A DNA stretch of 64,000 nucleotides from Candidatus Brocadiia bacterium (GTDB lineage: Bacteria; Planctomycetota; Brocadiia; SM23-32). This document shows, piece after piece, positions 1 through 64,000 of the stretch. The notes under the pieces are model-generated. The model searched no databases. It saw nothing but the letters and a program-made list of their open reading frames with translations, and was not told where the DNA came from. The DNA lies in the NCBI GenBank assembly GCA_046538485.1, contig JBKHIT010000008.1, positions 42,857 to 106,856 of the forward strand, given 5' to 3'. Positions within the stretch are counted from its first letter, which is position 1; each line of letters starts with the position of its first letter. Position numbers and translations under genes: made by a program.

Positions 1-128
1 TGGGCAGTGTCAACCACCCTTTTTTCCGTTTGATTTTGGGCGGGTCCCGTGTTACAAGAACCTTCTACTCGCCGTGTTTTGTTGTTTTTGGAAGACGAAT
101 ATTTCCGCAGTATCAAAGGAGTGTATTT

Positions 129-1280
129 ATGTCGGCAGATAAGGTGCGAATTGGCATAGTTGGTGTTGGCGGTATGGGTTCCGGACATTGTAACAGCTGC
201 CAGAAGGTCGATGAGGTGGAACTGACCGGTGTGGCCGATATTGACGAAGACCGTGCGAAGGAGATCGGTGAGAAATACGATGTCCCGTATTTCACCTCCC
301 ACGAAGAACTCCTGGAGGCGGATCTTGCCGACGCGCTCGTCGTTGCCACGCCTCATTACTTTCACCCACCCATCGCCATCGATGGTTTCAAAGCGGGCCT
401 TCATGTTCTGAGCGAAAAACCCATCGGCGTGCGCGTTGGATTCGCCGAGAAAATGGTCGAAGCCGCCGAAGAACACGATAAGATTTTCTGCGTGATGTTC
501 CAGCGCCGTACGGAATCAGCCGTGCGGAAAGCCCGCGAACTCGTTGAAGCCGGTGAGCTCGGTGAGATCCACCGCACGCTTCTGGTATCACCGGAATTTC
601 GCAGCCAGGCATATTATGATTCAGGGAGCTGGCGCGCCACATGGGCCGGCGAAGGGGGCGGACCAATGATGAACCAGGCCCCCCACATTATGGACATCTT
701 CATCCTGCTCGGCGGTATGCCCTCCCGGGTCAATGGAACAACAAAGACCTGGATGCATGACATCGAAGTGGAAGATCATGCGGATGCCACCCTCGAGTAT
801 GAAAACGGTGCGACCGGTTATTTCTATGTCTCCACGTGCGAACCCGGTCCCGGCCAGATCATCCAGGTTTGGGGCGAAAAAGGCAAACTCCAGTTTATCG
901 ATGGTCAGCTCAGTTTTGCCCGCTACAAAACCCCTGTGAGTGAATTCAGCCGAGAAAATACCGAGATGTGGGGTAAACCGGAGACTGAAATGGTCGACCT
1001 GGAACTGCCGGAATGCGATACGGGCCATCACGTGATTCTCAGGAACTTTGCCCGATCCATTCTTGAAGGCGAACCTTTGATTTCACCCGGAGAAGTTGGC
1101 GTGAACCAACTTGAACTGGCCAACGCCATCGCCCTCTCATCGAATAAAGGTGAAGCCGTCGATATCCCGATCGACCGGGAAGCGTTCAACGCCCTGATGG
1201 AAGAACTTGCCGCCACCTCAAGTTACGACGAGTCTCAGCAGGAAGTGCACCGAGAAACTGACCCCCAGTTTGACGCCTGA
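129..1280 (+). CDS. Gfo/Idh/MocA family oxidoreductase
   Basis: Rossmann motif GIVGVGGMG, ATPHYFH, HVLSEKP and GGGPMMNQAPH. The start was moved to the ATG at 129, which follows an AAGGAG SD. Confidence 0.9.
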   Translation: MSADKVRIGIVGVGGMGSGHCNSCQKVDEVELTGVADIDEDRAKEIGEKYDVPYFTSHEELLEADLADALVVATPHYFHPPIAIDGFKAGLHVLSEKPIGVRVGFAEKMVEAAEEHDKIFCVMFQRRTESAVRKARELVEAGELGEIHRTLLVSPEFRSQAYYDSGSWRATWAGEGGGPMMNQAPHIMDIFILLGGMPSRVNGTTKTWMHDIEVEDHADATLEYENGATGYFYVSTCEPGPGQIIQVWGEKGKLQFIDGQLSFARYKTPVSEFSRENTEMWGKPETEMVDLELPECDTGHHVILRNFARSILEGEPLISPGEVGVNQLELANAIALSSNKGEAVDIPIDREAFNALMEELAATSSYDESQQEVHRETDPQFDA

Positions 1281-1329
1281 GACTGTTATTGTTGAAACGG
1301 CGTGTCATTTTTTCTGAAGGAGGCCAAAA

Positions 1330-2358
1330 ATGGCTAAAATGAAAGCCGCAGTATGTCACGAACCATTCGACCTCACCATCGAGGAGGTTGACAAACCTGA
1401 GCCGGGCGAGAGCGAAGTCGTCGTGAAGGTAAAAGCTACAGGCGTCTGCGGATCGGATGTTGACGGCTATATCGGCAAACACCCCTGGATTGACCTGCCC
1501 ATGATACTCGGACACGAATGCAGCGGCGTTGTGGATACTGTCGGGCCGGATGTAACGAAATTTGAGCCCGGCGATCCCGTCGTGGTCGAGCCGTTTTTTG
1601 TCTGCGGTGAATGTCCGAATTGCCTCAAAGGCGACTACAACATGTGCCGGGATATCACGATTATCGGGCATCAGGTCGATGGCTCTTTTGCGGAGTATAT
1701 CCTGATGACAGAAAGGTTTTTGCATCCTCTGCCCGAGGCGGTGAGTTTTGAGGTAGGGGCGCTGGCCGAACCAATAAGCGGGGCCCTCCATGGCGTCGGG
1801 CGATGTAACCTGAACATTGGTGACTTTGTCGTTGTCCTGGGCTGCGGAACGATCGGTTATTTTTTGGTCCAACATGCGGTTAACAGTGGGGCCAAAGTAC
1901 TCGTCACGGAACCCGAAGATTACAAAAGAGAGGCCGCCCTGGCCGTCGGAGCCGAATGGGTTCTCGACCCCACATCCGAATCCGTCGAAGATAAGGTAAT
2001 GGAAATCAGCGACGGGATAGGTGCCGATTGTGTGATGGAAGCCGTTGGTATCCAGGAAACAATCGGAAAAACCGTCTCCCTGGCCCGCAAGGGAGGAACC
2101 ATTCTGCTCATGGGCTGGACCGGCAATGAAACAGACGATTTCGACTGCACGAATATGACATTGGACGAAATGACCGTGCTCGGCACGATGGGATTTGCTT
2201 TCGATTTCCCCGTTACGCTCGACCTTCTGGCGCGCGATAAAGTCGATGCCGAACGTATTATCACCCACCGTTTTCCTCTCGATGAAGCCGAGGAAGCCCT
2301 CGAAACGCTTCACGAAAAACGGGACAATGTCTGGAAAGCCGCCCTCATCTTCGATTGA
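1330..2358 (+). CDS. Zn-dependent (MDR) alcohol/polyol dehydrogenase
   Basis: GVCGSD, GHECSG, structural Zn motif CGECPNC..C and VLGCGTIG; AAGGAGG SD. Confidence 0.9.
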   Translation: MAKMKAAVCHEPFDLTIEEVDKPEPGESEVVVKVKATGVCGSDVDGYIGKHPWIDLPMILGHECSGVVDTVGPDVTKFEPGDPVVVEPFFVCGECPNCLKGDYNMCRDITIIGHQVDGSFAEYILMTERFLHPLPEAVSFEVGALAEPISGALHGVGRCNLNIGDFVVVLGCGTIGYFLVQHAVNSGAKVLVTEPEDYKREAALAVGAEWVLDPTSESVEDKVMEISDGIGADCVMEAVGIQETIGKTVSLARKGGTILLMGWTGNETDDFDCTNMTLDEMTVLGTMGFAFDFPVTLDLLARDKVDAERIITHRFPLDEAEEALETLHEKRDNVWKAALIFD

Positions 2359-2567
2359 TCTCCCGGCACATTCCGAAGCGCCCGTTTAACGGGCTCTCCG
2401 ATTGTCCCGGCTTTGTTCCACGCGGCTTGGCCGCCGGATATCCGGCGTAATTGAGGCAGGCAAACGTTCGGAAATGGCAGGTAGCTGTAGGTCCACATCG
2501 CCGAGGCGGAACTGCCGTTGGTCGTTCTGCTGTTTTGCTCCGAGACCGAAAGTCCCAACAGACGCGA

Positions 2568-2611
2568 CCGCGTTCTGAACTCCAGCCTCCGGCTGAAGTC
2601 CAGTCCGCTCA
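2568..2611. repeat. REP-like palindrome family A, copy 1
   Basis: cgcgttctgaactccagcc-N-ggctgaagtccagtccgctca; near-identical copies at 24829, 39188, 40901, 61874 and 62417. Confidence 0.85.
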
Positions 2612-2731
2612 TATGCCAGTGCCGATGATAAAAAATCGGCTGCACATCGCACTTACAAAAATCTCCGCACGAACGTGCCTTGCCAGCGCAAACCGCTGGC
2701 TTTGCAATGCGTGCGGGATAGCGATCATATT

Positions 2732-3595
2732 TTATTTCATAAACGGGCTGAACGGGCTGATAAACCATAAGAACAAACCCAGAAGGACCAAAAGAATAAG
2801 ACAACACCAGCTGGCGTGTCTTCGTTCCCGATCCTCTTTCTGGGCCTGAGTTTCGACAGGTTCCTCCCGGGACTTCCTCTTTTCTTCTTTCTGCCTTTGC
2901 TTCTCACACCGTTGAAGATTTCGATACAGGCAGATGTTCACGGTGAGGCCAAACGGCACTCCAAGCAAGATCAAGAGCGAAAACCACGCATCTGTCAGCC
3001 CGATATGGATATAGCGGAGGAACATCGTCGGGATTAACACAACAAGGCCGGCGGCGGCAAGAATAACAAGAAGGGCCAGAACCCGCCAGAAATTCGGACG
3101 GATCAGCTCCTGGCTACGCTTGAGCGCTCTCCCGGCCCGTCGCCGGCCAAGAACGCTTTCGCAAGGTCCCAGAATGTATACAACCCCCAGATAGATCCCG
3201 GGAATAATCAGCAATAAATATCCGACTGCAATTGCAAGGAGATACACCAGAGAGCAGACGAAGTAGTCCCACCAGTACCCCAAACCGCTTTTCAGTGCTT
3301 CCAAAACGTTGGGCGTCTTGTTCTCGCGCCGCGCAGCGTCAATTGCCACGATCAGCGAAGCAGACACCCAACAGAGCAATAATCTCTGGATCAGAAAAAC
3401 GCCGAATTTGGAGCCGATGCCTGGCCAGTCGCTCACGGGAACGATCCTGGAGCTGGCCCGGCCCAACGCATAAATAGCAGCTCCCACCAGTGATATTTTC
3501 AGGAGAGTCGCCCAGTGTGTCAGGAATATGGTCACTGCTTCCCGTATAATCCCTATGACGTCAATCTTACGCGACGGAAACTCTTTTTCGTTCAT
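2732..3595 (-). CDS. Hypothetical multi-pass membrane protein
   Basis: About 6-7 hydrophobic segments; the LLIIPGIYL and ALKRSQELIR.NFWR patterns are typical of uncharacterised membrane families. Confidence 0.7.
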   Translation of the reverse strand: MNEKEFPSRKIDVIGIIREAVTIFLTHWATLLKISLVGAAIYALGRASSRIVPVSDWPGIGSKFGVFLIQRLLLCWVSASLIVAIDAARRENKTPNVLEALKSGLGYWWDYFVCSLVYLLAIAVGYLLLIIPGIYLGVVYILGPCESVLGRRRAGRALKRSQELIRPNFWRVLALLVILAAAGLVVLIPTMFLRYIHIGLTDAWFSLLILLGVPFGLTVNICLYRNLQRCEKQRQKEEKRKSREEPVETQAQKEDRERRHASWCCLILLVLLGLFLWFISPFSPFMK

Positions 3596-3798
3596 AATAA
3601 TTCCTGCCCCACAATCTTTGACGATCCTCCGGTAGCATAATATCCCAAAGCGAAGCCGTTTGAAAATGCAATCGATGCTACCACGCAGGAGTTACAGTCC
3701 GATTTCTTAAGCGGTATTTGGGGAATTTGTCAGAAAGAAAGCGTTCTCCGGCGGCTTGCCAGAACGCCCCTGTTCAGCCTGACGTCCGGGCCAAATAG

Positions 3799-3837
3799 GT
3801 TATTGCGAGGCCGGCGTTCGGCGCGGCGGAGCAATCC
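3799..3837. repeat. Half copy of a GTCATTGCGAG-type palindromic repeat
   Basis: gttattgcgagg...gcaatcc matches the left half of the element at 45305-45398. Confidence 0.5.
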
Positions 3838-4054
3838 TTCTGGGCCACGGTTGGTTTACCCCATCCGGCTTCTGTTTTTCTTTCAGTCAATCGGTTCCCC
3901 TCTGGAGCCAGGCACCCCGATAGCCATGCAATGTGCGTTCGCTCCTGATCAGCCAGGATGAGAACAGAGCCCCCCGCGGGGGGCGATTCAGACGAGATAT
4001 TCCCCCTCGCACTTTATCGCGAGTTTACCGAAAGCGCCCCATATTGCGGGCAGC

Positions 4055-4981
4055 CTACGGCGCTTCCTTCGGGCAGTAAAGATTAACGTACCGCATTTCG
4101 CTGTCCCTCTCCAGTATCAGATCGGCTCGTTCGCGGGTCGACGCGCACAATTCGTAATTGGGCCTGTCAACCCGCTCGAAATGTCGACGCGCATCCTCAG
4201 GATCCCGGCCGCCGCGGATGTGCCGCTGGATGATCCTGGATTTGATTGCCTCAAAAGGGGTATCAAGAAAAAGCGACACATCAAGATAATCGGCCACAGA
4301 AGCCCATTCCTCACCCCCGAACAGCAAAAAATTGCCTTCCACAAGGGCAATCGAATGCTCCGGTCGGACGGGAACGCGGGAACGGACGGGTTCATGCAGC
4401 TCACGGTCGTAAGCGGGGACATCAATGGAATCCCCCTTCGAAACTTCTCGCAAAACATTTACGAACGACCGAACATCGAATGTTTCAGGCCTGCCCTTAA
4501 GTTCCTGCAGCCCGTGCTCGGCAAGCCATTCATTGGAACGATGAAATCCGTCTAATGACATCATAGCGACGGCATCATCTGAACCAAGCAACACATCGAT
4601 AACGCGTTTGAGGAGTGAACAAAAAACAGATTTGCCTCCGCCCGGTGGGCCTGCAATCCCCACCAACCTGCGGCCCGGATTGGCGTCAATGTTGCACAAA
4701 CCGAGAGCCAGAGGAAGAATAAAACGCCACATCTCAACACGGGTCGTTTTGCATTCGATCTCGCGCCCATCCACATCCATTCGGCACGATGGGCAGAACT
4801 TTTCAACGCGTGGGAAGCCGTCCAGCAGGCTTTTGTCCGATGGGGAAACGATGAGGGGCGCCCGGGCAAGCACTTTCAGTGTCCGCCGAAGGTTAATATC
4901 ATTCAAAACTTTCGATTTGAGTTTCCCGGAAAGCTCACCTCCATCGGCCAGCATTTTCAGGCGAGACCCCAGCTGCGTCAT
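4055..4981 (-). CDS. P-loop nucleoside/pantothenate kinase-like protein (YggC/FrcK-like) with an N-terminal extension
   Basis: GIAGPPGGGKS, SLDGFH, KGRPETFD, PAYDRELHEP and VEGNFLL; start taken at ATG 4981. Confidence 0.8.
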   Translation of the reverse strand: MTQLGSRLKMLADGGELSGKLKSKVLNDINLRRTLKVLARAPLIVSPSDKSLLDGFPRVEKFCPSCRMDVDGREIECKTTRVEMWRFILPLALGLCNIDANPGRRLVGIAGPPGGGKSVFCSLLKRVIDVLLGSDDAVAMMSLDGFHRSNEWLAEHGLQELKGRPETFDVRSFVNVLREVSKGDSIDVPAYDRELHEPVRSRVPVRPEHSIALVEGNFLLFGGEEWASVADYLDVSLFLDTPFEAIKSRIIQRHIRGGRDPEDARRHFERVDRPNYELCASTRERADLILERDSEMRYVNLYCPKEAP

Positions 4982-5021
4982 ACGTTTGACTCCCAAAAAC
5001 CAGAACGATTTCTCGCGTGGT

Positions 5022-6098
5022 TTAATCCCGGGACAGCAGTTCGTCGGCCGTGTCGGGGTCGAGATTTTTTGCAATTTCGGTCAGCAATTCCAGCGTCGCA
5101 TCGAAATCATCTACGTGGATGATGCCTGCGTGGCTGTGGATGTAGCGGGTGGGAATCCCCAGCACCACGCTGGCAACGCCTCTTGAATGGAGCTGGACCG
5201 CCCGCGCATCAGTCGCTCCCCCTTCAATGAGACTCAGCTGATGCGGGATTTCTTTCTCCTCTGCGATTTCCAGGACAAAATCGCGGAATCGTTTATGGGA
5301 AATCGTCCCGGCATCCAGCATATACAAAATTGGTCCCTTCCCGAGCTCTACTTTCGCCTCGTTTTCAATGCCCGGCACGTCGGTGGCAATTCCCACATCA
5401 AGCACGACACAGAAATCGGGATCGACCACGTCCGCCGATGTCTCGGCCCCGCGCGTCCCCACTTCCTCCTGGACCGTGCCGACACCGCAGACGGTATTGG
5501 GGTGCTCGATTTCCTGGAGATCTTTCAGCAGCTCAATCATGAGTGCGCAGCCGACCCGGTCGTCCCAGGCTTTCCCCAGGAGATAATTCTCATTCGCCAT
5601 CTGACAGAATTGCTGCCGCGGGATGACAGGGTCGCCAATACGCACACCCCGCTCCTCGGCATCCTTTTTGTCCCTCGCTCCCACGTCGATAAACATTTGT
5701 TTCTTCTTGATAAGCTTTTCGCGGTCCTCTTTGGGCATCATATGAGGCGGGGTACATCCGATAACACCCGGAATTTTGCCGTTGCGCGTGTGAACGACCA
5801 CGTCGTGGCTCAACATGACCTGTTCGAGCCACCCGCCGAGCGTTGCAAACCGCAGACACCCGGTTTCGTCGATATCCTTAACAACAAACCCCACTTCGTC
5901 CATATGGGCCGGAATCATAATGGACGGTTTGTCCTCGGTGCCTCTTTTACGACAGACCAGGCTGCCGAGATTGTCATTTTCGAATTCTACGGCACCTTTC
6001 AGCTCGGATTTGACACGGTTTCGCACCTCCGTCTCGAAACCCGAAACACCGTCCATTTCACTGAGTGTTTTGAGCAATTCGAGTGTGCTATCCTTCAT
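5022..6098 (-). CDS. M42 family metallo-aminopeptidase
   Basis: GVSGFE, AHMDEVG, GKAWDDRVG, VQEEVGTRGA, GATDA and PTRYIHS. Confidence 0.93.
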   Translation of the reverse strand: MKDSTLELLKTLSEMDGVSGFETEVRNRVKSELKGAVEFENDNLGSLVCRKRGTEDKPSIMIPAHMDEVGFVVKDIDETGCLRFATLGGWLEQVMLSHDVVVHTRNGKIPGVIGCTPPHMMPKEDREKLIKKKQMFIDVGARDKKDAEERGVRIGDPVIPRQQFCQMANENYLLGKAWDDRVGCALMIELLKDLQEIEHPNTVCGVGTVQEEVGTRGAETSADVVDPDFCVVLDVGIATDVPGIENEAKVELGKGPILYMLDAGTISHKRFRDFVLEIAEEKEIPHQLSLIEGGATDARAVQLHSRGVASVVLGIPTRYIHSHAGIIHVDDFDATLELLTEIAKNLDPDTADELLSRD

Positions 6099-6332
6099 TA
6101 TTTCTTCTCCTGCGGCAAAAAAAAAGGTCAGTATCCCACAACCTGTTCTGTAAACTCGTCGGGGACTACGTCCGGTGAGTCGCGCTATTATAAGACCCGT
6201 TGCGGCAATGTAAAATGCTTATCAGTAAATTGGCAGCAACCGGTTCTTGGGGACAAAAAGGCAAATCTTGAGCCGCGCGCAACGTGAACGGTCTCAGTAT
6301 CGCTCCATTATCGCAAGCCTGGAAAACATTTT

Positions 6333-7799
6333 TTATGTTTCTTCCAGGTAGGGATTTTCCCCGTCGAGAAAGTGAATTTTCAGCATGTCTGTGCCGCCCG
6401 GGGTATTTGTTGATGCGCCGGCGATACAGACCATCGTATCTCCTATCTCGGCCATACCCAGTTCCAACAACCGAGCTTCCCCCCGCTCGATCATCTCATC
6501 GGTGTTTCCGAAGATGGAAAACAATACCGGATGCACGCCCCAGACAAGACTCATACGACGAAATGTCGTTTCCTCGGGAGTCAGAGCGTAGATCGGCTGC
6601 GAAGGCCTTTGCTGGGAGACAAACTGTGCCGTCCTGCCCGTTATGGTAAAAGCAACGATACCCTCTGCATTGATTTTTGTCGAAACATTCCGTGCCGCTT
6701 GTGCAAGAGCAAACTGCTGGGCCGTATCACTTTCGTCCCTTTCCAGTTCGTCAAAATCGCACTGAACTTCCTCCAATGCTTCCGCCTTCTCAGCAATGCG
6801 TGCCATAACACGAATCGTGACCACAGGGCGGTCCCCTATCGCGGTCTCACCACTCAACATAACGGCGTCGGTGCCGTCCAAAATGGCATTGGCCACATCC
6901 GTTGCCTCGGCCCGCGTCGGACGGTTCTGGTGAATCATCGATTCCAGCATCTGCGTCGCTGTGATAACCGGGACGCCGTGCAGATTTGCACGGCGGATGA
7001 TTTGTTTTTGGACGATAGGGACTGTTTCGATCGGCATCTCAATACCCAGATCGCCCCTCGCCACCATGACCCCGTCGGCAACGCCCAGTATGTCGTCCAA
7101 TTCTTCGACAGCTTCCGGACGTTCGATCTTCGCCACGATTGGAATCGGCCCGATGTTCTCGGATTCCATGTGCTGGCGAAGGCGCTCAATATCCTCGGCT
7201 CGTCGTACAAAACTCAATGCCACATAATCAACGTGGTGGTCACGAGCAAACTGCAGGTCTTCCAGGTCTTTCTCGGTCGGTGGCGAGACCGAAAGATCGA
7301 CATCGGGCAGGTTCATGCCTTCATGGGGGCCCAGTCTTCCCCCTTCAACGACGCGGCAAGTCACGGCGGGAGGATTCACTTCCGTTACTTCCAGCTCAAT
7401 AAATCCATCCCGCAAAAGAATCCGATCACCAACTTCCGCGTCCTCAGCCAGATCCTCGTAGATGGTGGCAATTCTCTCAGCGGTCCCCTCAAAGTCTCCG
7501 GATTCGATCGTTACTGAACTGTTTGCTTCGAGTTCGACATACTCACTGTGCAGTTCACCGGTGCGGATTCTGGGGCCCTGCAGATCCTGCATAACAGCGA
7601 TTGGACGGTTTTCTTCCTCTGCCGCATCGCGGATTTTTTCCAGCATTTCGGCATGCCACTGGCGTGTTCCGTGGGAAAAATTGAGCCGGAACACAGCTGC
7701 GCCCGCTTTTATCATCTGCCTGAGGACGGCCGTCGATTCGCAGGCCGGTCCAACGGTAGCAACAATTTTCGTGCGTCGCCCCTGTTTTTTCTGAACCAT
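6333..7799 (-). CDS. pyk: Pyruvate kinase
   Basis: RRTKIVATVGPA, RLNFSHG, DLQGPRIRTG, AKIER, MVARGDLG, ATQMLESM and MLSGETA. Confidence 0.97.
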   Translation of the reverse strand: MVQKKQGRRTKIVATVGPACESTAVLRQMIKAGAAVFRLNFSHGTRQWHAEMLEKIRDAAEEENRPIAVMQDLQGPRIRTGELHSEYVELEANSSVTIESGDFEGTAERIATIYEDLAEDAEVGDRILLRDGFIELEVTEVNPPAVTCRVVEGGRLGPHEGMNLPDVDLSVSPPTEKDLEDLQFARDHHVDYVALSFVRRAEDIERLRQHMESENIGPIPIVAKIERPEAVEELDDILGVADGVMVARGDLGIEMPIETVPIVQKQIIRRANLHGVPVITATQMLESMIHQNRPTRAEATDVANAILDGTDAVMLSGETAIGDRPVVTIRVMARIAEKAEALEEVQCDFDELERDESDTAQQFALAQAARNVSTKINAEGIVAFTITGRTAQFVSQQRPSQPIYALTPEETTFRRMSLVWGVHPVLFSIFGNTDEMIERGEARLLELGMAEIGDTMVCIAGASTNTPGGTDMLKIHFLDGENPYLEET

Positions 7800-7800
7800 T

Positions 7801-9054
7801 CTATTTCTCAATTTTGCTGGACAAGAACTGGATAGCGCGATCCCATTGATCTTTGCGGGCACGTTCCAGTTTCTCTCGCCATTTTTTTGCCGCTTCTAAA
7901 CTTTGTTCCTGGGATGGAGGAGCAATTTCTCCTACAACGATATCCGGCTCAATGCCGTCGCCGATGGTCCTGTTCTTACCCGCGGTATAATGGGCAACCG
8001 TCAACATCATACCGGAACCATCGGGAAGGACAAAAATCCGGTTGACCGCTCCCTTGCCGAAAGTTTTCGCCCCGATCAACGTCGCACGGCCGTGATCCTG
8101 AAGCGCCCCGCCCATTACTTCCGAAGCACTGGCGCTCCGATTATTGACCAGAATGGCTATGGGAATCTCATCCGTAACCATAGTCTCACTGGAAGCTTTG
8201 AACGTTTTCGTCTCGTCACTCACCCGGCTGTCCAGGCTGGCAATTACGCCGCTACTGAGAAACAGATCGCAGATATCAACCGCCGCGCTGAGCAAACCAC
8301 CGCTGTTACCACGCAGATCGATCAGAATGGCTCCCCACTTTTCTGCTTTCTTAAAATCTCTCAGAGCCTTTTTTACATCTTCCACGCAATGTTCATCAAA
8401 TTGCTTCAGCTCGATATAACCGATTCCCTTTTCAAGCATGCGCGATTTAACGCTATCGACCCGGATTTTTTCGCGCTTCAGGGAAACGACTTCTTCCTTT
8501 CCTTTTTCGACGCGGCGAATATTGAGCGTCAGTTCTGTCCCAACTTTCCCACGAATCCTGGCAATCATCTCCTCAAAACTCATCTCAGATGTGGATTGGC
8601 CATTGACACCAATAATGGCATCGCCTACCTGTATGTTGGCTTTTTCAGCGGGGCTCTCGGGCTGGGTTTCCATCACGACTCCGCCACCGTTCTGCGGAGT
8701 CACGATAATGCCTATACCCCCGAATTCGCCTTCTGTGATAACCTCACTGTTTCTGACCTGGAAATCGCTCAGGTACGCGCTGAACGGATCGTTGAGGCTC
8801 TGAACCATGCCTCGCATTGCCGCTTCATAAAGCTCATCCTGGGCGGTTTCTCCAGCGTAATGGCGTGGGATGGTTTTGAGAGCGGTGCTGAAAGCCGTTG
8901 CCTTCTTCTCGAGTTCTGAAGAGGGGGTCCTGACCAAAATGAGACGAACTATCAGCCCCAGAGACAGGAAGGCCAGCAGCAAACTGAGCAGCGGAAGGTG
9001 GCGGTAACGGGAAACTCCCCCTTCCGATTGTGGATCATCCGACATGGGCCTCAT
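7801..9054 (-). CDS. S41 carboxyl-terminal processing protease (CtpA-like) with PDZ domain
   Basis: N-terminal TM, LNDPFSAY, GEFGGIGI, DLRGNSGG, SASASEV and KTFGKG. Confidence 0.93.
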   Translation of the reverse strand: MRPMSDDPQSEGGVSRYRHLPLLSLLLAFLSLGLIVRLILVRTPSSELEKKATAFSTALKTIPRHYAGETAQDELYEAAMRGMVQSLNDPFSAYLSDFQVRNSEVITEGEFGGIGIIVTPQNGGGVVMETQPESPAEKANIQVGDAIIGVNGQSTSEMSFEEMIARIRGKVGTELTLNIRRVEKGKEEVVSLKREKIRVDSVKSRMLEKGIGYIELKQFDEHCVEDVKKALRDFKKAEKWGAILIDLRGNSGGLLSAAVDICDLFLSSGVIASLDSRVSDETKTFKASSETMVTDEIPIAILVNNRSASASEVMGGALQDHGRATLIGAKTFGKGAVNRIFVLPDGSGMMLTVAHYTAGKNRTIGDGIEPDIVVGEIAPPSQEQSLEAAKKWREKLERARKDQWDRAIQFLSSKIEK

Positions 9055-9761
9055 CCATCAGGAGTCTCGGGAACGTGGGAATAATCCTGCCCGGAGAAAA
9101 GGACTCGGCTCAACCGAGCACCATCCTCTCGGTTGATCACGTAGAGCTCGTAAGATCCTTTCTGCAATTCGATCCCGCTTTCACCGGCAAGTTCGAGCCA
9201 ATGCCACCATTTCTTCGTCCCGTCGGTTACCATAAAGCTCTGTCCCTTTTCCTCTGTTTTTTCCCGGAGTGAGAAATCGAAAGAATTCGCGCAGGAATCT
9301 TCCCACCAGACTCTAACCCAGGGGTAATACGTCCCGGATTCTTCGACTTCAAAGGTGTATTTCGCTTTGTGAACCGCAGGATCATCACCTTCGCCGCATG
9401 TGTTGTCTTTGACATAGACAAATTCCACCGTGGCCTGCGTCCCCTCCGGGGTAAGTTCGTCCTTATTATCGTCCGCTTTCGCGATTTCCATTTTCCCGTG
9501 GAGGGATTCGGCATCGGCCGCCTTGATAAGAATTCTGGAAGACGGCTGGAATTGATCCCATCCTGAGAGATCCGGGGCGTCGCTGTTATTTTTTTCCCCG
9601 GGAGCGTTCTCATTGCCAGAAAGATCTGCCACCGCATTACCCCCGTTCCTGTCAGTACTCGGGCCCCCTGTGAAAGCCAGCACAAACACCACAATAATAA
9701 CAGCAACAATCCCCCCAAGGGTGACCGGTGAAAAACTCTTATTATTTCCTCGCTCGGACAT
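9051..9761 (-). CDS. Membrane-anchored protein with a CBM-like beta-sandwich domain
   Basis: N-terminal TM; the W.RV.W...C.NS / W.WL / REDG pattern is shared with the ORF at 17523; overlaps the ctpA start by 4 nt. Confidence 0.65.
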   Translation of the reverse strand: MSERGNNKSFSPVTLGGIVAVIIVVFVLAFTGGPSTDRNGGNAVADLSGNENAPGEKNNSDAPDLSGWDQFQPSSRILIKAADAESLHGKMEIAKADDNKDELTPEGTQATVEFVYVKDNTCGEGDDPAVHKAKYTFEVEESGTYYPWVRVWWEDSCANSFDFSLREKTEEKGQSFMVTDGTKKWWHWLELAGESGIELQKGSYELYVINREDGARLSRVLFSGQDYSHVPETPDG

Positions 9762-10023
9762 CTCAACATCTCCCGGCGTTCTGTGGATCCAGCATGAATT
9801 CAGAAAATAAACTCCCCCGAGATTCGGCATCCAATCTATAATAATGTTACCAGACCCACCAGCAGGGGGCAAACGCCGTCCTGCAAGCAAGAACGCCGCG
9901 TATCTACACATTCATGGTATTTCTTTGATGAGGAAACTATCAGCCGCCATAGTCCTCACTTACCCACATGCCGAGGGCCCCGCGGCGTAAAAAATGGCCT
10001 CTGGGAGAGATGAAGGCAGACGA

Positions 10024-10791
10024 TCACCAGTAAATCCCATAGGACGTACCCGCGCCAAAGCGGAACCGTAGTTGTACCTCGGAGTGGTTCTTCCACTCGG
10101 CGTGAAGATCGGCGTAGAGGTAATTCGCCCCCAGGTCCTTCCTGTGCATCGGCAGGCGTCCGGCGAACCAAAAACGGTTCAGGTACGGGGTCGGACAACG
10201 GTACGTGCCGTTCTTATCCGGCGGCACAGAATAACCATCGTAAGCAATCGGTTGTTGTGTCGCCCGTTCAATGAAAGCCCCACCGAAGGTATCCCCCAGC
10301 ATCCTGAAACTCGGAAGCGGACGCGCCGCTCCCCCCCGCATGCGCCACCCGTAGAACTCCGCGCTCATCCCGTGGTCGGGACCGTGTCCCAGAATGGTAT
10401 AGTAAGATGACATCACCGCACCGTTCCCCCGGAGCCCTCCTATGGGGTCCCCCATATCATTGCTCGCAGTGTGGGTCGGCTCGGTATCCGTCGGGCACCG
10501 GAATACCTCATCACTGCTGAAATAGCTGTCAAGGGGCTGATAGCTGGTGGGAGAATTGCAGCTGCGGTATCCGGCCGGCGCCTGGACGGGGTTCGCAAGG
10601 TACGGCCCCCAGCTATTATAATCGTCAGAATATGCCATCTGCCCCAGGCCCATCTGGTGAAGGTTGCTGAGGCATGCGGCGCGATATGCACTCCGACGCG
10701 CCTTCTCAAGGGCCGGCATAAGGAGCGCCGCCAATATAGCTATAATGGCAATAACCACCAACAACTCGATCAGAGTGAAACCTCGCGTCAT
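10024..10791 (-). CDS. Prepilin-type N-terminal cleavage/methylation protein (DUF1559 / H-X9-DG-like)
   Basis: [28 protein letters not shown]....C.SNL.Q, F.CP.D, and C-terminal H....[10 protein letters not shown]. Confidence 0.9.
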
Positions 10792-10997
10792 CGCGTTCCT
10801 CCCAATACCCTCCCTGCTATGCAACATATTGTCCGCCCGTGTGCCGAACCCGCAGAACACGGCTTCCAGTACCAGAGATACCCCTCCCAAAAGCGTCTAT
10901 TTCGCGTAATCAAGTCCTGCCTCGGGATGATCATCATGATGCACAGTCCCTTCGAATTTGTCAAACGTTCTTTTTCCTTACCACAGGGCAAAAGGCT

Positions 10998-11026
10998 TTG
11001 AAAATGCACTCAAACACCCATATTAT
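10998..11026 (+). promoter_or_regulatory. Putative sigma70 promoter for the aldo/keto reductase gene
   Basis: TTGAAA-N17-TATTAT, about 50 nt upstream of GTG 11079. Confidence 0.5.
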
Positions 11027-11078
11027 ACGGTAGGAGTTACCGTGCATTTACCTCAACGATCGAACTGGAGGAAGCACC

Positions 11079-13034
11079 GTGCAATATGACATTCTTGGTA
11101 AAACCGAATTGAAGGTCTCGCGACTCGGTTTCGGATGTATGCGCCTGCCAATGAAAGACAAAACCGAAGTCGATCGAGAAAAAGCAATCCCTATGCTCCA
11201 TCGAGCCCGGGAACTGGGCATTAATCTGTTCGATACCGCCGTCGGTTACTGCGCCGGGGATAGCCAGAGGACAGTCGGCGAAGCGTTCGAAAATGTTCGC
11301 GATAAAATCGTCCTCTCAACAAAAAACCACCACTACGATAAAAACGATAAAGACGGTTGGTGGAAACACCTGGAAAATAGCCTTGAAAGACTCAGAACCG
11401 ACCACATCGACATCTATAACCACCACGGCATAAGTTACAACCGGTATCAGGAAAGCGTCGCAGGTGACGACGGGCTCTACCAGGAGATGCTCAAGGCGAA
11501 AGAACAGGGACTCATCCGGCATATCTGTTTCTCATTTCATGGCCCCAACGACCAACTTATGAAACTGGTGGATACGGGCCGCTTCGATACCGTCATCTGC
11601 CAGTACAATCTGCTGGATCGACACCTCGAAGACGCCATCGCCCACGCTTCCGAAAGCGGAATGGGCGTTCTGATCATGGGACCCGTCGGCGGCGGGCGTC
11701 TGGGTTACCCGAGCGATAAAGCCGCCAGTCTCGTCGGCGAGGTTAAAAGCACCCCGGACCTCGCACTGCGGTTCGTGCTCTCAAACGAAAATGTCAACGT
11801 GGCACTGTCGGGTATGTCGAATATGCAGATGCTCGAAGAGAATGTCGAGACGGTCTCCTCCGCCGAACAACTGAGCGAAAAAGACCACCAGCAAATCAAA
11901 GAAGCGATCGAAGAGCGAAAAAAACTGGCCGGCCTCTACTGCACCGGTTGCAATTACTGCATGCCCTGCCCCGCCGGTGTCGATATCCCCGCAAATTTCG
12001 AAATCCTGAATCTCGAACGGGTCTTCGGACTGACCGATCACGCAAAGAAAAAATATCAAAATCTTGAGGGAAAAGCCGCTTACTGCATGCAATGCGGACA
12101 GTGCCTGGAGGAATGCCCCCAGGACATCAATATCCCGCAACGCCTGGGAGAAGCGGTTAAAACCCTCGATCCGCGTGCCGGTCGCCTGGGAGGCTGGAGT
12201 TACCTCCGCTCCGCAGAACGCACCGAGGAGACCACAAACCTTCAAATTCGATACGTTTTGAAGAATTTCGCCGATGAGACTCGGAACGCGGATCTGCAGT
12301 TCCAGCCGCACGGCGAAGACCGGGTCCAACCACAAAAACTTACCGTGGAAGAACTGAAACCCTACCACCGCAAAAAAATCGACCTCGAACTGTTACAACC
12401 GCGAAACGTTTCTTCTTACAATCTGGATGCTGTTGTCAGCTGGGATGGCGAAATAACGACGGAGCATCTATCCGAAATGGTGATCTGTGCATCCAGAACC
12501 GAAGGATTTGAACTCAAAGCAGGTGAAATCGAAGGCCCGGCCGTGCATGTCCCCGCCCCCACCCATCCTATCCATAGCGCCGACTACACGCCTGAGACGA
12601 CGTTTGATTTCGGCGTGTGTTACGACGAGCAAAACCTTTATATTGGGGTTGATGTCGACGCCGCCGATGAGGAAGAGGATATCGGGGCGGTGATGGTGTA
12701 TCTCGATACGCGGAAACCGGAGGAACTGTGTCGCGGTTCCTACGAGGAAGGCGTCACGAAAATCGCGCTCCACCCGCCGGCGGAGACGGAAAAGGCAGGG
12801 GCTGAGACCGATCTGGACCTGGGATTGGATCATGTGGCGACCGACAGGGGTTACGCGTTCGCCTGTGCGATTCCCTGGGAAGAATTGTGTCAGGATGACG
12901 ATAGTCCGTCCGTGGCCGGATTCGATATCGGGTTGCGCTGTCAGGTCGGGGGAAAAAAGGTGCTTCTCAACTGGACGGGACGCCCGGGCGGCGACAAAGA
13001 TCCATCCGCTTTCGGGAAGCTCGCGATGGTGTAA
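11079..13034 (+). CDS. Aldo/keto reductase with a 4Fe-4S dicluster domain and a C-terminal CBM9/DOMON-like domain
   Basis: LGFGCMRLP, FDTAVGY, CTGCNYCMPCP and CMQCGQCLEECP; C-terminal YDEQNLYIGVDV..., AIPW, GFDI and PSAFGKL. Confidence 0.85.
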   Translation: MQYDILGKTELKVSRLGFGCMRLPMKDKTEVDREKAIPMLHRARELGINLFDTAVGYCAGDSQRTVGEAFENVRDKIVLSTKNHHYDKNDKDGWWKHLENSLERLRTDHIDIYNHHGISYNRYQESVAGDDGLYQEMLKAKEQGLIRHICFSFHGPNDQLMKLVDTGRFDTVICQYNLLDRHLEDAIAHASESGMGVLIMGPVGGGRLGYPSDKAASLVGEVKSTPDLALRFVLSNENVNVALSGMSNMQMLEENVETVSSAEQLSEKDHQQIKEAIEERKKLAGLYCTGCNYCMPCPAGVDIPANFEILNLERVFGLTDHAKKKYQNLEGKAAYCMQCGQCLEECPQDINIPQRLGEAVKTLDPRAGRLGGWSYLRSAERTEETTNLQIRYVLKNFADETRNADLQFQPHGEDRVQPQKLTVEELKPYHRKKIDLELLQPRNVSSYNLDAVVSWDGEITTEHLSEMVICASRTEGFELKAGEIEGPAVHVPAPTHPIHSADYTPETTFDFGVCYDEQNLYIGVDVDAADEEEDIGAVMVYLDTRKPEELCRGSYEEGVTKIALHPPAETEKAGAETDLDLGLDHVATDRGYAFACAIPWEELCQDDDSPSVAGFDIGLRCQVGGKKVLLNWTGRPGGDKDPSAFGKLAMV

Positions 13035-13260
13035 CGGAGTCTGCTGGTTTCGGATCACGCATCGGTCCGAAAACCCGGCAGTGAGTTCTGGGGAACGTCC
13101 AATCCCAAACCGGCAGCCCGTCGCGCACGCGGAGTTTGAGGATCTGCCCGAAATGCACCCTGTGTGCCAGCCTGAGGAAACGCCGGCACGGCGCCGGCAG
13201 ATCCGATGCCCTTATCTGTTTGTTTGCTTCTGCCATGTTCCTGGTTCCACGTCGGACCAT
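12967..13260 (-). pseudogene. Possibly truncated small hypothetical gene
   Basis: Strong SD (AGGAAGGAGG/GGAGG). 'SDLPAPCRRFLRLAHRVHFGQILKLRVRDGLP' recalls, from memory only, a small protein family seen in integrative elements. The 3' end runs into the convergent AKR gene. Confidence 0.35.
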
Positions 13261-13287
13261 TGTAGCCCTCCGGTCCTCCTTCCTGAG

Positions 13288-13338
13288 AAAAAGAAAAGGC
13301 CCGCCTCCCTGCGGCCTTGCGGCCCGGGAGCGGACCCT
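13288..13338 (-). terminator. Intrinsic terminator-like hairpin
   Basis: Minus strand: agggtccgctccc-gggcc-GCAA-ggccgca-gggaggcgggcct followed by tttcttttt. Confidence 0.65.
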
Positions 13339-13376
13339 AATTCGCGGATTTTGGCGGTAAAGGTATCTCTACCCTT

Positions 13377-13625
13377 TAGCCCGCTTTTCTCAAGCGGCGC
13401 CAGTGCTGCAGCTGCGCGGAAGCCAAGCGCAGGAGTATTTTCATACTTCAAGCGCAGGCTGACAAAGAAGATGCAGTGCTGGCGCCGTTCCCGAAGGGCG
13501 AACCGGCGTTTTCAGATTCAGAATACACCGTGTGTGCTGAGATCAGCCACTCAATGCAGTGTAACGTTTGTCTGTCGTGTCGTTTAGAATAATACTGCTT
13601 TTAGCTTCGTGAGAAATGCGGGGTA
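13377..13625. mobile_element. MITE-like element family M, copy 1
   Basis: Ends are TAgcccgcttttctca and tgagaaatgcggggTA (imperfect TIR with TA at both ends); homologous to 53236-53577 and 34860-35022. Confidence 0.75.
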
Positions 13626-13751
13626 GAAAACACATTTTCAGCGCCGTCCGGGCGCCGTAGCGTTAGCTGCCTCCTTTCAGGCTCCTGTCTTCTGGCGAAA
13701 ATGCGTGCCTCCGGACCTAACTGGCCCGGCCGTCATTGTTGATGCGCGACG

Positions 13752-13780
13752 ATATTAGCTGTTCATGTGTATAGTGTCAA
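13752..13780 (-). promoter_or_regulatory. Near-consensus sigma70 promoter
   Basis: Minus strand TTGACA-N17-TAATAT. Confidence 0.6.
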
Positions 13781-14025
13781 GTCTTTTTTGACGGGAGATC
13801 AGGTTTTTTTTGAGGAACTTGTTTGTAGTTAATGCTTTGCGGAGGACAAAAATATTGCTTTTATTTGCGATCAGGAATCGGCGGATTCGTGACATGAACT
13901 GTTCACCGCATTATTTGCCTCTCACAACGTCCTACGGCCCGCAGATCCAGCACGAAAAATTCCGGGTGGGTAGAGAGGACATTTTGACAGGAAATTGAAC
14001 ATTTCATGCCATGAGGGGGAGACCT

Positions 14026-14688
14026 CTATCGGGCAATCTCAACGACAAGACCGGGTGGAAGTTCCTCCGCTTCACGGACTCGGCCATCGGGACCGATCAG
14101 GGTCACGCCCTTGTCGGCCACCCCGCTTCGCTTCATCTGCAGGGGATATCCTCCCCCCACGGCGTTGCTGCCGACATTCCCGCTTATGATATGGCTCTCG
14201 GGGCCGAGATGGGTTTTCGTCTCACCGAAAAGCACAAAATCACTCAGCGGCAGTTTCTTCTGCACCTTGCCCCCGGTGATTTCGTTCATATCATTCACCG
14301 TCAGGGGCAGACGCTGGCCGTCTATGGTGGTGGCCTGCCAGTTGCCCACAGAATCCAGCTCCCAGCTTTGGCTGGCGACCGGATCCGGGATCTCGGTCTT
14401 ATCGGCGCTCAGCTCCCCGCGTTTCCAGGTGGTAAGCCGGTCCAGCTCGTCGTAGCGGTAGAGCTCGCTACCCTGCGGGTCTCTCAGGTCCTCCTGGTAG
14501 AGCTTATTCCCCATCTCATCGTACCCGTAAGCGAAACCGACGATCAGAGTGCTATCTCTATTGTACCGTCGCTCGGTGATCCTGCCAAGTCCGTCGCGGG
14601 TGTTTGAGAGGGTGACGCCGTTGCCGAAAGTTCCCCCGTCGAGCAGGTTGCGGGAGTCGTAGCCCCTGAATCCCTTAGTGGTCCCATT
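14026..14688 (-). pseudogene. Rhs/YD-repeat protein fragment
   Basis: The open frame reads GYDSRNLL..., RDGLGRIT, YGYDEMGN, YRYDELDRL, WELDSVGNW and VNDMNEIT. There is a stop at 14689-14691 upstream, no proper start, and no PxxxxDPxG core end. Confidence 0.75.
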
Positions 14689-14833
14689 TCACCCACAAAA
14701 TGGGTCGTTTGAGTCATATATAAGGGCTACTTTTGTCATAACCACTGCCTCGACAGCAACTTCGGTTGGTTCGACCCGGATGCGCTCCCACCGGATGCGC
14801 TCCCGGGTATAATCTCCTCTCCGGAAGTTAGCA

Positions 14834-15307
14834 CTATTTCAACAGGATATTGCTGCCCCGCATGACCCGCTCGCAGTAGGTACATCGGAGAGCGGGTGGG
14901 GTCTCTTCGATGACCTCGAAACGTGTCATTACACCTTCTTGATTGGTAATACAGCGTGGGTTCTGGCATTTCACGACACGTTCGATTTTGTCAGGGAGAT
15001 GGACTTTAGATTTTTCCACCACTTCGAAATTGCTGATAATGTTGAGGGTCGCGTTGGGGGCGGCGACGGCGATTTTATTAACTTCATCGGGGGTTAGCTC
15101 GCGGTTTTCGATCTTGATGATGCCTTTATGGCCCAGTTTCTCGCTTTCCAGGTTCATCGCCACCAGCACAATATTATCTTCATCTCCCACTTTCAGCAGT
15201 TTGGCCACCTTGAAAGTCGCTTCGCTGTTGATGTGATCGATGACGGTCCCGTGCCGAATTGCCGAGACGTTCATTTCGGGTCTTTTGTTTTGCTCATTCA
15301 TTTTCAT
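14834..15307 (-). CDS. pyrI: Aspartate carbamoyltransferase regulatory subunit
   Basis: VSAIRHGTVIDHI, KGIIKIE, CQNPRCIT and CTYCE. Confidence 0.97.
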   Translation of the reverse strand: MKMNEQNKRPEMNVSAIRHGTVIDHINSEATFKVAKLLKVGDEDNIVLVAMNLESEKLGHKGIIKIENRELTPDEVNKIAVAAPNATLNIISNFEVVEKSKVHLPDKIERVVKCQNPRCITNQEGVMTRFEVIEETPPALRCTYCERVMRGSNILLK

Positions 15308-16224
15308 ACCTTCCCGAGAGCCATGGCCAGAAGCGCCTGTCGGATGGGGATACCATTTTTGGCCTGTTCGAAATAGACTGCGTAAGGCGTTTCGTCAACA
15401 TCCTCCGCCAGCTCATCGACTCTTGGCAACGGATGCATTATTTTCAGCTCATCTTTCACGCCGCATTCTTCCAGCAGATTTCTATCGATGCGGTAGCTGC
15501 TTTTGACCTGTTCGTATTCCAGCCGGTCGGCGAACCGTTCTTCCTGGATGCGTGTGCAGTACAAAATGTCGAGTTCGGAGATAATTTCCGGCAATTCGCC
15601 GAATTCTTCGTAATTGATTTTCTTTTTATCAAGCTCATCCAGCATATGCCGCGGCACTTTGAGGCTTTCGGGGGAAATAAAGTACTGTTTCCCCTCAAAG
15701 TGCGAGAGTGCGTTTGAAAGTGAACGGACCGTCCGGCTATAACGCAAATCTCCCACGAATCCGACATTGAGCCCGTTCATTTTGTCGTGGACTTTTTGGA
15801 TCGTGTACAGATCGAGGAAGGTCTGAGTGGGATGCTGGTTGGCCCCATCTCCTCCATTCAATACCGGGATACCGGCAATCTGTTCGGCGAGCCGTGCCGC
15901 GCCCTCCCATGGATGCCGGATAGCAAGGATGTCGCAGTATCCGCCGATCATCCGGATCGTATCCGCGAGCGATTCTCCTTTTTTAAAAGAACTTCGTTCC
16001 TTGTCACCAAAATCCAGAACCGAACCGCCCAGTTGCATCATGGCCGAGGCAAAGCTCAGCCGGGTTCGGGTGGACGGTTCCACGAACATAATCCCCAGGA
16101 CATAGCCGTCGAGCAGGTGGATCTGGGGTTTGCGCTCCATTTCACTGGCCGTATGGAGCACGGACATAATGGCATCGCGGTCAAAATCCCTGATGCTGAT
16201 CACGTTCTTGAAACCGTTACTCAT
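15304..16224 (-). CDS. pyrB: Aspartate carbamoyltransferase catalytic subunit
   Basis: EPSTRTRLSF, KGESLADT, HPTQTFLDL and MHPLPR. Confidence 0.97.
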   Translation of the reverse strand: MSNGFKNVISIRDFDRDAIMSVLHTASEMERKPQIHLLDGYVLGIMFVEPSTRTRLSFASAMMQLGGSVLDFGDKERSSFKKGESLADTIRMIGGYCDILAIRHPWEGAARLAEQIAGIPVLNGGDGANQHPTQTFLDLYTIQKVHDKMNGLNVGFVGDLRYSRTVRSLSNALSHFEGKQYFISPESLKVPRHMLDELDKKKINYEEFGELPEIISELDILYCTRIQEERFADRLEYEQVKSSYRIDRNLLEECGVKDELKIMHPLPRVDELAEDVDETPYAVYFEQAKNGIPIRQALLAMALGKV

Positions 16225-16461
16225 GGCCCGTCCGCCTATCAGTTATCAGTCTTATTTCGCTTCTATCTCAATTAACGAGCATCGGAGTGTACGCTTTTCA
16301 CACTGAATTATAATTTGCTCGCCCGGCATTGCAAATGAGGGGCAAAATATACTCGTTTCGGCGCGGCGGAGGGAGCCGGAAGCCCGGTCGCTCGCTTGCG
16401 AAAATGCGCCTGTAGCCCGTATCCTGTCTTTTTGATAATACCAACGGAGGCGGAAAAAAGT

Positions 16462-17520
16462 ATGTGCTTCGAACGATTCAACAACAACCCGATTATCACT
16501 CGAGCAGATCTGCAGGTTTCCCGAGATGGATTTGAGATATTCGGCGTCTTCAACTGCGGCGCGGTCAAAGTCGGCGGAGAATATTTGCTGCTCCTGCGGG
16601 TCGCTGAACGTCCAACCCCGGAGCGTGACTGGCTGAACATCCCCCTGTTGAATGAGACCTGCGACGATCTCAAAATACGAAGGATACGCGCCAACGCCCC
16701 CGGTATCGACGCAACCGACAGCCGGGTGGTGCGACTCGCAAATGGGCGGATTCTTCTGACGTCGATTTCCCATTTTCGGCTTGCCCGGAGCAAAGATGGG
16801 CGCACGTTCTCGGTCGATGAAAAGCCCGCCATGTTCCCTTCAACCGAATACGAACGTTACGGTATTGAGGATCCGCGTATTACATATCTCGATGGCCAGT
16901 ACTGGATAAGTTACAGCGCGATTTCTCCCCAGGGGGTCGCCACTGCTTTCGCTTCGACTACCGACTGGCGCAGTTTTAAGCGCCATGGAATCGTCTTCGC
17001 GCCCACCGATAAGGATGTGTGCCTTTTCCCGGAAAAGGTAGACGGACACTACGTGTGCCGACACCGACCCTGGGCGGAAGGAATCGGAGCCCCGGCTATC
17101 TGGACGGCCTACTCATCCGACCTGCAAAACTGGGGGGGACACAGTTTCACGATGGGACCACGGGAAAACCACTGGGACGAAGAACGTGTGGGGTGCGGAG
17201 CTCCCCCAATCCACACAGATGAGGGATGGCTCGAAATTTACCACGGCGCTAATATCGCCGGTCGATACTGCCTGGGGGCAATGCTATCGGAAATCACTCA
17301 ACCGGCACGCGTGATCGGGCAAAGTGAGAATCCCGTCCTGGAACCCACCGCTGAATATGAAACTCACGGCGTTTATTCTCCGTGCGTTTTCTCAAATGGA
17401 GCGATCGAGGAAAAAGACGGGACATTGCTTCTCTATTACGGCGCCGCCGATACGGTGACAGCCGGGGCATCGGCCACTATTGACGACCTGCTTAACACAA
17501 TCGAGCGAAACGGCTTTTAA
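16462..17520 (+). CDS. Glycoside hydrolase family 130 (beta-mannoside phosphorylase-like)
   Basis: GVFNCGA, LLLRVAERP, LTSISHFRLARS, YGIEDPRIT, KDVCLFPEK, HRP, GWLEIYHG and YYGAAD. Confidence 0.9.
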   Translation: MCFERFNNNPIITRADLQVSRDGFEIFGVFNCGAVKVGGEYLLLLRVAERPTPERDWLNIPLLNETCDDLKIRRIRANAPGIDATDSRVVRLANGRILLTSISHFRLARSKDGRTFSVDEKPAMFPSTEYERYGIEDPRITYLDGQYWISYSAISPQGVATAFASTTDWRSFKRHGIVFAPTDKDVCLFPEKVDGHYVCRHRPWAEGIGAPAIWTAYSSDLQNWGGHSFTMGPRENHWDEERVGCGAPPIHTDEGWLEIYHGANIAGRYCLGAMLSEITQPARVIGQSENPVLEPTAEYETHGVYSPCVFSNGAIEEKDGTLLLYYGAADTVTAGASATIDDLLNTIERNGF

Positions 17521-17522
17521 CC

Positions 17523-19067
17523 GTGCATAGATCTCGCAACATATTTCTTCACGTTCTTTCGATGGGCTCTGGGCAGCGTTGGCCTCGATGGTGGAAAACC
17601 TGGCGCTGGACCCTAAAAAGACGGAGCCTGCTGATGCTTTTTGCCATTTTCGGGTTCGTCTACCCCGCGCTGATTCCCTGTCAGGGGGCCGAATCGAAAG
17701 CCAAAACCATCTGTATAGAAGCGGAACACGCCAATTCGCTCCGTTACCCATTCGTCGTGGCTCGATTCGATAAAGCCTCCGGGAAACTGGGCCTGGCAAT
17801 TCCTGAGGGAGCTGGCAGCATGGAATCTTTCGGGGGAGCACGCATTGCTGCAACTTACAATGTAAAATTGCCTGGACCCGGGAAATGGAGGGCGTGGTTG
17901 CGAGTAAAATGGCATGGTATCTGTAGCAATTCGATTTTTTTTGGCGTCGGGGAAGGAAAACTCCGCAAAGTCGCAGGCGGGTCCGCCAGGAAATGGCAGT
18001 GGCTATCGGCCGGCAACTGGTCAATCAAGAAGCAAGATGTAGTTGTTCAGATTGTCGACCGTGAAGATGGGGTGGCCGTCGACCAGATTCTGTTTAGAAA
18101 CAACCAGGCGCCGCCCGAGGAAATGGAAAAGCCCAATCTGATCCCCGGTTGTGGGACGGAAGATCTCCCGGCCCGCCTTTTTTTGGGAGTCGGCTCCGGC
18201 GGTCTGCCACCCACCGATTTCGCCCTGCACCACGGCCGGACCCACCCGCTTCCGCTCAAACCTATACCTCGTTTTATTGTTCAGAAAGGCCGAACGACAC
18301 GTTTGGCGGCGTGGCTTCGTAACAATCCATGTTCTTCCGATCAGTTCTCGGTTTCTCTCAGCACTACGGCGCCAGTAGAGATACAACCGGGCCAAAGACA
18401 AACATTTGCTTTAGCTCCCCAAAGACCGCTTCGAAAATTGGATTTCCGGATTCTCCCGACGAAACACACGGCCCGCCGGACCTACCGAATGGCCATCAGA
18501 CTCCGGCATCCAAATGGCAAGATCGAAACCCATAAAGTGTTGCTTGAGCGGCCTTTTCAATGGCTGGTCACCAACGCCATAGCTTGTCCCGACTCTCTTG
18601 GGCTGGAAACCCCGAGTGGGATCGAGAATAAGCTCACCAACGGTTTCCCCGGACCCGCGGATGGCGTTAGCTGGCAGGTCGCCCCCTCTGAAAGCGTATC
18701 ACGGTACGGTCTCCTCAACATGCGCAAGGCCGTCAAGAACAGCACCTATGTCATGGCTTACGCCTACACCTGTGTGCGATCTCCAGAAGAGGGGACTTTT
18801 CTCTTTGAGGTGCGACACGATGACATGATCAGAGTCTGGCTGAACGGGAAGAAGACATTCACAAGTCTTCAAAGCGCCCCTTCTTCGTTGACACGGAAAT
18901 TAGTGAAAGTGCATTTAAATAAGGGCTTGAATCATATTCTGGTAAAAATCGCCCAAAAAAAGAATTACTGGGAATTTGGGCTCAGGATTCTTGATCTTAA
19001 AACGCTCCCGGCCCACGTGGAAGGCGTTCCGACCGAGAATCTGATTGTCAAAAGCAAAAAACCATGA
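17523..19067 (+). CDS. Putative secreted multidomain protein (CBM-like N-terminal domain, PA14-like C-terminal domain); start uncertain
   Basis: Hydrophobic signal-like stretch, IEAEHA, REDGVAVDQI, AYAYT, HDDMIRVWLNG and LNKGLNHILVKI. Confidence 0.65.
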   Translation: MHRSRNIFLHVLSMGSGQRWPRWWKTWRWTLKRRSLLMLFAIFGFVYPALIPCQGAESKAKTICIEAEHANSLRYPFVVARFDKASGKLGLAIPEGAGSMESFGGARIAATYNVKLPGPGKWRAWLRVKWHGICSNSIFFGVGEGKLRKVAGGSARKWQWLSAGNWSIKKQDVVVQIVDREDGVAVDQILFRNNQAPPEEMEKPNLIPGCGTEDLPARLFLGVGSGGLPPTDFALHHGRTHPLPLKPIPRFIVQKGRTTRLAAWLRNNPCSSDQFSVSLSTTAPVEIQPGQRQTFALAPQRPLRKLDFRILPTKHTARRTYRMAIRLRHPNGKIETHKVLLERPFQWLVTNAIACPDSLGLETPSGIENKLTNGFPGPADGVSWQVAPSESVSRYGLLNMRKAVKNSTYVMAYAYTCVRSPEEGTFLFEVRHDDMIRVWLNGKKTFTSLQSAPSSLTRKLVKVHLNKGLNHILVKIAQKKNYWEFGLRILDLKTLPAHVEGVPTENLIVKSKKP

Positions 19068-19206
19068 GGCAGACGCGACGTTTCCGAGGGCACATGTTAA
19101 AATAGAAGCACGATCCTTTCGAACCACAAACAGGCTGGGAAAACGGAGTTTAGAAGCTTTTCCAGTGATGTTGCCGGTCTCTTCTGCGCTTATTGGCAAA
19201 ACTGAG

Positions 19207-21468
19207 ATGCTGAAACATCAGGTGAAAAACTTTTCGCGACCGAAACAGTCTCTGGGCATCGCAATCCTGACCATCGTGCTGTTACTTTCGGTCAATCTCA
19301 ATGGGGCACCCGCAGAAAATCAGAACGAAAAAGGATATCTGGAACACGCCAGTGAACTGATCAACGAAAAGAAATACAACCAGGCCATTCTTTTGCTGAA
19401 GAAGAACCTCCGGGAAATGCCACTGGACTCGCCCCACTTGTTTCGCGCGCTGGGCCGCCTGAGAACAGCAACGAAGCTATCGTGGGAAGGTAACCTTTAC
19501 GCGTCCGAAATCCGCCGCCTTTTAAATCGAATCCCCGAATCCAACCCGGGAGACGAGCGGCGTCGCGAGATCCATCAGAAATTGCTGTGCCGCCTCGCGA
19601 AGCATCACTATGATCGACGAGAATCATTCGCAGCGATTGAGGTATATGAAAAAGCCCTGGAACTTTCGACGGGAAACGAAAAAACGCGGCTCAAAAAGCG
19701 CCTGGCGAGTTTGTACGAAGAAGTGGGGGAGTTCGAAAAAGCACTTGAAATCAGAAAACAACAGCTCGCTGAATCACCCGACAGCCGCGCCCAACTTCGG
19801 CAGGTTGCCAAGCTCTATTTCCGCCTCGGCCAACAGGAAAAAGGCCTGGAACTGGTACATGATCGGGAAAATCCGGCGCTCACAGCAAGCCTGGCCCGAG
19901 AGTTGTATCGCGCCAAATTCCTGAACGAAGCCGAGCAGCTTGCTCGCCACGCCCGCCGTAACGGACAAAATCTCGACCGGTTGCTGGCGCGGATTCTGAA
20001 AGACCAGAAGAAATTCGATGAGGCGCTCTATCTCCTCACAGAACATTACCAGCAGATGAACCTTGAAAAACGCGGCACCTGGCGGGCACGCCGAACGGCC
20101 GAAGAAATAGCAGAGGTCCATCGTCATCGTGGCACACTTCCCGATGCCATCCTGAAAGCGGAAGAAAAACTTGCTGCCCTGCCTGAGGGCAAAGGACAAA
20201 GCCGGCAAAAATATCTGATACTCCTCTACAAGCTTCATGCAACCGCAGGGAACCACCAGAAAGCGCTCGAATACTGTCTCGCTTATCGAAAATATCTCGA
20301 CGAAAAAGACAAAAGACGTGTGGACAGTTGGATCGAAAAAGTGGGGCGCCCCGCCTTCCAGAGACTGCTATCGCGACGACAGATTGAAACGGCAGAGGAA
20401 CTCCTGGCAAATCTCGAGAAAAAAGGCATCAGCGGCACCTGGCTGGACTGCTGTCGCTACCACCTGCTTCTGCAGAGCGGGCAAGCTGAGGATGCCAGGT
20501 CATATCTGGCCAAACTGGAGAAAAAATGCGCCGATAAGGAATCGAAAATCTATGCTCTCGCCGAAGAATTCGCCAACTGGGGAAAAACAGCCGATTGCGT
20601 AAAACTCTGGGAAAACATTCTGGAATCAGAACCGCACAACAGCATCTACGATATCAATGCCCACGTCCGACTGGCGCGTTACCGCCTTGCAAAAGAACAA
20701 TACAGCAAAGCTGTCGAGCATTTTGACGCCGTGAACCGAAGCCTGACCGAACGCAGCATGGCCATCCTCCACGAAGAGTACTTCCGGCGTCTTGAAATGA
20801 AAGCGCGCTACGGGGCGGCCGATAGAAACGGGGATATCCTCGCAAAATTCCTTCAGGATGCCCGCCCCGTCAAACGCAGGGCTGCCGTCTGGTTCCTCGG
20901 ACGTGTCGGAGCACCCGAACACATCGAGAAGCTCAAAATGATCAGAAATGGTGCCTCTCCAAAACTGCTTTCACTCGTCGACGAAGCCATCACTTTGATC
21001 CAAACTCGTCACCTGACTGGTGAAGATCAAAGGGGACCGCGCTCGGAAAAAGAGTTTCAAGACGAGCTGGCCAAAATCGGCAAGGTTCTGTGGATAAAGG
21101 AAGATCCGTTCGCCAAAAACCAGCTCTGGGCCGCTTTCACGCACCATTTCCTCGTCAGGGCCGAGCTTGAAAAAGGCAAGATGTATCGCTATGAAGAAGA
21201 GATCCGATGGATCATCGACGGGGTTCCAGACGTCACGGCGGTCGCGTTTACGAAAAAACGAGTGTGGGTCGGCACCAATCACGGTCTCCTTTCCTACGAT
21301 CGCCAACGGAGTATGTGGGATGTGTTCGCAATCGGCGAAGAACCCGTTGATGTAAAAGTGATCGACGTTTCGGCGCGGGAAGACGGTCTTTATGTTACGA
21401 TCGCCACAAACAAGGATAATAAAACGTGGATTTACCGACTTGAGAAGCGACGCTGGGAAAAACCTTAA
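19207..21468 (+). CDS. Secreted TPR-repeat protein with a HEAT-like repeat and a C-terminal beta-rich domain
   Basis: Signal peptide, multiple TPR-like helices (LASLYEEVGEFEKALE), KRRAAVWFLGRVG and VWVGTNHGL. Confidence 0.7.
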   Translation: MLKHQVKNFSRPKQSLGIAILTIVLLLSVNLNGAPAENQNEKGYLEHASELINEKKYNQAILLLKKNLREMPLDSPHLFRALGRLRTATKLSWEGNLYASEIRRLLNRIPESNPGDERRREIHQKLLCRLAKHHYDRRESFAAIEVYEKALELSTGNEKTRLKKRLASLYEEVGEFEKALEIRKQQLAESPDSRAQLRQVAKLYFRLGQQEKGLELVHDRENPALTASLARELYRAKFLNEAEQLARHARRNGQNLDRLLARILKDQKKFDEALYLLTEHYQQMNLEKRGTWRARRTAEEIAEVHRHRGTLPDAILKAEEKLAALPEGKGQSRQKYLILLYKLHATAGNHQKALEYCLAYRKYLDEKDKRRVDSWIEKVGRPAFQRLLSRRQIETAEELLANLEKKGISGTWLDCCRYHLLLQSGQAEDARSYLAKLEKKCADKESKIYALAEEFANWGKTADCVKLWENILESEPHNSIYDINAHVRLARYRLAKEQYSKAVEHFDAVNRSLTERSMAILHEEYFRRLEMKARYGAADRNGDILAKFLQDARPVKRRAAVWFLGRVGAPEHIEKLKMIRNGASPKLLSLVDEAITLIQTRHLTGEDQRGPRSEKEFQDELAKIGKVLWIKEDPFAKNQLWAAFTHHFLVRAELEKGKMYRYEEEIRWIIDGVPDVTAVAFTKKRVWVGTNHGLLSYDRQRSMWDVFAIGEEPVDVKVIDVSAREDGLYVTIATNKDNKTWIYRLEKRRWEKP

Positions 21469-21482
21469 GAATCGGACAAATC

Positions 21483-22214
21483 ATGATTTCCGAATCCGAC
21501 GGACATTATCTTTTCAAGGCCGATCGCACTGAAGCAGACCGGGTTTACCTCGACGAAAGCGAAACCCGGCATCTCCGTTCCGTTCTGCGCGTCCAGAAAG
21601 GCGATACCGCATTCGTCACGCTGGGTCAGGGCCATATTTATCGCGTCGAAATCGAGTCTTTTCGGGATGGTGGTTGTGTGGGAAAGGTCCGGGAAAAGCA
21701 GACGCAACGCGCCGTTGAACCACAAATGGATTTTTACGTCGGTCTCCCGGACAAAACGCGTTTTGATCAAATGCTGGAACTTGTTGTGCCACTCGGGACT
21801 CGATCCGTAACCCCTGTCGAATGCGAATATTGTCAGAAAAAATGGTGGACAAAACGTTGGGCCAAAAAAGAAAAACGTTTCCAGCGCAAAATCGTGGCTT
21901 CCGCCAAACAATCATGGAATGCCCGATTCCCAAGATTATCGTCCCCTTTGAGCTTTGACGCGTCTGTGGAGCGCGCTTCGGGTGAGCTTTTGCTTGCCGA
22001 CCCCGAAGGCACGAAAGTAGAGGACGTGGAACTTCGCTCCGGGACAACCAATTCGTATTCCTGTTTTGTTGGCCCACCGGGAGGATTTTCGCCCGACGAA
22101 AAAGAAGCCCTGGAAACAAACGGCGCTGTGAAAATCTGGATTTCGCCTTTCAGATTACGGACCGAACTGGCCGCCGCGATCCTTGCCGGTTTGTTGGTCA
22201 GTCGCTTCGGATAA
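21483..22214 (+). CDS. rsmE: 16S rRNA m3U1498 methyltransferase
   Basis: HLRSVLRV, AKQS, VGPPGGFS and LRTELAA (SPOUT motifs). Confidence 0.9.
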   Translation: MISESDGHYLFKADRTEADRVYLDESETRHLRSVLRVQKGDTAFVTLGQGHIYRVEIESFRDGGCVGKVREKQTQRAVEPQMDFYVGLPDKTRFDQMLELVVPLGTRSVTPVECEYCQKKWWTKRWAKKEKRFQRKIVASAKQSWNARFPRLSSPLSFDASVERASGELLLADPEGTKVEDVELRSGTTNSYSCFVGPPGGFSPDEKEALETNGAVKIWISPFRLRTELAAAILAGLLVSRFG

Positions 22215-22260
22215 GATACAGCAAATGACCGGGGCAAAGGAAAAAAGCAGAAAGATAAAA

Positions 22261-22400
22261 ATGGAATTCAATCCTGATTTTGAAGAAGCTGTCCCGCATT
22301 TGAAAGCCTTCTGGCACGGTGAATTCATAGATCGACCATGCATGGATGTCACCGCACCTGAAACGCTCCGAGACTCTCGCCCATTGGGTAAATCTGAATC
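22261..22400 (+). pseudogene. 5' fragment of a uroporphyrinogen-decarboxylase/methyltransferase-like gene
   Basis: MEFNPDFEEAVPHLKAFWHGEFIDRPCMDVTAP resembles the N-terminus of that family (recalled, not searched). The frame then becomes an antisense shadow of rsmI. Confidence 0.45.
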
Positions 22401-22422
22401 CCGTCTTCGGAGGCTCTATCCC

Positions 22423-23133
22423 CTATTTTTCGGGGACGGGCGAGTTACGCATATCGAGTGCGATCACAAATTCTCCGCGCCATTTTTGCCCCTGTTTCTC
22501 CACAATGACATCCTCAACGGCCCCTCGCAGGCGTTCCTCGTGGACTTTTGTCGCCTCCCGGATCACGGCAATGCGTGTGCGCGGCCCCAGGACATCCGCG
22601 ATATCCTCCAGAACGCGATCGATCCTGTGCACAGACGCAAATATAAAAAACGTGGTTTCCTGTCCGACCAACTGTTCGAAGAAACGTCGCCTTTGCCCCG
22701 TTTTCCGCGGCGGATACCCCAAAAATGTGAACTGGTCCACCGGAAACCCCGACGCAAGCACGGCAAAGGTCAGGGACGATGGGCCGGGGACGATAATCGG
22801 TTCGATGTCCCGTTTCAAAGCCTCCCGGACGATGAGAAAACCGGGATCAGAAATGCCGGGAGTTCCTGCGTCAGTAACCACTGCTATTCGTTGTCCCGCA
22901 ACCACTTTATCAAGAATCTCAGGCGTTTTTTTGTGTTCATTATGGGCATGATAGGAAATCAACGACGTATGAATATCGAAGTGACTGCAGAGTTTCCGCG
23001 TCCGGCGGGTATCCTCCGCCGCGATGATATCGGCTTCCTCAAGAAACCGCTGCGCTCTCAAGGTGATATCTTCAAGATTGCCGATTGGCGTTGCCACAAG
23101 GGCAAGCCAGCCATTTTGATTCTTTGAAACCAT
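22423..23133 (-). CDS. rsmI: 16S rRNA C1402 2'-O-methyltransferase
   Basis: VATPIGNLEDITLRA, AEDTR, DAGTPGISDPG and REATKVHEE. Confidence 0.95.
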   Translation of the reverse strand: MVSKNQNGWLALVATPIGNLEDITLRAQRFLEEADIIAAEDTRRTRKLCSHFDIHTSLISYHAHNEHKKTPEILDKVVAGQRIAVVTDAGTPGISDPGFLIVREALKRDIEPIIVPGPSSLTFAVLASGFPVDQFTFLGYPPRKTGQRRRFFEQLVGQETTFFIFASVHRIDRVLEDIADVLGPRTRIAVIREATKVHEERLRGAVEDVIVEKQGQKWRGEFVIALDMRNSPVPEK

Positions 23134-23376
23134 GGGCCTCACAGGGTGGGAAGTTCCGTTAACCCACAAACAGACTTGGCCACCAACGACAAAAAGTCAA
23201 GCGTGCTGCATTTAAACCGACTGCTTTTTTTGCAGATGGCGTGCCATTCCAGTTATTCTAAGGGAAATCCTGCATTCTGATCATGGTCCTCCGGCGGGTT
23301 TTTGCTTGCCTGACATGTCGGTGGAAAGCTTGAATCTTTTGCGCTGTGGAACGATGGCTTTATAAGAGACCTTGAA

Positions 23377-24675
23377 ATGTTCAGCTGGCTTTTAAACGCC
23401 TTGTATATGGATTTGCTGCTCGCTGTTTCCCCGTACTGGCTGACGCTTCTGCCACGGGCTCGACGCTACAGGTGCGGGTTGCTGGAACGCGCCGGCTTCA
23501 GTCCGGTTTTAACCAAACAAACCAGGCGACTCTGGATCCATTGCGCGAGCGTTGGCGAGGCCAGTATTCCCAGGCAACTCGTTTCAGATTTCACCGATCG
23601 CCATCCCGATTGGGATGTTGTATTCTCCACCTGGACAGATACCGGGGCAGACCGTTTACATAAGCTCTATCCCGACGCGACGGTCTTTTACTGGCCGCTT
23701 GATATCTCCCTGTCCGTGGACGCGGCCCTCAACAGGGTCCGTCCGGATGCCATTATGTTGGTCGAACAGGAATTATGGCCGAATTTCCTGCTCCGGTGCC
23801 GGAAACGCGATATTCCGGTAGCCATCATCAACGGCCGAATCAACCCGGGTTCCGTCCGATTACTGCGGGGGCTAAATCGGCTCGTGAAACCATTATGGGA
23901 CCCGGTGGAACTTTGTTGTAGCCGTAGCGACACCGACGCGCAACGTTTTATTAACGCCGGACTGACCGCTGAGAGGGTCATCAATACCGGATCGTTGAAA
24001 TATGATTCCCTTCCCCTGGAAGTCGATCCCGTGACACAACGTGATTTGGCGGAGCTGTTTGGATTGAAAAAAGACCAGCCCGTAATCGTCGGGGGCAGCA
24101 CGCATCCCGGGGAAGAAGAAATTTTATGCCACATATGGAAACGACTTCGGCGGAGCCATGCGGACCTGCAACTGCTGCTCGCACCGCGTCATATTGAGCG
24201 AGCGAACTCTCTTGCGGCCGATCTGAAATCGCAGGGATTTTCCGTCGTTCGGAAAACCGAACTCGAAAAAAACAGTGTTCGCCCCGGAGACGATTCCGTG
24301 ATCCTTGTCGATACCATCGGCGATCTTGTCACATGCTACTCGTTGGCAACATGCGTTTTCGTGGGCCGGAGCCTGCTGCCACCCGGTGGCGGGCAGAACA
24401 TGATGGAGCCCGCGGGGCTCGGGAAACCGGTGCTCGTGGGTCCTCACACGGATAATTTTCAACCGGAGATGAAACTTCTTCGCAAGAACAATGCCGTTAA
24501 AATTGCAGAAGACGAGGCCGCTTTGCAAAAAGAACTGGGGACAATTCTCAGGGATAACACAGAGGCCCAGAAAATGGGACAGCGCGCGCGCCAAACCGTC
24601 ATTGCCAACCGTGGCGCGACCGAGGATTCACTGAACCGCCTGGAAAAGGTTCTCAGTGACAAGGGACTCCTGTGA
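23377..24675 (+). CDS. waaA: 3-deoxy-D-manno-octulosonic acid transferase
   Basis: WIHCASVGE, EQELWPN, TGSLKYD, GSTHPGEE, LAPRHIER and GGQNMMEPA. Confidence 0.95.
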   Translation: MFSWLLNALYMDLLLAVSPYWLTLLPRARRYRCGLLERAGFSPVLTKQTRRLWIHCASVGEASIPRQLVSDFTDRHPDWDVVFSTWTDTGADRLHKLYPDATVFYWPLDISLSVDAALNRVRPDAIMLVEQELWPNFLLRCRKRDIPVAIINGRINPGSVRLLRGLNRLVKPLWDPVELCCSRSDTDAQRFINAGLTAERVINTGSLKYDSLPLEVDPVTQRDLAELFGLKKDQPVIVGGSTHPGEEEILCHIWKRLRRSHADLQLLLAPRHIERANSLAADLKSQGFSVVRKTELEKNSVRPGDDSVILVDTIGDLVTCYSLATCVFVGRSLLPPGGGQNMMEPAGLGKPVLVGPHTDNFQPEMKLLRKNNAVKIAEDEAALQKELGTILRDNTEAQKMGQRARQTVIANRGATEDSLNRLEKVLSDKGLL

Positions 24676-24828
24676 GCGGGGCGAACCATTTGTGTTGATC
24701 AGCAATGCTGGCACAGTCGGGACTTAGCGGTAGGCAGAAAAAGTTTTTACCCCAGAATCCAGATTGCAGAGCCGTTGAGAAGATGGCTTAGCCTCAAGAA
24801 CCGGTTTTTCACCCCATTGGCCCCCCGC

Positions 24829-24871
24829 GAGCGGACTGGACTTCAGCCGCAGGCTGGAGTTCAGAATGCGG
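24829..24871. repeat. REP-like family A, copy 2
   Basis: gagcggactggacttcagccgcaggctggagttcagaatgcgg. Confidence 0.85.
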
Positions 24872-24953
24872 GCCGATTGAGTTGGATCTCCGCGCATCTT
24901 GACATCTGTGAGCCACTGCCCGCCTCAAGTCCAGTTTCGCCCTCCGCTGGCGG

Positions 24954-24976
24954 GCTCAGCTGAACTCGAGTCTGCA
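24954..24976. repeat. REP-like family B copy
   Basis: gctcagctgaactcgagtctgca; related copies at 40861, 61624 and 62190. Confidence 0.65.
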
Positions 24977-25246
24977 GGATACGTGGTCGAGAAGCGGGGT
25001 TGCAGGCTTACAGAATGATTGAGACCAGAGATAAGGTTTATATTACAATAACCTTTAACGACTTTTCCGAAGGAAACTTGAGGGATTTGCGCACATCTGG
25101 GTTGCATCTGTGTGCAAATCCAAAGAGACTACCTTCACGGGGTTCCTTCCCTCTACAGGAGAGAATTGTTAACTTCTCAAACCTTGCAGGGGATCAGAGG
25201 AATCCCGTCCTTTACGATATCAAATTCCTTGAGGCACGCAAAAAAC

Positions 25247-25275
25247 TTGACGTATCCTCTGCGGAAAACTACTAT
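25247..25275 (+). promoter_or_regulatory. Putative sigma70 promoter of pilT
   Basis: TTGACG-N17-TACTAT, 50 nt upstream of ATG 25325. Confidence 0.55.
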
Positions 25276-25324
25276 AAGTGAGGTTTTTTGAGACATTCTT
25301 TTGAGTATTTAAGAGGTATCATAT

Positions 25325-26548
25325 ATGGCAAAAATCGACAAGTTTCTACATTTCCTCGCGGAAAATAAAGGGTCGGACCTCCATGTAAAGACAGGGACCC
25401 CCCCGCTTCTGCGTATCGATGGTAAATTGGAACGCATGAAGATGTCGCCGTTTAAGGCCGAGCAGGTCAAAGCCCTGGCCATGGAAATTATGCCGGATAA
25501 AAACCGCAAGGAATGGGAAAGTACAAATGACACGGACTTTGCATATGAAATCCCTGATCTGGGTCGTTTCCGAACGAACATCTACAGAGACATTCAAGGG
25601 CCCGCAATATGCATGCGGATGATTCCCTTTGAGATGTTGACGGTTGATGACCTTGGTCTCCCCGCGCCGATACGGAACCTTGCCCTGTTGCCCAAAGGAA
25701 TCGTGCTCTGTACAGGGCCAACAGGCTGCGGCAAAACCACGACACTGGCCGCTCTGTTGGAATATGCAAATAAACGGAGAAAAGACCATATCATCACCAT
25801 TGAGGATCCCGTTGAATTCGTTCACGAGAACGAAGGCTGCATAATCAGTCACCGCGAGGTGGGAGAGCATACGCAAGGGTTCCAACGGGCACTGCGGGCG
25901 GGACTTCGAGAAGACCCTGACATCATTCTGGTAGGTGAGTTGCGTGATCTGGAAACCACGGCTCTGGCCCTTGAGTCTGCGGAAACCGGTCACCTGGTAT
26001 TCGGAACTGTCCATACCACGACAGCCAGCAGTACTGTCGATCGTATCATTGACCAATTCCCACCCGATCAGCAGGCCCAAATCCGGGTTATGCTCGCCAA
26101 TACGCTTAAATGTGTCATCACACAGATGCTCTGCCGCAAAAAAGGTGGTGGCCGAGTGGCTGCTTTTGAAATCCTCTATGTGCACAGCGCCGTGACCAAC
26201 CTGATACGCGAAAGCAAAACGTTTCAGCTTCCCTCGATCATCCAGACGGGGAAGAAATACGGCATGTGCACTATGAATGAATCGCTGATGGAACTGGTCT
26301 ACGAAGGCACTATCACAGTCGATGAAGCTTACAGCAACTCAGTGGACAAGCAGGACATGAACGAGCGGGTGAATGAATACCTGTTGTACGCGGTAACCGA
26401 GGGCGATATGACGCCCGTGGAAGCCGTGAGCCAGTCTTATTTCCGGCCGGGGATGATGGATCGTCTCCGCGACGCCGGTTACAGCAAAGTCGTTGAAAAA
26501 ATGGACCTTGACCAGTTCGAGGAAAAGACAGCAATGGGCGCAACATAA
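25325..26548 (+). CDS. pilT: Type IV pilus retraction ATPase
   Basis: GSDLHV, GPTGCGKTTT, ITIEDPVE, LREDPDIILVGELRD and AETGHLVFGTVHT. Confidence 0.93.
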   Translation: MAKIDKFLHFLAENKGSDLHVKTGTPPLLRIDGKLERMKMSPFKAEQVKALAMEIMPDKNRKEWESTNDTDFAYEIPDLGRFRTNIYRDIQGPAICMRMIPFEMLTVDDLGLPAPIRNLALLPKGIVLCTGPTGCGKTTTLAALLEYANKRRKDHIITIEDPVEFVHENEGCIISHREVGEHTQGFQRALRAGLREDPDIILVGELRDLETTALALESAETGHLVFGTVHTTTASSTVDRIIDQFPPDQQAQIRVMLANTLKCVITQMLCRKKGGGRVAAFEILYVHSAVTNLIRESKTFQLPSIIQTGKKYGMCTMNESLMELVYEGTITVDEAYSNSVDKQDMNERVNEYLLYAVTEGDMTPVEAVSQSYFRPGMMDRLRDAGYSKVVEKMDLDQFEEKTAMGAT

Positions 26549-26611
26549 CCTCTCCGCAACGGAGAGAATTCTCTTCAAATTGAACGTTGTCTCACCCGGA
26601 GAAACTCCACC

Positions 26612-27328
26612 GTGGAAGAAATCTTTTCACTCACAAAAGACCAGTCACGTCAGATCGACAAAATAGCTATGGACGAATACGGCATTAAAGGCGTAATGCT
26701 GATGGAAAATGCCGGGCGAGCCTCCGCCGCCGAAGCCGCTGATATGCTCGGCGACACCCGGGATGCCGACGTCACGATATTCTGCGGTAAAGGCAATAAC
26801 GGCGGTGACGGATTTGTCGTCGCCCGGCACCTGTCAAACTGGGGATGCTCTGTCAACATTTATCTCTCCGGTAAAATCAACTCGATCCTCCGCGAAGCCG
26901 CCGACACAGCCGTAAACCTTGAAATCGCCCTGAACATGAATTTGCCGATAACCGAAATTGAGAACAAGGGAGATGTCCAAAAAAGCCTTGACGACGCTCG
27001 CGAAGGCAAATTGATGGTGGACGCACTCCTCGGCACCGGGATAAGCGGTGAGGTAAGAGGGCTCTACAAGCCTCTCATCGAAGGTATCAACTCGCTGCCG
27101 GTCCCCGTTCTTGCGATCGACGTTCCTTCAGGGCTGGATTGCGATACCGGAAAACCACTCGGTGTCGCCGTGCAGGCAGAGAGAACGGCAACTTTCGTTA
27201 CCAAAAAACAGGGCTACAACAGTCCCGAAGCCGGCGAATATATCGGCCAACTGAAAGTGATCGATATCGGCGTCCCGCGCCGTATGCTGGAACAAAGGGC
27301 ACAGGAATGGGGGGCAAAAAAGGAGTGA
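26612..27328 (+). CDS. nnrE: NAD(P)H-hydrate epimerase (stand-alone YjeF-N)
   Basis: [26 protein letters not shown] and AIDVPSG. Confidence 0.92.
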
Positions 27329-27789
27329 TCATCTATCTCTCAGCGCCCGTCTTCACTCAGGTGCAGCGACGGTGGAACAGACTACTCGCCGCGGAAGTCG
27401 AAAAACAAATCGAAGGCGCGAAAGTAATACTTCCCCAAGATTTTAAGTTCAGCGCAGCTTTCAATCGGTCTGAAGATTTCCGGGAACTCTTTCACACCTG
27501 TCTGGACAAAATTGAGGACGCTGATCTCGTGATCGCCGTGCTGGACGGGCCAGACGCTGACAGCGGAACCAGTTTTGAAGTCGGATATGCCTGTGCCCGC
27601 GAAATACCCATTATCGGTATTCGAACGGACTATCGAAAAAGCCAGGACCTGGGTGTCAACTTGATGCTCGCGCAAGCATGCAGCGAATTACTGAGAGAGA
27701 TGTCCTTCAGCGAAGATCTGGAGCAGTTGGTTCGAGATCTGACGGGCAAGATCCTCGTGGCACTGCGCAAAATCGATAAGCGCGAATAG
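27325..27789 (+). CDS. Nucleoside 2-deoxyribosyltransferase family protein
   Basis: IYLSAPVF, LPQD, DSGTSFEVGYA, RTDYR and NLML; the GTG start overlaps the nnrE stop (GTGA). Confidence 0.88.
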   Translation: MIIYLSAPVFTQVQRRWNRLLAAEVEKQIEGAKVILPQDFKFSAAFNRSEDFRELFHTCLDKIEDADLVIAVLDGPDADSGTSFEVGYACAREIPIIGIRTDYRKSQDLGVNLMLAQACSELLREMSFSEDLEQLVRDLTGKILVALRKIDKRE

Positions 27790-27802
27790 ACGGATTAAAC
27801 CA

Positions 27803-28489
27803 TCAGTCGTCCCTCAATTCATCGGTAAAAACACACCAGGTTTGCACCGGACATTTCTCGCATTCGGGACTGGAGGGGTGACAAAGCTCCCTCCCATGTT
27901 CGATCATGTTCAGGTGAGCTGAATATTTGCGTTTATCGGGGACAAGCTCATCGAGCCGTTTGTGCGCTTTGATGCGGCTGCAATCCGCCGGGATAAGGCG
28001 GAGCCTCTGCCCTACTCGAAGCACATGCGTGTCAACTACAAAAGTGGGTTTGCCAAATCCAAATAGCAAAGCAAGACGCGCAGTTTTCACCCCGATACCC
28101 TTAATCTGGGTGAGTTTTTTTTCCGCCTCTTCCGCCGAGAGGGGCTCCAAAAAATTCAACGAATACTCGCCCCGCTCTCCCAACCAGTCAAGTAGTTCTC
28201 CTATGGCAGCCGCTTTTTGATCGGCCAGCCCCCCACATTTGATAGCTTCTGCGATTTGAGGATTTGTTGCCCCGGCCATCTCCTCCCAAGATCCATAAGA
28301 AACCTTTAACTCATTCCAGGCTCGACCGCTGTTAAGGTCACTGGTGTTTTGGGACAGGATGCCGTGGACGAGCACTTCCAGAGGATCAGAATCAGCCCGT
28401 GAAGGGATCCCATAACTTTCTGCAAGAGCATCGAGAACTGGACCGATTTTTTCTTTCGGCTCCGAAAGTTGTGGGGTGGGGGATGGCAT
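27803..28489 (-). CDS. nth: Endonuclease III / HhH-GPD DNA glycosylase
   Basis: ILSQNTSD, HhH motif IKGIGVKTA, VDTHVLRV and the 4Fe-4S motif C-X6-C-X2-C-X5-C. Confidence 0.88.
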   Translation of the reverse strand: MPSPTPQLSEPKEKIGPVLDALAESYGIPSRADSDPLEVLVHGILSQNTSDLNSGRAWNELKVSYGSWEEMAGATNPQIAEAIKCGGLADQKAAAIGELLDWLGERGEYSLNFLEPLSAEEAEKKLTQIKGIGVKTARLALLFGFGKPTFVVDTHVLRVGQRLRLIPADCSRIKAHKRLDELVPDKRKYSAHLNMIEHGRELCHPSSPECEKCPVQTWCVFTDELRDD

Positions 28490-28506
28490 ATTTGGTGGGA
28501 TATAAT

Positions 28507-29412
28507 TCAGGGAATGCGTTGCAGAACTTCGCGATTGTAGCGTTCTTCAAGCTCGGGACGTTGCTGGTAATGTCTAAGCGCTTCCAGGCAGGTTCTAATT
28601 TTATCGATCCGTGCGTTAGGATCGGGGTGGGTTTTGAAAACTTCGAAAGCGATCTCACCGTTGGATTCCGCAGATTTCTGCAAAAACGGAAGCAACCCTC
28701 CGGGATGGTAGCCGGCACGGTAGGCATAACGTGTACCCGCAAGGTCAGCTTTTATCTCATAGCGCTGATCGTACCCCTGATGAGCCAATTTGTTGTACGA
28801 TTCATCGACAAATTGTCGATATTGGCTTACATCTTCATCGAGTTCCGCTGCAAAATCCACAAGGCTCCGGATGCGCCGGTCGCGCAAGGTAATTTCAAGT
28901 CCGTGCTTTTCAGCAATGTGCGCGATTTCATGTCCCAAAATCGCCGCGAGTTCGCTTTCGCTGTGCAACATTCTCAAAAGCTGCGTCGATACAAAAACGA
29001 ACCCTCCCGGCAAAGCCAGAGCCGTTGGATCTTCATTTTCCACGACAGCAAAAGAATAAGGAAGGGTAGGCCTGTCGCTCTGAAGTGCTACCAAAGTGCC
29101 CACCCGGGTGACATACTCATTGAGATCGCGGGCTTTGCACGGTTTCCCGAAACTGGCAAATGCCTTTACCGCAAGGCTCTGCCCCATTGCGATTTCTTCC
29201 GCCGTATCGATCTCGGTTATCATCGCGTGAGCGGCATCAAGACCTTTCAGGATTTTTGTGCAATCCTCCTCACCCAGGATTTCGGGGGTTTGTTCCAGAA
29301 TTACTCGGCTGGTCCTGACACCCTCTTTCATAGCTTCGCAGGTAGTAAACACGAACGGTAGCAGCAAAATGGCAAGACACCGAAGAAGTAACTTTTGTAA
29401 TGAAATCCTCAT
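28507..29412 (-). CDS. M48 family metalloprotease, probable lipoprotein
   Basis: Lipobox-like FTTC, ALPGGFVFV, ELAAILGHEIAH, EIKAD and THP. Confidence 0.88.
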   Translation of the reverse strand: MRISLQKLLLRCLAILLLPFVFTTCEAMKEGVRTSRVILEQTPEILGEEDCTKILKGLDAAHAMITEIDTAEEIAMGQSLAVKAFASFGKPCKARDLNEYVTRVGTLVALQSDRPTLPYSFAVVENEDPTALALPGGFVFVSTQLLRMLHSESELAAILGHEIAHIAEKHGLEITLRDRRIRSLVDFAAELDEDVSQYRQFVDESYNKLAHQGYDQRYEIKADLAGTRYAYRAGYHPGGLLPFLQKSAESNGEIAFEVFKTHPDPNARIDKIRTCLEALRHYQQRPELEERYNREVLQRIP

Positions 29413-29413
29413 T

Positions 29414-29923
29414 TCATTTCTCCTGACCATACTCACCGAGCCGGCCTTCCCGGGCGAACTTTTCAATCTCTTCCGGACCGACCTTGCGGGCCTGCATTTC
29501 CTCGACGGCCTGAACCGCCCAGTCGGGGATCTCTGCTGAGTCTGCGTATTTTTCCGCCGCTGGTGAAAGCCCTCTGAGTGCTCCTCCGGCTTCAAGTTCT
29601 GCCAGCTCGACGCCTTCCCCCGAAGCGCCCCCCGATAGAATGGCTTCAATATCTTCGGGCTTTTCATCAGCCAGCTTATTAAAGTAAATCCAACCTTCCT
29701 CGGCTCCAGCTGAAACTCTGTAATAGTCCCCGGAACGTTCGAGGACTTCCACGGCGGCACCCTGTTCCAAACGCGCCACCACAGAGGCCCCCAGGGCGGT
29801 CCCGCCACGCAATTCCGCGGCCGTGCGAGTGTACATTGTTCTGGCTTGGGCCAGTATAGCAGGCAGCCCAATTAGCCAGGATACTAAGCAAGCGACAAAA
29901 AGAACAGAAATCAGTTTCTTCAT
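29414..29923 (-). CDS. Secreted SH3-like domain protein
   Basis: Signal peptide, VARLEQG..VEVLERSGDYYRV...EGWI, and an acidic tail ending FAREGRL. Confidence 0.75.
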   Translation of the reverse strand: MKKLISVLFVACLVSWLIGLPAILAQARTMYTRTAAELRGGTALGASVVARLEQGAAVEVLERSGDYYRVSAGAEEGWIYFNKLADEKPEDIEAILSGGASGEGVELAELEAGGALRGLSPAAEKYADSAEIPDWAVQAVEEMQARKVGPEEIEKFAREGRLGEYGQEK

Positions 29924-30448
29924 TCTAAGATCCCATTTTCCCTGTAACCCAGGGCTTTTTCGCAGCTGAAAAAATCCATAATTAGAAATAACTTTACTCC
30001 CAGCGGTCTGCTATTATTGCCCAATTACGAAAGAAGTCAAGATCGCCATGTCCCCTCAGACAGCAAATCAGCGGTAGAATATCGGGAAACCATTCACCGC
30101 TTCTTCTTGACACGGGATATAGGGTAAATTATAAAAGCAGAAATCATAAGCGGGCCGAACTCCAAAATGACAACCGTATGCGCATTTCATCACGATCAAT
30201 TCTGTGAGTTCAGTTTTCTCAGGATAGTGCGGCAGCAAACCGGAAATTTGAATCCCGCCGCCTTTAAGCGGTTCGGACCGAGCACCGTGACAACGCGCAC
30301 GTGCATTGTCCAGAAAACCCAGCGCAAACACATAACTGACCGCTCTGCTTGAAAACCCGTAGCGCTCCGGTCCCGACAACCCATCAAAGCAGGGATCAGC
30401 GCCAGGGGTTCTGCAGCTTTTTTTACATTAACGTTGAGAGTTTAGCAT

Positions 30449-32284
30449 ATGAGTAAAGAAAGAGATTTTTTAAGGCAAAATCTGAGTGAGGAAAATTGCC
30501 AGAAACTTTTCGCAATCGATATCCCGTTTCTTGAGCAGTTTGTCGCAAAATATGTCGAGCTGGGGCAACCGGAAAGCGTTTTCGTAGCAACAGACTCCGA
30601 CGAAGACGTTGAGTATGTCCGCCGACTTGCCGTCGAAACCGGCGAGGAACAGGAGCTGAACACACCCGGCCACACGGTCCATTTTGATGGCTATTACGAT
30701 CAGGCCCGCGATAAAGAAAACACAAAATACCTGCTTGCCCCGGAAACCGATCTCGGTGAACGGCTGAACTCTGTTGACAAAGAAACAGGACTCAAGGAAG
30801 TGCACGAGTTCCTGGAAGGAAGCATGAAAAGCAAAGAATTGCTGGTCAGATTTTTCTGCTTGGGCCCGCAGAGTTCGCCCTTCTCGATCCGAGCCGTGCA
30901 GCTCACTGACAGCCCGTATGTTGCCCACAGCGAAGATATCCTCTACCGACGCGGTTACGATGAATTTCTTCAGATGGATTTGACAGATTCCTTTTTCCGC
31001 TTTGTCCATAGCGAAGGGAAACTCGAAGAAGGTGTCAGCACTGAAGTTGACAAAAGGCGTGTCTATATTGATCTGGATGAGGACATTGTATACAGCTCCA
31101 ATACCCAGTACGGCGGCAATACCATCGGACTCAAAAAGCTGGCGCTGCGCCTCGCAATAAACAAAGCTTCCCGGGAAGGGTGGCTCGCCGAACACATGCT
31201 CGTTGCGGGCATTCATGGTCCCAATAATCGCGTGACTTATTTCACAGGCGCCTATCCTTCTGCGTGCGGTAAAACATCGACGGCCATGCTACCCGGTGAA
31301 TCGGTTGTCGGCGACGACATTGCGTACCTGCGGCCTATCGACGGGAAACTTCGTGCGGCTAACGTGGAATCCGGAATCTTTGGTATTATCCGCGATGTGA
31401 ACACTGATGACGACCCCATAATCTGGGATGCGCTCCATAGACCGGCAGAGATAATCTTCTCAAATGTGCTGGTCGGCGATGATAATAACCCGTACTGGCT
31501 CGGCATGGGTGAAGAAATCCCCGACCACGGCCGCAACCACAGCGGGGAATGGCATGCCGGCAAAACAGATAACGAAGGCAGAGAAATTACGCCGTCTCAC
31601 AAAAATGCAAGGTATACTTTGCATCTGGAAAGTCTCTCAAATTGCGATCCCCACCTTCACGACCCCGAGGGAGTGGAGGTCAGCGGCATAATTTACGGCG
31701 GCCGCGACTCCGATACGTCGGTTCCCGTTGAACAGGCTTTCGATTGGACACACGGAATCATTACAAAAGGCGCCAGCCTGGAATCCGAGACAACCGCAGC
31801 GACCCTGGGGGAAGAAGGGGTCCGGGTTTTCCAACCCATGTCCAATATCGATTTCGTCTCTATCCCGCTCGGCCAGTACATTCAAAACAACATCGATGCG
31901 GTGAAAGGCCTGGATTCCGAACCCATTATTTTTGGGGTCAATTATTTCCTGAAAGGCGAAAACGGAGATTACCTGAACGGAATGCATGATAAGCGGGTCT
32001 GGTTGAAATGGATGGAACTTCGGGTCCACGATGAAGTCGAGGCCCTGGAACGGCCGACCGGGCTTATCCCAAGATATGAAGACCTCGCCAGCCTGTTCGA
32101 TACCATCCTGGGTCAGAGCTATTCCCGGGTTGAATACGAGGAACAGTTCAGACTCCGCATCCCGGAGAATCTGGCCAAAATAGACAGAATCGAACAGGTC
32201 TACAGGGAAAGCGTTCCCGATACTCCTGACATTCTTTTTGAGGCCCTGGAAGCGCAGCGAAAAAGGTTGGAATCCGCGAGGTAA
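30449..32284 (+). CDS. pckG: Phosphoenolpyruvate carboxykinase (GTP)
   Basis: YGGNTIGLKK, WLAEHM, AYPSACGKTS, VGDDIA, HKNARY and IIYGGRD. Confidence 0.95.
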   Translation: MSKERDFLRQNLSEENCQKLFAIDIPFLEQFVAKYVELGQPESVFVATDSDEDVEYVRRLAVETGEEQELNTPGHTVHFDGYYDQARDKENTKYLLAPETDLGERLNSVDKETGLKEVHEFLEGSMKSKELLVRFFCLGPQSSPFSIRAVQLTDSPYVAHSEDILYRRGYDEFLQMDLTDSFFRFVHSEGKLEEGVSTEVDKRRVYIDLDEDIVYSSNTQYGGNTIGLKKLALRLAINKASREGWLAEHMLVAGIHGPNNRVTYFTGAYPSACGKTSTAMLPGESVVGDDIAYLRPIDGKLRAANVESGIFGIIRDVNTDDDPIIWDALHRPAEIIFSNVLVGDDNNPYWLGMGEEIPDHGRNHSGEWHAGKTDNEGREITPSHKNARYTLHLESLSNCDPHLHDPEGVEVSGIIYGGRDSDTSVPVEQAFDWTHGIITKGASLESETTAATLGEEGVRVFQPMSNIDFVSIPLGQYIQNNIDAVKGLDSEPIIFGVNYFLKGENGDYLNGMHDKRVWLKWMELRVHDEVEALERPTGLIPRYEDLASLFDTILGQSYSRVEYEEQFRLRIPENLAKIDRIEQVYRESVPDTPDILFEALEAQRKRLESAR

Positions 32285-32504
32285 AATGCCCGTATTGTAC
32301 GAGGGGCGCGTTTGCCTTGTTCGGTGGTTTCTTTTTCCTGGCTCCACTGCTGGAGCCAGAACCCACATAGGCGGGGTGCGATCCCCCGTTTGAGCCAGCA
32401 AATCCATTCGCAAACAGCAGATGCTGGCAAATGGCCTGGAACTCTCCTTAGAATAATCCTGACCCGTAGATGCGAGCAGGCCCACTGGACTGGGCGATGT
32501 TTCC

Positions 32505-33407
32505 ATGAATATGAAGGCGCACGAAAAACGATGGACGCTTCTCGAACTACTCAACTGGACGACCGAGTATTTCGACGAAAAGGGCATCGAAAACGCGCGC
32601 TTAAATGCGGAATTGCTGCTCAGTGAGGTCACTGGCATGGAGCGTGTCATGTTGTATGCACGTTTCGAAAAAGTGATCCCCGAAGAACAGCGAAATGATT
32701 TCCGCAGACTCGTCAGTCGTCGGGCTGATCGATGCCCCGTGCAATACATTCTCGGAAACACGGAATTCTACGGCCGCGAGTTCAAGGTGAGCCCCGCGGT
32801 GATGATCCCTCGGCAAGAGACGGAACAGGTCGTGGATAAGTGCCTCGAAAAATTGCCTGAAAACTGTGATGGTATCCTGGCTGCTGACGTGGGAACGGGA
32901 AGCGGCGCGATTGCCGTCACGCTGGCCAGGGAAAAACCACAGCTGAGAATGATAGCAACGGATTCCAGTTCCGACGCTCTCGGCATCGCGGCCGAAAATG
33001 CGCGTCGGCATGGTGTCGAAGATCGAATTCGTTTCGAAGAAGGTCACCTCTGCGAACCGATAGAAAACCTCTCTGAACAGGGGGAAACCCCTCTCTACCT
33101 GCTCGCAAGTAACCCTCCCTACATTCCCTCAAATGAAATTGAAAACCTTCAGCCGGAGGTGAAAGATTTCGAACCGCGGAAAGCGCTTGATGGAGGGGAA
33201 GACGGACTGGCCGCAATACGCGAGCTACTCCCGCTGGGAGCAAAACTGCTTACCTCCGACGGATGGTTTGTCCTGGAGGTCGGTGAAGGACAGGCGGACG
33301 ATGTCCGCGAGTATATTCGTGAAACCGATAATCTAAATGGGGATAACGTGGAAATAACAAAAGATCTGGGCGGTCACAAAAGGGTTTTGGCTGCCCAAAA
33401 GAATTGA
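32505..33407 (+). CDS. prmC: Peptide chain release factor N5-glutamine methyltransferase
   Basis: PVQYILG, IPRQETE, DVGTGSG, SNPPY and ALDGGEDGL. Confidence 0.95.
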   Translation: MNMKAHEKRWTLLELLNWTTEYFDEKGIENARLNAELLLSEVTGMERVMLYARFEKVIPEEQRNDFRRLVSRRADRCPVQYILGNTEFYGREFKVSPAVMIPRQETEQVVDKCLEKLPENCDGILAADVGTGSGAIAVTLAREKPQLRMIATDSSSDALGIAAENARRHGVEDRIRFEEGHLCEPIENLSEQGETPLYLLASNPPYIPSNEIENLQPEVKDFEPRKALDGGEDGLAAIRELLPLGAKLLTSDGWFVLEVGEGQADDVREYIRETDNLNGDNVEITKDLGGHKRVLAAQKN

Positions 33408-33429
33408 TGAACTGAAGTAAAGGAAAAAA

Positions 33430-34746
33430 ATGGCGAAGCTGACCATACGAGGCGGCAAAGTACTGAACGGAAAGGTTCGAATTAACGGGGCAAAAAACGC
33501 ATCCCTGCCCATTATGGCAGCCACGCTCCTCACAGAAGGCACAACAGTCCTCAATCGGGTGCCCAGACTCCGGGATATCCACACTCTGGGGAAAATACTT
33601 GACGCGCTCGGACTCGAAAACGAACGGACGGACTCCGATACAATACGGATGCAGGTGGTGGATGAAACCAATTGCACCTGCCCCCATGATCCTGCAATCG
33701 AAATGCGTGCCAGCGTCTGCATCCTTGGTCCCCTGTTGGCCCGCCGAGGAAAAGCGGAAGTCCCTCTGCCCGGCGGATGTGTCATCGGCGAGCGTCCCAT
33801 TGACCTCCATCTTAAAGGGCTCCGGGCACTTGGTGCCGAAATTGAACAGAAAAACGGTTACGTCTTTGCCAAAGCCGATAAACTCGTCGGTAATCGCATC
33901 TATATGGGAGGTCCCCGTGGTTCAACGGTTCTGGGCACTGCCAATGTCATGATGGCAGCCACTCTCGCCGAAGGTGTCACAACCATCGAGCATGCCGCCT
34001 GTGAGCCCGAAATCCGGGACCTTGCCAATTACCTGACGGCCTGCGGCGCGCTTATCGAAGGCGCCGGCACCAACACCCTCACCATCGAAGGGGTAAAACG
34101 TCTGGAAGGCACATTGCACCGCGTGATCCCTGATCGGATTGAAGCCGGGACCTTCGCCTGCATGGCGGCAGTCGCTGGCGATGAAGTTGTGCTCGAAGGC
34201 GCCCGCCCCGATCATATGTCAGCGATAATGGATACCATGGAAAATATGGGTGTAAAATTCAAGGTTCACGATAAAGGCATTACCGTTCTGCCCCCTGAAA
34301 AGCTGATAGCAAGTGACATTACAGCTCTGCCCTACCCCGGCCTTCCCACAGATATACAGCCACAGTTGATGGCTGCGCTCACCCAGGCAGATGGAACCAG
34401 TGTGGTGACAGACTCAGTCTTCCCCGATCGTTTCACCCAGGTCGGAGAACTGCATCGACTCGGTGCAGATATCGTGAAACAGGGCCCGCAGGCCGTGGTG
34501 AAAGGCCCCGCTCAACTTACCGGAGCCCCCGTGACCGCACGGGACTTGCGAGGAGGAGCAAGCCTCGTTATCGCCGCCCTCATCGCGGAAGGAGAAACAA
34601 CAATCGACGGGATGGCTCATGTAGATCGCGGCTACGAATGCATTGAAAATAGACTGGCCACCATAGGAGCCGACGTAACCCGTCAGGGAAACGCCCCCTT
34701 CGAAGTGGGACAGATGCAGTTGCCGTTCAAACGAGCCGCTTCCTGA
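33430..34746 (+). CDS. murA: UDP-N-acetylglucosamine 1-carboxyvinyltransferase
   Basis: GAKNA, MRAS, LPGGCVIGERPIDLH, PDRIEAGT, PTDIQ, DLRGG and DRGY. Confidence 0.96.
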   Translation: MAKLTIRGGKVLNGKVRINGAKNASLPIMAATLLTEGTTVLNRVPRLRDIHTLGKILDALGLENERTDSDTIRMQVVDETNCTCPHDPAIEMRASVCILGPLLARRGKAEVPLPGGCVIGERPIDLHLKGLRALGAEIEQKNGYVFAKADKLVGNRIYMGGPRGSTVLGTANVMMAATLAEGVTTIEHAACEPEIRDLANYLTACGALIEGAGTNTLTIEGVKRLEGTLHRVIPDRIEAGTFACMAAVAGDEVVLEGARPDHMSAIMDTMENMGVKFKVHDKGITVLPPEKLIASDITALPYPGLPTDIQPQLMAALTQADGTSVVTDSVFPDRFTQVGELHRLGADIVKQGPQAVVKGPAQLTGAPVTARDLRGGASLVIAALIAEGETTIDGMAHVDRGYECIENRLATIGADVTRQGNAPFEVGQMQLPFKRAAS

Positions 34747-34859
34747 ACGTAATACCCCGCTGAAATACGGTTTTCGAATCCCCTCTGCCCACGGATAACC
34801 CGTCTCTCGCGCTGCGAGGAAAGTGCCCCGCAAATACTGCCATTGGGTGCAGACTTTTT

Positions 34860-35022
34860 TAGCCCGCATTTCTCACGAACCTGAAGGTATAATTATTATA
34901 AACGGCCGCCAGAAAGACTTTGCACTATATTTCGCATCTGATCTCAGTACACAGTGCGTTATCTGAGTCTAAAAACAGCGGTTCGTCCTCCGGGAGCGGG
35001 TTTATGCCGGCCACCGACGATA
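34860..35022. mobile_element. MITE-like family M, partial copy
   Basis: TAgcccgcatttctcacgaacc...ttattataaacggc...ctttgcactatatttcgca.ctgatctc.gtacacagtg matches the reverse complement of about 53400-53577. Confidence 0.7.
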
Positions 35023-35158
35023 CTGGAATCTGATATCCAAAGGATCCGGCAACCGCTCTGCCACAGGCGAGGTACCATGGACAGTTTTACCGCAGGAGCC
35101 GGCCGCATTATAATGCTCTCATGAGGGGTCTCCCCTGCCACAAAACACTGGAGCTAAC

Positions 35159-36469
35159 ATGGGAATACAAACATTAGGCGTAAGGATTTACGGAAAAGAG
35201 GATCTGAGACTTGAGAAATTCGAACTCCCTGAACCAAAAGATGATGAAATCATAGCCGAAGTGATCTCCAACAGTATCTGCATGTCTTCGCACAAAGCAG
35301 CGGAGCAGGGGGAGGATCATAAACGCGTGCCCGATGATGTCGCGGAAAACCCCACTTTAATCGGCCACGAATTTTCGGGGCGACTCCTGAAAATCGGAGA
35401 CAAATGGGCGGACCGTTTCGAACCCGGGCAAAAATTTGGGATCCAACCGGCGCTCAATTACAAAGGCTCACTCGACGCGCCTGGTTATTCCTACCAGTGG
35501 ATCGCCGGCAACACTCAGAAAATCATCATCCCTCAGGAAGTTATGCTGATGGACTGTCTCCTTCCCTATAAAGGTGATGCCTTTTTCAAAGCCTCTTTAT
35601 CGGAACCTATGTCCTGTCTCATTGGAGCTTTTCGCGCCCAATGGCATTACGCCGAACCCGGCAAATACGAACACGAATTCGGGATCAAAGAAGGCGGACA
35701 CTGCGCCCTGTTGGCCGCCGCCGGGCCGATGGGACAGGGGGCAATAGATGTCGCTCTGCACGCCGACAGGCAACCGGCGAAATTGTTGGTAACTGACATC
35801 GATCCGGATCGATTGGCGCGCGCCAAACAACTATTCCCCGAAAAAGAGGCCGCTTCTCAGGGCGTCGAGCTTGTTTTTCTAAACCCCGCTGAATTGCCCG
35901 AAGGACAAGATCAGCTCGTCGACTACGTGCGCGATTTCACCGATGGAGAAATGATGGATGACGTCTTTGTGTTCTTCCCCCATCCAGGGGTGATCGCACA
36001 GGGAGATAGTTTACTGGCGCGTGACGGATGCCTGAATTTCTTCGCCGGCCCGCAGGAAAAAGATTTCAGCGCCCCTATTAACTTCTACGACGTCCATTAC
36101 GAACGCCACCATATCGTCGGTACAAGCGGGGGGAATACTGAAGATATGCGCATCGCCCTCCACCTCATGGGAGAGAATCGGGTCAATCCCGCCGGAATGA
36201 TCACTCACGTTGGCGGCCTGAATTGTGTGCCACAAACAATTCTGGATCTGCCGGATATCCCGGGCGGCAAAAAGCTTATCTATACTCACGTGCGCATGCC
36301 GCTGAGGGCAATTGATGAGTTCGAGGATGCTGCCGAAGAAGCCGATGAGCCCCTGAAAAGTGTCTTCAGCGAGCTGGCAAAAATCTGCGAGAAAAAGGGC
36401 GGGCTCTGGTGCACCGAAGCCGAGGAATTCCTGCTGAGCTGCGAAGATATTCGACTGGAAGATGTCTGA
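35159..36469 (+). CDS. L-sorbose-1-phosphate reductase-like Zn-binding dehydrogenase
   Basis: RIYGKEDLRLEKFELP, SICMSSHK, GHEFSG, SEPMSC, GPMG, ITHVGGL and GGKKLIY. Confidence 0.82.
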   Translation: MGIQTLGVRIYGKEDLRLEKFELPEPKDDEIIAEVISNSICMSSHKAAEQGEDHKRVPDDVAENPTLIGHEFSGRLLKIGDKWADRFEPGQKFGIQPALNYKGSLDAPGYSYQWIAGNTQKIIIPQEVMLMDCLLPYKGDAFFKASLSEPMSCLIGAFRAQWHYAEPGKYEHEFGIKEGGHCALLAAAGPMGQGAIDVALHADRQPAKLLVTDIDPDRLARAKQLFPEKEAASQGVELVFLNPAELPEGQDQLVDYVRDFTDGEMMDDVFVFFPHPGVIAQGDSLLARDGCLNFFAGPQEKDFSAPINFYDVHYERHHIVGTSGGNTEDMRIALHLMGENRVNPAGMITHVGGLNCVPQTILDLPDIPGGKKLIYTHVRMPLRAIDEFEDAAEEADEPLKSVFSELAKICEKKGGLWCTEAEEFLLSCEDIRLEDV

Positions 36470-36628
36470 CAGTTCTGGAACCGGGTCCCGCCCGAGTGAA
36501 ACGCCGGGAAACGCCAATTGACTTTCCGGCGAACGATGCCCCGGTCTGTCATAAATAGTCTCAGCGTATGGCTGATTGCTTATCAGCGTCCCGGACACCC
36601 TTCAATCCTGATTATTCCAGATCCTGAG

Positions 36629-38008
36629 ATGTGCGCTAAAGACACCATCATAGCTGTCTCGACACCGCGCGGGTTTGCATTACGGTCGATCATCCGCCTG
36701 AGCGGGGAGAAAGCCCTGAACATCGCGGAAAACAGCTTCGTCCCGGACGGCACGGGCACCGGCTGGATGCAAACGTATCGGGCAACAACCGGGGATCTTG
36801 TGTTCCAGCGTGAGAACCTTCGCGTTCCGGCGACGATTTACGTTATGAAAGGGCCAAAATCCTATACTCGTGAGGATGTGATAGAATTCCATCTGCCAGG
36901 TTCTCCGGCAATTTTGGATATGGTGCTCGACGAGTTTCTGGAGCGGAATGAGGCATTGCGCCTTGCGCGGCCCGGTGAATTTACTCAGAGGGCTTTTCTG
37001 AACGGAAGAATCGATCTCACCCAGGCCGAGGCCGTCCTGTCCGTTATCCGGGCCCGCAACGAAGCTGAGCTGGTTGCTGCAAACGCAAAACTGGCCGGAA
37101 AGGTCAGCGACGAATGCCATAAACTTCAGGATCAGATCGGAGAACTCCGGGCCAGAACGGAAGCGGCGCTGGATTTTGCCCAGCACGGTATCGACCTGAT
37201 CGGAAAGTCTGAATTCATATCCCGATGCGAAGAAATCAGGGAGCGGTTGGAACAACAGCTGAACGAAGGCCGTGGCGAGCTGGCGAGTGACGGACGCGTT
37301 CATGTCGTGCTCTGTGGTCCACCGAACGCAGGCAAATCCAGCCTGCTCAACCGCCTCGCTGAAGACGATGTGGCTCTGGTCCATGAGGTGCCCGGTACCA
37401 CCCGCGATGCTGTTCAGGGCGAGGCTGAGATCGAAGGGATTTGTTTCTCAATTACAGATACCGCGGGTTTGCGGGATGAGGCCGGGAAACTGGAAGAAGA
37501 GGCCGGAAATCGGGCCCGCTCACTTGCGGCCGGAGCGCAATTACTCGTCCTGGTGCTGGACGGGTCGCAGGAACTTCCCCACGACGCTCTTGATCCGGCA
37601 AAAGGCACTGACCCAGAACGGGTCCTCTGCGTGATTAACAAATGCGACCTTCCGGAGGTCCTTGATGAAAAACCGCTGGAAGACGTGGCGTGGGAGGCGG
37701 TTCACGTTTCGGCGCTGACCGGGGAAGGGATGGACAAGTTAGAATCGGCTCTGGGCCGGGTTGTGATGCAGGGCCGCCTGGATGCCTCGGCGGCCGACTG
37801 TCTTTTCAACGCCCGCCAGCGCGAGTCGGTTCGCCGTGCGGCGGCTTGTCTGCATGATGCGTCGTCGGCCGTGCAAGGCAGCATGGGTTATGAATTCGCA
37901 GCCCTCGATCTGCGCGAAGCCAACGAAGCATTGGGCGAAGTCACCGGGCAGGTCGAGCCCCAGGATGTTCTTGATCGTGTTTTCAGTCGTTTCTGTATCG
38001 GAAAATAA
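36629..38008 (+). CDS. mnmE: tRNA modification GTPase MnmE
   Basis: DTIIAVSTP, SYTREDVIE, GEFTQRAFLNG, GPPNAGKSS, GTTRD, DTAG, NKCD and C-terminal FCIGK. Confidence 0.96.
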   Translation: MCAKDTIIAVSTPRGFALRSIIRLSGEKALNIAENSFVPDGTGTGWMQTYRATTGDLVFQRENLRVPATIYVMKGPKSYTREDVIEFHLPGSPAILDMVLDEFLERNEALRLARPGEFTQRAFLNGRIDLTQAEAVLSVIRARNEAELVAANAKLAGKVSDECHKLQDQIGELRARTEAALDFAQHGIDLIGKSEFISRCEEIRERLEQQLNEGRGELASDGRVHVVLCGPPNAGKSSLLNRLAEDDVALVHEVPGTTRDAVQGEAEIEGICFSITDTAGLRDEAGKLEEEAGNRARSLAAGAQLLVLVLDGSQELPHDALDPAKGTDPERVLCVINKCDLPEVLDEKPLEDVAWEAVHVSALTGEGMDKLESALGRVVMQGRLDASAADCLFNARQRESVRRAAACLHDASSAVQGSMGYEFAALDLREANEALGEVTGQVEPQDVLDRVFSRFCIGK

Positions 38009-38034
38009 GAATCTCTCTGAAACGGAGTCTCAGG

Positions 38035-39141
38035 ATGGTCTGGAATGCAAATCTTCGGAAATTGGCAAAAGTTCTGGTTCAATACTCAACAAAAGTCGAG
38101 ACGGGAGACGCTGTTGCCATTATGGGATCCGATCTCGCCGCGCCGCTTGTGCGTGAGGTTTACCGCGAGGTCCTGATCGCCGGTGGGCATCCTTCGGCCC
38201 TGTGCAAGCCGGCGGACCTTGATTACATTTTTTACCAGAATGCCAGCGAAGAGCAACTCGACCATAAACCCCCTGTTTTCAAGCATATTGCGGAGAACTT
38301 CGATGCGGTAATCCGTCTCGCTGGAGAACCGAACACAAAAGCGTTGAGCGGTGTCGATAGCCAGAAGATCGCATATCGTCAACACGCCACCGAAGAAGTA
38401 ATGGCGACGTTTATGGAACGGGCGGCGGAGGAAAAGCTGAACTGGGTCCTGGCACAGTTTCCGACCCATTCTTGCGCGCAAGATGCTGAGATGTCGCTGA
38501 CGGAATTCCAGGAATTCTATCTCAAAGCCTGCAAACTCAACTCCAAAGACCCGGTATCGGAATGGGAGAAAATGCAGCAGGTACAGGAGACGATAGTCGA
38601 TTCTCTTGAGGATGTGAGCAGGATCCATATCCTTTCACAGGATACTGATCTGAGAATGTCGACGGAAGGAAGAAAATGGATCAGCTGTGCCGGGCTGAAA
38701 AATTATCCCGACGGTGAAGTGTTCACCGGACCGGTTGAAGATAGCGCGGAAGGTCATATCAGATTCAATTTTCCGGGCATCTACTGCGGAAAAGAAATCC
38801 AGGATATCCGGCTGACGTTCGAAAACGGAGAAGTCAAAGAAGCGACCGCGGGAAAAGGGCAGGATCTGCTCGAAGAGCTGATCGAGACCGATGAAGGAGC
38901 CAGCAAGCTGGGAGAACTTGGCGTGGGGACCAACAATGGGATCCAGCGATTTACCAAAAACATGCTCTTCGACGAGAAGATGGGCGGCACGATCCATCTG
39001 GCTCTGGGACGAGGATATCCAGAGAGCGGAAGCAAAAACGAATCCGGCATCCACTGGGATTTGTTGTGCGATATGAAAAACGAGGGCAAGATCTACGGCG
39101 ACGAAGAGCTAATCTACGAGGACGGAAAGTTCACAATTTGA
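38035..39141 (+). CDS. M29 family aminopeptidase (AmpS/PepS-like)
   Basis: NYPDGEVFTGP, LGELGVG, LFDEKMGGTIHLALG and SGIHWD. Confidence 0.93.
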   Translation: MVWNANLRKLAKVLVQYSTKVETGDAVAIMGSDLAAPLVREVYREVLIAGGHPSALCKPADLDYIFYQNASEEQLDHKPPVFKHIAENFDAVIRLAGEPNTKALSGVDSQKIAYRQHATEEVMATFMERAAEEKLNWVLAQFPTHSCAQDAEMSLTEFQEFYLKACKLNSKDPVSEWEKMQQVQETIVDSLEDVSRIHILSQDTDLRMSTEGRKWISCAGLKNYPDGEVFTGPVEDSAEGHIRFNFPGIYCGKEIQDIRLTFENGEVKEATAGKGQDLLEELIETDEGASKLGELGVGTNNGIQRFTKNMLFDEKMGGTIHLALGRGYPESGSKNESGIHWDLLCDMKNEGKIYGDEELIYEDGKFTI

Positions 39142-39187
39142 GCGCGCTCTCGTTGTCCCAAATTCCTTCCCCTGATTTTTTGGGCTA

Positions 39188-39240
39188 TGAGCAGACTGGA
39201 CTTAAGTGCCGCTTCGCGGCGGCTGGAGTTCAGAATGCGG
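39188..39240. repeat. REP-like family A, copy 3 (extended stem with TTCG loop)
   Basis: tgagcagactggacttaagt-gccgcttcgcggc-ggctggagttcagaatgcgg. Confidence 0.8.
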
Positions 39241-39354
39241 ACAATTGTCGGAAAGGCTACGGAAGAACGAAATCTCCGAGACTGCCAGCACGGCAGTGGG
39301 GCTCGGCGCACGGTGCCCGTTCGTTGAAACCAGCCTCCGTCCCCTGACCTGGTT

Positions 39355-40419
39355 CTATCCACCCGCTTTGTTCACAACAATCCGCAGCCGAGAATCGTCC
39401 GAAGAAAGTTTTTCGCGGAGGATATCCTCTTCCCGAAATTGAGCCATAAGAATTTCCTCGGCGCCTCTCCGATCACGATCGTAGATTATGTAGATCAAAC
39501 CGTCTTCCCGTTGCGCTCCGTCTGGATATGAAACCCCATCGCGTTCGTCGAGCATCAACCCGCCCTCCCAGGATTGCCCTTCATTATCGGAAAGAAACGC
39601 CATAAGGTGGCTGCGCCCGGTCCGGCGGTCGATGGGACCGTGTTTGCACAAAAGCAGATTGCCCGACTCCATTCGCCGAACAAAGAAACGTGAGGTCGGG
39701 TGTTCGATCCCAGAAGGTTCCACCGGGCTCCAAAATCGTCCCCGGTCGTGCGAGACACTTTCACCGATGCCATAAGAAGTGCGGACGAGCATCCAGAGAT
39801 CGCCGTTTTTCCGTTCCACAACCATGTGCTCGTCGCAATTACGGTCCGCTTCCGACGGCACGTTCGCCTTGCCACGCAAATCCCAGGATTTTCCTTTATT
39901 GGTTGAAGCATGGACCTGCGCGCTCCCGTCCTGATGCCAGCGGGCTGTCGGGAGGAGCCAATCACCGGAGGAGAGAACAAGGGGTTTATTCATCATGATT
40001 CCATCACAGAGCCTCTGTGGCTCCGACCATTCGGGATCGTCGTCGTCGGATTTGTCTGTTTTGATGGCCCACACTCCGCTGCGTTCGTCCGTATGGCCCT
40101 CGTAACCCTGAGCCCAGAAAAGCCAGAGTTTTCCCTCGGGATCATGCCACAGGCAGGGGTCAAAGGCTCGCACCGGACCATCTCCATCGGGATCGACAAT
40201 CAGTTTTGTGTCGAATTGCCCTGCCCCTCCAGTTTTTCTCGTCGCGAGCAGGACGTAATTATGATGATCTTCACCTGTCCCTCCACCGTACCATGTTGCC
40301 CAGAGGCGGCCTGAGCGCGAGCATTCTATGCCGGGTATACCCTGGAACTGTCTTCGGGTTTTATCATATTCTTCGTCCGGTGGACCTGTTTTTTCCGGGG
40401 GTTTGAGGTAAGCTTCCAT
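39355..40419 (-). CDS. BNR/Asp-box sialidase-like (GH33-like) protein
   Basis: Asp boxes STNKGKSW, SHDRGRFW and SDNEGQSW; DEHMVVE; VSYPD; no signal peptide. Confidence 0.85.
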   Translation of the reverse strand: MEAYLKPPEKTGPPDEEYDKTRRQFQGIPGIECSRSGRLWATWYGGGTGEDHHNYVLLATRKTGGAGQFDTKLIVDPDGDGPVRAFDPCLWHDPEGKLWLFWAQGYEGHTDERSGVWAIKTDKSDDDDPEWSEPQRLCDGIMMNKPLVLSSGDWLLPTARWHQDGSAQVHASTNKGKSWDLRGKANVPSEADRNCDEHMVVERKNGDLWMLVRTSYGIGESVSHDRGRFWSPVEPSGIEHPTSRFFVRRMESGNLLLCKHGPIDRRTGRSHLMAFLSDNEGQSWEGGLMLDERDGVSYPDGAQREDGLIYIIYDRDRRGAEEILMAQFREEDILREKLSSDDSRLRIVVNKAGG

Positions 40420-40860
40420 TGCAGTATCCCACTTTAAATTCTGGAACCAGAGGCTTATCGGTATACCCGAAGCGATCTATTCCTGCAAAGGTGGCGCAGG
40501 TTTGCCCGCTGAAAAAAGATCCTTCCACCCGACGTGGGGCCGGCTGTTAAATCCGCGCAGCGGGTGGTACCGACCGGCATCGCAGGCTAAAGTGATATGG
40601 TTCGCAAATACGGCACCCTTCGAAGGCCCATGGGCATCCCACCCAACCCCGCCGGTTTACACCGGGGCTATAATGCCAGCGCCATCCGAGAGGGTTTTTG
40701 GGGGGCTTTCGGCCCAATGTCCACCGGTCGTGGATCCGTGCAGCGGACGGAACCCTCAACAGCCACGGATGTGAACCCGCAGGACAGGCAGACAAAAGAA
40801 ACACTGAACCCGAACGGATGGCACGGGCGTCGTCCACTCTTTGTTCGACTCACGTCCCGG

Positions 40861-40941
40861 TTCGCTACCGCTGAGTTGAACTCGAATTTTCAGCAGCACC
40901 AGCGGACTGGACTTCGGCCAGAGGCCGGAGGTCAGAATGCC
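40861..40941. repeat. REP-like family B copy (40861-40894) adjacent to family A copy 4 (40901-40941)
   Basis: ttcgctaccgctgagttgaactcg and agcggactggacttcggccagaggccggaggtcagaatgc. Confidence 0.7.
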
Positions 40942-40953
40942 GACAGTTATTCC

Positions 40954-41988
40954 TCACAGCTTCGGGGGTCCCGTTTCTTCTGCTTCGCGTAGCTCTTCAA
41001 CTTTTTGAAGACTGTTCAGAATTTCGCCAATCAGCTGCTTTAACCCATCACCACGTGTTGCGCTGACCGGGATCACTTCGCAGTCGAGTTCTTCGCGGAG
41101 TCGTTCGACCCCTTGGTTGGCTCCGGGCAAGTCAATTTTGTTGGCGGCAACGATCTCCGGCGTTTTGGCAAGTTTTTCGCTGTACAGTTTCAGTTCATCG
41201 CGTATTGAATGGTAATTTTCCACCGGGTCCGATTCATCCAGCGGCACGATGTCAACAAGATGCACCAGGATTCTTGTTCTTTCGATGTGCTTCAAAAATT
41301 CATCTCCAAGACCACGTCCGTTGTGCGCTCCCTGGATAAGTCCCGGCAGGTCGGCCACAGTGAAACGCCTGTAAGCTTCCGTATCGACGATCCCCAGCTG
41401 AGGTTCGAGCGTCGTGAATGGATATGAAGCGATTCGCGGATGGGCGGCGCTGATTCGGGAAAGCAAAGTGGATTTGCCGGCATTTGGTTTTCCGACCAGT
41501 CCGACATCGGCGATGAGTTTTAACTCCAGGCGCAGATTTCGTTCTTCGCCTTCTGTGCCTTCTTCATATTCCGTCGGAGCCTGATTTGTGGAAGTAGCAA
41601 AATGGACATTTCCTCGTCCGCCCTGCCCCCCTTCGGCGACCACCACGCTCTGGCCCTCTTCGGTCAGGTCTTTGAGCACGAGATCAGTATCGATGTCCCG
41701 AATGACTGTTCCGACGGGTACTTCGATGACCACATCTTCGCCGTCGGCTCCATCTCGTTTCTTCGTTTTACCGTCCTCGCCATCTCCGGCTAAGTACTGT
41801 TTACGCGAGACCAGATCGAGGAGAGTTCCCATGTTTTCATTCGCTTTAATGATAATATCCCCGCCCTCCCCTCCATCCCCTCCGCTGGGGCCTCCTTTAG
41901 GCACATATTTTTCTCGCCGGAAACTCGCCCGCCCGTCCCCGCCGTCACCGGCTTTCACATAGATCTCAGCTTCATCGACAAAATGCAC
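40954..41988 (-). CDS. obgE: GTPase ObgE/CgtA
   Basis: FVDEA, SFRREKYVPKGGP, GKPNAGKST, YPFTTL, DLPG and NKID. Confidence 0.97.
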   Translation of the reverse strand: MHFVDEAEIYVKAGDGGDGRASFRREKYVPKGGPSGGDGGEGGDIIIKANENMGTLLDLVSRKQYLAGDGEDGKTKKRDGADGEDVVIEVPVGTVIRDIDTDLVLKDLTEEGQSVVVAEGGQGGRGNVHFATSTNQAPTEYEEGTEGEERNLRLELKLIADVGLVGKPNAGKSTLLSRISAAHPRIASYPFTTLEPQLGIVDTEAYRRFTVADLPGLIQGAHNGRGLGDEFLKHIERTRILVHLVDIVPLDESDPVENYHSIRDELKLYSEKLAKTPEIVAANKIDLPGANQGVERLREELDCEVIPVSATRGDGLKQLIGEILNSLQKVEELREAEETGPPKL

Positions 41989-42076
41989 TCGTTGGGATCT
42001 CCGTAAAGATCAACAAAACGGGCCGCCGAGCAAAATGGCTCCAGCGGCCCTTAATCCAGCTTTTCCGGCTATATAC

Positions 42077-42319
42077 TTATTCCGGTATGACATTAACGCG
42101 GCGTTGGGTTCCAAATTCCACAATACCGTCGCTTTTGGCAAAAAGGGTATAATCTCTACCGCAGCCCACATTTCGTCCGGGATGGAATTTGGTCCCGCAT
42201 TGTCGAACGATAATCGCACCTGCTTTGACCTGTTCTCCGCCATATGCCTTGATTCCACGGTACTGCGGGTTGCTATCGTGAACGTTTTGTGTGGAGCCCT
42301 GTCCTTTTTTGTGAGCCAT
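42077..42319 (-). CDS. rpmA: 50S ribosomal protein L27
   Basis: [14 protein letters not shown] and [13 protein letters not shown]. Confidence 0.97.
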
Positions 42320-42331
42320 TTTTTATCTCCT

Positions 42332-42646
42332 TTATTCGGGATGAATCTCGCGTATTTTTACTCTGGTATAATCCTGCCGATGGCCAATTTTGGTCTGATG
42401 GGGTCCCTTGTAACGCGCCGTGTAAACTTTTGGACCTCGCTCATGACGAAGGACTTCTACAAGAACACGAGCGCCTGCAACCTGCGGTCGACCGATTCTT
42501 GGTTTACAATCTTCCTGATCGCCGATCATCAGAACCCGTTCGAATTCGGTCAGTTCACCAGCAGGCACTTCCATCCGATCGACCAAAATTTCGTCGTCGA
42601 TTTCCACCTTAAATTGCTGTCCGCTATGATCTAGAATTGCGTACAT
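42332..42646 (-). CDS. rplU: 50S ribosomal protein L21
   Basis: MYAI...GQQFKV, IGRPQV.GA and GHRQ.YT; lies directly upstream of rpmA-obgE. Confidence 0.93.
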   Translation of the reverse strand: MYAILDHSGQQFKVEIDDEILVDRMEVPAGELTEFERVLMIGDQEDCKPRIGRPQVAGARVLVEVLRHERGPKVYTARYKGPHQTKIGHRQDYTRVKIREIHPE

Positions 42647-42688
42647 AGGCCGTAAACGCCTTTCTCGGGGAATACTCAGGAAAAATAT

Positions 42689-42717
42689 ATAATAGCAAAT
42701 TCGCTTGACCGCTGCAA
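42689..42717 (-). promoter_or_regulatory. Putative sigma70 promoter of rplU-rpmA-obgE
   Basis: Minus strand TTGCAG-N17-TATTAT with a TG extended -10. Confidence 0.5.
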
Positions 42718-42787
42718 GCAAAGGAAGTTAGTGTTTGTGGAAAACGACAGCATTCCTGTGCGAAAGACGGAAGCAAAAGGATTTCCG

Positions 42788-45061
42788 ATGGAAGAACTGG
42801 CCAAAATTCGTTGCAACAATACCTCAAATCGCAATCTGACTGGATATGGCGTCACCTATGGCGTCCCACTTCCTCAGGGACGCCTTCAGGAACCCCAAAA
42901 CGCTGCCCTCGCCATAAAACTCCCCGAGGGCTCCATTGCTCCAATTCAGTGGAAAATCGCCGAGAAATGGCCTGACGGGTCGGTCAGGTGGATCGTGCTC
43001 GACTTTGAGATGGATCTGCCGGCCAACAAACAATCCAGTTTTGCCCTGGTGGCCGACGCCGAAACTCCCGACTATCCCAAACTGGAGATACACGAAAATA
43101 ATGCCAGTATCTCCGTCGCCAACAAACACCTGCGGGTTGAGGTTGAACGGAACTCTTTCTCCCTCTTCGAATCACTGTCGGTCAATGGGCAGGAATTGAT
43201 TCAGCAGGGGGCCGATATCATCGTGGTCAACCCAAAAGGCAAACGCTATTACGCCAGTTTTACGCAAAATCTGGATGTCTCCATAGTCGAACAAGGACCC
43301 GAACGGGTCGTTATTGAAAGCTCTGGGCGCCATACTGCCAGCGATGGCGATCAGCTGCTTTCTTTTCGTCTTCGCTACACCATAAGGCCCCATGACCCGT
43401 GCATTCGCCTCTCCTATAAGATGGCCAATGAAGAAGAACCGGAGATGGGCGTTCACCTTGGCCGAATTTTCATGGAAATTCCTACGACACTCGGCCCCCG
43501 TCCAACACGATACGTCCGCCAAAAACACCACACCGAACTCTGGTTCACCCGGCCGGTCGAAATTCAGGAGAACGTTGAACTACAGGCCGGGAGTTTCATA
43601 AGCGAAATGGCCGAATCAGTCTATGGAAAAGCGCATTCGGGCAAGGTGGTCATACGCAACCTCCATAATTTTCGCGAAGACCTCAGCGATTATCCCCACT
43701 ACCTGCGGCCTGGAAACGCCCGTTCCGATATGAGCGGCGGTTTGCGCGCGGCATATCCTTTCCTGGCAACGGTTTCAGAAAATGGTTCTTTCATCGGCTG
43801 GTTTTCCGAAATGGAGGCAAACCATCCCAAAGGGGTCGCTTCGGAACGCAATAAGATTCGTTTCGACATCTGGCCGCAATGGGCTGACAACCTCCGCCTC
43901 AACAGAGGGATGTCCAAAGAGCATGATATCTTCCTCTCGTTCGATGACCGGCGCCTATCCTTCGAAGATCTTGAATCTCGCTATTTCGATCACGAAGTGA
44001 TGGGATTCGGCATCTTTGCCGAAGGAGCCCCCCCGGTGAATTTCTCCATCGATCCCGAATACGCCCGTGAGTGTGAAGTTTTCGATATTCATCGCTGGTT
44101 GCCTTACGACGAAGACCGGTACCTGAAAATCGAGACCAAAATGGGTACCATCGGCTCAAAAGGCGGCAAAATGTCACGTGGGATGCTCGATTATGGCGAC
44201 GGCATCATTCGGGACTGCAGCGCGAATAATGAAAACGATAGGATTCTTGACCGGTTCCGGGAATACTACCGCCGCGGCAAAGCGGAGTTCCGCCGGGAAG
44301 CTCTGATCTCTGCCCGTCACAACGCACATGTCGATTTGATTTCTTATGATCCGGATGAGCTCCGACAGGGCACGATGGCTGCACATTGTCCCAACCATAG
44401 CGACGGGGCGTGTTACCCCTCTCACATGTGGGTTGGCGGACTGCTGGCGGCGTTCTGCACCACCGGTGAGCCGGATTTCGAAGAAGCCGCCATCTCCGTC
44501 GGCGAAAACATGCTCCGCTGGCAGGAAAAATGTCCTGAAGTCTTTTACTGCGACAGTCGGGAGGCCGGTTGGCCGATGCTGGCCTGGGTACAGCTCTGGC
44601 ATCATAACCACGAACAGCGCTGGCTGGATGCCGCGGACCGTGTCTTCCAGTTCTACGCTGAGAAAGTGGATGAAGAGGGGAAAATAGTCTATGAAATTCC
44701 GCACAAACTCGGGACTTTCCTGCAGGGTTACGGAGAGTTTATCGCGTGGCGGGGTTGTTTCCACTATTACGAAGCGAGCGGAAAAGAAGAGGTGAAAGAT
44801 TTCCTCGTCGATGTCCTGAGTAAAGAAAATATCTACAAAATCACTCCGGCCAGAGTTGAAAAAGGTGGTTGGGCCTGCAATGACCTGTTCCCGGCCTGGG
44901 CTGTCTGGCAGCTGACCGGAGATGATAAGTTTCTCAAAGACAATTTCCCCTTCCTGGAATACATGATGGACAGAGAAGGAACTTTCCCATGGACCGGCGT
45001 CGATGTCATGTATTACCTGAATGCCCTTCACGAACGCGGGGAACTCGAAGAATTCTGCTGA
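42788..45061 (+). CDS. Putative exo-rhamnogalacturonan lyase-like (YetA/PcRGLX-like) protein
   Basis: VTYGVPLPQG, WPDGSVRW, GMLDYGD, NNEND, ARHNAHVD, SHMWVGG and REAGW suggest an (alpha/alpha) toroid with N-terminal beta domains. Confidence 0.6.
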   Translation: MEELAKIRCNNTSNRNLTGYGVTYGVPLPQGRLQEPQNAALAIKLPEGSIAPIQWKIAEKWPDGSVRWIVLDFEMDLPANKQSSFALVADAETPDYPKLEIHENNASISVANKHLRVEVERNSFSLFESLSVNGQELIQQGADIIVVNPKGKRYYASFTQNLDVSIVEQGPERVVIESSGRHTASDGDQLLSFRLRYTIRPHDPCIRLSYKMANEEEPEMGVHLGRIFMEIPTTLGPRPTRYVRQKHHTELWFTRPVEIQENVELQAGSFISEMAESVYGKAHSGKVVIRNLHNFREDLSDYPHYLRPGNARSDMSGGLRAAYPFLATVSENGSFIGWFSEMEANHPKGVASERNKIRFDIWPQWADNLRLNRGMSKEHDIFLSFDDRRLSFEDLESRYFDHEVMGFGIFAEGAPPVNFSIDPEYARECEVFDIHRWLPYDEDRYLKIETKMGTIGSKGGKMSRGMLDYGDGIIRDCSANNENDRILDRFREYYRRGKAEFRREALISARHNAHVDLISYDPDELRQGTMAAHCPNHSDGACYPSHMWVGGLLAAFCTTGEPDFEEAAISVGENMLRWQEKCPEVFYCDSREAGWPMLAWVQLWHHNHEQRWLDAADRVFQFYAEKVDEEGKIVYEIPHKLGTFLQGYGEFIAWRGCFHYYEASGKEEVKDFLVDVLSKENIYKITPARVEKGGWACNDLFPAWAVWQLTGDDKFLKDNFPFLEYMMDREGTFPWTGVDVMYYLNALHERGELEEFC

Positions 45062-45258
45062 GCGGCATTCTCAGAAAGAGCCTGAGGAGCACCGCTGGAT
45101 TGCCTCTGAGTTCTCTTAGCCCGGCAAGAAACAATGGACGCAAAGGATTCTTGGAGACGCTAAGCGGTCCTGTATAAGTAACTTAAGGATTTGATAGTAG
45201 CCATAAGATGCTTTTTCTTGCGGCCTGAAAGGCCGATTCATCGTAGCCCAGGCTGAAG

Positions 45259-45431
45259 TGGTCTGAAGTATGCGTTTAACGTTTCCCGCAGTGCCGCTGA
45301 AGAGGTCATTGCGAGGATGCCGGAGGCATCCGCGGCAATCTCGCTGTTGGCTGGGGAAACGACGAGATTGCTTCGTCGCTGTCGCTCCTCGCAATGACGG
45401 CCTGTGTACGTTAAACGCATATGGTCTGAAA
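45259..45431. mobile_element. MITE-like insertion (14-bp TIR, 9-10-bp target duplication) containing an inner palindromic repeat
   Basis: TIR tatgcgtttaacgt (45269-82) / acgttaaacgcata (45408-21); flanking direct repeat tggtctgaa; inner IR gtcattgcgagg/cctcgcaatgac (45305-45398). Confidence 0.75.
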
Positions 45432-45705
45432 GACCACTCAGGTCTGGGTTATGGAGAAGCACAACATGTTGCGGGCTGAAGGCCCGCCTCAATTTGCTGT
45501 TGTTTGGAAAGCGCGTTTCTTTATCAAACCTCAGGATAGTTGTCGCAGACCGCTTAGACTCGCCCGGGTCTTTCGACCCGGTTCATAGCGGGGATCGGGT
45601 GTGTCACATGCGCCTTTCGGAGGATACTGAGAAGGACAGTTCAGACGGCGTATAGAAACGCCGGTAGAGTTCCCGTAGTTCGTTTTGCAGGAGATTTCAT
45701 CACAA

Positions 45706-46842
45706 ATGACGGAAAAGAATGCTGATTTGCCTGATCCACGAAAAGTGGCGCAGCAAGAGGCAGAACAAATCAAGAACGATTACGAATTCATTTTTGAAAA
45801 GAGTCTGAAACGGGCCATTGCCGACCGTCCATCGCTCGACCGAGAGCGTTTGTTCCGGGAACTGGTGGAGTTTCATCGGGAACGGATGAACAAAATCCCG
45901 CCCCGAGCGAAATACCCCGAGGCGGCTCCGTGGGTCGGGTACGTCATTGAACGTGACCGCGAGTTGCAGCGAATCTCGGGACTTTCCGACCGGGAAATGG
46001 CCCAGCTGCGGAGTCTCAATGACTACCTCCGGTTCAGGGGTTGGGGCAATCTTTGCCCTGTCAGCTCTGAAAAATGCCGGGTCGTTTATCTGCCCGACTC
46101 GGATCGGGGGGAATTTCATATAAAGAATGTCGATGACCCCCTCACGAACTGGGAACCGTCAGACGAGCCGCCCCCCTCACCCCGTTTTCCGGAACTCATG
46201 ATGGATGGGGTGGGCGCGGGGCTTCATCTGGATGACGAGCCAGAGCAGATTTTTCCGCTTCCGATCCGGCAGATGTGCTCAAAACTCGCCGAAAATCTGC
46301 CGTCGGCCCTTGAGTTTCTACAACGATACTCACCGTTCTGGGGCGCGCAAAATCTGCTGCTGCACGACCGCCAGAAATGCAGCATCGCCATCGAAAAGAC
46401 AAGCTATAATTTCATGGACGTTTATGAACCCGGCACATCCGGTGAGAGCCATATCAGCGGGATGGTCTGCCGGGAACCCAAAACCGAGCAAGGACGATAC
46501 GTCGAACGAAAACGCAAAGAGTTCACCGAACGGATCGGACAGGATGAAGAGGGGCCCTGCGGAAAATTCTGGCAGGCGTGCGACCGCGCGGAACAAATGC
46601 TGGCGGAATTGCTGTCGAAGGTAGATGTCACCATCGATGAAATACTGGAGCTTTTCACCACGACCTGGCCGGAAGGACTCAACAAAGCCGGCGCGGTTTT
46701 TCATCCGGATCAGCCCTACGCCTCATGGACACTGGTCACACACGCCCGGTTGCCGGATCAAGGAATGGTTTTACGCTGGCAGCGCAGCGCCGATGGCGCG
46801 TATCCCGATAAACCGCAAGTGTTTGAATACCCGATGGGATAA
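45706..46842 (+). CDS. Hypothetical protein, possible C45/Ntn-hydrolase-like
   Basis: Long ORF with typical composition; EKCRVVYL...HIKNVDD resembles the C45 autoprocessing region (C...N.D). Confidence 0.55.
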   Translation: MTEKNADLPDPRKVAQQEAEQIKNDYEFIFEKSLKRAIADRPSLDRERLFRELVEFHRERMNKIPPRAKYPEAAPWVGYVIERDRELQRISGLSDREMAQLRSLNDYLRFRGWGNLCPVSSEKCRVVYLPDSDRGEFHIKNVDDPLTNWEPSDEPPPSPRFPELMMDGVGAGLHLDDEPEQIFPLPIRQMCSKLAENLPSALEFLQRYSPFWGAQNLLLHDRQKCSIAIEKTSYNFMDVYEPGTSGESHISGMVCREPKTEQGRYVERKRKEFTERIGQDEEGPCGKFWQACDRAEQMLAELLSKVDVTIDEILELFTTTWPEGLNKAGAVFHPDQPYASWTLVTHARLPDQGMVLRWQRSADGAYPDKPQVFEYPMG

Positions 46843-47184
46843 CGGGTTTTTCTGCGGTTTGGACACAAAACAGACTACCGCACCCTGCAGTGGAAACCGA
46901 CACTTTTCAGCCATTCCTTCTCACGGCCCGGCATCCGTTTCCCAATTTCAGACCCAGCTTACACGTATCCGAGATGCCCCTACATGTAGGGCGTGATCGC
47001 CGGGCGCGCCCTGCCGTATTGCCCCGAAACAAAAGACGGCGAACAACAAACGGCAGTTCCGCCTCAGTCCCCCCTACCGCGGAGACCTGCAGCTTTCTGA
47101 TAATTCTCCTTTCCGGTCTGTCCCCCGTCCATTGGAACGGAAGACGGTCTTCGCACGCAGCGGCCGGTTTGCGGACGCGTTGTT

Positions 47185-50100
47185 TTACGGCTGAACTTCG
47201 ATCTCCACGGGCTGGGTCGCATCGCGGACCTCCGGCTCGTAGTACTGATAGACTTCCGTCGGAGGCGTCTTGGCCTTAACGGGGTATTTGGCCCGCAGGT
47301 GATACGTGAACCGTACGGGTTCGTTGCCGACAATGCTCTCGAAATACAGGATCACCTGTCGACCGGTCAGGGAATATCGCTGAATCAAGCCCTGCTCTTT
47401 CAGGCGGTCAAAATCCTCCGTCATGACCTGAAAGCCCGGCGGAATGCCCAGATCAACAATTGTCATGCGGGCCACACCGCTCCGGTTGTAGCGGATCGTC
47501 GCCTCGCACGCTAATTTGTCGTCCGGACGCAACTTCGTGGTATCGTACGCTACATCGATGCTCATGGTCTTCTGGGTGGTCGGGGTTTTTCTCTCCCAGG
47601 GGAGGTAATGGGTGGCGACGATCTGGTAGGCAAAATTCGCTTCCCCGGCCGGTTCCAGAGATATCCGGTTGGGTCCGGGTTTCTGGTGTTCGCGCAGGCT
47701 GATCAGCCGGAAAACATCGCTGGTCTCCGGCGTGATGGTCAGTTCTCTGGCGAATTTTCCGTTGACCGAGATCGTGATCGGGAGGTCTTGTTTCAGTTCG
47801 GTTGCGGGCCCGGTGCCAGCAAGGAGGGCGCGCATCGCGTGTACAGTAGCCTGGGTGGAATGCCACGTGCCGGCTGAATCTTTCTCCTCGATGAGCCAGG
47901 CCAGAGCTCTGTGCGCCGTGCCGAGATGAGATTGAGCTTTCAACATCGCGTATGCGGCCAGGGCCGTGGTTTCAATGTTCAGGACATTGCCCCGGGAGTG
48001 GGTCACACCCTCCGATTTGGAACTCCAGTGCGCAAGGTCTCCGTCCTCCTTTTTCGTGGCGTCAAGCATCTTAATTAAATCCCCGGCGCCGGATCGCTCG
48101 CCCGCGACGAGCGCATTGGCGCAGACGGCAAGCGTGTAAGCGTCTTCGTCGCTCGATACGTTCTGTTCGACGTAGTCGAGGGCACGTGAAAGGTTGGAGT
48201 CTACGTTTCCCGACTCCGCCAGAGCCCATGCGATGTAGGCGGTTGTTCGGAGGACGGCGCCCTGGTAGGCGTTGATGGCACCTTCCTGGATGCCCCCCTG
48301 GGTCGGTTCCCATGAGCCATTGCGTTTTTGCTGCGAGAACAACCACCGGCGCGTTCGCTGTATGACGGCGGGATCGACCTCATAAACTTTCGCCATGTCG
48401 TTGAATTCCATCAGACCGTACGCTGTCAGAACGCTGTGGGCGGGCGCGTTTCCGAACCATTCGAATCCGCCCCCGCTGACTTCGTAGGAGAGCAGACGCT
48501 GGTAACCGAGGTTGATGTAATTGAGCGCTTTCATCTCGATTTCGGGCCTGGATTGATCCGTGCGGCGCATGTAGTCGAGCGCCAGAATGTTGGGGTATGT
48601 CACTGAAGACGTCTGTTCGAAACAGCCAAACGGTTTGCGGAAGATGCTGTCCAGTCCTTCCATCACCTGGCTGAAGGCGCCGGGATAGATTTTCACCAGC
48701 AGGTCGGAGGCGCCATCGATGGCCCGATCGGGAATCACGACCGTGCGGTTCAGTTTGCCGGTGAGGCGCCCGTTATCCGTCTGGACGATCTCTTTGCCGT
48801 CGGGTCGGACGCGGACCTTACGCCGGATCGCGTCGGCCATCTCGGATCCGAAAGCGCGAACGGTGAGGGTGTGGCGGCCGGGTTTGAGCGCGCGCAGTTT
48901 CATCGGGATACTCGTAACTTCCCGGGGACCGATTTCGAGCCGGCGTTCGGTCTCCCCGAGCATCTCGCACCAATCCGCATCGTCGACTTCCAGCCGGATC
49001 AGCTGGGTTTCGTCGAGATAGTTGTAGAGGGCGATCGGGACGCTGATTTCGTCGTGTTGGGTGAGGGCGACCGGGAAATCAATATCCACAAAGAAATCCT
49101 GAAACACCCGCAGCCCGAAGGTCTCCGCGCCCAATCTTCCCTGTCTCGAGACCGCGCTCATACTGATCCGCCAGGTGGTGATGGAATCGGCGAGCGGGAC
49201 TTCCAGTTGAGCCCGGCCGGCCTCATCGGTAATAAGTTCCGGTTTCCAGAGAAGTGTTTCCGGGAAATAGTGTCGGACGCGGCTGGGGGCTTTCAAACTT
49301 TCATCTGCAGCCTTTTTGCGCCCCTTTGCGGCTCCGCGAACAGGGCTTCCATCAAGCGCTTCAGTCATCTCCGCAAACTTCTGGCGTGCGGCCATCCGGG
49401 CGGGAGACAGTGCCGGGAGGAGCAACCCGGCGAAGACGAGGAGCGCGAGAACGGGCAAGGCACCGCTGCGAACGGCTATCCAGACCGCGCGTTTTGTTGA
49501 AAGTTTCTGGCAGACAGAGTGTCCCGCAATTGACAGCGCGGGCAGCGCCGCAAACCAGAGACCGATCATAATCCCCGCTTCCAGCACAATTGTTTCTTCC
49601 GCCAGGCCCAACTCAGCTTCGGCGATTGCAAGGGTTAGGATCGATACGCTGGCTGCAATATAGGCGAAAGGCAAAAGCGTGGCGAATTTACGGAAAAGCG
49701 GCAGGTTGCTGACTCCGGGGCCCTTCCGGAATTTGAAAACCTTGGCTATGAGGGCTATCAACATGCCGATCCAGGCAATCACCCCAAAACTACCGCTAAA
49801 AAGTTCGCCGTGGTAGCGCGCAAAAGCATTCTCGATAATTAGTTCATCAATAAGCAATCCCACGATGAGTGCTGTGACGGGAATAACCAGTGCCAACAAC
49901 CAGCTTGCTGTCAGCCACCAGCATGCCCGTCGGAGTCGGTTCATCTCTTTTGCATTTAGCTCCGGCACCGGACGTCGTCTGAACAGTTTGTAAAGGCCGT
50001 AACCGACCATGGGCAGCACAAACAAGACATACAGTGCAAACGGGACCTGTGCGGCCAGTTTCAGGACAGCCCTGCGGTAGTTCACTTTCACTTTTCGAAA

Positions 50101-52362
50101 TCGTCTCTGTTTTTCCTCAAATGAAATGCTCTGCGCTTTCCTCGGTGTGGCCGTTCCCTCGGCGGCGGAGAACAGCGCAACCCGGGCTTCTTTCAGTTGT
50201 GGTTCCGATTCCCCACGCGGCTCAATGGCCTCTTCAGCCGTCAGCGGCATATGGCCGTGAATCTCATAGGAAGGTTTGAGTATCTCTTCCTGAAGCGTGA
50301 AATAGACCCGTTCGAGTCCCGGGCGCATTTCCTGGAGAGCGAACACGGCCTCGTCCACTCCGGCCAGGCCCAGCGCCGCCTGTGTTGGTTTTCCTTCGGT
50401 CCCGGTTACCATGAACGTCAAGGTTGCGTTTTCCCCCGGACGGTACGTTTTTTTGTCCATTTTGGTCTCGATCGAGATCTGATCGGGTCGGTTGACCTGG
50501 ACCACTTTTGCGTCGCTCACGATATTACCGTCGGGCAGGATGCGATACGCGTGGAGTTCGAGTGTTCCGAACAGGTCGGGCGGTAGATCGAGTGCAACGG
50601 ATCCGCGCCCTTTCTCGATATCAAGGGCTTTGCTTAACATCGTCCGGCTGTTTTTCACGACATCCACGAAAACCCGGGCCCGTCGGTCGCCGGAGAGGAC
50701 GGATACCTCAGCCGTTTCCCCCGCTTTATAAACGGCTTTGTCAGTGCGGAGGAGAAAAGCGTGGACCCGCTGATCGACGCGGAGAGGTCGGCTGACTTTC
50801 ACCCGGCGCCCTCCGTTGTCTTCGGCTTCGATCGTGAGTTTCATGCGGGGGGACCGGGGGGTGATTTTGACTTTGGCGAGTCCATTCTCCGCGGTGCGTG
50901 TTCTGCGGCGATCAGCACCGATGATCAGTTCGGTCTGTGCCGGTCGGCCGTCGGGATATGACGTCACGATGTAGAGGATGTTTTCGACGCCCTGGACGAG
51001 TCTGCCGCTTTCCGGGAGCACGGCCACGCGTATCGGGCGGGTTGTGACGGTCAGTTCTTCAGTAATTTCCTGGGTATGACCGGCGGTATCGGTCACTTTA
51101 GCTTTGAGAGAAACCGTGGCATCTCCCTTTTTGCGGGCGGTGCCGGTGAAATGGCGTTTCAGAGGAAGCTGGAACGAAAAATGCCCTTCAGCGTTGGTTT
51201 TGCCCTCGGCACTGGCGAACTGACGGAACTTTTCCACAAACTCCGAGGCTGTGATCTGCACCTCCGCGTTCCGAACGGGTTTCCCGAATGTGTAGCGAGC
51301 GGTTATTTCGCCGATGAGCATTTCGCCGGGCCGGTAGAACGTTTTTCCGCAGCTTATGGTGGCCTTGAACTTCGGCAAACGATAACGTTTGACCGTCACC
51401 GTGCGTTCCGATGTGGTGTCGCCGACATGGGCGGAGATGGTGTAGCGACCGGTGTTGACCTGATCGGCGAGCTGGAAATCGGCGGCCGCGATCCCGTATT
51501 GGGAGGTTTTCAGCGTCTTTTTAAAGACCTTGTTGCCTTTAGCGTCTTTGACTTCGATCGTTGCCGGCTGGTCGGCGACGGGGTGGAGGTCGCTGGTGAA
51601 AAGCGACAGGGTCCGCATATGAATCGTCTGCCCGGGCTGGTAGAGCGGTTTATCGCTGCTGATCATTACCCGGAAAGACCGTTCGATGGTGATGGTGCGG
51701 GAGACGACGTTTTTCCCCGCGGCTGATTTTGCGCGCACCCGGAGGGTATAATCGCCTTCCGATAGGTCCTCGGCCAGTTCTGGCTCAACCCGGGCGTTGC
51801 CGTGTTTGTCCGTTTTTGTTGTGCCTTCCCATATCTGTTTCCCACCGGGGTCCACCAGTGCGGCGGATACTTTCGCGTTAGGGACGGGTTTTGATTTTTT
51901 GCCGTCACGCACGAAAAGCCGAAACGACGCGATCTGTCCCGGTGTGACCGCCCAGCGTCCGTAGACCATAGTTTCCTGTGGTTTCGCGTGACGCGTGGCG
52001 ATGTGGCGGTCGATTCCGAGTAAGCCGATGGTTATCAGCGCGATGGCGGCGGCGGCGATTTTCCAGAACCGTTTGCTTCCCAGCCAATCTGCCTTCGGTT
52101 CGACGGGTTCAGAAGCCATGGTTTGACCCTCCATTCCTTTCTTTTGCGTCTGCGCCGCTTTTATGGTCCTTTCGGCCAGATCTTCGGGAGGAGGAGGTGC
52201 ATCCCATTCCCGCAGAGCTTCCTTCTGGCGGCGTATCTTGTCCCGTGCCTGCCGGCATTCGCGGCAGATTTGCAGGTGTTTTTCTACCTGCTCTCTTTCA
52301 TCTCCATCGAGCAGATCGAAGACCAGGTCATAGAGTTTTTGCTGGACTTCTTCGCACTTCAT
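47185..52362 (-). CDS. Zinc-finger anti-sigma domain fused to a thioester-containing alpha-2-macroglobulin with a multi-TM insert
   Basis: HLQICREC and TM; MG repeats (SDKPLYQPGQ, YRLPKF, TDKAVYKAGE, DKKTYRPGE); VDEAVFAL; about 6 TMs; VRHYFPETLLW; ADSITTW; PFGCFEQTSS; GGFEWFG; STQATV; YQYYEPE. Confidence 0.9.
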   Translation of the reverse strand: MKCEEVQQKLYDLVFDLLDGDEREQVEKHLQICRECRQARDKIRRQKEALREWDAPPPPEDLAERTIKAAQTQKKGMEGQTMASEPVEPKADWLGSKRFWKIAAAAIALITIGLLGIDRHIATRHAKPQETMVYGRWAVTPGQIASFRLFVRDGKKSKPVPNAKVSAALVDPGGKQIWEGTTKTDKHGNARVEPELAEDLSEGDYTLRVRAKSAAGKNVVSRTITIERSFRVMISSDKPLYQPGQTIHMRTLSLFTSDLHPVADQPATIEVKDAKGNKVFKKTLKTSQYGIAAADFQLADQVNTGRYTISAHVGDTTSERTVTVKRYRLPKFKATISCGKTFYRPGEMLIGEITARYTFGKPVRNAEVQITASEFVEKFRQFASAEGKTNAEGHFSFQLPLKRHFTGTARKKGDATVSLKAKVTDTAGHTQEITEELTVTTRPIRVAVLPESGRLVQGVENILYIVTSYPDGRPAQTELIIGADRRRTRTAENGLAKVKITPRSPRMKLTIEAEDNGGRRVKVSRPLRVDQRVHAFLLRTDKAVYKAGETAEVSVLSGDRRARVFVDVVKNSRTMLSKALDIEKGRGSVALDLPPDLFGTLELHAYRILPDGNIVSDAKVVQVNRPDQISIETKMDKKTYRPGENATLTFMVTGTEGKPTQAALGLAGVDEAVFALQEMRPGLERVYFTLQEEILKPSYEIHGHMPLTAEEAIEPRGESEPQLKEARVALFSAAEGTATPRKAQSISFEEKQRRFRKVKVNYRRAVLKLAAQVPFALYVLFVLPMVGYGLYKLFRRRPVPELNAKEMNRLRRACWWLTASWLLALVIPVTALIVGLLIDELIIENAFARYHGELFSGSFGVIAWIGMLIALIAKVFKFRKGPGVSNLPLFRKFATLLPFAYIAASVSILTLAIAEAELGLAEETIVLEAGIMIGLWFAALPALSIAGHSVCQKLSTKRAVWIAVRSGALPVLALLVFAGLLLPALSPARMAARQKFAEMTEALDGSPVRGAAKGRKKAADESLKAPSRVRHYFPETLLWKPELITDEAGRAQLEVPLADSITTWRISMSAVSRQGRLGAETFGLRVFQDFFVDIDFPVALTQHDEISVPIALYNYLDETQLIRLEVDDADWCEMLGETERRLEIGPREVTSIPMKLRALKPGRHTLTVRAFGSEMADAIRRKVRVRPDGKEIVQTDNGRLTGKLNRTVVIPDRAIDGASDLLVKIYPGAFSQVMEGLDSIFRKPFGCFEQTSSVTYPNILALDYMRRTDQSRPEIEMKALNYINLGYQRLLSYEVSGGGFEWFGNAPAHSVLTAYGLMEFNDMAKVYEVDPAVIQRTRRWLFSQQKRNGSWEPTQGGIQEGAINAYQGAVLRTTAYIAWALAESGNVDSNLSRALDYVEQNVSSDEDAYTLAVCANALVAGERSGAGDLIKMLDATKKEDGDLAHWSSKSEGVTHSRGNVLNIETTALAAYAMLKAQSHLGTAHRALAWLIEEKDSAGTWHSTQATVHAMRALLAGTGPATELKQDLPITISVNGKFARELTITPETSDVFRLISLREHQKPGPNRISLEPAGEANFAYQIVATHYLPWERKTPTTQKTMSIDVAYDTTKLRPDDKLACEATIRYNRSGVARMTIVDLGIPPGFQVMTEDFDRLKEQGLIQRYSLTGRQVILYFESIVGNEPVRFTYHLRAKYPVKAKTPPTEVYQYYEPEVRDATQPVEIEVQP

Positions 52363-52378
52363 ATATTTTCACTTTCGG

Positions 52379-52996
52379 TTACTGGTTTTGAGAGACGTCA
52401 TGAGCTTCGGCGATATCTTCCAGCTGTTTGCGGAGTTTCTGAAGGGCCAACCGCATTCTGGATTTGACGGTTCCCGGAGGTATCTGAACAGTATCGGCAA
52501 TTTCGGCGTAGGTCATCTCGTGGTAAATCTTGAGGATGAATACCTCTTTCTGTTCGGCGGGGAGTTCGCTGACGGCCTCCTCAATTCGTTCCCCAATTTC
52601 CTGGCACTCTATTCGGTGCGGAGGTGAGGGGTCAGATGAGCGGGGTTCCGGAGAACCGTTGAGCGGACGTGAATCTCTGCTTCCTTTTTTGCGCCAGTGC
52701 GAGCGACAGAGGTTCGTCGCGATTGTGTAGAGCCAGGTTTTGAACGAACTGTTTCCCCGGAAAGATTCGGCCTTCTGGAAGACCCGCATAAACGTTTCCT
52801 GAAAAAGATCCGCCGCGACGGTGCGGTTTCCCGTCAGTTTGTAGAGCAGACCATGGAGTGGTTTTTCATACCGCCTTACCATCGTCTCAAACATGGTCAT
52901 ATCGCCCTCTATAAAGCCAAAAAGAAGGTCTTTGTCGCTTAACTCCGTACGATCCCCGCGATAAGAGCGACTCTGCGGTGCGGGGGTCGATTCCAT
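52379..52996 (-). CDS. ECF-type RNA polymerase sigma factor
   Basis: Region 2 DLFQETF and FKTWLYTIATN; region 4 LPAEQKEVF, MTYAEIA and GTVKSRMRLA; AGGAG SD. Confidence 0.95.
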   Translation of the reverse strand: MESTPAPQSRSYRGDRTELSDKDLLFGFIEGDMTMFETMVRRYEKPLHGLLYKLTGNRTVAADLFQETFMRVFQKAESFRGNSSFKTWLYTIATNLCRSHWRKKGSRDSRPLNGSPEPRSSDPSPPHRIECQEIGERIEEAVSELPAEQKEVFILKIYHEMTYAEIADTVQIPPGTVKSRMRLALQKLRKQLEDIAEAHDVSQNQ

Positions 52997-53015
52997 TTGT
53001 GTCTCCTGTTAAGCG

Positions 53016-53044
53016 TAGACGCATGGGCGTCCCGAATTGATCAC
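53016..53044 (-). promoter_or_regulatory. Candidate autoregulatory ECF promoter
   Basis: Minus strand GTGATC-N17-CGTCTA, 20 nt upstream of the sigma ATG. Confidence 0.35.
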
Positions 53045-53235
53045 CAAAAAATGCCAAAAAAACAAAAAAACAGCTCCGACGGTCAATTCGGGGTGTGCAT
53101 GATAACTTCTCGGTGGTGGGAACGACAATCAAAACAGCACCGATGGCGGGGAGATAAGGGGAAGAGACGGAAGGGGCATAAGGCACGTCAGGGACTCATC
53201 GGAGTGGAGCTTTGTTTCCGCGGTAGCGGAGATCT

Positions 53236-53577
53236 TAACCCGCTTTTCTCAAGCGGCGCCAGTGCTGCAGCTGCGCGGAAGGCAAAGGCGGGTGTATTCT
53301 TATACCTCAACTGCAGCCTGATAGAGCAGAGAGGCAGAGCCTCTTTCACCAATGTGAAAATTGTGGCGGACTCCCTGTAACTATTGGCAGCTTCTGGTAG
53401 TTTATCGTCGGAGAAACCGCCAACTGGCGGCTGGCGCCGCTCCCGCAGGGCGAACCGCCACCTTTCGACTCAGGTTAGCCACTGTGTACCGAGATCAGTT
53501 GCGAAATATAGTGCAAAGTTTTTCTGTGCCGCCGTTTATAATAATTATATCTTTAGGTTCGGTAGAAATGCGGGGTA
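53236..53577. mobile_element. MITE-like family M, copy 3
   Basis: TAacccgcttttctcaagcggcgccagtgctgcagctgcgcggaag (identical to copy 1 over about 42 nt) ... agaaatgcggggTA. Confidence 0.75.
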
Positions 53578-53600
53578 ACAGTCGAGGCGGACGCGCCCGT

Positions 53601-54977
53601 TCAGACCGCGGGAACTGCCTCGTCGGCGGCTTCGGCAAGCACTGCCAGGCTCTCCTGCAATGCATCTTCTGTGATGCAGAGAGGGGGCGCTATTTTGACG
53701 CACTCGCCTCCGACACCGACCGGTGCGAACATGAGAAGACCTTTCTGGAAACACTTCTCGTTGATTTTGAGTGCCAGCTCGGAGTTCGGGGTTTTCGAGC
53801 CCGGTTCCACCATCTGGAGTCCCGCGACCAGCCCCCGTGCCTGAATGCACCCGACGTGATCCGGATGCCGCGTCTGGATTTCTTCGAGTCCTTTTCGAAG
53901 GATCGGTCCGAGTGTGGCGGCATTTTCGATGAGGTTCTCATCTTCCAGCGCTTCAATTCCTGCCAGAGCAGCGGCACAACAGACGGGATTGCCGGAGTGA
54001 GTTGAGGTCATTGACCCCGGCGCGTACTGGTCCATGAGTTCAGCGGTCCCAAGAACGGCGGAGACCGGAAGAGAACTCGATACGCCTTTTCCGCAGCAGA
54101 TCAGATCCGGCACGATATCGTAGTGCTCGAAACAAAACATCTTGCCCGTCCTGCCAAAACCGCTCTGCACTTCGTCCATGATGAGCACGGCTTCATGCTG
54201 ATCGCACCACTCTCGAAGAGATTGCGCATAGGGCGCGGGTAGAAAATCGGGGCCCACGCCCTGGTAACTCTCCGTCATGACGCCGGCCACATCGTCCGGA
54301 TCGACGCCCTGTTCCGCCAGAGATTCTTCGAAAAGCTCGAAATGCCTATCCTCGGTCTTGAATCCATCGGGAAAGGGTACCTGGACAAATCCGACGTCGG
54401 TGCGCACGATCCAATCTTTAAGTTTTTCCATCCCGCCGGCGAGCTGCGCGCCGAGAGTTCGACCGTGGAACGCGTTTTCAAAAGTGACAATGACATGTTT
54501 CTGTTCTCCGGCCATCCGAACGCCATGGGTACGGGCGAGTTTGATGGCACATTCGGTGGCCTCGCTGCCTGTGGACAGGATAAAAGCTTTTTCGATCGCC
54601 TCGGGAGCCATATCCACAAGTTTCTCGGCCAGGTCGGCCCGGGTTTCATGGGGAAATACATAGGTGGCGAGCAAAGGTCTGTCGTTCAAATCGCGGATAG
54701 CTTTCTGGATGCGTGGGTGGCCGTGGCCGGCGTTGCTTACCAGAACGCAGCTCGACCAGTCGATCCAGCGGTTGCCCCAGCGATCTTCCACATTGAAACC
54801 TTCGGCCCGATGCCAGATTATCGGCGGCTGCCCCTGCATGGATCGTGGTTCGACGCGCCGCAGTTTTTCCAGAATCGGGACGGATTCCGGCACGGGCAAA
54901 GGCGTTTGGATCCGTCGATATTCGGTGTCAATTTCAGGGACATCAACCGGTTCGAGACTGTATTTTCCACCGCTCAT
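53601..54977 (-). CDS. Class III PLP-dependent aminotransferase
   Basis: NAGHGHP, STGSEATE, AFHGRT, DEVQSGFGRTG, CGKG and STHSGNP. Confidence 0.93.
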   Translation of the reverse strand: MSGGKYSLEPVDVPEIDTEYRRIQTPLPVPESVPILEKLRRVEPRSMQGQPPIIWHRAEGFNVEDRWGNRWIDWSSCVLVSNAGHGHPRIQKAIRDLNDRPLLATYVFPHETRADLAEKLVDMAPEAIEKAFILSTGSEATECAIKLARTHGVRMAGEQKHVIVTFENAFHGRTLGAQLAGGMEKLKDWIVRTDVGFVQVPFPDGFKTEDRHFELFEESLAEQGVDPDDVAGVMTESYQGVGPDFLPAPYAQSLREWCDQHEAVLIMDEVQSGFGRTGKMFCFEHYDIVPDLICCGKGVSSSLPVSAVLGTAELMDQYAPGSMTSTHSGNPVCCAAALAGIEALEDENLIENAATLGPILRKGLEEIQTRHPDHVGCIQARGLVAGLQMVEPGSKTPNSELALKINEKCFQKGLLMFAPVGVGGECVKIAPPLCITEDALQESLAVLAEAADEAVPAV

Positions 54978-55129
54978 GTTTCGCTTTCTTCTTTCTGGAG
55001 TTTAGCTTCGCCTCTATTCTGCACGTTTTCGGGCACTTCAAAATGCAGGTCTGCCATCGCTATCGCATCGCACGTCCTTACTCGATCACGTCCGTTTCTT
55101 TAGAACGGGCATCTTCCGCCACGCTTTCG

Positions 55130-56200
55130 TTACAGCTCGACGATACCGCCTTTTTCGAGGCTTTTGTGGATTCCTTCGGCGATTCGGGTGACTTCGAGCC
55201 CGTCGCGCGGTCCGGCATAATGGCCTTCCAGTTCTTCCAGCGTCCCACCTTCCTTGATGTGGTTGACATGGTCGGCGAAGACGGCGATAGAAGCGACGCC
55301 GTACCCGCTGTAAGCCGTTTCTCCGGTCGGGAGCGTCTCTTCGAGGAAGAACACCGGGTTGAACGTGCGATGTCCCCCTTCGGGGGTGGTAAGCCGTGCG
55401 CCGCGGTCCTGGCTGTCGACTTCTCCGAGTCCTTCGGAACCGACGATGCGGATGCCCTGATTCACAACCGCTTCAAAATCATCGGGAAGGATCCACGACG
55501 TATCGAGATGGAAAGAAATGTTATCTTCGAACTCGATTTTTGCCTCAACAGCGTCCCAGGCATCGACACCGAGGCTTTTCAGTTTCCGGCGTTGTCCCGT
55601 AGCCCAGACACGCTGTCCGTTTCGTCCGCCGATACACCAGCGGAACAGATCGATCATATGGACGCCGAGGAACCAGGCGGAGCTGGATTTGGGAGCCCAG
55701 TGGGGGAACCAGTCGCGGGGCACTTCAATTCGGTCTTCCATCCAGGCGTAACCGTATTCCGGCACTCCGAGTTCGCCGTCTTCGATGGCTTCACGAAGCT
55801 GTATGTGGAACGGGTCGAACCGTTTATGGAAATCAACTTCCACGAGGACTCCGGCCTCTTCGGCGGCTTCCGCGATCTCTCGGCAACCTTCGACGGTGGT
55901 ATCGAGTGGTTTTTCCACGAGGGCGTGGCGTCCGGAACCAATGATGTCAAGGGCAATTTCACGGTGCAGAAAATCCGGTGTCACAACTGTGACGGCATCC
56001 AGATCGGCCTCCTCCAGCATCGTCGCGTGATCCGGGTATCCGGTCACGTTGAACTCATCGACACGTTCCTGCCGCAGATCGTCGTCAATCTCCGCCAGTG
56101 CGATTTCATCGACCTTTCCCTGTCGCCTGAGCTGTGTGAAGACACGAAGATGCATCAAGCCGAACTTGCCACCGCCGACAATTCCTATATTCAGGCTCAT
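55130..56200 (-). CDS. Gfo/Idh/MocA family oxidoreductase
   Basis: GIVGGGKFG, VTPDFLH, LVEKP, FHKRFDP and FLGVHMID. Confidence 0.9.
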   Translation of the reverse strand: MSLNIGIVGGGKFGLMHLRVFTQLRRQGKVDEIALAEIDDDLRQERVDEFNVTGYPDHATMLEEADLDAVTVVTPDFLHREIALDIIGSGRHALVEKPLDTTVEGCREIAEAAEEAGVLVEVDFHKRFDPFHIQLREAIEDGELGVPEYGYAWMEDRIEVPRDWFPHWAPKSSSAWFLGVHMIDLFRWCIGGRNGQRVWATGQRRKLKSLGVDAWDAVEAKIEFEDNISFHLDTSWILPDDFEAVVNQGIRIVGSEGLGEVDSQDRGARLTTPEGGHRTFNPVFFLEETLPTGETAYSGYGVASIAVFADHVNHIKEGGTLEELEGHYAGPRDGLEVTRIAEGIHKSLEKGGIVEL

Positions 56201-56280
56201 CGTCTTGCTATCCTTCCTTTAAGACATCCTATTTGTGGCAAAGAGCCACATCTTTTGTTATGGACGAGGACAAATCTTCG

Positions 56281-57507
56281 TTAAAGAACGTTCTTCGCCC
56301 GTCGGTACCACCTGCGCCATTTTTGTGGATTGCTTCCCAGCGTTGCGAGGGGACCTTTTCCGGGATCCCATTTTTTGCGCAGACGGTCACGGATCGTTTC
56401 TGCTACAGGGGGCAACTGTGCGTCTTTCCCGGCAGTTTCAATCGCTTCAAGACCGAAAGGACCGAGGGCCAGCAGGACTTTTGTAGCGCGTTTTTGATTT
56501 GTTTTCAAATGTTGGAGGGCACTCCGGGCTTGCTCACGAACGGCTGCAGTTTCCACACACCGCTTCAGAAGCATCGATCCGATTCGTGCGTTGCGGCGCA
56601 ATAGATCGATCAAAACCGGAAAAGCTACTGATCCGGTATTCGTCAGTTCCTGTGCTCCTGCCATCGCCAGGACTTCCCGGGCCTGAAACGGCGCAAGAGC
56701 CGCAAGCCGTTCGAGTTCCGTTTGGGCCTGCCGACGAGCATTCTGGGAATCAAAAGCTCTTAGGAGGGTTCGTCGGATCAGATATGCCCGAATTATTCGC
56801 AGCTGTCTTTCAGATAAATTATGTTTTTCAGCCAGCCTTTTGGCTTTTATGTCCCACGGTAGATCCCGTTCAGTCTCCCCGAGAAGATCCTGCCAACGAC
56901 CCGGATTCCAACCCTCAAAACCGGACGGAGGAATAGAAAAGGGGATTGTCAGGTGCTCGGGCTTCATTTTCTCTATGTCAGCGCCGGGCCAGGGCCATCG
57001 CAGGGCCGCCAGAACCATTTCCGCACGCTCAGGCCCAATAGCGATAAGTTCACAGATTTTACCTCGCGCCGTTTTCCACTGTTCTCGAATACGTTCCAGT
57101 TCAGATGGAATTTTTCCCGCTTCCACGCTCAGCTGACTTCGGCCTATTATCCTCATTATAGATTGCGTATATTCCTCCCGAAATCCTTCCAGTTCCAGAA
57201 AAATCTCAATTGTTTGCGTCCGGCTCAAGTCCGGTTCGGTGGGAACCGAAAGCGTGCCCCTGCCAGTCGATGCCACGGCTGCCCGGGGGTTTCCTTCTGC
57301 AAGAACCGCTTCTCGTGCCGCCCGAAGCTTTAGATCCAGAGCGGGCGGAAAAAGCCCGAGATCCAGCAGCCGGTCAACCCCGACGACCAGCGCGAGGAGA
57401 GCGAGAAGGCAGAAAAGTGCCGTAAGAGTTTTACGATGTACTCGTGCTACCGGTATGCGATTTTTTCTTGAATCAGTTTCCTGCTGTTTTTCGTGCGTAT
57501 CGCTCAC
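56281..57507 (-). CDS. Hypothetical membrane-anchored helical protein
   Basis: N-terminal TM, HEAT-like helices and C-terminal LGSNPQKWRRWY; AAGGA SD before the GTG. Confidence 0.6.
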   Translation of the reverse strand: MSDTHEKQQETDSRKNRIPVARVHRKTLTALFCLLALLALVVGVDRLLDLGLFPPALDLKLRAAREAVLAEGNPRAAVASTGRGTLSVPTEPDLSRTQTIEIFLELEGFREEYTQSIMRIIGRSQLSVEAGKIPSELERIREQWKTARGKICELIAIGPERAEMVLAALRWPWPGADIEKMKPEHLTIPFSIPPSGFEGWNPGRWQDLLGETERDLPWDIKAKRLAEKHNLSERQLRIIRAYLIRRTLLRAFDSQNARRQAQTELERLAALAPFQAREVLAMAGAQELTNTGSVAFPVLIDLLRRNARIGSMLLKRCVETAAVREQARSALQHLKTNQKRATKVLLALGPFGLEAIETAGKDAQLPPVAETIRDRLRKKWDPGKGPLATLGSNPQKWRRWYRRAKNVL

Positions 57508-57521
57508 CGTTCGTCCTTACT

Positions 57522-58908
57522 TTAACTTTCTGGAATCCGAAGGCGAAGATCTTTTGGGGCAATAGCCACATTATCCTTCTGAAGCCAGTCTTGCAAAAGC
57601 TCAGGCTTCATTTCCGGCAGCAGTGTCTGGTCGTCACTCGCAAGCGCCGTGGCCAGTCCCGCCGCATGACATAATCCAATCATTGTACGTGAGAGACGGC
57701 ACGAAGAAGCCGCAATATGAGAAAATCCGGCTCCTCGGCAGGCAACAATAAGATTGTCGTATTCCTGCGGTAGAAGACAATCGTAAGGGATTCCGTAGGG
57801 TTCTTCCAGTTCGGTGGCCCCGCCGCCCTCTCCATGGACATCGATGGCGTGATCTGCCAGCAGCAATCCACCTTTCTGGATCCATTTGACCCGAGCAACC
57901 GCGCCTGATTTCGTTCTCCGTGAGGACCGTCCGGGCGACCAATCGAGGCCCTTCTCTAATCCCCGCCATCTCGAAAATACGGGCAAGCCGGTAACCGGCA
58001 AAGCTGTGCTCGGTCTGCAACCAGAACCAGTGCCTGTAGACCCTATCCCGGCAAATCCGCAACGCCTCAAAGCGCCCCAGCGAGCGAAATTCCCGCCCTT
58101 CCATCGTAGGAAGCATGTTGAGATTGAGATCGCCGCAGGGATACTCGCTAATACTGACCACCGCTTTGTAAGGTTTTTCGCCAACGGTTTCCGGCAGCGG
58201 GTCGGGCTCCGAGGAGCCGCAGGGCGTGACGCGATAGCAGAGAGTCACCCCATTCACGAAATCCGAATCCTCAGCCGGCGCTCCCGGTTCATCGTAAACA
58301 TCGCGGGATTCCGCACCGATGGCTGTCCGGCAGCCGAGTATCCGGCACAACGCGATACCGCCGGTGGCATCGACGAAATAACGGGCCTCGACGGATGTCT
58401 CTTCATCTCCGGAACGCAGCACGACATGCTGGACCGCTCGATTATCGGCCGCGGCCTCGATCAACTGGGTGTTGAGACGGATTTCGACGTGTCCGGTTTC
58501 GGCGAGCATCCTCGCCATCTCGGCCGCCATCGCGTTGGGTTCGAAAGTTATGCGGAACCATTGGTCGGAATCCAGCCCGCTCCGGCGCAGTGTATCGCGG
58601 TATCGGATACTGCGGTCGATTCTGGAATAGCCCCATGGTTTGCCCGGACTGTAGAACTTCTCCGTCCGGCTTCCTCCGATGAAGGATGGTTGCGAGGAGA
58701 GGCGGTCATAGAGTTCCGCGGGAAACCCCGGTCCACTGACGCCGGGTTCCCAGGTATTGACGCCGCCGCGGGTGCTCGTGCCACCGAGCAGAGGTCCTTT
58801 TTCGATAAGCAGCACACTGAGCCCACGGCGTCCCGCGGCAAGAGCCGCTCCGAATCCCCCACTCCCGCCGCCGAGGACCACCAAATCATATTTTTTTGAG
58901 ACACTCAT
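57522..58908 (-). pseudogene. FAD-dependent oxidoreductase split by a one-base frameshift near 57862
   Basis: The 5' frame has GGGSGG..AA, LGGTST, VDATG and GIREGPR; the 3' frame has ADHAIDVHG, PYGIPYDCL and SHIAASSCR. The span is 1387 nt (3n+1). Confidence 0.8.
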
Positions 58909-58966
58909 TTGTCTGACTACTGAATAGGAAATAGGGAAAACATGGCCAGGGTTTTATGGATGCCGG

Positions 58967-61228
58967 CTAAAGCCATCGCCGCATCCAAGAACGTAGGCCG
59001 CCTGAGGCGCGGACGAGGGCAAGCGGCGCCTCGCAGCGTCGTCCAACCGTCAGACTGACTGAGCCGCGATAGAGCTGATACAGGTGCGAACGACGCGTCC
59101 AACCCATCACCACGAGATCGAATTCTTCAGATTTTTCCAGAATGGTCTCGGCTATGTTCGTACTCTTGACGGTGAGGGCATGGACGCTGCCGGAAGGCGC
59201 CTCGATCCTCGGGAGGTTGGCCTCGATGAAACCTTCCGCCCGGAAACTGCTGTCGCCTGTTTCGACATTCAGCGCCACGAGTTCGGCATCTTCAGGATCA
59301 CACATGATGGCCGCCACTTCCATGGCAAGTGCGGCATTGGGGCCTCCGGCTACCGGCACGAGCACGCGTCTGAAACGTTGGTTCCCGGTGCATCCTTTCA
59401 GAAGAACGACATCGCATGGGGCACGTTCAAGGAGAGGGTCGACGGTGCTTCCGAGTTTGAAGAGGTGCGTGTGATGGTTTCCCTGCCACCCCATCAGAAC
59501 AAGGTCGGTTCGGTGTTCTCGGATTGCGCTGACGATCCCCCGCGCAATGTTACGGCAATAGCGGATGCTTGTGCCGGTCGGGAAGGGACCTTTCAGGTAC
59601 AGGGATGCTTCTACGATTGCTTCTTTGCCGCCGAGCGAATAACGCTCCGCATCTTCCAGGGATACCTGTTCCGGGATCGGCACCATATGCAGCAGGTCCA
59701 CGCGAGCGTCTTTGGCTCCGCACAGCTTGTACGCGTTGCGGGCGAGCATAATGGCATCATCGGCCCTCTCAACGGGGACCAGCACCCGGTAACGTTCGCT
59801 TGGTGGAGCCTTTTCTTCCTCAAGAACGTGTATCTCGTGTTTGGTCGCAACACAGTGGGATTTTCCGTAGAAAAGGTAGGCTGCAATACCCACAAATATC
59901 CAGATGGGCACCGTGATTCCCGCCACCAGACTCCCGTGGAACATCCATCCCGCCAGGACAACTTGGCAGACGATGGCAAGTATGGGAAAAAGCGGGAAAA
60001 GAGGCATCAGATAGCCGTATTTCAACTCATCTCCCATGTTGCGGCGAATCTTGATCGCCGAGAGATTCACGAGGAAAAACAACAGGAGGAACATCATACT
60101 CGCACTGGCCGCCACTTCTTTCGTGGGCAGACAGGTGGCTACGATCAAAAGGAGTATACCGGTGAGCAGAAGCGCCACCGACGGCGTCTTGCGTTTCGGC
60201 GAAGTGTGCGCCAGCGCCGAGGGCAACATACGGTCGCGTCCGAGTGCGAAAGAGACCCGGGCGGCGCTGTAGATTGTCGCATTGAGGGCGGAAGTCGCCG
60301 AAAAGATCACAGCGAGTGTCAACAAGAAATCGCCCGCGGGCATGTTCAGCCTCGATACGGCTTCCCCAAAACCTTTCGCGCCGTGCGATCCGATCCACTT
60401 CCATGGTTCGGACCCCACTCCCGGCGACCCGGCCCGGACGGCAACAATGGCGGCGAAAGCCGTACCGACGTAGATGAAGGTGACGATCAGAACGGAATAA
60501 AGCATGGCTTTCGGCAGGTTGCTGCGCGGTTTGATGGTCTCATCTCCGGCCTGGGAAATGACCTCGTACCCTTCGAACGCCACATACGTCAGCCCCATTG
60601 TCACCAACAGCTGCGACCATCCTTCGGGGAGAAAAGGTCGGAAGTTGGACAGACGTGATGGGTTGCAAGTTACGACGATAATGCCTGCAATCGCGATGAT
60701 GGCCAGGAAAAGCGTCTGTCCGAGGGCGAAAATTGCGCCGATGCTTCCTGTGGTGGAAGCGCCCCGGTAGTTGATGTAGAGGAATCCGACTGCCGCCGCG
60801 ACGGCGATTGATTTTTCGACGCCGGGCACGAGATATTCAGGACATCCCAGACCCAGTCCCTGGGCATATCGGAAGAGGTAAATGGCCAGCACGAGGGCAT
60901 ACATGCTTCCGGCAACCGTCGAGGCAAACCATTCCATCCAGCCCGCCAGAAAACTCGGTCCGCGTCCAAAAGCAAGCCGGGCGAAGTTATAGGCCCCGCC
61001 GGCGCGGGGAACCGCGGAACTGAGTTCAGCGTAGGACATCGCGGTGCATATCGCCAGCACGCCATTCAGGGCGAACGTCATGACGACCCCGCCGGGACCG
61101 GCGATTTGAGTTGCGTTCCCGATCCCGATGAAAACCCCCGCTCCGATCATCATCCCTACGCCCATCATCGTGATGTGGAAGAGGTTCAGGTCGCGGGAGA
61201 ATTCCGATGATACAGGTCCCTCAGTCAT
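58967..61228 (-). CDS. APC-family amino acid permease with two C-terminal universal stress protein domains
   Basis: GMMIGAGVF, SYAELSSAVPRAGG and AFEGYE with about 12 TMs; RVLVPV, LGSTVDPLLERAPCDV and RVLVPVAGGPNA. Confidence 0.92.
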   Translation of the reverse strand: MTEGPVSSEFSRDLNLFHITMMGVGMMIGAGVFIGIGNATQIAGPGGVVMTFALNGVLAICTAMSYAELSSAVPRAGGAYNFARLAFGRGPSFLAGWMEWFASTVAGSMYALVLAIYLFRYAQGLGLGCPEYLVPGVEKSIAVAAAVGFLYINYRGASTTGSIGAIFALGQTLFLAIIAIAGIIVVTCNPSRLSNFRPFLPEGWSQLLVTMGLTYVAFEGYEVISQAGDETIKPRSNLPKAMLYSVLIVTFIYVGTAFAAIVAVRAGSPGVGSEPWKWIGSHGAKGFGEAVSRLNMPAGDFLLTLAVIFSATSALNATIYSAARVSFALGRDRMLPSALAHTSPKRKTPSVALLLTGILLLIVATCLPTKEVAASASMMFLLLFFLVNLSAIKIRRNMGDELKYGYLMPLFPLFPILAIVCQVVLAGWMFHGSLVAGITVPIWIFVGIAAYLFYGKSHCVATKHEIHVLEEEKAPPSERYRVLVPVERADDAIMLARNAYKLCGAKDARVDLLHMVPIPEQVSLEDAERYSLGGKEAIVEASLYLKGPFPTGTSIRYCRNIARGIVSAIREHRTDLVLMGWQGNHHTHLFKLGSTVDPLLERAPCDVVLLKGCTGNQRFRRVLVPVAGGPNAALAMEVAAIMCDPEDAELVALNVETGDSSFRAEGFIEANLPRIEAPSGSVHALTVKSTNIAETILEKSEEFDLVVMGWTRRSHLYQLYRGSVSLTVGRRCEAPLALVRASGGLRSWMRRWL

Positions 61229-61379
61229 TCTCCTGCCCCCGGGTGTGAATCTCACGGGCGGACCCGTATCCCTTCCGGGCGATGCGATGGATCATCCGGC
61301 GGCTCCACAAAACCAGCAACGTCAACACCGCCAGCGCGGCGGCGATGAGCGCACACCCGGCGATCACATCTGTCCCCAC
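61221..61379 (-). CDS. Small 52-aa single-TM protein (not in the ORF track)
   Basis: AGGAAGGA SD and GTG start; MGTDVIAGCALIAAALAVLTLLVLWSRRMIHRIARKGYGSAREIHTRGQEND*; overlaps the permease start by 8 nt (ATGACTGA). Confidence 0.6.
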   Translation of the reverse strand: MGTDVIAGCALIAAALAVLTLLVLWSRRMIHRIARKGYGSAREIHTRGQEND

Positions 61380-61623
61380 AAATGATCCTTCCTGCTATGA
61401 ATTAGCCTCGATCCTAGAAAAGACCCGGCAAGCCACCGACAAACGGAGGGTTATTATGAAAACAGGCGGTCAAAACCGCAAATGCAGATGGGAATTTGCG
61501 CTGTGGGTCATCTTTCAGGCCAACTTTGTTCACCTGCGGGATGAACCCGCAGAGGCATCTCGTTGCCTATTCAGTCTCGTTCACACTTGATACAAGGTTC
61601 GGAGGTCTTGCTGCTCGCGAAAA

Positions 61624-62460
61624 TGCAGACCCGAGTTCAGCTGAGCGGTAGCGAAACGGAACTTGAAACGGACGAGCAGGGGGGGTATCGACCACAAGGG
61701 AACGGGATCCGGGGCCGACCAGCCAGGTCTCCCGTTTGAAAGCCAGCTCGGGGCTTGAAGCTGTTGGAAAACCTCCCCCCCGTCTCGCGCCCCCGGACCT
61801 AACGGCCAGGCAACGCATGTAGCACAGGCTCTCCAGCGTGTGGTCCGGGTCGTGAGACCCGGGTTTGGCTCTGCCGCGTTCTGAACTCCAGCCCCGCTGG
61901 AGCGGCGCTGAAGTCCAGTCCGCTCATGTCACCCGGAATTCATCCGCCGCGGCTTGTCCCGGCGTGCTTAAGGTTTCAACCTACACAAGCCGCTGCCTCC
62001 AAAATCCGCCGGTCCCGCGAGGCAGTACGGCGATCGTTAGTTTTTTCGCGGGACCCGGAACCTGATACTTAAACGTGAGACCTCCCCGCCGCGAGGGGCG
62101 GGGCATCCTGAGGAGTGTGCCAGCGTTTGGGATAGGTTGAAACATAAGCATCCCCGCCGCAGGGGCGAGGTATTTTTGCTGGCGGGAACGTAGACTCGAG
62201 TTCAGCTGAGGCCGCCCCGACGGCCGAAGGGGGACTTGAGGCGGACGAATAGGGGGTAGCAGACCCCGGCTCGTATCCGGCGTTCCCGCTTTGGTCTCCG
62301 ATTAGTGAAGACTGGGCGTGCATCTCGCAGTGACAACCGTCGGCGCACTTTGTGGTACCTTGCCAGCGCCAGGCGCTGGCTTTGGAGTGCGAGCGCGACA
62401 GCGCCGCTTTGTTGTCCCGCGTCCTGAACTCCAGCCGGGGGCTGAAGTCCAGTCCGCTCA
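61624..62460. repeat. Cluster of REP-like repeats (family B at 61624 and 62190, family A at 61874 and 62417, GTAG-type at 61819)
   Basis: Direct sequence matches to the other intergenic copies in the window. Confidence 0.75.
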
Positions 62461-62506
62461 GGGGTTGATTTTGCGGGAAAATGGTGTGTTACCTCAGGCA
62501 GTTGCG

Positions 62507-63667
62507 CTATCCACCATGACTCAGCATAACGTTCGTCAGATCGACCTTCTCGCAATACCGACAATCAATCGCTCTGTCGCCGGAACTGTGGATTTCTGTG
62601 TTGCTCACTTTGATGTTGCGGATCGTGGTCTCCGGGCTGCCTTTGAATGTCAGCGGTCCGCCGCCCCGGATCCGAAGGTCGGAAAAACTCAAGTCCGAAA
62701 GACGCTCCAACTCAATTCCATCCTCCACCGTCACCCGTATCGGGAGGTTGGCGCTCTTGATCGTCAGGTTTGAGAACAGAATATCGTGAATATCGGCCCG
62801 TCCTGCGTAATTATCCGGGAGATAACGCTTCGGGTTTTCGAAAGAAATTCCGTGGTTCTCGCTGTGGATGGTCAGGTTGCTGAACGTAGCATCCCGAATT
62901 GTGCCGTCCCCGGGACATCCCACCCGGATGGCCTGACACCAGCTGTCGAGCACGCAGTTGCTGACGGTAATGTTCTCGCACGGTGCCGGTTCCTCGAACA
63001 TCTGCTGTATCGCCCGCAGAACGATGCAATCGTCGCCCGTGCGAATGCGGCAGTCGCTTACGGTGACGTCCCGGCACGAATCCAGATCGATCCCGTCGTT
63101 GTTGATCATCCTCTGATCGCCGGCAACCCGGGCGCCGGTGATGCCGACGCGTTCGCATTTCATCAGCCAGAACGTCCAGCAGGGGGAGTCGATAAAAGCG
63201 GCATCTTCGATCCGCACGTCCCGGCAACTGAAAAACATCACCATTCGCGGGCGCGCCGTGGGCGGTTTGCTGAAGAAACGCCCGCGCATGTCATCCGTAT
63301 TGTAGAACGCGAGACCGGACCCGTCGATTTTACCCGGTCCGGTGATCGCAATGTTATCGGCATTCACGGCCCGAATGAGACTCTTTGTATTCATTTCGGG
63401 AGCGTTCCCGGGCACAAAACCGTCGGCGACGAGATCCTCGTAATGTTCCAGATCGGGGCTCCCTACCAGCTTGCACCCGAGTTCGAGATGCAACTCGACG
63501 TTACTTTTGAGTTCGATGGAACCGGTCAGGAACCGTCCCGGCCCGCAGTTGACCTGCCCGCCACCGGCGGCACAGCAATCGTCGATCGCCCGCTGGATAG
63601 CTTCTGTGTTCAGAGTTGCGCCGTTCGGTTCGGCCCCGTAATCACTTATTTCGTAAATACTCTTCAT
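62507..63667 (-). CDS. Glycoside hydrolase family 28 (polygalacturonase-like)
   Basis: NTEAIQRAID, LTGSIELKSNV, NNDGID, TGDDCI and AIRVG; start at ATG 63667 after a GAGG SD. Confidence 0.88.
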   Translation of the reverse strand: MKSIYEISDYGAEPNGATLNTEAIQRAIDDCCAAGGGQVNCGPGRFLTGSIELKSNVELHLELGCKLVGSPDLEHYEDLVADGFVPGNAPEMNTKSLIRAVNADNIAITGPGKIDGSGLAFYNTDDMRGRFFSKPPTARPRMVMFFSCRDVRIEDAAFIDSPCWTFWLMKCERVGITGARVAGDQRMINNDGIDLDSCRDVTVSDCRIRTGDDCIVLRAIQQMFEEPAPCENITVSNCVLDSWCQAIRVGCPGDGTIRDATFSNLTIHSENHGISFENPKRYLPDNYAGRADIHDILFSNLTIKSANLPIRVTVEDGIELERLSDLSFSDLRIRGGGPLTFKGSPETTIRNIKVSNTEIHSSGDRAIDCRYCEKVDLTNVMLSHGG

Positions 63668-63802
63668 AATTTCATTCCTCGTGGTTTTCGGTGTGTTGAG
63701 AATCGGACGATCTGAATATGCAGGACAGTATGATACCAAGTGGTGAGACGTTTTACAGGGGATGCTGAGATTTAGATCGGTCTTTGGAAGCTACATTCTC
63801 AT

Positions 63803-63882
63803 GTAGCGCAGGCTCCTTGGGCTCCTTAGCCTTGTGCGGAGGAGGCTCCAGCCTGTGGACCGGGTGGTCAGACCCGGGTTGG
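63803..63882. repeat. GTAG-type REP-like repeat related to 61819-61866
   Basis: gtagcgcaggctc...ctccagcctgtggaccgggtggtcagacccgggtt versus gtagcacaggctctccagcgtgtggtccgggtcgtgagacccgggtt. Confidence 0.6.
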
Positions 63883-64000
63883 TTGTGGCCAAGGCTCGTT
63901 ATCCAACCGGGGAGGGTTCGGATGAAACTGTCGTTCTGGCCTCCGCCGGTCCCCTATCTTGACATATGTCATTTCTTGTATGATGCCGTTTTTACATTTC

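Follow-up and report, generated by a model that had tools for sequence, protein, structure and literature searches.

The locus lies within a window of 64,000 nucleotides, the whole stretch of DNA analyzed here, and comprises two genes on the minus strand. The upstream gene (52379-52996) encodes an ECF (group 4) sigma-70 factor of 205 amino acids, which carries the Pfam domains Sigma70_r2 (PF04542, residues 39-105) and Sigma70_r4_2 (PF08281, residues 136-188). The protein possesses regions 2 and 4 only and comprises ∼200 amino acids, the composition that defines ECF (group 4) factors. It scores 117.8 bits against TIGR02937 (cut-off 42.9), and none of the equivalog models matched it at its cut-off. 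A spacer of 16 nt (52363-52378) separates this gene from an ORF of 1725 amino acids (47185-52362, stop codon included), which forms one operon with it. The coordinates of both genes and of the gap agree with a preliminary description of this DNA.

The N-terminal ∼52 residues of the long ORF (residues 1-52; 52207-52362, minus strand) can be read directly as a zinc-type class I anti-sigma domain located in the cytoplasm. The domain matches zf-HC2 (PF13490) at residues 3-37 with 34.4 bits (cut-off 22.2) and is modeled as three helices (residues 3-14, 20-32, and 34-52) with pLDDT values of 80-91. Cys-3, His-29, Cys-33, and Cys-36 are candidate zinc ligands, and the H-x3-C-x2-C motif HLQICREC spans residues 29-36 (52255-52278, minus strand), the position at which it had been noticed initially. 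A homologue search with residues 1-130 gave no match at E ≤ 1e-3 in a large protein database. The anti-sigma domain is followed by a transmembrane helix (TM1, residues 99-117; 52012-52068, minus strand; assigned by hydropathy), which is preceded by the juxtamembrane motif PVEP-x3-WLGS(R/K)RFW. This motif is found family-wide, and 90% or more of the 32 sequences compared retain Glu-88, Trp-93, Phe-99, and Trp-100, whether the anti-sigma domain is present or absent. Beginning with a cytoplasmic domain and TM1, the protein has no signal peptide and, as noted before, no lipobox.

It is likewise directly readable that TM1 crosses the membrane and that the following MG1-MG6 ring (residues 129-675; 50338-51978, minus strand) is periplasmic. 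The ring matches the Pfam families MG2, MG3, and A2M_BRD (residues 538-676), and its structure model is all-β. Further downstream follow the A2M family match (residues 1036-1125), overlapping the motif FPETLLW (residues 1033-1039), the thioester domain (TED; residues 1229-1513; 47824-48678, minus strand; PF07678, E 8.9e-49), and a C-terminal MG8/receptor-binding-type domain (A2M_recep, PF07677; residues 1631-1713; 47224-47472, minus strand; E 6.9e-16). All Pfam matches in the fusion protein are above the curated cut-offs. The thioester motif CFEQ (residues 1247-1250; 48613-48624, minus strand) is embedded in an invariant GCFEQTS, and the sequence YQYYEPE is located near the C terminus. The intact CFEQ, FPETLLW, and the C-terminal YY.PE of the preliminary description are all recovered. 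With an MG ring, a TED containing CxEQ, and a C-terminal MG8/receptor-binding-type domain, the protein belongs to the A2M/TEP/complement superfamily.

In the superfamily, an exposed, soluble bait region typically lies between MG6 and MG7. Here, this position holds a bundle of six transmembrane helices (residues 748-984; 49411-50121, minus strand; from hydropathy and AF2), followed by a disordered linker of ∼40 residues. The preliminary description had reported one TM helix and then a full A2M; TM1 and the complete A2M are borne out, but six further TM segments had been missed, so that the route of transduction is likely to differ from the one first envisaged. The hydrophobic segments of the insert (residues 764-791, 813-848, 852-879, 893-921, 924-951, and 958-992 by hydropathy) lie between A2M_BRD and FPETLLW. 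The AF2 model of the insert has a pLDDT of 85.4 overall and of 94-98 in most helices, and the charge bias of the loops agrees with the positive-inside rule across 39 sequences. Because six membrane passes are an even number, MG7-CUB-TED-MG8 are likewise located in the periplasm.

Fold and family searches with the insert gave chance-level matches only in Pfam, no usable match in the ESM Atlas, a best E value of 0.25 without a specific PDB fold match in Foldseek, and generic helix bundles (best Z 8.2) in VIA-align; these searches show neither novelty nor a function of the insert. When the insert was compared by phmmer with 1.84 billion protein representatives, all 20 matches fell within this A2M family, as members or as fragments, and thus no stand-alone homologue was seen. 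The linker behind the bundle (residues 985-1027; 49282-49410, minus strand) is periplasmic, predicted to be disordered (pLDDT <50 for residues 982-1022), and hypervariable in sequence and length, without any consensus residue in an alignment of 39 sequences. Residues 1007-1039 align with the stretch of A2ML1 that immediately precedes and includes FPETWLW, which places the linker at the position of a bait; its cleavage by proteases is putative.

The genome was binned from a metagenome assembly and consists of 143 contigs, with 88% completeness and 4% contamination, a provenance that could suggest that a small anti-sigma gene and an A2M gene were wrongly joined by assembly or annotation. However, a contig from a sequencing run of a different study spans positions 50770-53300 and crosses the junction in the same frame, covering the sigma gene, the gap, the ZAS domain, TM1, and MG1-3; 61 differences and 2 gaps separate it from the sequence analyzed here. 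An N terminus with H-x3-C-x2-C on a full A2M, in one continuous ORF, also occurs in 23 of the best 120 homologues, and two collections both contain loci with the fused ORF. The composition does not break along the fusion. The independent contig, the dozens of homologues with the same layout, and the conserved sigma linkage described below rule out a chimera, and the probability of an artificial joining is negligible.

To place the fusion among its relatives, 160 related loci were fetched, of which 106 were evaluable and 54 were not; a cytoplasmic N-terminal extension was counted from a length of at least 75 amino acids. An ECF sigma gene lies directly upstream on the same strand in 18 of the 19 loci with an extension, compared with a single one (L048) of the 87 loci without. 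In the remaining extension locus (L030), the C terminus of the sigma factor is cut by the contig end and one ORF is inserted. The adjacency to an ECF gene, which the preliminary description had marked for a check of its conservation, is therefore conserved. Relatives are encoded in at least 586 species genomes and at least 646 metagenome stretches, and the module is widespread in Planctomycetota and Verrucomicrobiota. The anti-sigma domain is present in ∼60% of the sampled insert-bearing members; the anti-sigma/A2M fusion is no rarity, but one of the principal forms within a large clade. None of the 31 other genomes searched in the order of the window's genome contains the fusion gene at E ≤ 1e-50, which marks it as accessory.

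The extension is associated with the membrane insert. At least two TM helices are found at the bait position in 91 of 91 sequences with an N-terminal extension, and the extension occurs in 0 of 77 sequences with at most one TM helix at this position. Conversely, 58 of 149 insert-bearing sequences have no extension (some of them may be truncated gene calls), indicating that the insert serves a function that does not depend on control of a sigma factor. The association of extension and insert is phylogenetically confounded: the tree shows just two changes of the insert state, so that the extension-bearing genes all fall into essentially one clade, and a paired test of the association is without power.

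Only 34 of the 91 N-terminal extensions retain H-x3-C-x2-C, and 57 have lost it. By hhalign, the zinc-free extensions are homologues of the ZAS type (probability 98.6-98.9%, with E values of 1e-15 to 4e-17), and in the loci with a zinc-free extension (L007, L011, L088, and L090) a sigma gene is located upstream. This distribution bears on the view that the A2M body acts solely as an effector, whose fusion merely co-localizes or co-expresses it with a sigma pair controlled by generic envelope stress through intramembrane proteolysis triggered elsewhere. Many ZAS anti-sigma factors, such as RsrA and RsiW, indeed answer to cytoplasmic redox conditions or to generic site-1/site-2 proteolysis, and the four candidate zinc ligands of the fusion would be compatible with such control. 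However, zinc-free extensions that keep the sigma linkage argue against a redox switch as a general device, and the retention of a fused ectodomain of 1600 residues in many lineages argues for a part of the ectodomain in the signal. We regard the effector-only view as decidedly unlikely.

A complex of the sigma factor with residues 1-95 of the fusion, a pairing already suggested in the preliminary description, was predicted with a score of 0.81 in three of three runs, whereas the best of three controls reached 0.01. Of 157 solved complexes, 116 attain the mark used for this score, as do 2 of 215 mismatched pairs. Agreement between the runs extends to at least 86% of the contacts, and the pLDDT of the partner is at least 79. 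In the predicted complex, residues 1-95 sit between regions 2 and 4 and contact residues 33-74 and 131-200 of the sigma factor. Sigma factor and ZAS domain are a textbook type of pair, and the passing score may thus reflect likeness to solved complexes.

Upstream of the sigma gene, ∼20 nt before its RBS, lies a candidate autoregulated promoter element, ATC-N15-TGCGTCTA (53016-53041, minus strand). In a comparison with L087, the closest locus with available DNA, GCGCCC(A)TGCGTCTA and an upstream CATTTTT are kept, a weak indication given that it comes from two sequences only. A genome-wide search for ATC-N14-16-TGCGTCTA returned the site itself and three unconvincing ones, from which no regulon can be inferred, and a search for ATC-N16-18-TGCGTCTA likewise gave no convincing further site. 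AAC/CGT-type ECF promoter patterns showed nothing consistent upstream of 19 sigma genes from related loci. Among 78 flanking ORFs of 17 loci there is neither a recurrent neighbor gene nor a conserved protease gene adjoining the module. Sigma factor and fusion are thus a self-contained two-gene module.

Such autonomy would also suit a simpler arrangement, in which the anti-sigma domain gauges the level of intact A2M. Ordinary turnover of the protein or its removal by quality control, for example by an FtsH-type protease acting from the cytoplasmic tail, would free the sigma factor and restore A2M, and attack would not be sensed specifically. A suicide trap needs replacing whatever destroys it, there are no conserved partner genes, and the conserved motif was found only upstream of the operon itself. 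This arrangement, whose output overlaps with that of the explanation preferred below, leaves unexplained why the anti-sigma fusion is confined to members with a membrane-threaded bait and why the sigma-linked members show extreme conservation of the thioester together with Sec substitution. We consider a gauge of this kind unlikely, albeit with a chance that is not trivial.

The thioester itself is under strong constraint, with GCFEQT present in all of the best 120 homologues. In some relatives, the thioester codon is TGA, which probably encodes selenocysteine. Six TGA-type relatives were examined in full; in all six, TGA takes the place of the thioester Cys codon and is followed by a stable hairpin, and the same six carry the ZAS motif and an upstream sigma gene. 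The hairpins were judged by comparing energies per sequence; RNAalifold found no consensus structure in 22 regions downstream of TGA, as the hairpins differ in register.

A selenoester would alter the reactivity toward nucleophiles, and its occurrence hints at selection on warhead chemistry and not on caging alone. This would be in line with a sensor of the complement/TEP type, whose thioester would attack nucleophiles of foreign cells, polymers, or small amines rather than trapped proteases, the covalent event being the signal. The closest solved relatives (A2ML1, CD109, A2M, C3, and TEP1, with YfhM and SaA2M far behind) point in the same direction. On the other hand, a disordered hypervariable linker is still found exactly at the bait site, and the trap-typical MG ring and MG8/receptor-binding-type domain (A2M_recep, 1631-1713) are complete; nor do the data point to a particular target. 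A complement-like sensor without proteases as its target is therefore quite unlikely.

The explanation we prefer is a two-gene module of an ECF sigma factor and a membrane-bound anti-sigma factor whose ectodomain is a complete thioester A2M, in which activation of the trap, relayed via the membrane-embedded bait, frees the sigma factor; we assign it a probability of roughly 55%. The sensor role that the preliminary description had proposed for the A2M is partly supported; as far as computation reaches, none of the grounds named there for rejecting it was encountered. At rest, the anti-sigma domain would hold the sigma factor between regions 2 and 4. Cleavage of the bait-like linker by a protease, or discharge of the thioester, would lead to a rearrangement of the A2M body as in other family members. 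As the bait is threaded through the membrane, presumably beside TM1, we propose that this rearrangement is passed on to TM1 and from there to the anti-sigma domain, either directly or by exposing TM1 to intramembrane or cytoplasmic proteolysis, and that the sigma factor is released as a result. Site-2 proteases usually apply a size filter to their substrates. Bait cleavage would leave ∼550 periplasmic residues on TM1, which does not fit this filter.

Most simply, the freed sigma factor would transcribe its own operon and so replace the spent single-use trap; it may also switch on other genes of envelope defense. More tentatively, and with a probability somewhat short of even, the macroglobulin with its thioester, which in some relatives is probably a selenoester, could be regarded as a transmembrane receptor, in which bait cleavage or warhead discharge in the periplasm is transmitted through the bait bundle and TM1 to the anti-sigma domain and turns on the ECF sigma factor.

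The prevailing picture of bacterial A2Ms is that of protease traps that act passively and only once. If the proposed mechanism is true, the fusion would be the first A2M-family protein to control transcription directly and would add a new class of input to ECF signaling. Release of the sigma factor upon trap activation would tie a molecule of the innate-immunity type to bacterial gene regulation, explain what the undescribed membrane bundle in place of the bait is for, and provide a tractable system of two genes and one promoter in which to follow the transmission of A2M conformational signals. The family concerned is large and includes the probable selenocysteine-thioester variants. The arrangement of sigma factor and anti-sigma/A2M fusion, common to many bacteria, is apparently undescribed in print, as far as the portions of the literature available to us extend. 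Many sensor domains of ECF anti-sigma factors are known, and the same portions contain none that belongs to the complement/A2M family and captures covalently. This is in line with the preliminary description, which knew of no characterized system of this architecture; the literature searched, represented in part by excerpts, contains none either, planctomycete ECF surveys lying outside its scope.

Among known systems, the N terminus of the fusion resembles the ZAS class I factors of the pairs RsrA-SigR, ChrR-SigE, RslA-SigL, and RsiW-SigW, which share the helical domain with H-x3-C-x2-C and a gene position directly after the sigma gene. The predicted placement of the domain between sigma regions 2 and 4 would extend this likeness to the mode of binding. 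A single TM helix after the anti-sigma domain is shared with RsiW and RslA. Unlike these factors, the fusion carries as its ectodomain a thioester A2M of 1600 residues that re-enters the membrane six times, and the accessible parts of the literature searched contain no ZAS factor with an A2M-type ectodomain.

The ectodomain is most similar to the thioester proteins of eukaryotic type. Compared by sequence with solved structures, it matches A2ML1 (PDB code 7q1y), CD109 (8s3o and 9fx2/3), A2M (6tav and 7von), C3, and TEP1 best, with E values from 6.5e-68 to 6e-46. Eukaryote-type thioester proteins are also the best fold matches by Foldseek (E 1e-38 to 1e-30). The MG1-MG6 ring matches CD109, C3, and A2ML1 with E values between 1e-38 and 1e-33, that for CD109 being 1e-38. 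These proteins have in common with the fusion the MG ring, FPETxxW after the bait, CxEQ in the TED, and the C-terminal MG8/receptor-binding-type domain. CD109 is described as GPI-tethered to the membrane and as a modulator of signaling. The fusion is membrane-tethered as well, but via an N-terminal TM helix and a six-helix bundle inside the bait region, and differs further from the eukaryote-type proteins in its bacterial host and in a cytoplasmic end with a domain predicted to bind a transcription factor.

Bacterial A2Ms of the YfhM/ECAM type are lipoproteins and are often encoded next to pbpC. Here, as stated in the preliminary description, pbpC is not adjacent: no pbpC-like (transglycosylase/transpeptidase) gene was found among the 13 neighboring ORFs scanned in the window or among the 78 flanking ORFs of the 17 loci. 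YfhM/ECAM (5a42) and Salmonella SaA2M (4u48) are described as periplasmic thioester proteins that are attached to the inner membrane and are thought to trap invading proteases. The fusion is only weakly similar to both (E 1e-7 to 3e-8, ∼33-35 bits), with E. coli YfhM at E 1e-7 and 32.8 bits compared with E 6.5e-68 for A2ML1. From the type I bacterial A2Ms it is set apart by the absence of a lipobox, the TM-embedded bait, and the linkage to a sigma factor.

In its proposed logic, the module comes closest to systems that take binding or covalent acylation of an ectodomain as input, such as RsgI-SigI with its carbohydrate-binding modules and BlaR1. In PbpP-RsiP-SigP, RsgI-SigI, and BlaR1, binding or acylation outside the cytoplasm likewise leads to the release of a sigma factor or regulator. 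Whereas the sensors of these systems are a CBM or a penicillin-binding domain, that of the fusion would be a self-inactivating thioester trap, itself fused to the anti-sigma domain.

The module occupies the minus strand and is headed by a sigma ORF of 205 aa (52379–52996; Pfam Sigma70_r2 and r4_2, NCBIfam TIGR02937). The fusion ORF of 1725 aa (47185–52362) begins 16 nt downstream and carries zf-HC2 (residues 3–37), MG2, MG3, A2M_BRD (538–676), A2M (1036–1125), TED_complement (1229–1513), and A2M_recep (1631–1713). All Pfam matches on the two ORFs exceed the curated cut-offs. The gene pair of the preliminary description was thereby recovered, and the minus-strand motifs HLQICREC (52255–52278) and CFEQ (48613–48624), as well as FPETLLW, lie where it had placed them. 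Its statement that pbpC is not adjacent also holds, with no pbpC-like gene among 13 neighboring ORFs scanned. The upstream neighbor of the module is an aminotransferase gene, and the downstream neighbor is a convergent ORF without family. A ∼70-nt dispersed repeat (53235–53305; further copy at ∼13376–13446) lies between the aminotransferase and sigma genes. It has 31 matches in the organism's own genome and none in Rfam, and all four public sequencing runs show a spike in depth and loose ends there.

The suspicion that the anti-sigma and A2M parts had been joined by misassembly was addressed with contigs of four public runs, compared with window 49000–53300. Run X1 is a possible source of the window and not independent. 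A single contig from run X3, which belongs to a different study, covers 50770–53300 with 61 differences and 2 gaps, taking in the sigma gene, the 16-nt gap, the anti-sigma domain, TM1, and MG1–3. The junction is thus bridged in a separate study, and a second X3 contig covers 49543–50730, most of the membrane insert described below. No composition break was seen across the fusion ORF. The anti-sigma/A2M fusion is real.

The protein had been described as one TM helix followed by a full A2M. The A2M domains were recovered, but the TM count was incomplete: beyond TM1 (residues 99–117), a hydropathy scan finds six hydrophobic segments at residues 764–992, in the stretch that separates A2M_BRD from FPETLLW. 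Modeled with AlphaFold2 (37-sequence alignment), residues 701–1035 form a confident helical bundle (mean pLDDT 85.4, pTM 0.76). The model of residues 1–1200 (39 sequences; pLDDT 79.6, pTM 0.54) comprises three N-terminal helices, a low-confidence linker with a short helix (62–76), and the long TM1 helix, followed by an all-β MG region, the helical bundle (748–984), and MG7. In this model, pLDDT values flanking the bundle fall below 50 only at 676–719 and 982–1022. Across the aligned family, the segment that follows the final bundle helix varies in length and has zero consensus residues, and HMMER aligns residues 1007–1039 with an A2ML1 segment ending in FPETWLW. Therefore, the bundle sits inserted in the bait region, and a ∼40-residue bait-like linker is left after it.

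Because the number of inserted helices is even (six), the two A2M halves share one side of the membrane. Net loop charges fit this arrangement: +1.9, +3.2, and +1.8 in the three loops predicted to be cytoplasmic, −0.3 and −1.3 in the pair predicted to be periplasmic (39 sequences). The insert matches no Pfam family, and no specific fold match was found for its model. A search against 1.84 billion protein representatives returned just 20 matches, each of them a member or fragment of this A2M family. The insert evolves faster than the remainder of the protein, with identity to the window protein at 18–41% in the insert versus 37–63% over residues 1–1200. Directly before TM1, the motif PVEP-x3-WLGS(R/K)RFW (window 52066–52110, residues 85–99) is conserved in 90% or more of 32 aligned members, both with and without the cytoplasmic N-terminal extension that holds the anti-sigma domain, in keeping with TM1 being a part of the membrane module.

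A word-indexed protein search scored 7997 candidates, of which 1329 reached E ≤ 1e-3. The top 120 score 1323–3328 bits, and nearly all are 1640–1860 aa long. G-C-F-E-Q-T is kept in 120/120 of these best homologues, and the thioester is under strong constraint; H-x3-C-x2-C occurs inside the first 120 residues in 23/120. Source names, where given, include Planctomycetes, Phycisphaerae, Verrucomicrobia, Kiritimatiellae, and Thermoanaerobaculaceae. Scans with back-translated patterns put the number of related stretches at 586 or more in one-genome-per-species contigs and at 646 or more in those from metagenomes. The bait position lacks a TM helix in many Armatimonadota and others, holds a two-helix hairpin in Planctomycetia, and six helices in the window's clade and in rows labeled Myxococcales, Acidiferrales, and Anaerolineales. 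A few relatives (proteins P0117, P0010, and P0026 and locus L011) have eight to eleven helices or hydrophobic segments there; the membrane insert itself is expandable. A search with protein P0001 at E ≤ 1e-50 matched none of the 31 further genomes from the window's order (30 from the same family). In a sample of 301 genomes from the phylum, 85 have a match, the window's own included. The distribution is patchy and accessory, which suggests transfer or repeated loss. The window's own genome also encodes three more distant A2M-like paralogues (L002–L004; C43:72676–76518, C80:5096–8986, and C40:7452–11273), with open frames of 2156, 1812, and 2693 aa and 22–29% identity to the window protein over matched stretches.

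Linkage to the sigma gene was assessed in the best 80 loci from each of two contig collections, which share at least one contig (L020 = L100). Loci were counted as extension-bearing if 75 or more residues separated the ORF start from the last hydrophobic segment before MG1, and the window's sigma was searched against ORFs of at least 60 aa (phmmer, E ≤ 1e-3); 54/160 loci were not evaluable because they lacked the 5′ end or had under 650 nt of upstream sequence. A sigma gene lies directly upstream on the same strand in 18/19 extension loci, whereas only one of 87 loci without extension has one (L048, ∼300 nt upstream). Fisher's test gives p = 4e-18, although the relatives are not independent. 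The ECF adjacency is thus conserved. In the nineteenth extension locus, L030, the last 59 residues of a sigma factor lie at the contig edge, and an unannotated 180-aa ORF (L030:211–753) separates them from the ZAS-A2M gene; L146 and L048 have ∼300-nt gaps between sigma and A2M gene at the same place. About two-thirds of extensions lack the zinc motif. Nevertheless, hhalign pairs the zinc-free profile with the ZAS profile at 98.6% probability (50 sequences) or 98.9% (the 34 longest), and the upstream sigma is also present in all four zinc-free six-TM loci with DNA (L007, L011, L088, and L090). The N-terminal domain is homologous to anti-sigma domains. The flanks of 17 extension-bearing loci (78 ORFs) contain no recurrent family; the module consists of two genes. 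In L085 (3286–3990) and L086 (2964–3590), an ECF sigma gene lies directly downstream of partial six-TM A2M genes with 52–53% identity to the window's gene, and may mark where a second, tandem module begins. In the region preceding the sigma gene, L087, the closest locus with DNA (sigma match at E 1e-54), shares CATTTTT and GCGCCC(A)TGCGTCTA with the window; in this two-sequence comparison, the element may represent an autoregulated promoter.

A trait table of 226 full-length rows (119 proteins and 107 loci) relates the extension to the insert. At least two TM segments occupy the bait position in 149/226 rows, of which 34 have a ZAS extension, 57 a zinc-free extension, and 58 no extension; the 77 rows with no more than one TM segment there all lack it. 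On a FastTree tree built from FPET to the C terminus, leaving out the columns of both traits, the insert changes state 2 times and the extension 17 times. The insert therefore arose once or twice. Within the insert clade, either gains or losses of the anti-sigma domain were frequent, or some N termini are miscalled. The tree offers 14–17 independent pairs, almost none of which differ in the insert, so the restriction of the extension to insert-bearing members is phylogenetically confounded.

Co-folding of the sigma factor (13-row alignment) with residues 1–95 (30 rows) gave a complex score of 0.81 in three of three runs, compared with 0.01 for the best of three controls. In the tool's calibration, which holds roughly for custom alignments, the mark is met by 116/157 solved complexes and 2/215 mismatched pairs. 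At least 86% of contacts recur between runs, partner pLDDT is 79 or higher, and contacts are predicted on sigma residues 33–74 (region 2) and 131–200 (region 4). Structures of sigma/class I anti-sigma complexes have already been solved; the predicted complex therefore indicates likeness to these rather than demonstrating binding by this copy.

Many matches in the phylum sample carry exactly one in-frame TGA. In 22/22 loci selected for this feature (L173, L174, and L176–L195), the TGA stands in place of the thioester Cys codon (G-TGA-F-E-Q), beyond which the reading frame continues open to the normal C terminus. Over 57 nt (+9 to +66 after the codon), mean folding energy is −20.4 kcal/mol for TGA versus −8.6 for TGT and −10.5 for TGC (22 TGA loci against 164 Cys-codon homologues; Mann-Whitney p = 8e-12). 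Mean z against shuffles is −2.2 versus 0 to −0.2 at similar G+C content. No single consensus hairpin emerged downstream of the TGA in the 22 loci. selB scores above the curated cut-off in 4/5 TGA-type genomes tested. The six TGA-type genes studied over their whole length (L196–L201) all encode the ZAS motif and are immediately preceded by a sigma gene; thus, the sigma-linked family includes probable selenocysteine (“selenoester”) variants of the thioester.

With the architecture, topology logic, and conserved operon established, a signaling route can be proposed. The A2M body would provide the input, its activation would be relayed via the membrane-embedded bait and TM1, and the sigma factor would then at least restore the spent trap. 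The relay via bait bundle and TM1 is the weakest part of this proposal, in part because a 550-residue periplasmic stub would not suit classical site-2 proteolysis. Within the papers covered, full-text searches combining anti-sigma or ECF with macroglobulin or MG2 returned nothing relevant. Macroglobulin, A2M, and thioester are absent from the main text and part of the supplement of the NAR 2021 ECF reclassification, and from the main text of the mSystems 2020 class I anti-sigma paper; in the 2021 archaeal A2M paper, anti-sigma and bait both go unmentioned.

By sequence, the window protein best matches the solved structures of A2ML1 (6.5e-68), CD109 (8.9e-67), and human A2M (∼1e-63), followed by those of C3 (∼5e-49) and TEP1 (6e-46), whereas Salmonella SaA2M (3.4e-8) and E. 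coli YfhM (1.1e-7) match far more weakly. Foldseek with the 1–1200 model agrees (CD109 1e-38, ECAM 2e-30). Membership in the YfhM class is therefore rejected, and the window protein is nearer in sequence to A2ML1, CD109, human A2M, C3, and TEP1 than to YfhM or SaA2M.

Follow-up and report, generated by a model that had tools for sequence, protein, structure and literature searches.

A planctomycete gene of the window (the 64,000-nucleotide stretch of Candidatus Brocadiia contig JBKHIT010000008.1 analysed here) belongs to a rare type that joins an anti-sigma domain to a complement-like protease trap whose chain appears to traverse the membrane repeatedly at the site where the trap is triggered. 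The 1725 AA product of the ORF, designated P0001 (47185..52362, minus strand), may function as a protease-sensing anti-sigma factor, a proposal to which we give about an even chance; the six-helix bundle would hold the bait at the inner membrane and may transmit the effect of bait cleavage. The traps known among alpha-2-macroglobulins (A2Ms) and complement proteins are soluble or tethered by a lipid, and the known anti-sigma factors are single-pass sensors.

By its domain array and its CXEQ motif, P0001 is a predicted member of the A2M/thioester-containing superfamily. The region from AA 129 to the end of A2M_BRD at AA 676 (50335..51978, minus strand), predicted to be periplasmic, has Pfam matches to MG2 (5.1e-40), MG3 and A2M_BRD (6.5e-14, AA 538-676) and forms beta-sandwich repeats in the AF2 model. 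The C-terminal half (47224..49266, minus strand) comprises an A2M domain at AA 1033-1125 (Pfam 2.2e-20, matched over 1036-1125), a TED at 1229-1513 (8.9e-49) and a receptor-binding-type domain at 1631-1713 (A2M_recep, 6.9e-16). The thioester motif GCFEQ lies at AA 1246-1250, with its cysteine at C1247 (48613..48624, minus strand), and the longer form GCFEQT(S/T)S is found in 27/27 family proteins. Sequence matches in the PDB are to A2ML1, CD109, A2M and C3, with E values from 1e-68 to 1e-49, while those to the bacterial ECAM and Sa-A2M are much weaker (about 1e-7 to 3e-8); the sequence is thus far nearer to those of the animal proteins than to ECAM or Sa-A2M.

The six-TM module occupies AA 771-986 (49405..50052, minus strand), as delimited by hydropathy, family alignment and the model. 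A Kyte-Doolittle (KD) scan with a 19-residue window and a threshold of 1.6 gives a single peak at the N-terminus (AA 99-117) and six within AA 765-985 (2.0-2.5), with none elsewhere in the protein, in agreement with the initial annotation, which had placed six hydrophobic segments at 49390..50070, an interval that contains the whole module, and had expected 1+6 membrane segments. The helices are TM1 (771-793), TM2 (816-839), TM3 (855-875), TM4 (895-916), TM5 (925-947) and TM6 (967-986). Basic loops had been reported after TMs 1, 3 and 5, and all three are indeed found, with 7, 5 and 4 K/R residues as compared with 1 and 0 in the other two loops; the family medians for K+R are 5/5/4 in loops 1, 3 and 5 and 1/0 in loops 2 and 4. 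Taking hydropathy together with the positive-inside rule, loops 1, 3 and 5 (794-815, 876-894 and 948-966) would be cytoplasmic and loops 2 and 4 (840-854 and 917-924) periplasmic, the bundle would be N-out and C-out, and both A2M halves would lie in the periplasm; the charge pattern thus agrees with the earlier suggestion that positive-inside loops keep both halves outside. The even helix count on which that suggestion drew is borne out as well, with six helices here and eight in P0018, where an additional hairpin is present. All six aligned segments are hydrophobic in 27/27 rows, with a best 19-mer KD value of at least 1.34. The annotation had also raised the objection that these segments might fold as a soluble bundle, but the six 19-residue helix cores of P0001 hold only 1 charged residue in 114 positions, which argues against it. 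Ahead of TM1 lies a soluble lead-in, AA 677-770 (50053..50334, minus strand), with two conserved blocks, RPGLERVYFxLQEEILKP and PELEEAxVVLFSAAEG, separated by a variable stretch at 703-722; its C-terminal part is a helix that continues into TM1, and in an alignment with C5 it matches the segment that follows MG6.

The position of the module can be fixed by its flanks, VDEAVFAL (AA 669-676, the end of A2M_BRD) and RVRHYFPETLLW (AA 1028-1039, at the start of Pfam A2M). In the alignment with human A2M (6tav_A, a 1474-residue chain), VDEAVFAL corresponds to residues 600-607 and PSRVRHYFPE begins at 728, and the interval between these flanks is about 120 residues in human A2M versus about 350 in P0001. 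Lying between A2M_BRD and the conserved FPETLLW, the module is, as judged by alignment, in the place of the human A2M bait and the C3/C5 ANA; the ANA of C3, C4 and C5 and the bait of human A2M or A2ML1 likewise stand directly ahead of xRxYFPE(T/S)WLW. Cleavage at this site, whether of C3-type ANA or A2M bait, triggers rearrangement. ANA, however, forms a small, soluble bundle and is set free, whereas the P0001 module is a 216 AA membrane bundle that would be unable to leave, the putative cut lying C-terminal of it. The initial annotation had put the insert where the bait should be; its position at the bait/ANA site stands, but the bait does not appear to have been replaced, since a bait-like segment survives after TM6. 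This candidate bait is a hypervariable, disordered linker at AA 987-1020 (49303..49404, minus strand), predicted to be periplasmic and recognised by conservation, pLDDT and A2ML1 alignment. Its mean identity is 14% and its length ranges from 23 to 84 AA across the family, which makes it less conserved than any other stretch except the short TM2-TM3 loop; pLDDT falls below 50 at AA 980-1021 of the AF2 model, predicting disorder, and HMMER aligns its C-terminal half with A2ML1 from residue 685 onward, immediately ahead of FPETWLW. It is followed by a conserved LKAPxRVRxY lead-in to FPETLLW (AA 1021-1032; 49267..49302, minus strand), in which P1026, R1028 and R1030 are invariant. The best reading, held with moderate confidence, is that the bundle itself is not the bait and that it represents a conserved membrane module just N-terminal to a retained one.

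At the N-terminus, a zf-HC2 anti-sigma domain is predicted at AA 3-37 (52252..52356, minus strand; Pfam PF13490, 34.4 bits against a cutoff of 22.2) with the zinc motif H29-x3-C33-x2-C36, and there is a match to the NCBIfam anti-sigma factor model NF052375 (7.7e-12) that lies under that model's cutoff. It is followed by TM0, a signal-anchor helix at AA 99-117 (52012..52068, minus strand; KD 2.07), modelled by AF2 as a helix from 97 to 122, and AA 1-98 would form the cytoplasmic N-terminus holding the predicted anti-sigma domain. The HxxxCxxC motif is present in 13/27 family proteins; others show a helical N-terminus without it. Upstream, in the same orientation, lies a gene for a 205 AA ECF sigma factor (52379..52996, minus strand), identified by matches to Sigma70_r2 (4.2e-21) and Sigma70_r4_2 (8.5e-17) in Pfam and to TIGR02937 sigma70-ECF (3.6e-34) in NCBIfam; 16 nt separate its stop from the A2M start. 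Neither the zf-HC2 domain nor this sigma gene had been mentioned in the earlier description. The two genes are best explained, at roughly even confidence, as a two-gene operon encoding an ECF sigma factor and its own membrane anti-sigma factor. The association extends to the relatives, with an ECF sigma gene directly upstream and co-oriented at 21/25 related 6-TM loci tested as against 0/8 loci of same-clade A2M relatives that have no 6-TM module.

An ECF-type promoter-like motif, TGATCA-N16-CGTCTA, lies at 53016..53043 (minus strand), 19 nt ahead of the sigma start codon, and a (T)GATCC/AAATCC-N16-(C/G)GTCTA layout is also seen upstream of the sigma gene at four related loci (L018, L022, L025 and L032); such a shared motif is what would be expected of an autoregulated ECF operon. 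A whole-genome scan with TGATC[AC]-N16-[CG]GTCTA gave 3 strict matches versus about 2.5 expected by chance from the motif size, with 0 in a reversed-sequence control; since the strict matches are close to the chance level, no regulon can be defined from them. When two-block motifs were sought de novo ahead of 22 sigma genes, the commonest occurred at 6 loci as against 3-5 in shuffles, and the motifs that emerged were those of sub-clades alone.

The mechanism proposed is that of an anti-sigma factor whose periplasmic sensor would be a complete thioester-type A2M. The chain would run from the cytoplasmic anti-sigma domain through TM0 to periplasmic MG1-MG6/BRD, then through the six-helix bundle to the disordered linker of about 35 AA, and from there, again in the periplasm, through the A2M domain (MG6/MG7 region) and TED to the C-terminal domain. 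The bundle would pin the bait to the outer surface of the inner membrane, together with the segment that corresponds to the C3 alpha'-N-terminus. A protease arriving at the inner membrane would cleave the linker, the thioester half would then rearrange and trap it as in other A2Ms, and the spent molecule would let go of its sigma factor. One possibility is that the change is transmitted through the assembly of TM0 and the six helices; another is that the chain terminus newly created next to TM6 targets the N-terminal fragment for membrane proteolysis. Once free, the sigma factor would re-induce the autoregulated operon, replacing a trap that can be used once, and possibly other genes too. An inward relay of the conformational change by the bundle is possible; a cut in the linker alone would leave the anti-sigma domain attached through TM0 and MG1-6, and the step coupling the one to the other is hypothetical. 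Prediction of a complex between AA 1-125 (anti-sigma domain and TM0) and AA 745-1000 (bundle) scored 0.00, giving no verdict. If bait cleavage does govern the sigma factor, P0001 would be a direct transcriptional sensor of foreign periplasmic protease in bacteria, made from a module that animals use in innate immunity, and would offer a natural re-programmable switch in which a change of bait lets a different protease activate the promoter.

In its general plan, P0001 resembles the proteolytically released, single-pass class I anti-sigma factors RseA, RsiW and RsiV, with an N-terminal cytoplasmic sigma-binding domain, a TM helix, a periplasmic sensor and an adjacent ECF sigma gene. For RsiV and RseA the signal is an external event that produces a cut near the membrane. 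In the 8.1 million PMC papers and 0.36 million preprints searched, no anti-sigma factor with an A2M sensor or with six membrane re-entries was found, nor anything resembling this anti-sigma::6-TM-A2M arrangement. CD109, among the closest relatives by sequence (E 8.9e-67), is a GPI-anchored thioester protein of the same family that is likewise tethered to the membrane. Its lipid anchor is at the C-terminus, and it differs from P0001 in having no internal membrane passes and no link to a transcription factor. The type I bacterial A2Ms, E. coli ECAM/YfhM and Salmonella Sa-A2M, are described in PMC5764988 as periplasmic, inner-membrane-attached traps of the monomer type with a bait and CXEQ, whose two fragments remain together once cleaved. 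P0001 is like them in its predicted periplasmic, inner-membrane-attached location, its CXEQ thioester and its candidate bait. They, however, are lipoproteins encoded with PBP1c, whereas P0001 has a cytoplasmic anti-sigma domain and TM helix in place of an N-terminal lipobox anchor, an ECF sigma gene and no PBP1c gene in its operon, and six extra helices ahead of the bait. The type II A2M MagD of Pseudomonas aeruginosa is, according to the same paper, kept at the inner membrane through a TM partner, MagB, with access to its bait regulated; MagD has also been given a TEV site in that work. P0001 and MagD/MagB have in common that a transmembrane element retains an A2M at the inner membrane; MagD, though, has no CXEQ, a separate single-span anchor protein and a six-gene operon, while P0001 has CXEQ, a built-in membrane element and a two-gene operon. 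A functional analogy, though no homology, can also be drawn with the protease-activated receptors of animals, in that both count 1 + 6 = 7 membrane helices and the trigger proposed for P0001 is likewise an extracellular segment cut by a protease; Foldseek rows for GPCRs have E > 0.2 and TM-scores < 0.2, and the output of P0001 would be sigma release rather than G-protein signalling. That P0001 is a bacterial protease-activated transmembrane receptor, in which the 1 + 6 helices pass membrane-proximal bait cleavage inward and so free the ECF sigma factor, we put forward tentatively, as somewhat improbable. It would make this the first signal transducer of the A2M/complement family in prokaryotes and a new mode of anti-sigma inactivation, with each used trap calling for its own replacement and a wider defence programme.

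The strongest alternative, which we rate as possible though rather doubtful, is that P0001 is an effector and not a sensor: a membrane-anchored trap guarding the inner membrane, as has been proposed for the E. coli and Salmonella A2Ms, with the helices serving only as a second anchor by which the two fragments stay membrane-bound once the trap has been cut. In that case the sigma/anti-sigma pair would read some other envelope signal by regulated proteolysis and merely set the amount of trap that is made. In the known bacterial A2Ms, according to PMC5764988, attachment to the inner membrane is provided by a lipid anchor or by MagB. Several members (P0003, P0017 and P0024, with TM0 at AA 20-26, and likewise P0037 of locus L034 and P0039) seemingly have no anti-sigma domain yet keep the 6-TM module and its conserved cytoplasmic motifs; the role of the module therefore cannot wholly depend on that domain. 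Mis-called start codons are possible in these members. At L034, an A2M without the anti-sigma domain is paired with a sigma factor that has its own C-terminal extension and looks self-regulated, a pairing that favours the effector alternative in that respect, though it fits "sigma controls A2M" and "A2M controls sigma" equally. A search with the N-terminal 240 AA for anti-sigma-A2M fusions that have no bundle returned 5 proteins, every one hydrophobic at the insert position, though so small a number is too few to judge co-occurrence in that direction. The module helices are poorly conserved (18-42% identity) and show no conserved charged or polar positions; the absence of conserved polar residues counts in favour of this alternative. 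Anchoring, however, needs only one extra helix or a lipid, and the conserved residues of the module are located in its cytoplasmic loops, of which the second and third are 19 AA long in every family sequence and which include the near-invariant R796, P798, P888 and R891; fixed loop lengths and near-invariant Arg and Pro suggest more than a tether. The co-occurrence of module and sigma linkage also speaks against a mere anchor, though a single evolutionary event may explain it. In the tree, built on 520 residues outside the insert, a branch separates 45/45 six-TM rows (SH-aLRT 90) from the 4 soluble-insert rows (100), which points to a single origin of the module.

Less probable still is an independent activity or sensing function of the bundle, for example as a channel, as a transporter-like module or in detecting damage to the membrane or its lipids, which the A2M halves would gate or report on. 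The bundle is compact, conserved and confidently predicted, with block-mean pLDDT of 86-97 over its helices and 67 in one loop block. It is present in all 26 homologues found, which come from Planctomycetota and Verrucomicrobia metagenomes and answer the annotation's question of whether the insert is conserved or variable; 21 loci from other assemblies also show six hydropathy peaks. It occurs nowhere outside A2Ms or their fragments, as a phmmer search of 1.84 billion representative proteins gave 12 matches, all of them A2M-embedded copies or A2M fragments. In L017, a distant protein from Victivallales, the MG half and the six helices are retained and there is no TED. The 382 AA P0028 was considered as a stand-alone bundle, but it reads as a fragment, beginning within the lead-in and degenerating past TM6. 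An internal repeat of three hairpins was sought by hhalign and rejected (best probability 0.9%, E 0.029). Against an independent activity stand the poorly conserved helices with their lack of conserved charged or polar sites, the location of the conserved residues in the cytoplasmic loops, and the database comparisons: Pfam and NCBIfam hold no family for the module, no Foldseek match of the insert model in the PDB reached E <= 0.001, and the highest Z among about 48,000 chains compared by VIA-align was 8.3, inside the helical-bundle background, with an oligosaccharyltransferase subunit, cytochrome b561 and four-helix sensor domains as the best rows. By Pfam, NCBIfam, Foldseek and VIA, the bundle is thus a conserved membrane domain without a family or recognisable fold; a search of the ESM Atlas with the module gave no usable match.

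It had also been suggested that it is the bait which passes through the membrane, with an intramembrane or cytoplasmic cut as the trigger, and this we consider very unlikely. The chain at the bait position does appear to cross the membrane six times, and anti-sigma factors usually partner with Site-2-type intramembrane proteases. Baits, however, are variable and exposed, while the cytoplasmic loops run to only 19-22 AA, have a set length and are conserved, which makes them unlike a bait; the two segments that are variable and disordered, 703-722 and 987-1020, are predicted to be periplasmic; and a periplasmic thioester trap would be unable to capture a cytoplasmic protease. That the gene is an artefact, arising either from chimeric assembly or from a frameshift that fuses two genes, has a negligible probability, as the lower GC of the insert (0.53 versus 0.56-0.60 in the adjoining 500-nt windows), which would be expected from the codons of hydrophobic residues, is outweighed by a single open frame with no stops, by the same architecture in all 26 homologues and the 21 six-peak loci of other assemblies, and by contigs of another study's run (X3, 90-99% alike) that span both junctions with no joint.

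Downstream of the A2M gene, the window carries convergent ORFs with no Pfam match, and at most of the related loci the next genes are convergent as well. No conserved downstream partner gene was found across these loci; same-strand neighbours have no Pfam match except at L020 and L021, where the neighbour is a second ECF sigma factor.

The anti-sigma::A2M gene, at 47185..52362 on the minus strand of the window, is a single open frame of 1725 codons. In its product, P0001, Pfam recognises a zinc finger of the zf-HC2 anti-sigma kind at AA 3-37 (34.4 bits, cutoff 22.2) and, further along the chain, MG2 (best stretch AA 232-319), MG3 (327-401), A2M_BRD (538-676), A2M (1036-1125), TED (1229-1513) and A2M_recep (1631-1713). 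A hydropathy scan of the whole protein found one peak at AA 99-117 (TM0, the N-terminal membrane helix), six within 765-985, and none elsewhere. Every one of the six hydrophobic segments and three basic loops quoted in the initial annotation is present, and the six-helix insert is confirmed, the module occupying AA 771-986 (window 49405..50052, minus strand). By hand count the six 19-residue hydrophobic cores hold one charged residue in 114, which excludes a soluble bundle; an AlphaFold2 model of AA 680-1030, made from 27 sequences, reaches block-mean pLDDT values of 86-97 over the helices, except for one loop block at 67. The family median for K+R is 5, 5 and 4 in cytoplasmic loops 1, 2 and 3 and 1 and 0 in periplasmic loops 1 and 2; for D+E it is 3, 0 and 0, and 1 and 2, respectively. 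Cytoplasmic loops 2 and 3 are 19 AA long in all rows of the family alignment. P774 and Y788 (TM1), R796 and P798 (loop 1), R891 (loop 2) and P898 are near-invariant, P888 (loop 2) is invariant, and the motifs LFRRxP, PLLRK and RxxSxxRWxWLxxSR recur.

By HMMER, VDEAVFAL (AA 669-676) matches residues 600-607 of human A2M (6tav_A, a 1474-residue chain) and PSRVRHYFPETLLW (AA 1026 onward) matches residue 728 onward; the interval between these anchors is about 120 residues in human A2M versus about 350 in P0001. In an alignment with C5, the segment after MG6 pairs with RPGLERVYFTLQE and the start of the alpha chain with RVRHYFPE. These alignments therefore put the insert at the place of the A2M bait and of the C3/C5 ANA domain. 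The human bait is annotated at precursor residues 690-728, a numbering by which it would end exactly where the alignment resumes. Directly after TM6, AA 987-1020 show 14% mean identity and a length of 23-84 AA across the family, and a model of AA 1-1200 has pLDDT below 50 at AA 980-1021; the stretch closes with a conserved LKAPxRVR, with P1026, R1028 and R1030 invariant. AA 1007-1032 align (HMMER) to residues 685 onward of A2ML1, directly before its FPETWLW. Because this variable, low-pLDDT stretch aligns there, a bait-like element is taken to be retained in the periplasm right after TM6, and the bundle is therefore placed N-terminal to a surviving putative bait. The topology and position first proposed are right in part; replacement of the bait by the bundle is probably wrong.

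With AA 680-1030 as the family query, 26 homologues of 966-1862 AA were found, 27-94% identical over the insert and, where the organism is named, from metagenome bins of Planctomycetota, Phycisphaerae and Verrucomicrobia. GCFEQT(S/T)S and FPE..W occur in all 27 family proteins, P0001 included. At KD >= 1.6 the insert gives six peaks in 19 of the 27, five in 7 and eight in one, P0018, where an additional hairpin in cytoplasmic loop 1 (AA ~790-880) keeps the helix number even; when aligned, all six segments are hydrophobic in 27/27 rows (best 19-mer KD at least 1.34). When AA 750-1000 were run with phmmer on 1.84 billion representatives, 12 matches came back, all in long A2M-like proteins or fragments; the sole short one, P0028, is a degenerate fragment and was set aside. 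The module is present in 8 of 400 other genomes sampled from the same phylum, with one match per genome. Among 36 loci examined from genome and metagenome contig scans, 21 have six peaks, the rest being mostly truncated at contig ends or of a different kind (sister A2Ms with soluble inserts). Contigs from another study's run, 90-99% alike, span both insert junctions without a joint. The bundle has no family in Pfam or NCBIfam, Foldseek gave no match at E <= 0.001, a wide structural search found generic helical-bundle likeness only (best Z 8.3, 124 residues aligned, 3.8 Å), and no internal repeat was found within it; it is a membrane domain without known family, resembling nothing identifiable.

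An ECF sigma factor gene (52379..52996, minus strand) lies 16 nt upstream of the P0001 gene, and of 25 related 6-TM loci tested, 21 have such a gene immediately upstream in the same orientation, the exceptions being L017, L036, L041 and L042, the last with just 360 nt of upstream sequence. At 53016..53043, ahead of the sigma gene, is a promoter-like motif, TGATCA-N16-CGTCTA, whose type recurs in loci L018, L022, L025 and L032. One sub-clade has a different upstream motif, TGTCACAC-N-GACAAG in L020, L021, L023, L028 and L035, and also a second ECF sigma gene downstream of, and oriented like, the A2M gene (L020:6096-6731, L021:6221-6865). One of three strict matches to the motif in the window's own genome (contig C12, position 2361) is 60 nt ahead of an ORF of 1038 AA (L050:150-3263) with a borderline Reprolysin_4 metallopeptidase match (21.9 bits, cutoff 22); the open frame also reaches further 5', and the genome matches are about as many as chance would give. 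In L034 the upstream ECF sigma (2384-3292) has a C-terminal extension weakly matching SnoaL_2 (E 9e-4) and the A2M (3198-8303) has almost no cytoplasmic N-terminus, TM0 lying near AA 59 when the frame is counted from stop to stop, so that the sigma-A2M pairing survives there without an anti-sigma domain.

This anti-sigma and sigma link makes the six-helix A2M more interesting than was first stated. P0001 is read as a protease-sensing anti-sigma factor. The anti-sigma domain would be cytoplasmic, as needed to meet the sigma factor; TM0 would place MG1-MG6 in the periplasm, and six more spans, with their positive-inside pattern, would return the chain there for the bait, thioester domain and remainder, holding the trap's trigger point at the inner membrane. 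Consumption of the single-use trap might then inform the sigma factor and re-induce the operon. Since its cytoplasmic face is conserved and of fixed length, the bundle may do more than serve as a second anchor, perhaps in relay or docking; against this, members seemingly without the anti-sigma domain retain the same cytoplasmic loops, and the coupling step is hypothetical. Chief among the alternatives, the A2M would simply be the effector in an envelope-stress sigma circuit of the ordinary kind. The intramembrane or cytoplasmic trigger cut of the initial annotation fits poorly, since the variable, disordered segments are periplasmic.

Sister A2Ms from Gemmataceae and other Planctomycetota share the borders YFxLQEELLKP and FPETLLW with the 6-TM form but have a soluble insert, about 350 AA long, at the site of the bundle (L012:7022-8078, same position in L013-L016 and L047-L049); one sister-group locus, L046, has no large insert. 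Among the ORFs tested, none of 8 sister-group loci has an upstream sigma gene. In this clade, insertions seem to favour the bait position. A tree of the 520 residues C-terminal to the insert separates 45 six-TM rows cleanly from 4 soluble-insert rows (SH-aLRT 90 and 100), which agrees with one origin of the six-TM form; given this split, the sigma association may amount to a single evolutionary event. The soluble insert contains DAWGxxIKLVKR...SAGPDGKFGTxDD, a motif reminiscent of type II secretion pseudopilins, then a Gly/Met/Pro-rich low-complexity end; the single insert scanned, that of L012, has no Pfam match.

In PMC5764988, type I bacterial A2Ms are CXEQ-containing lipoproteins encoded with PBP1c, and type II (MagD) lack CXEQ and are kept at the membrane through MagB. 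P0001 has CXEQ but lacks the lipoprotein start and PBP1c neighbour of type I; in sequence, ECAM is more distant from it than are animal A2ML1, CD109, A2M and C3. It joins known kinds, A2M and anti-sigma factor, with a membrane domain without family. Neither an A2M anti-sigma factor nor membrane helices at the bait are described in the open full-text literature searched (PMC papers and preprints); an earlier mention in a domain-architecture table, for instance of an ECF classification, may exist.

On a Victivallales chromosome, L017:5060-7999 encodes a 979-AA protein with TM0, MG2, MG3, A2M_BRD and six hydrophobic segments that stops after the sixth, without A2M domain, TED or thioester; it looks like a half A2M carrying a six-helix membrane tail. 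The gene that follows encodes a T2SSE-type ATPase, and no sigma gene is upstream. Three further large A2M-like frames in the window's genome (C43:74176-76923, C80:4943-7486 and C40:6330-9773; 2156, 1812 and 2693 AA open) are 22-29% identical to P0001, in pieces, and look like paralogues belonging to other kinds of A2M. Three neighbours in the window look unrelated to the A2M gene: a PcRGLX-like protein (42731..45061, plus strand), a class III aminotransferase (53601..54977, minus strand), and a convergent 385-AA ORF without Pfam match (45685..46842, plus strand).
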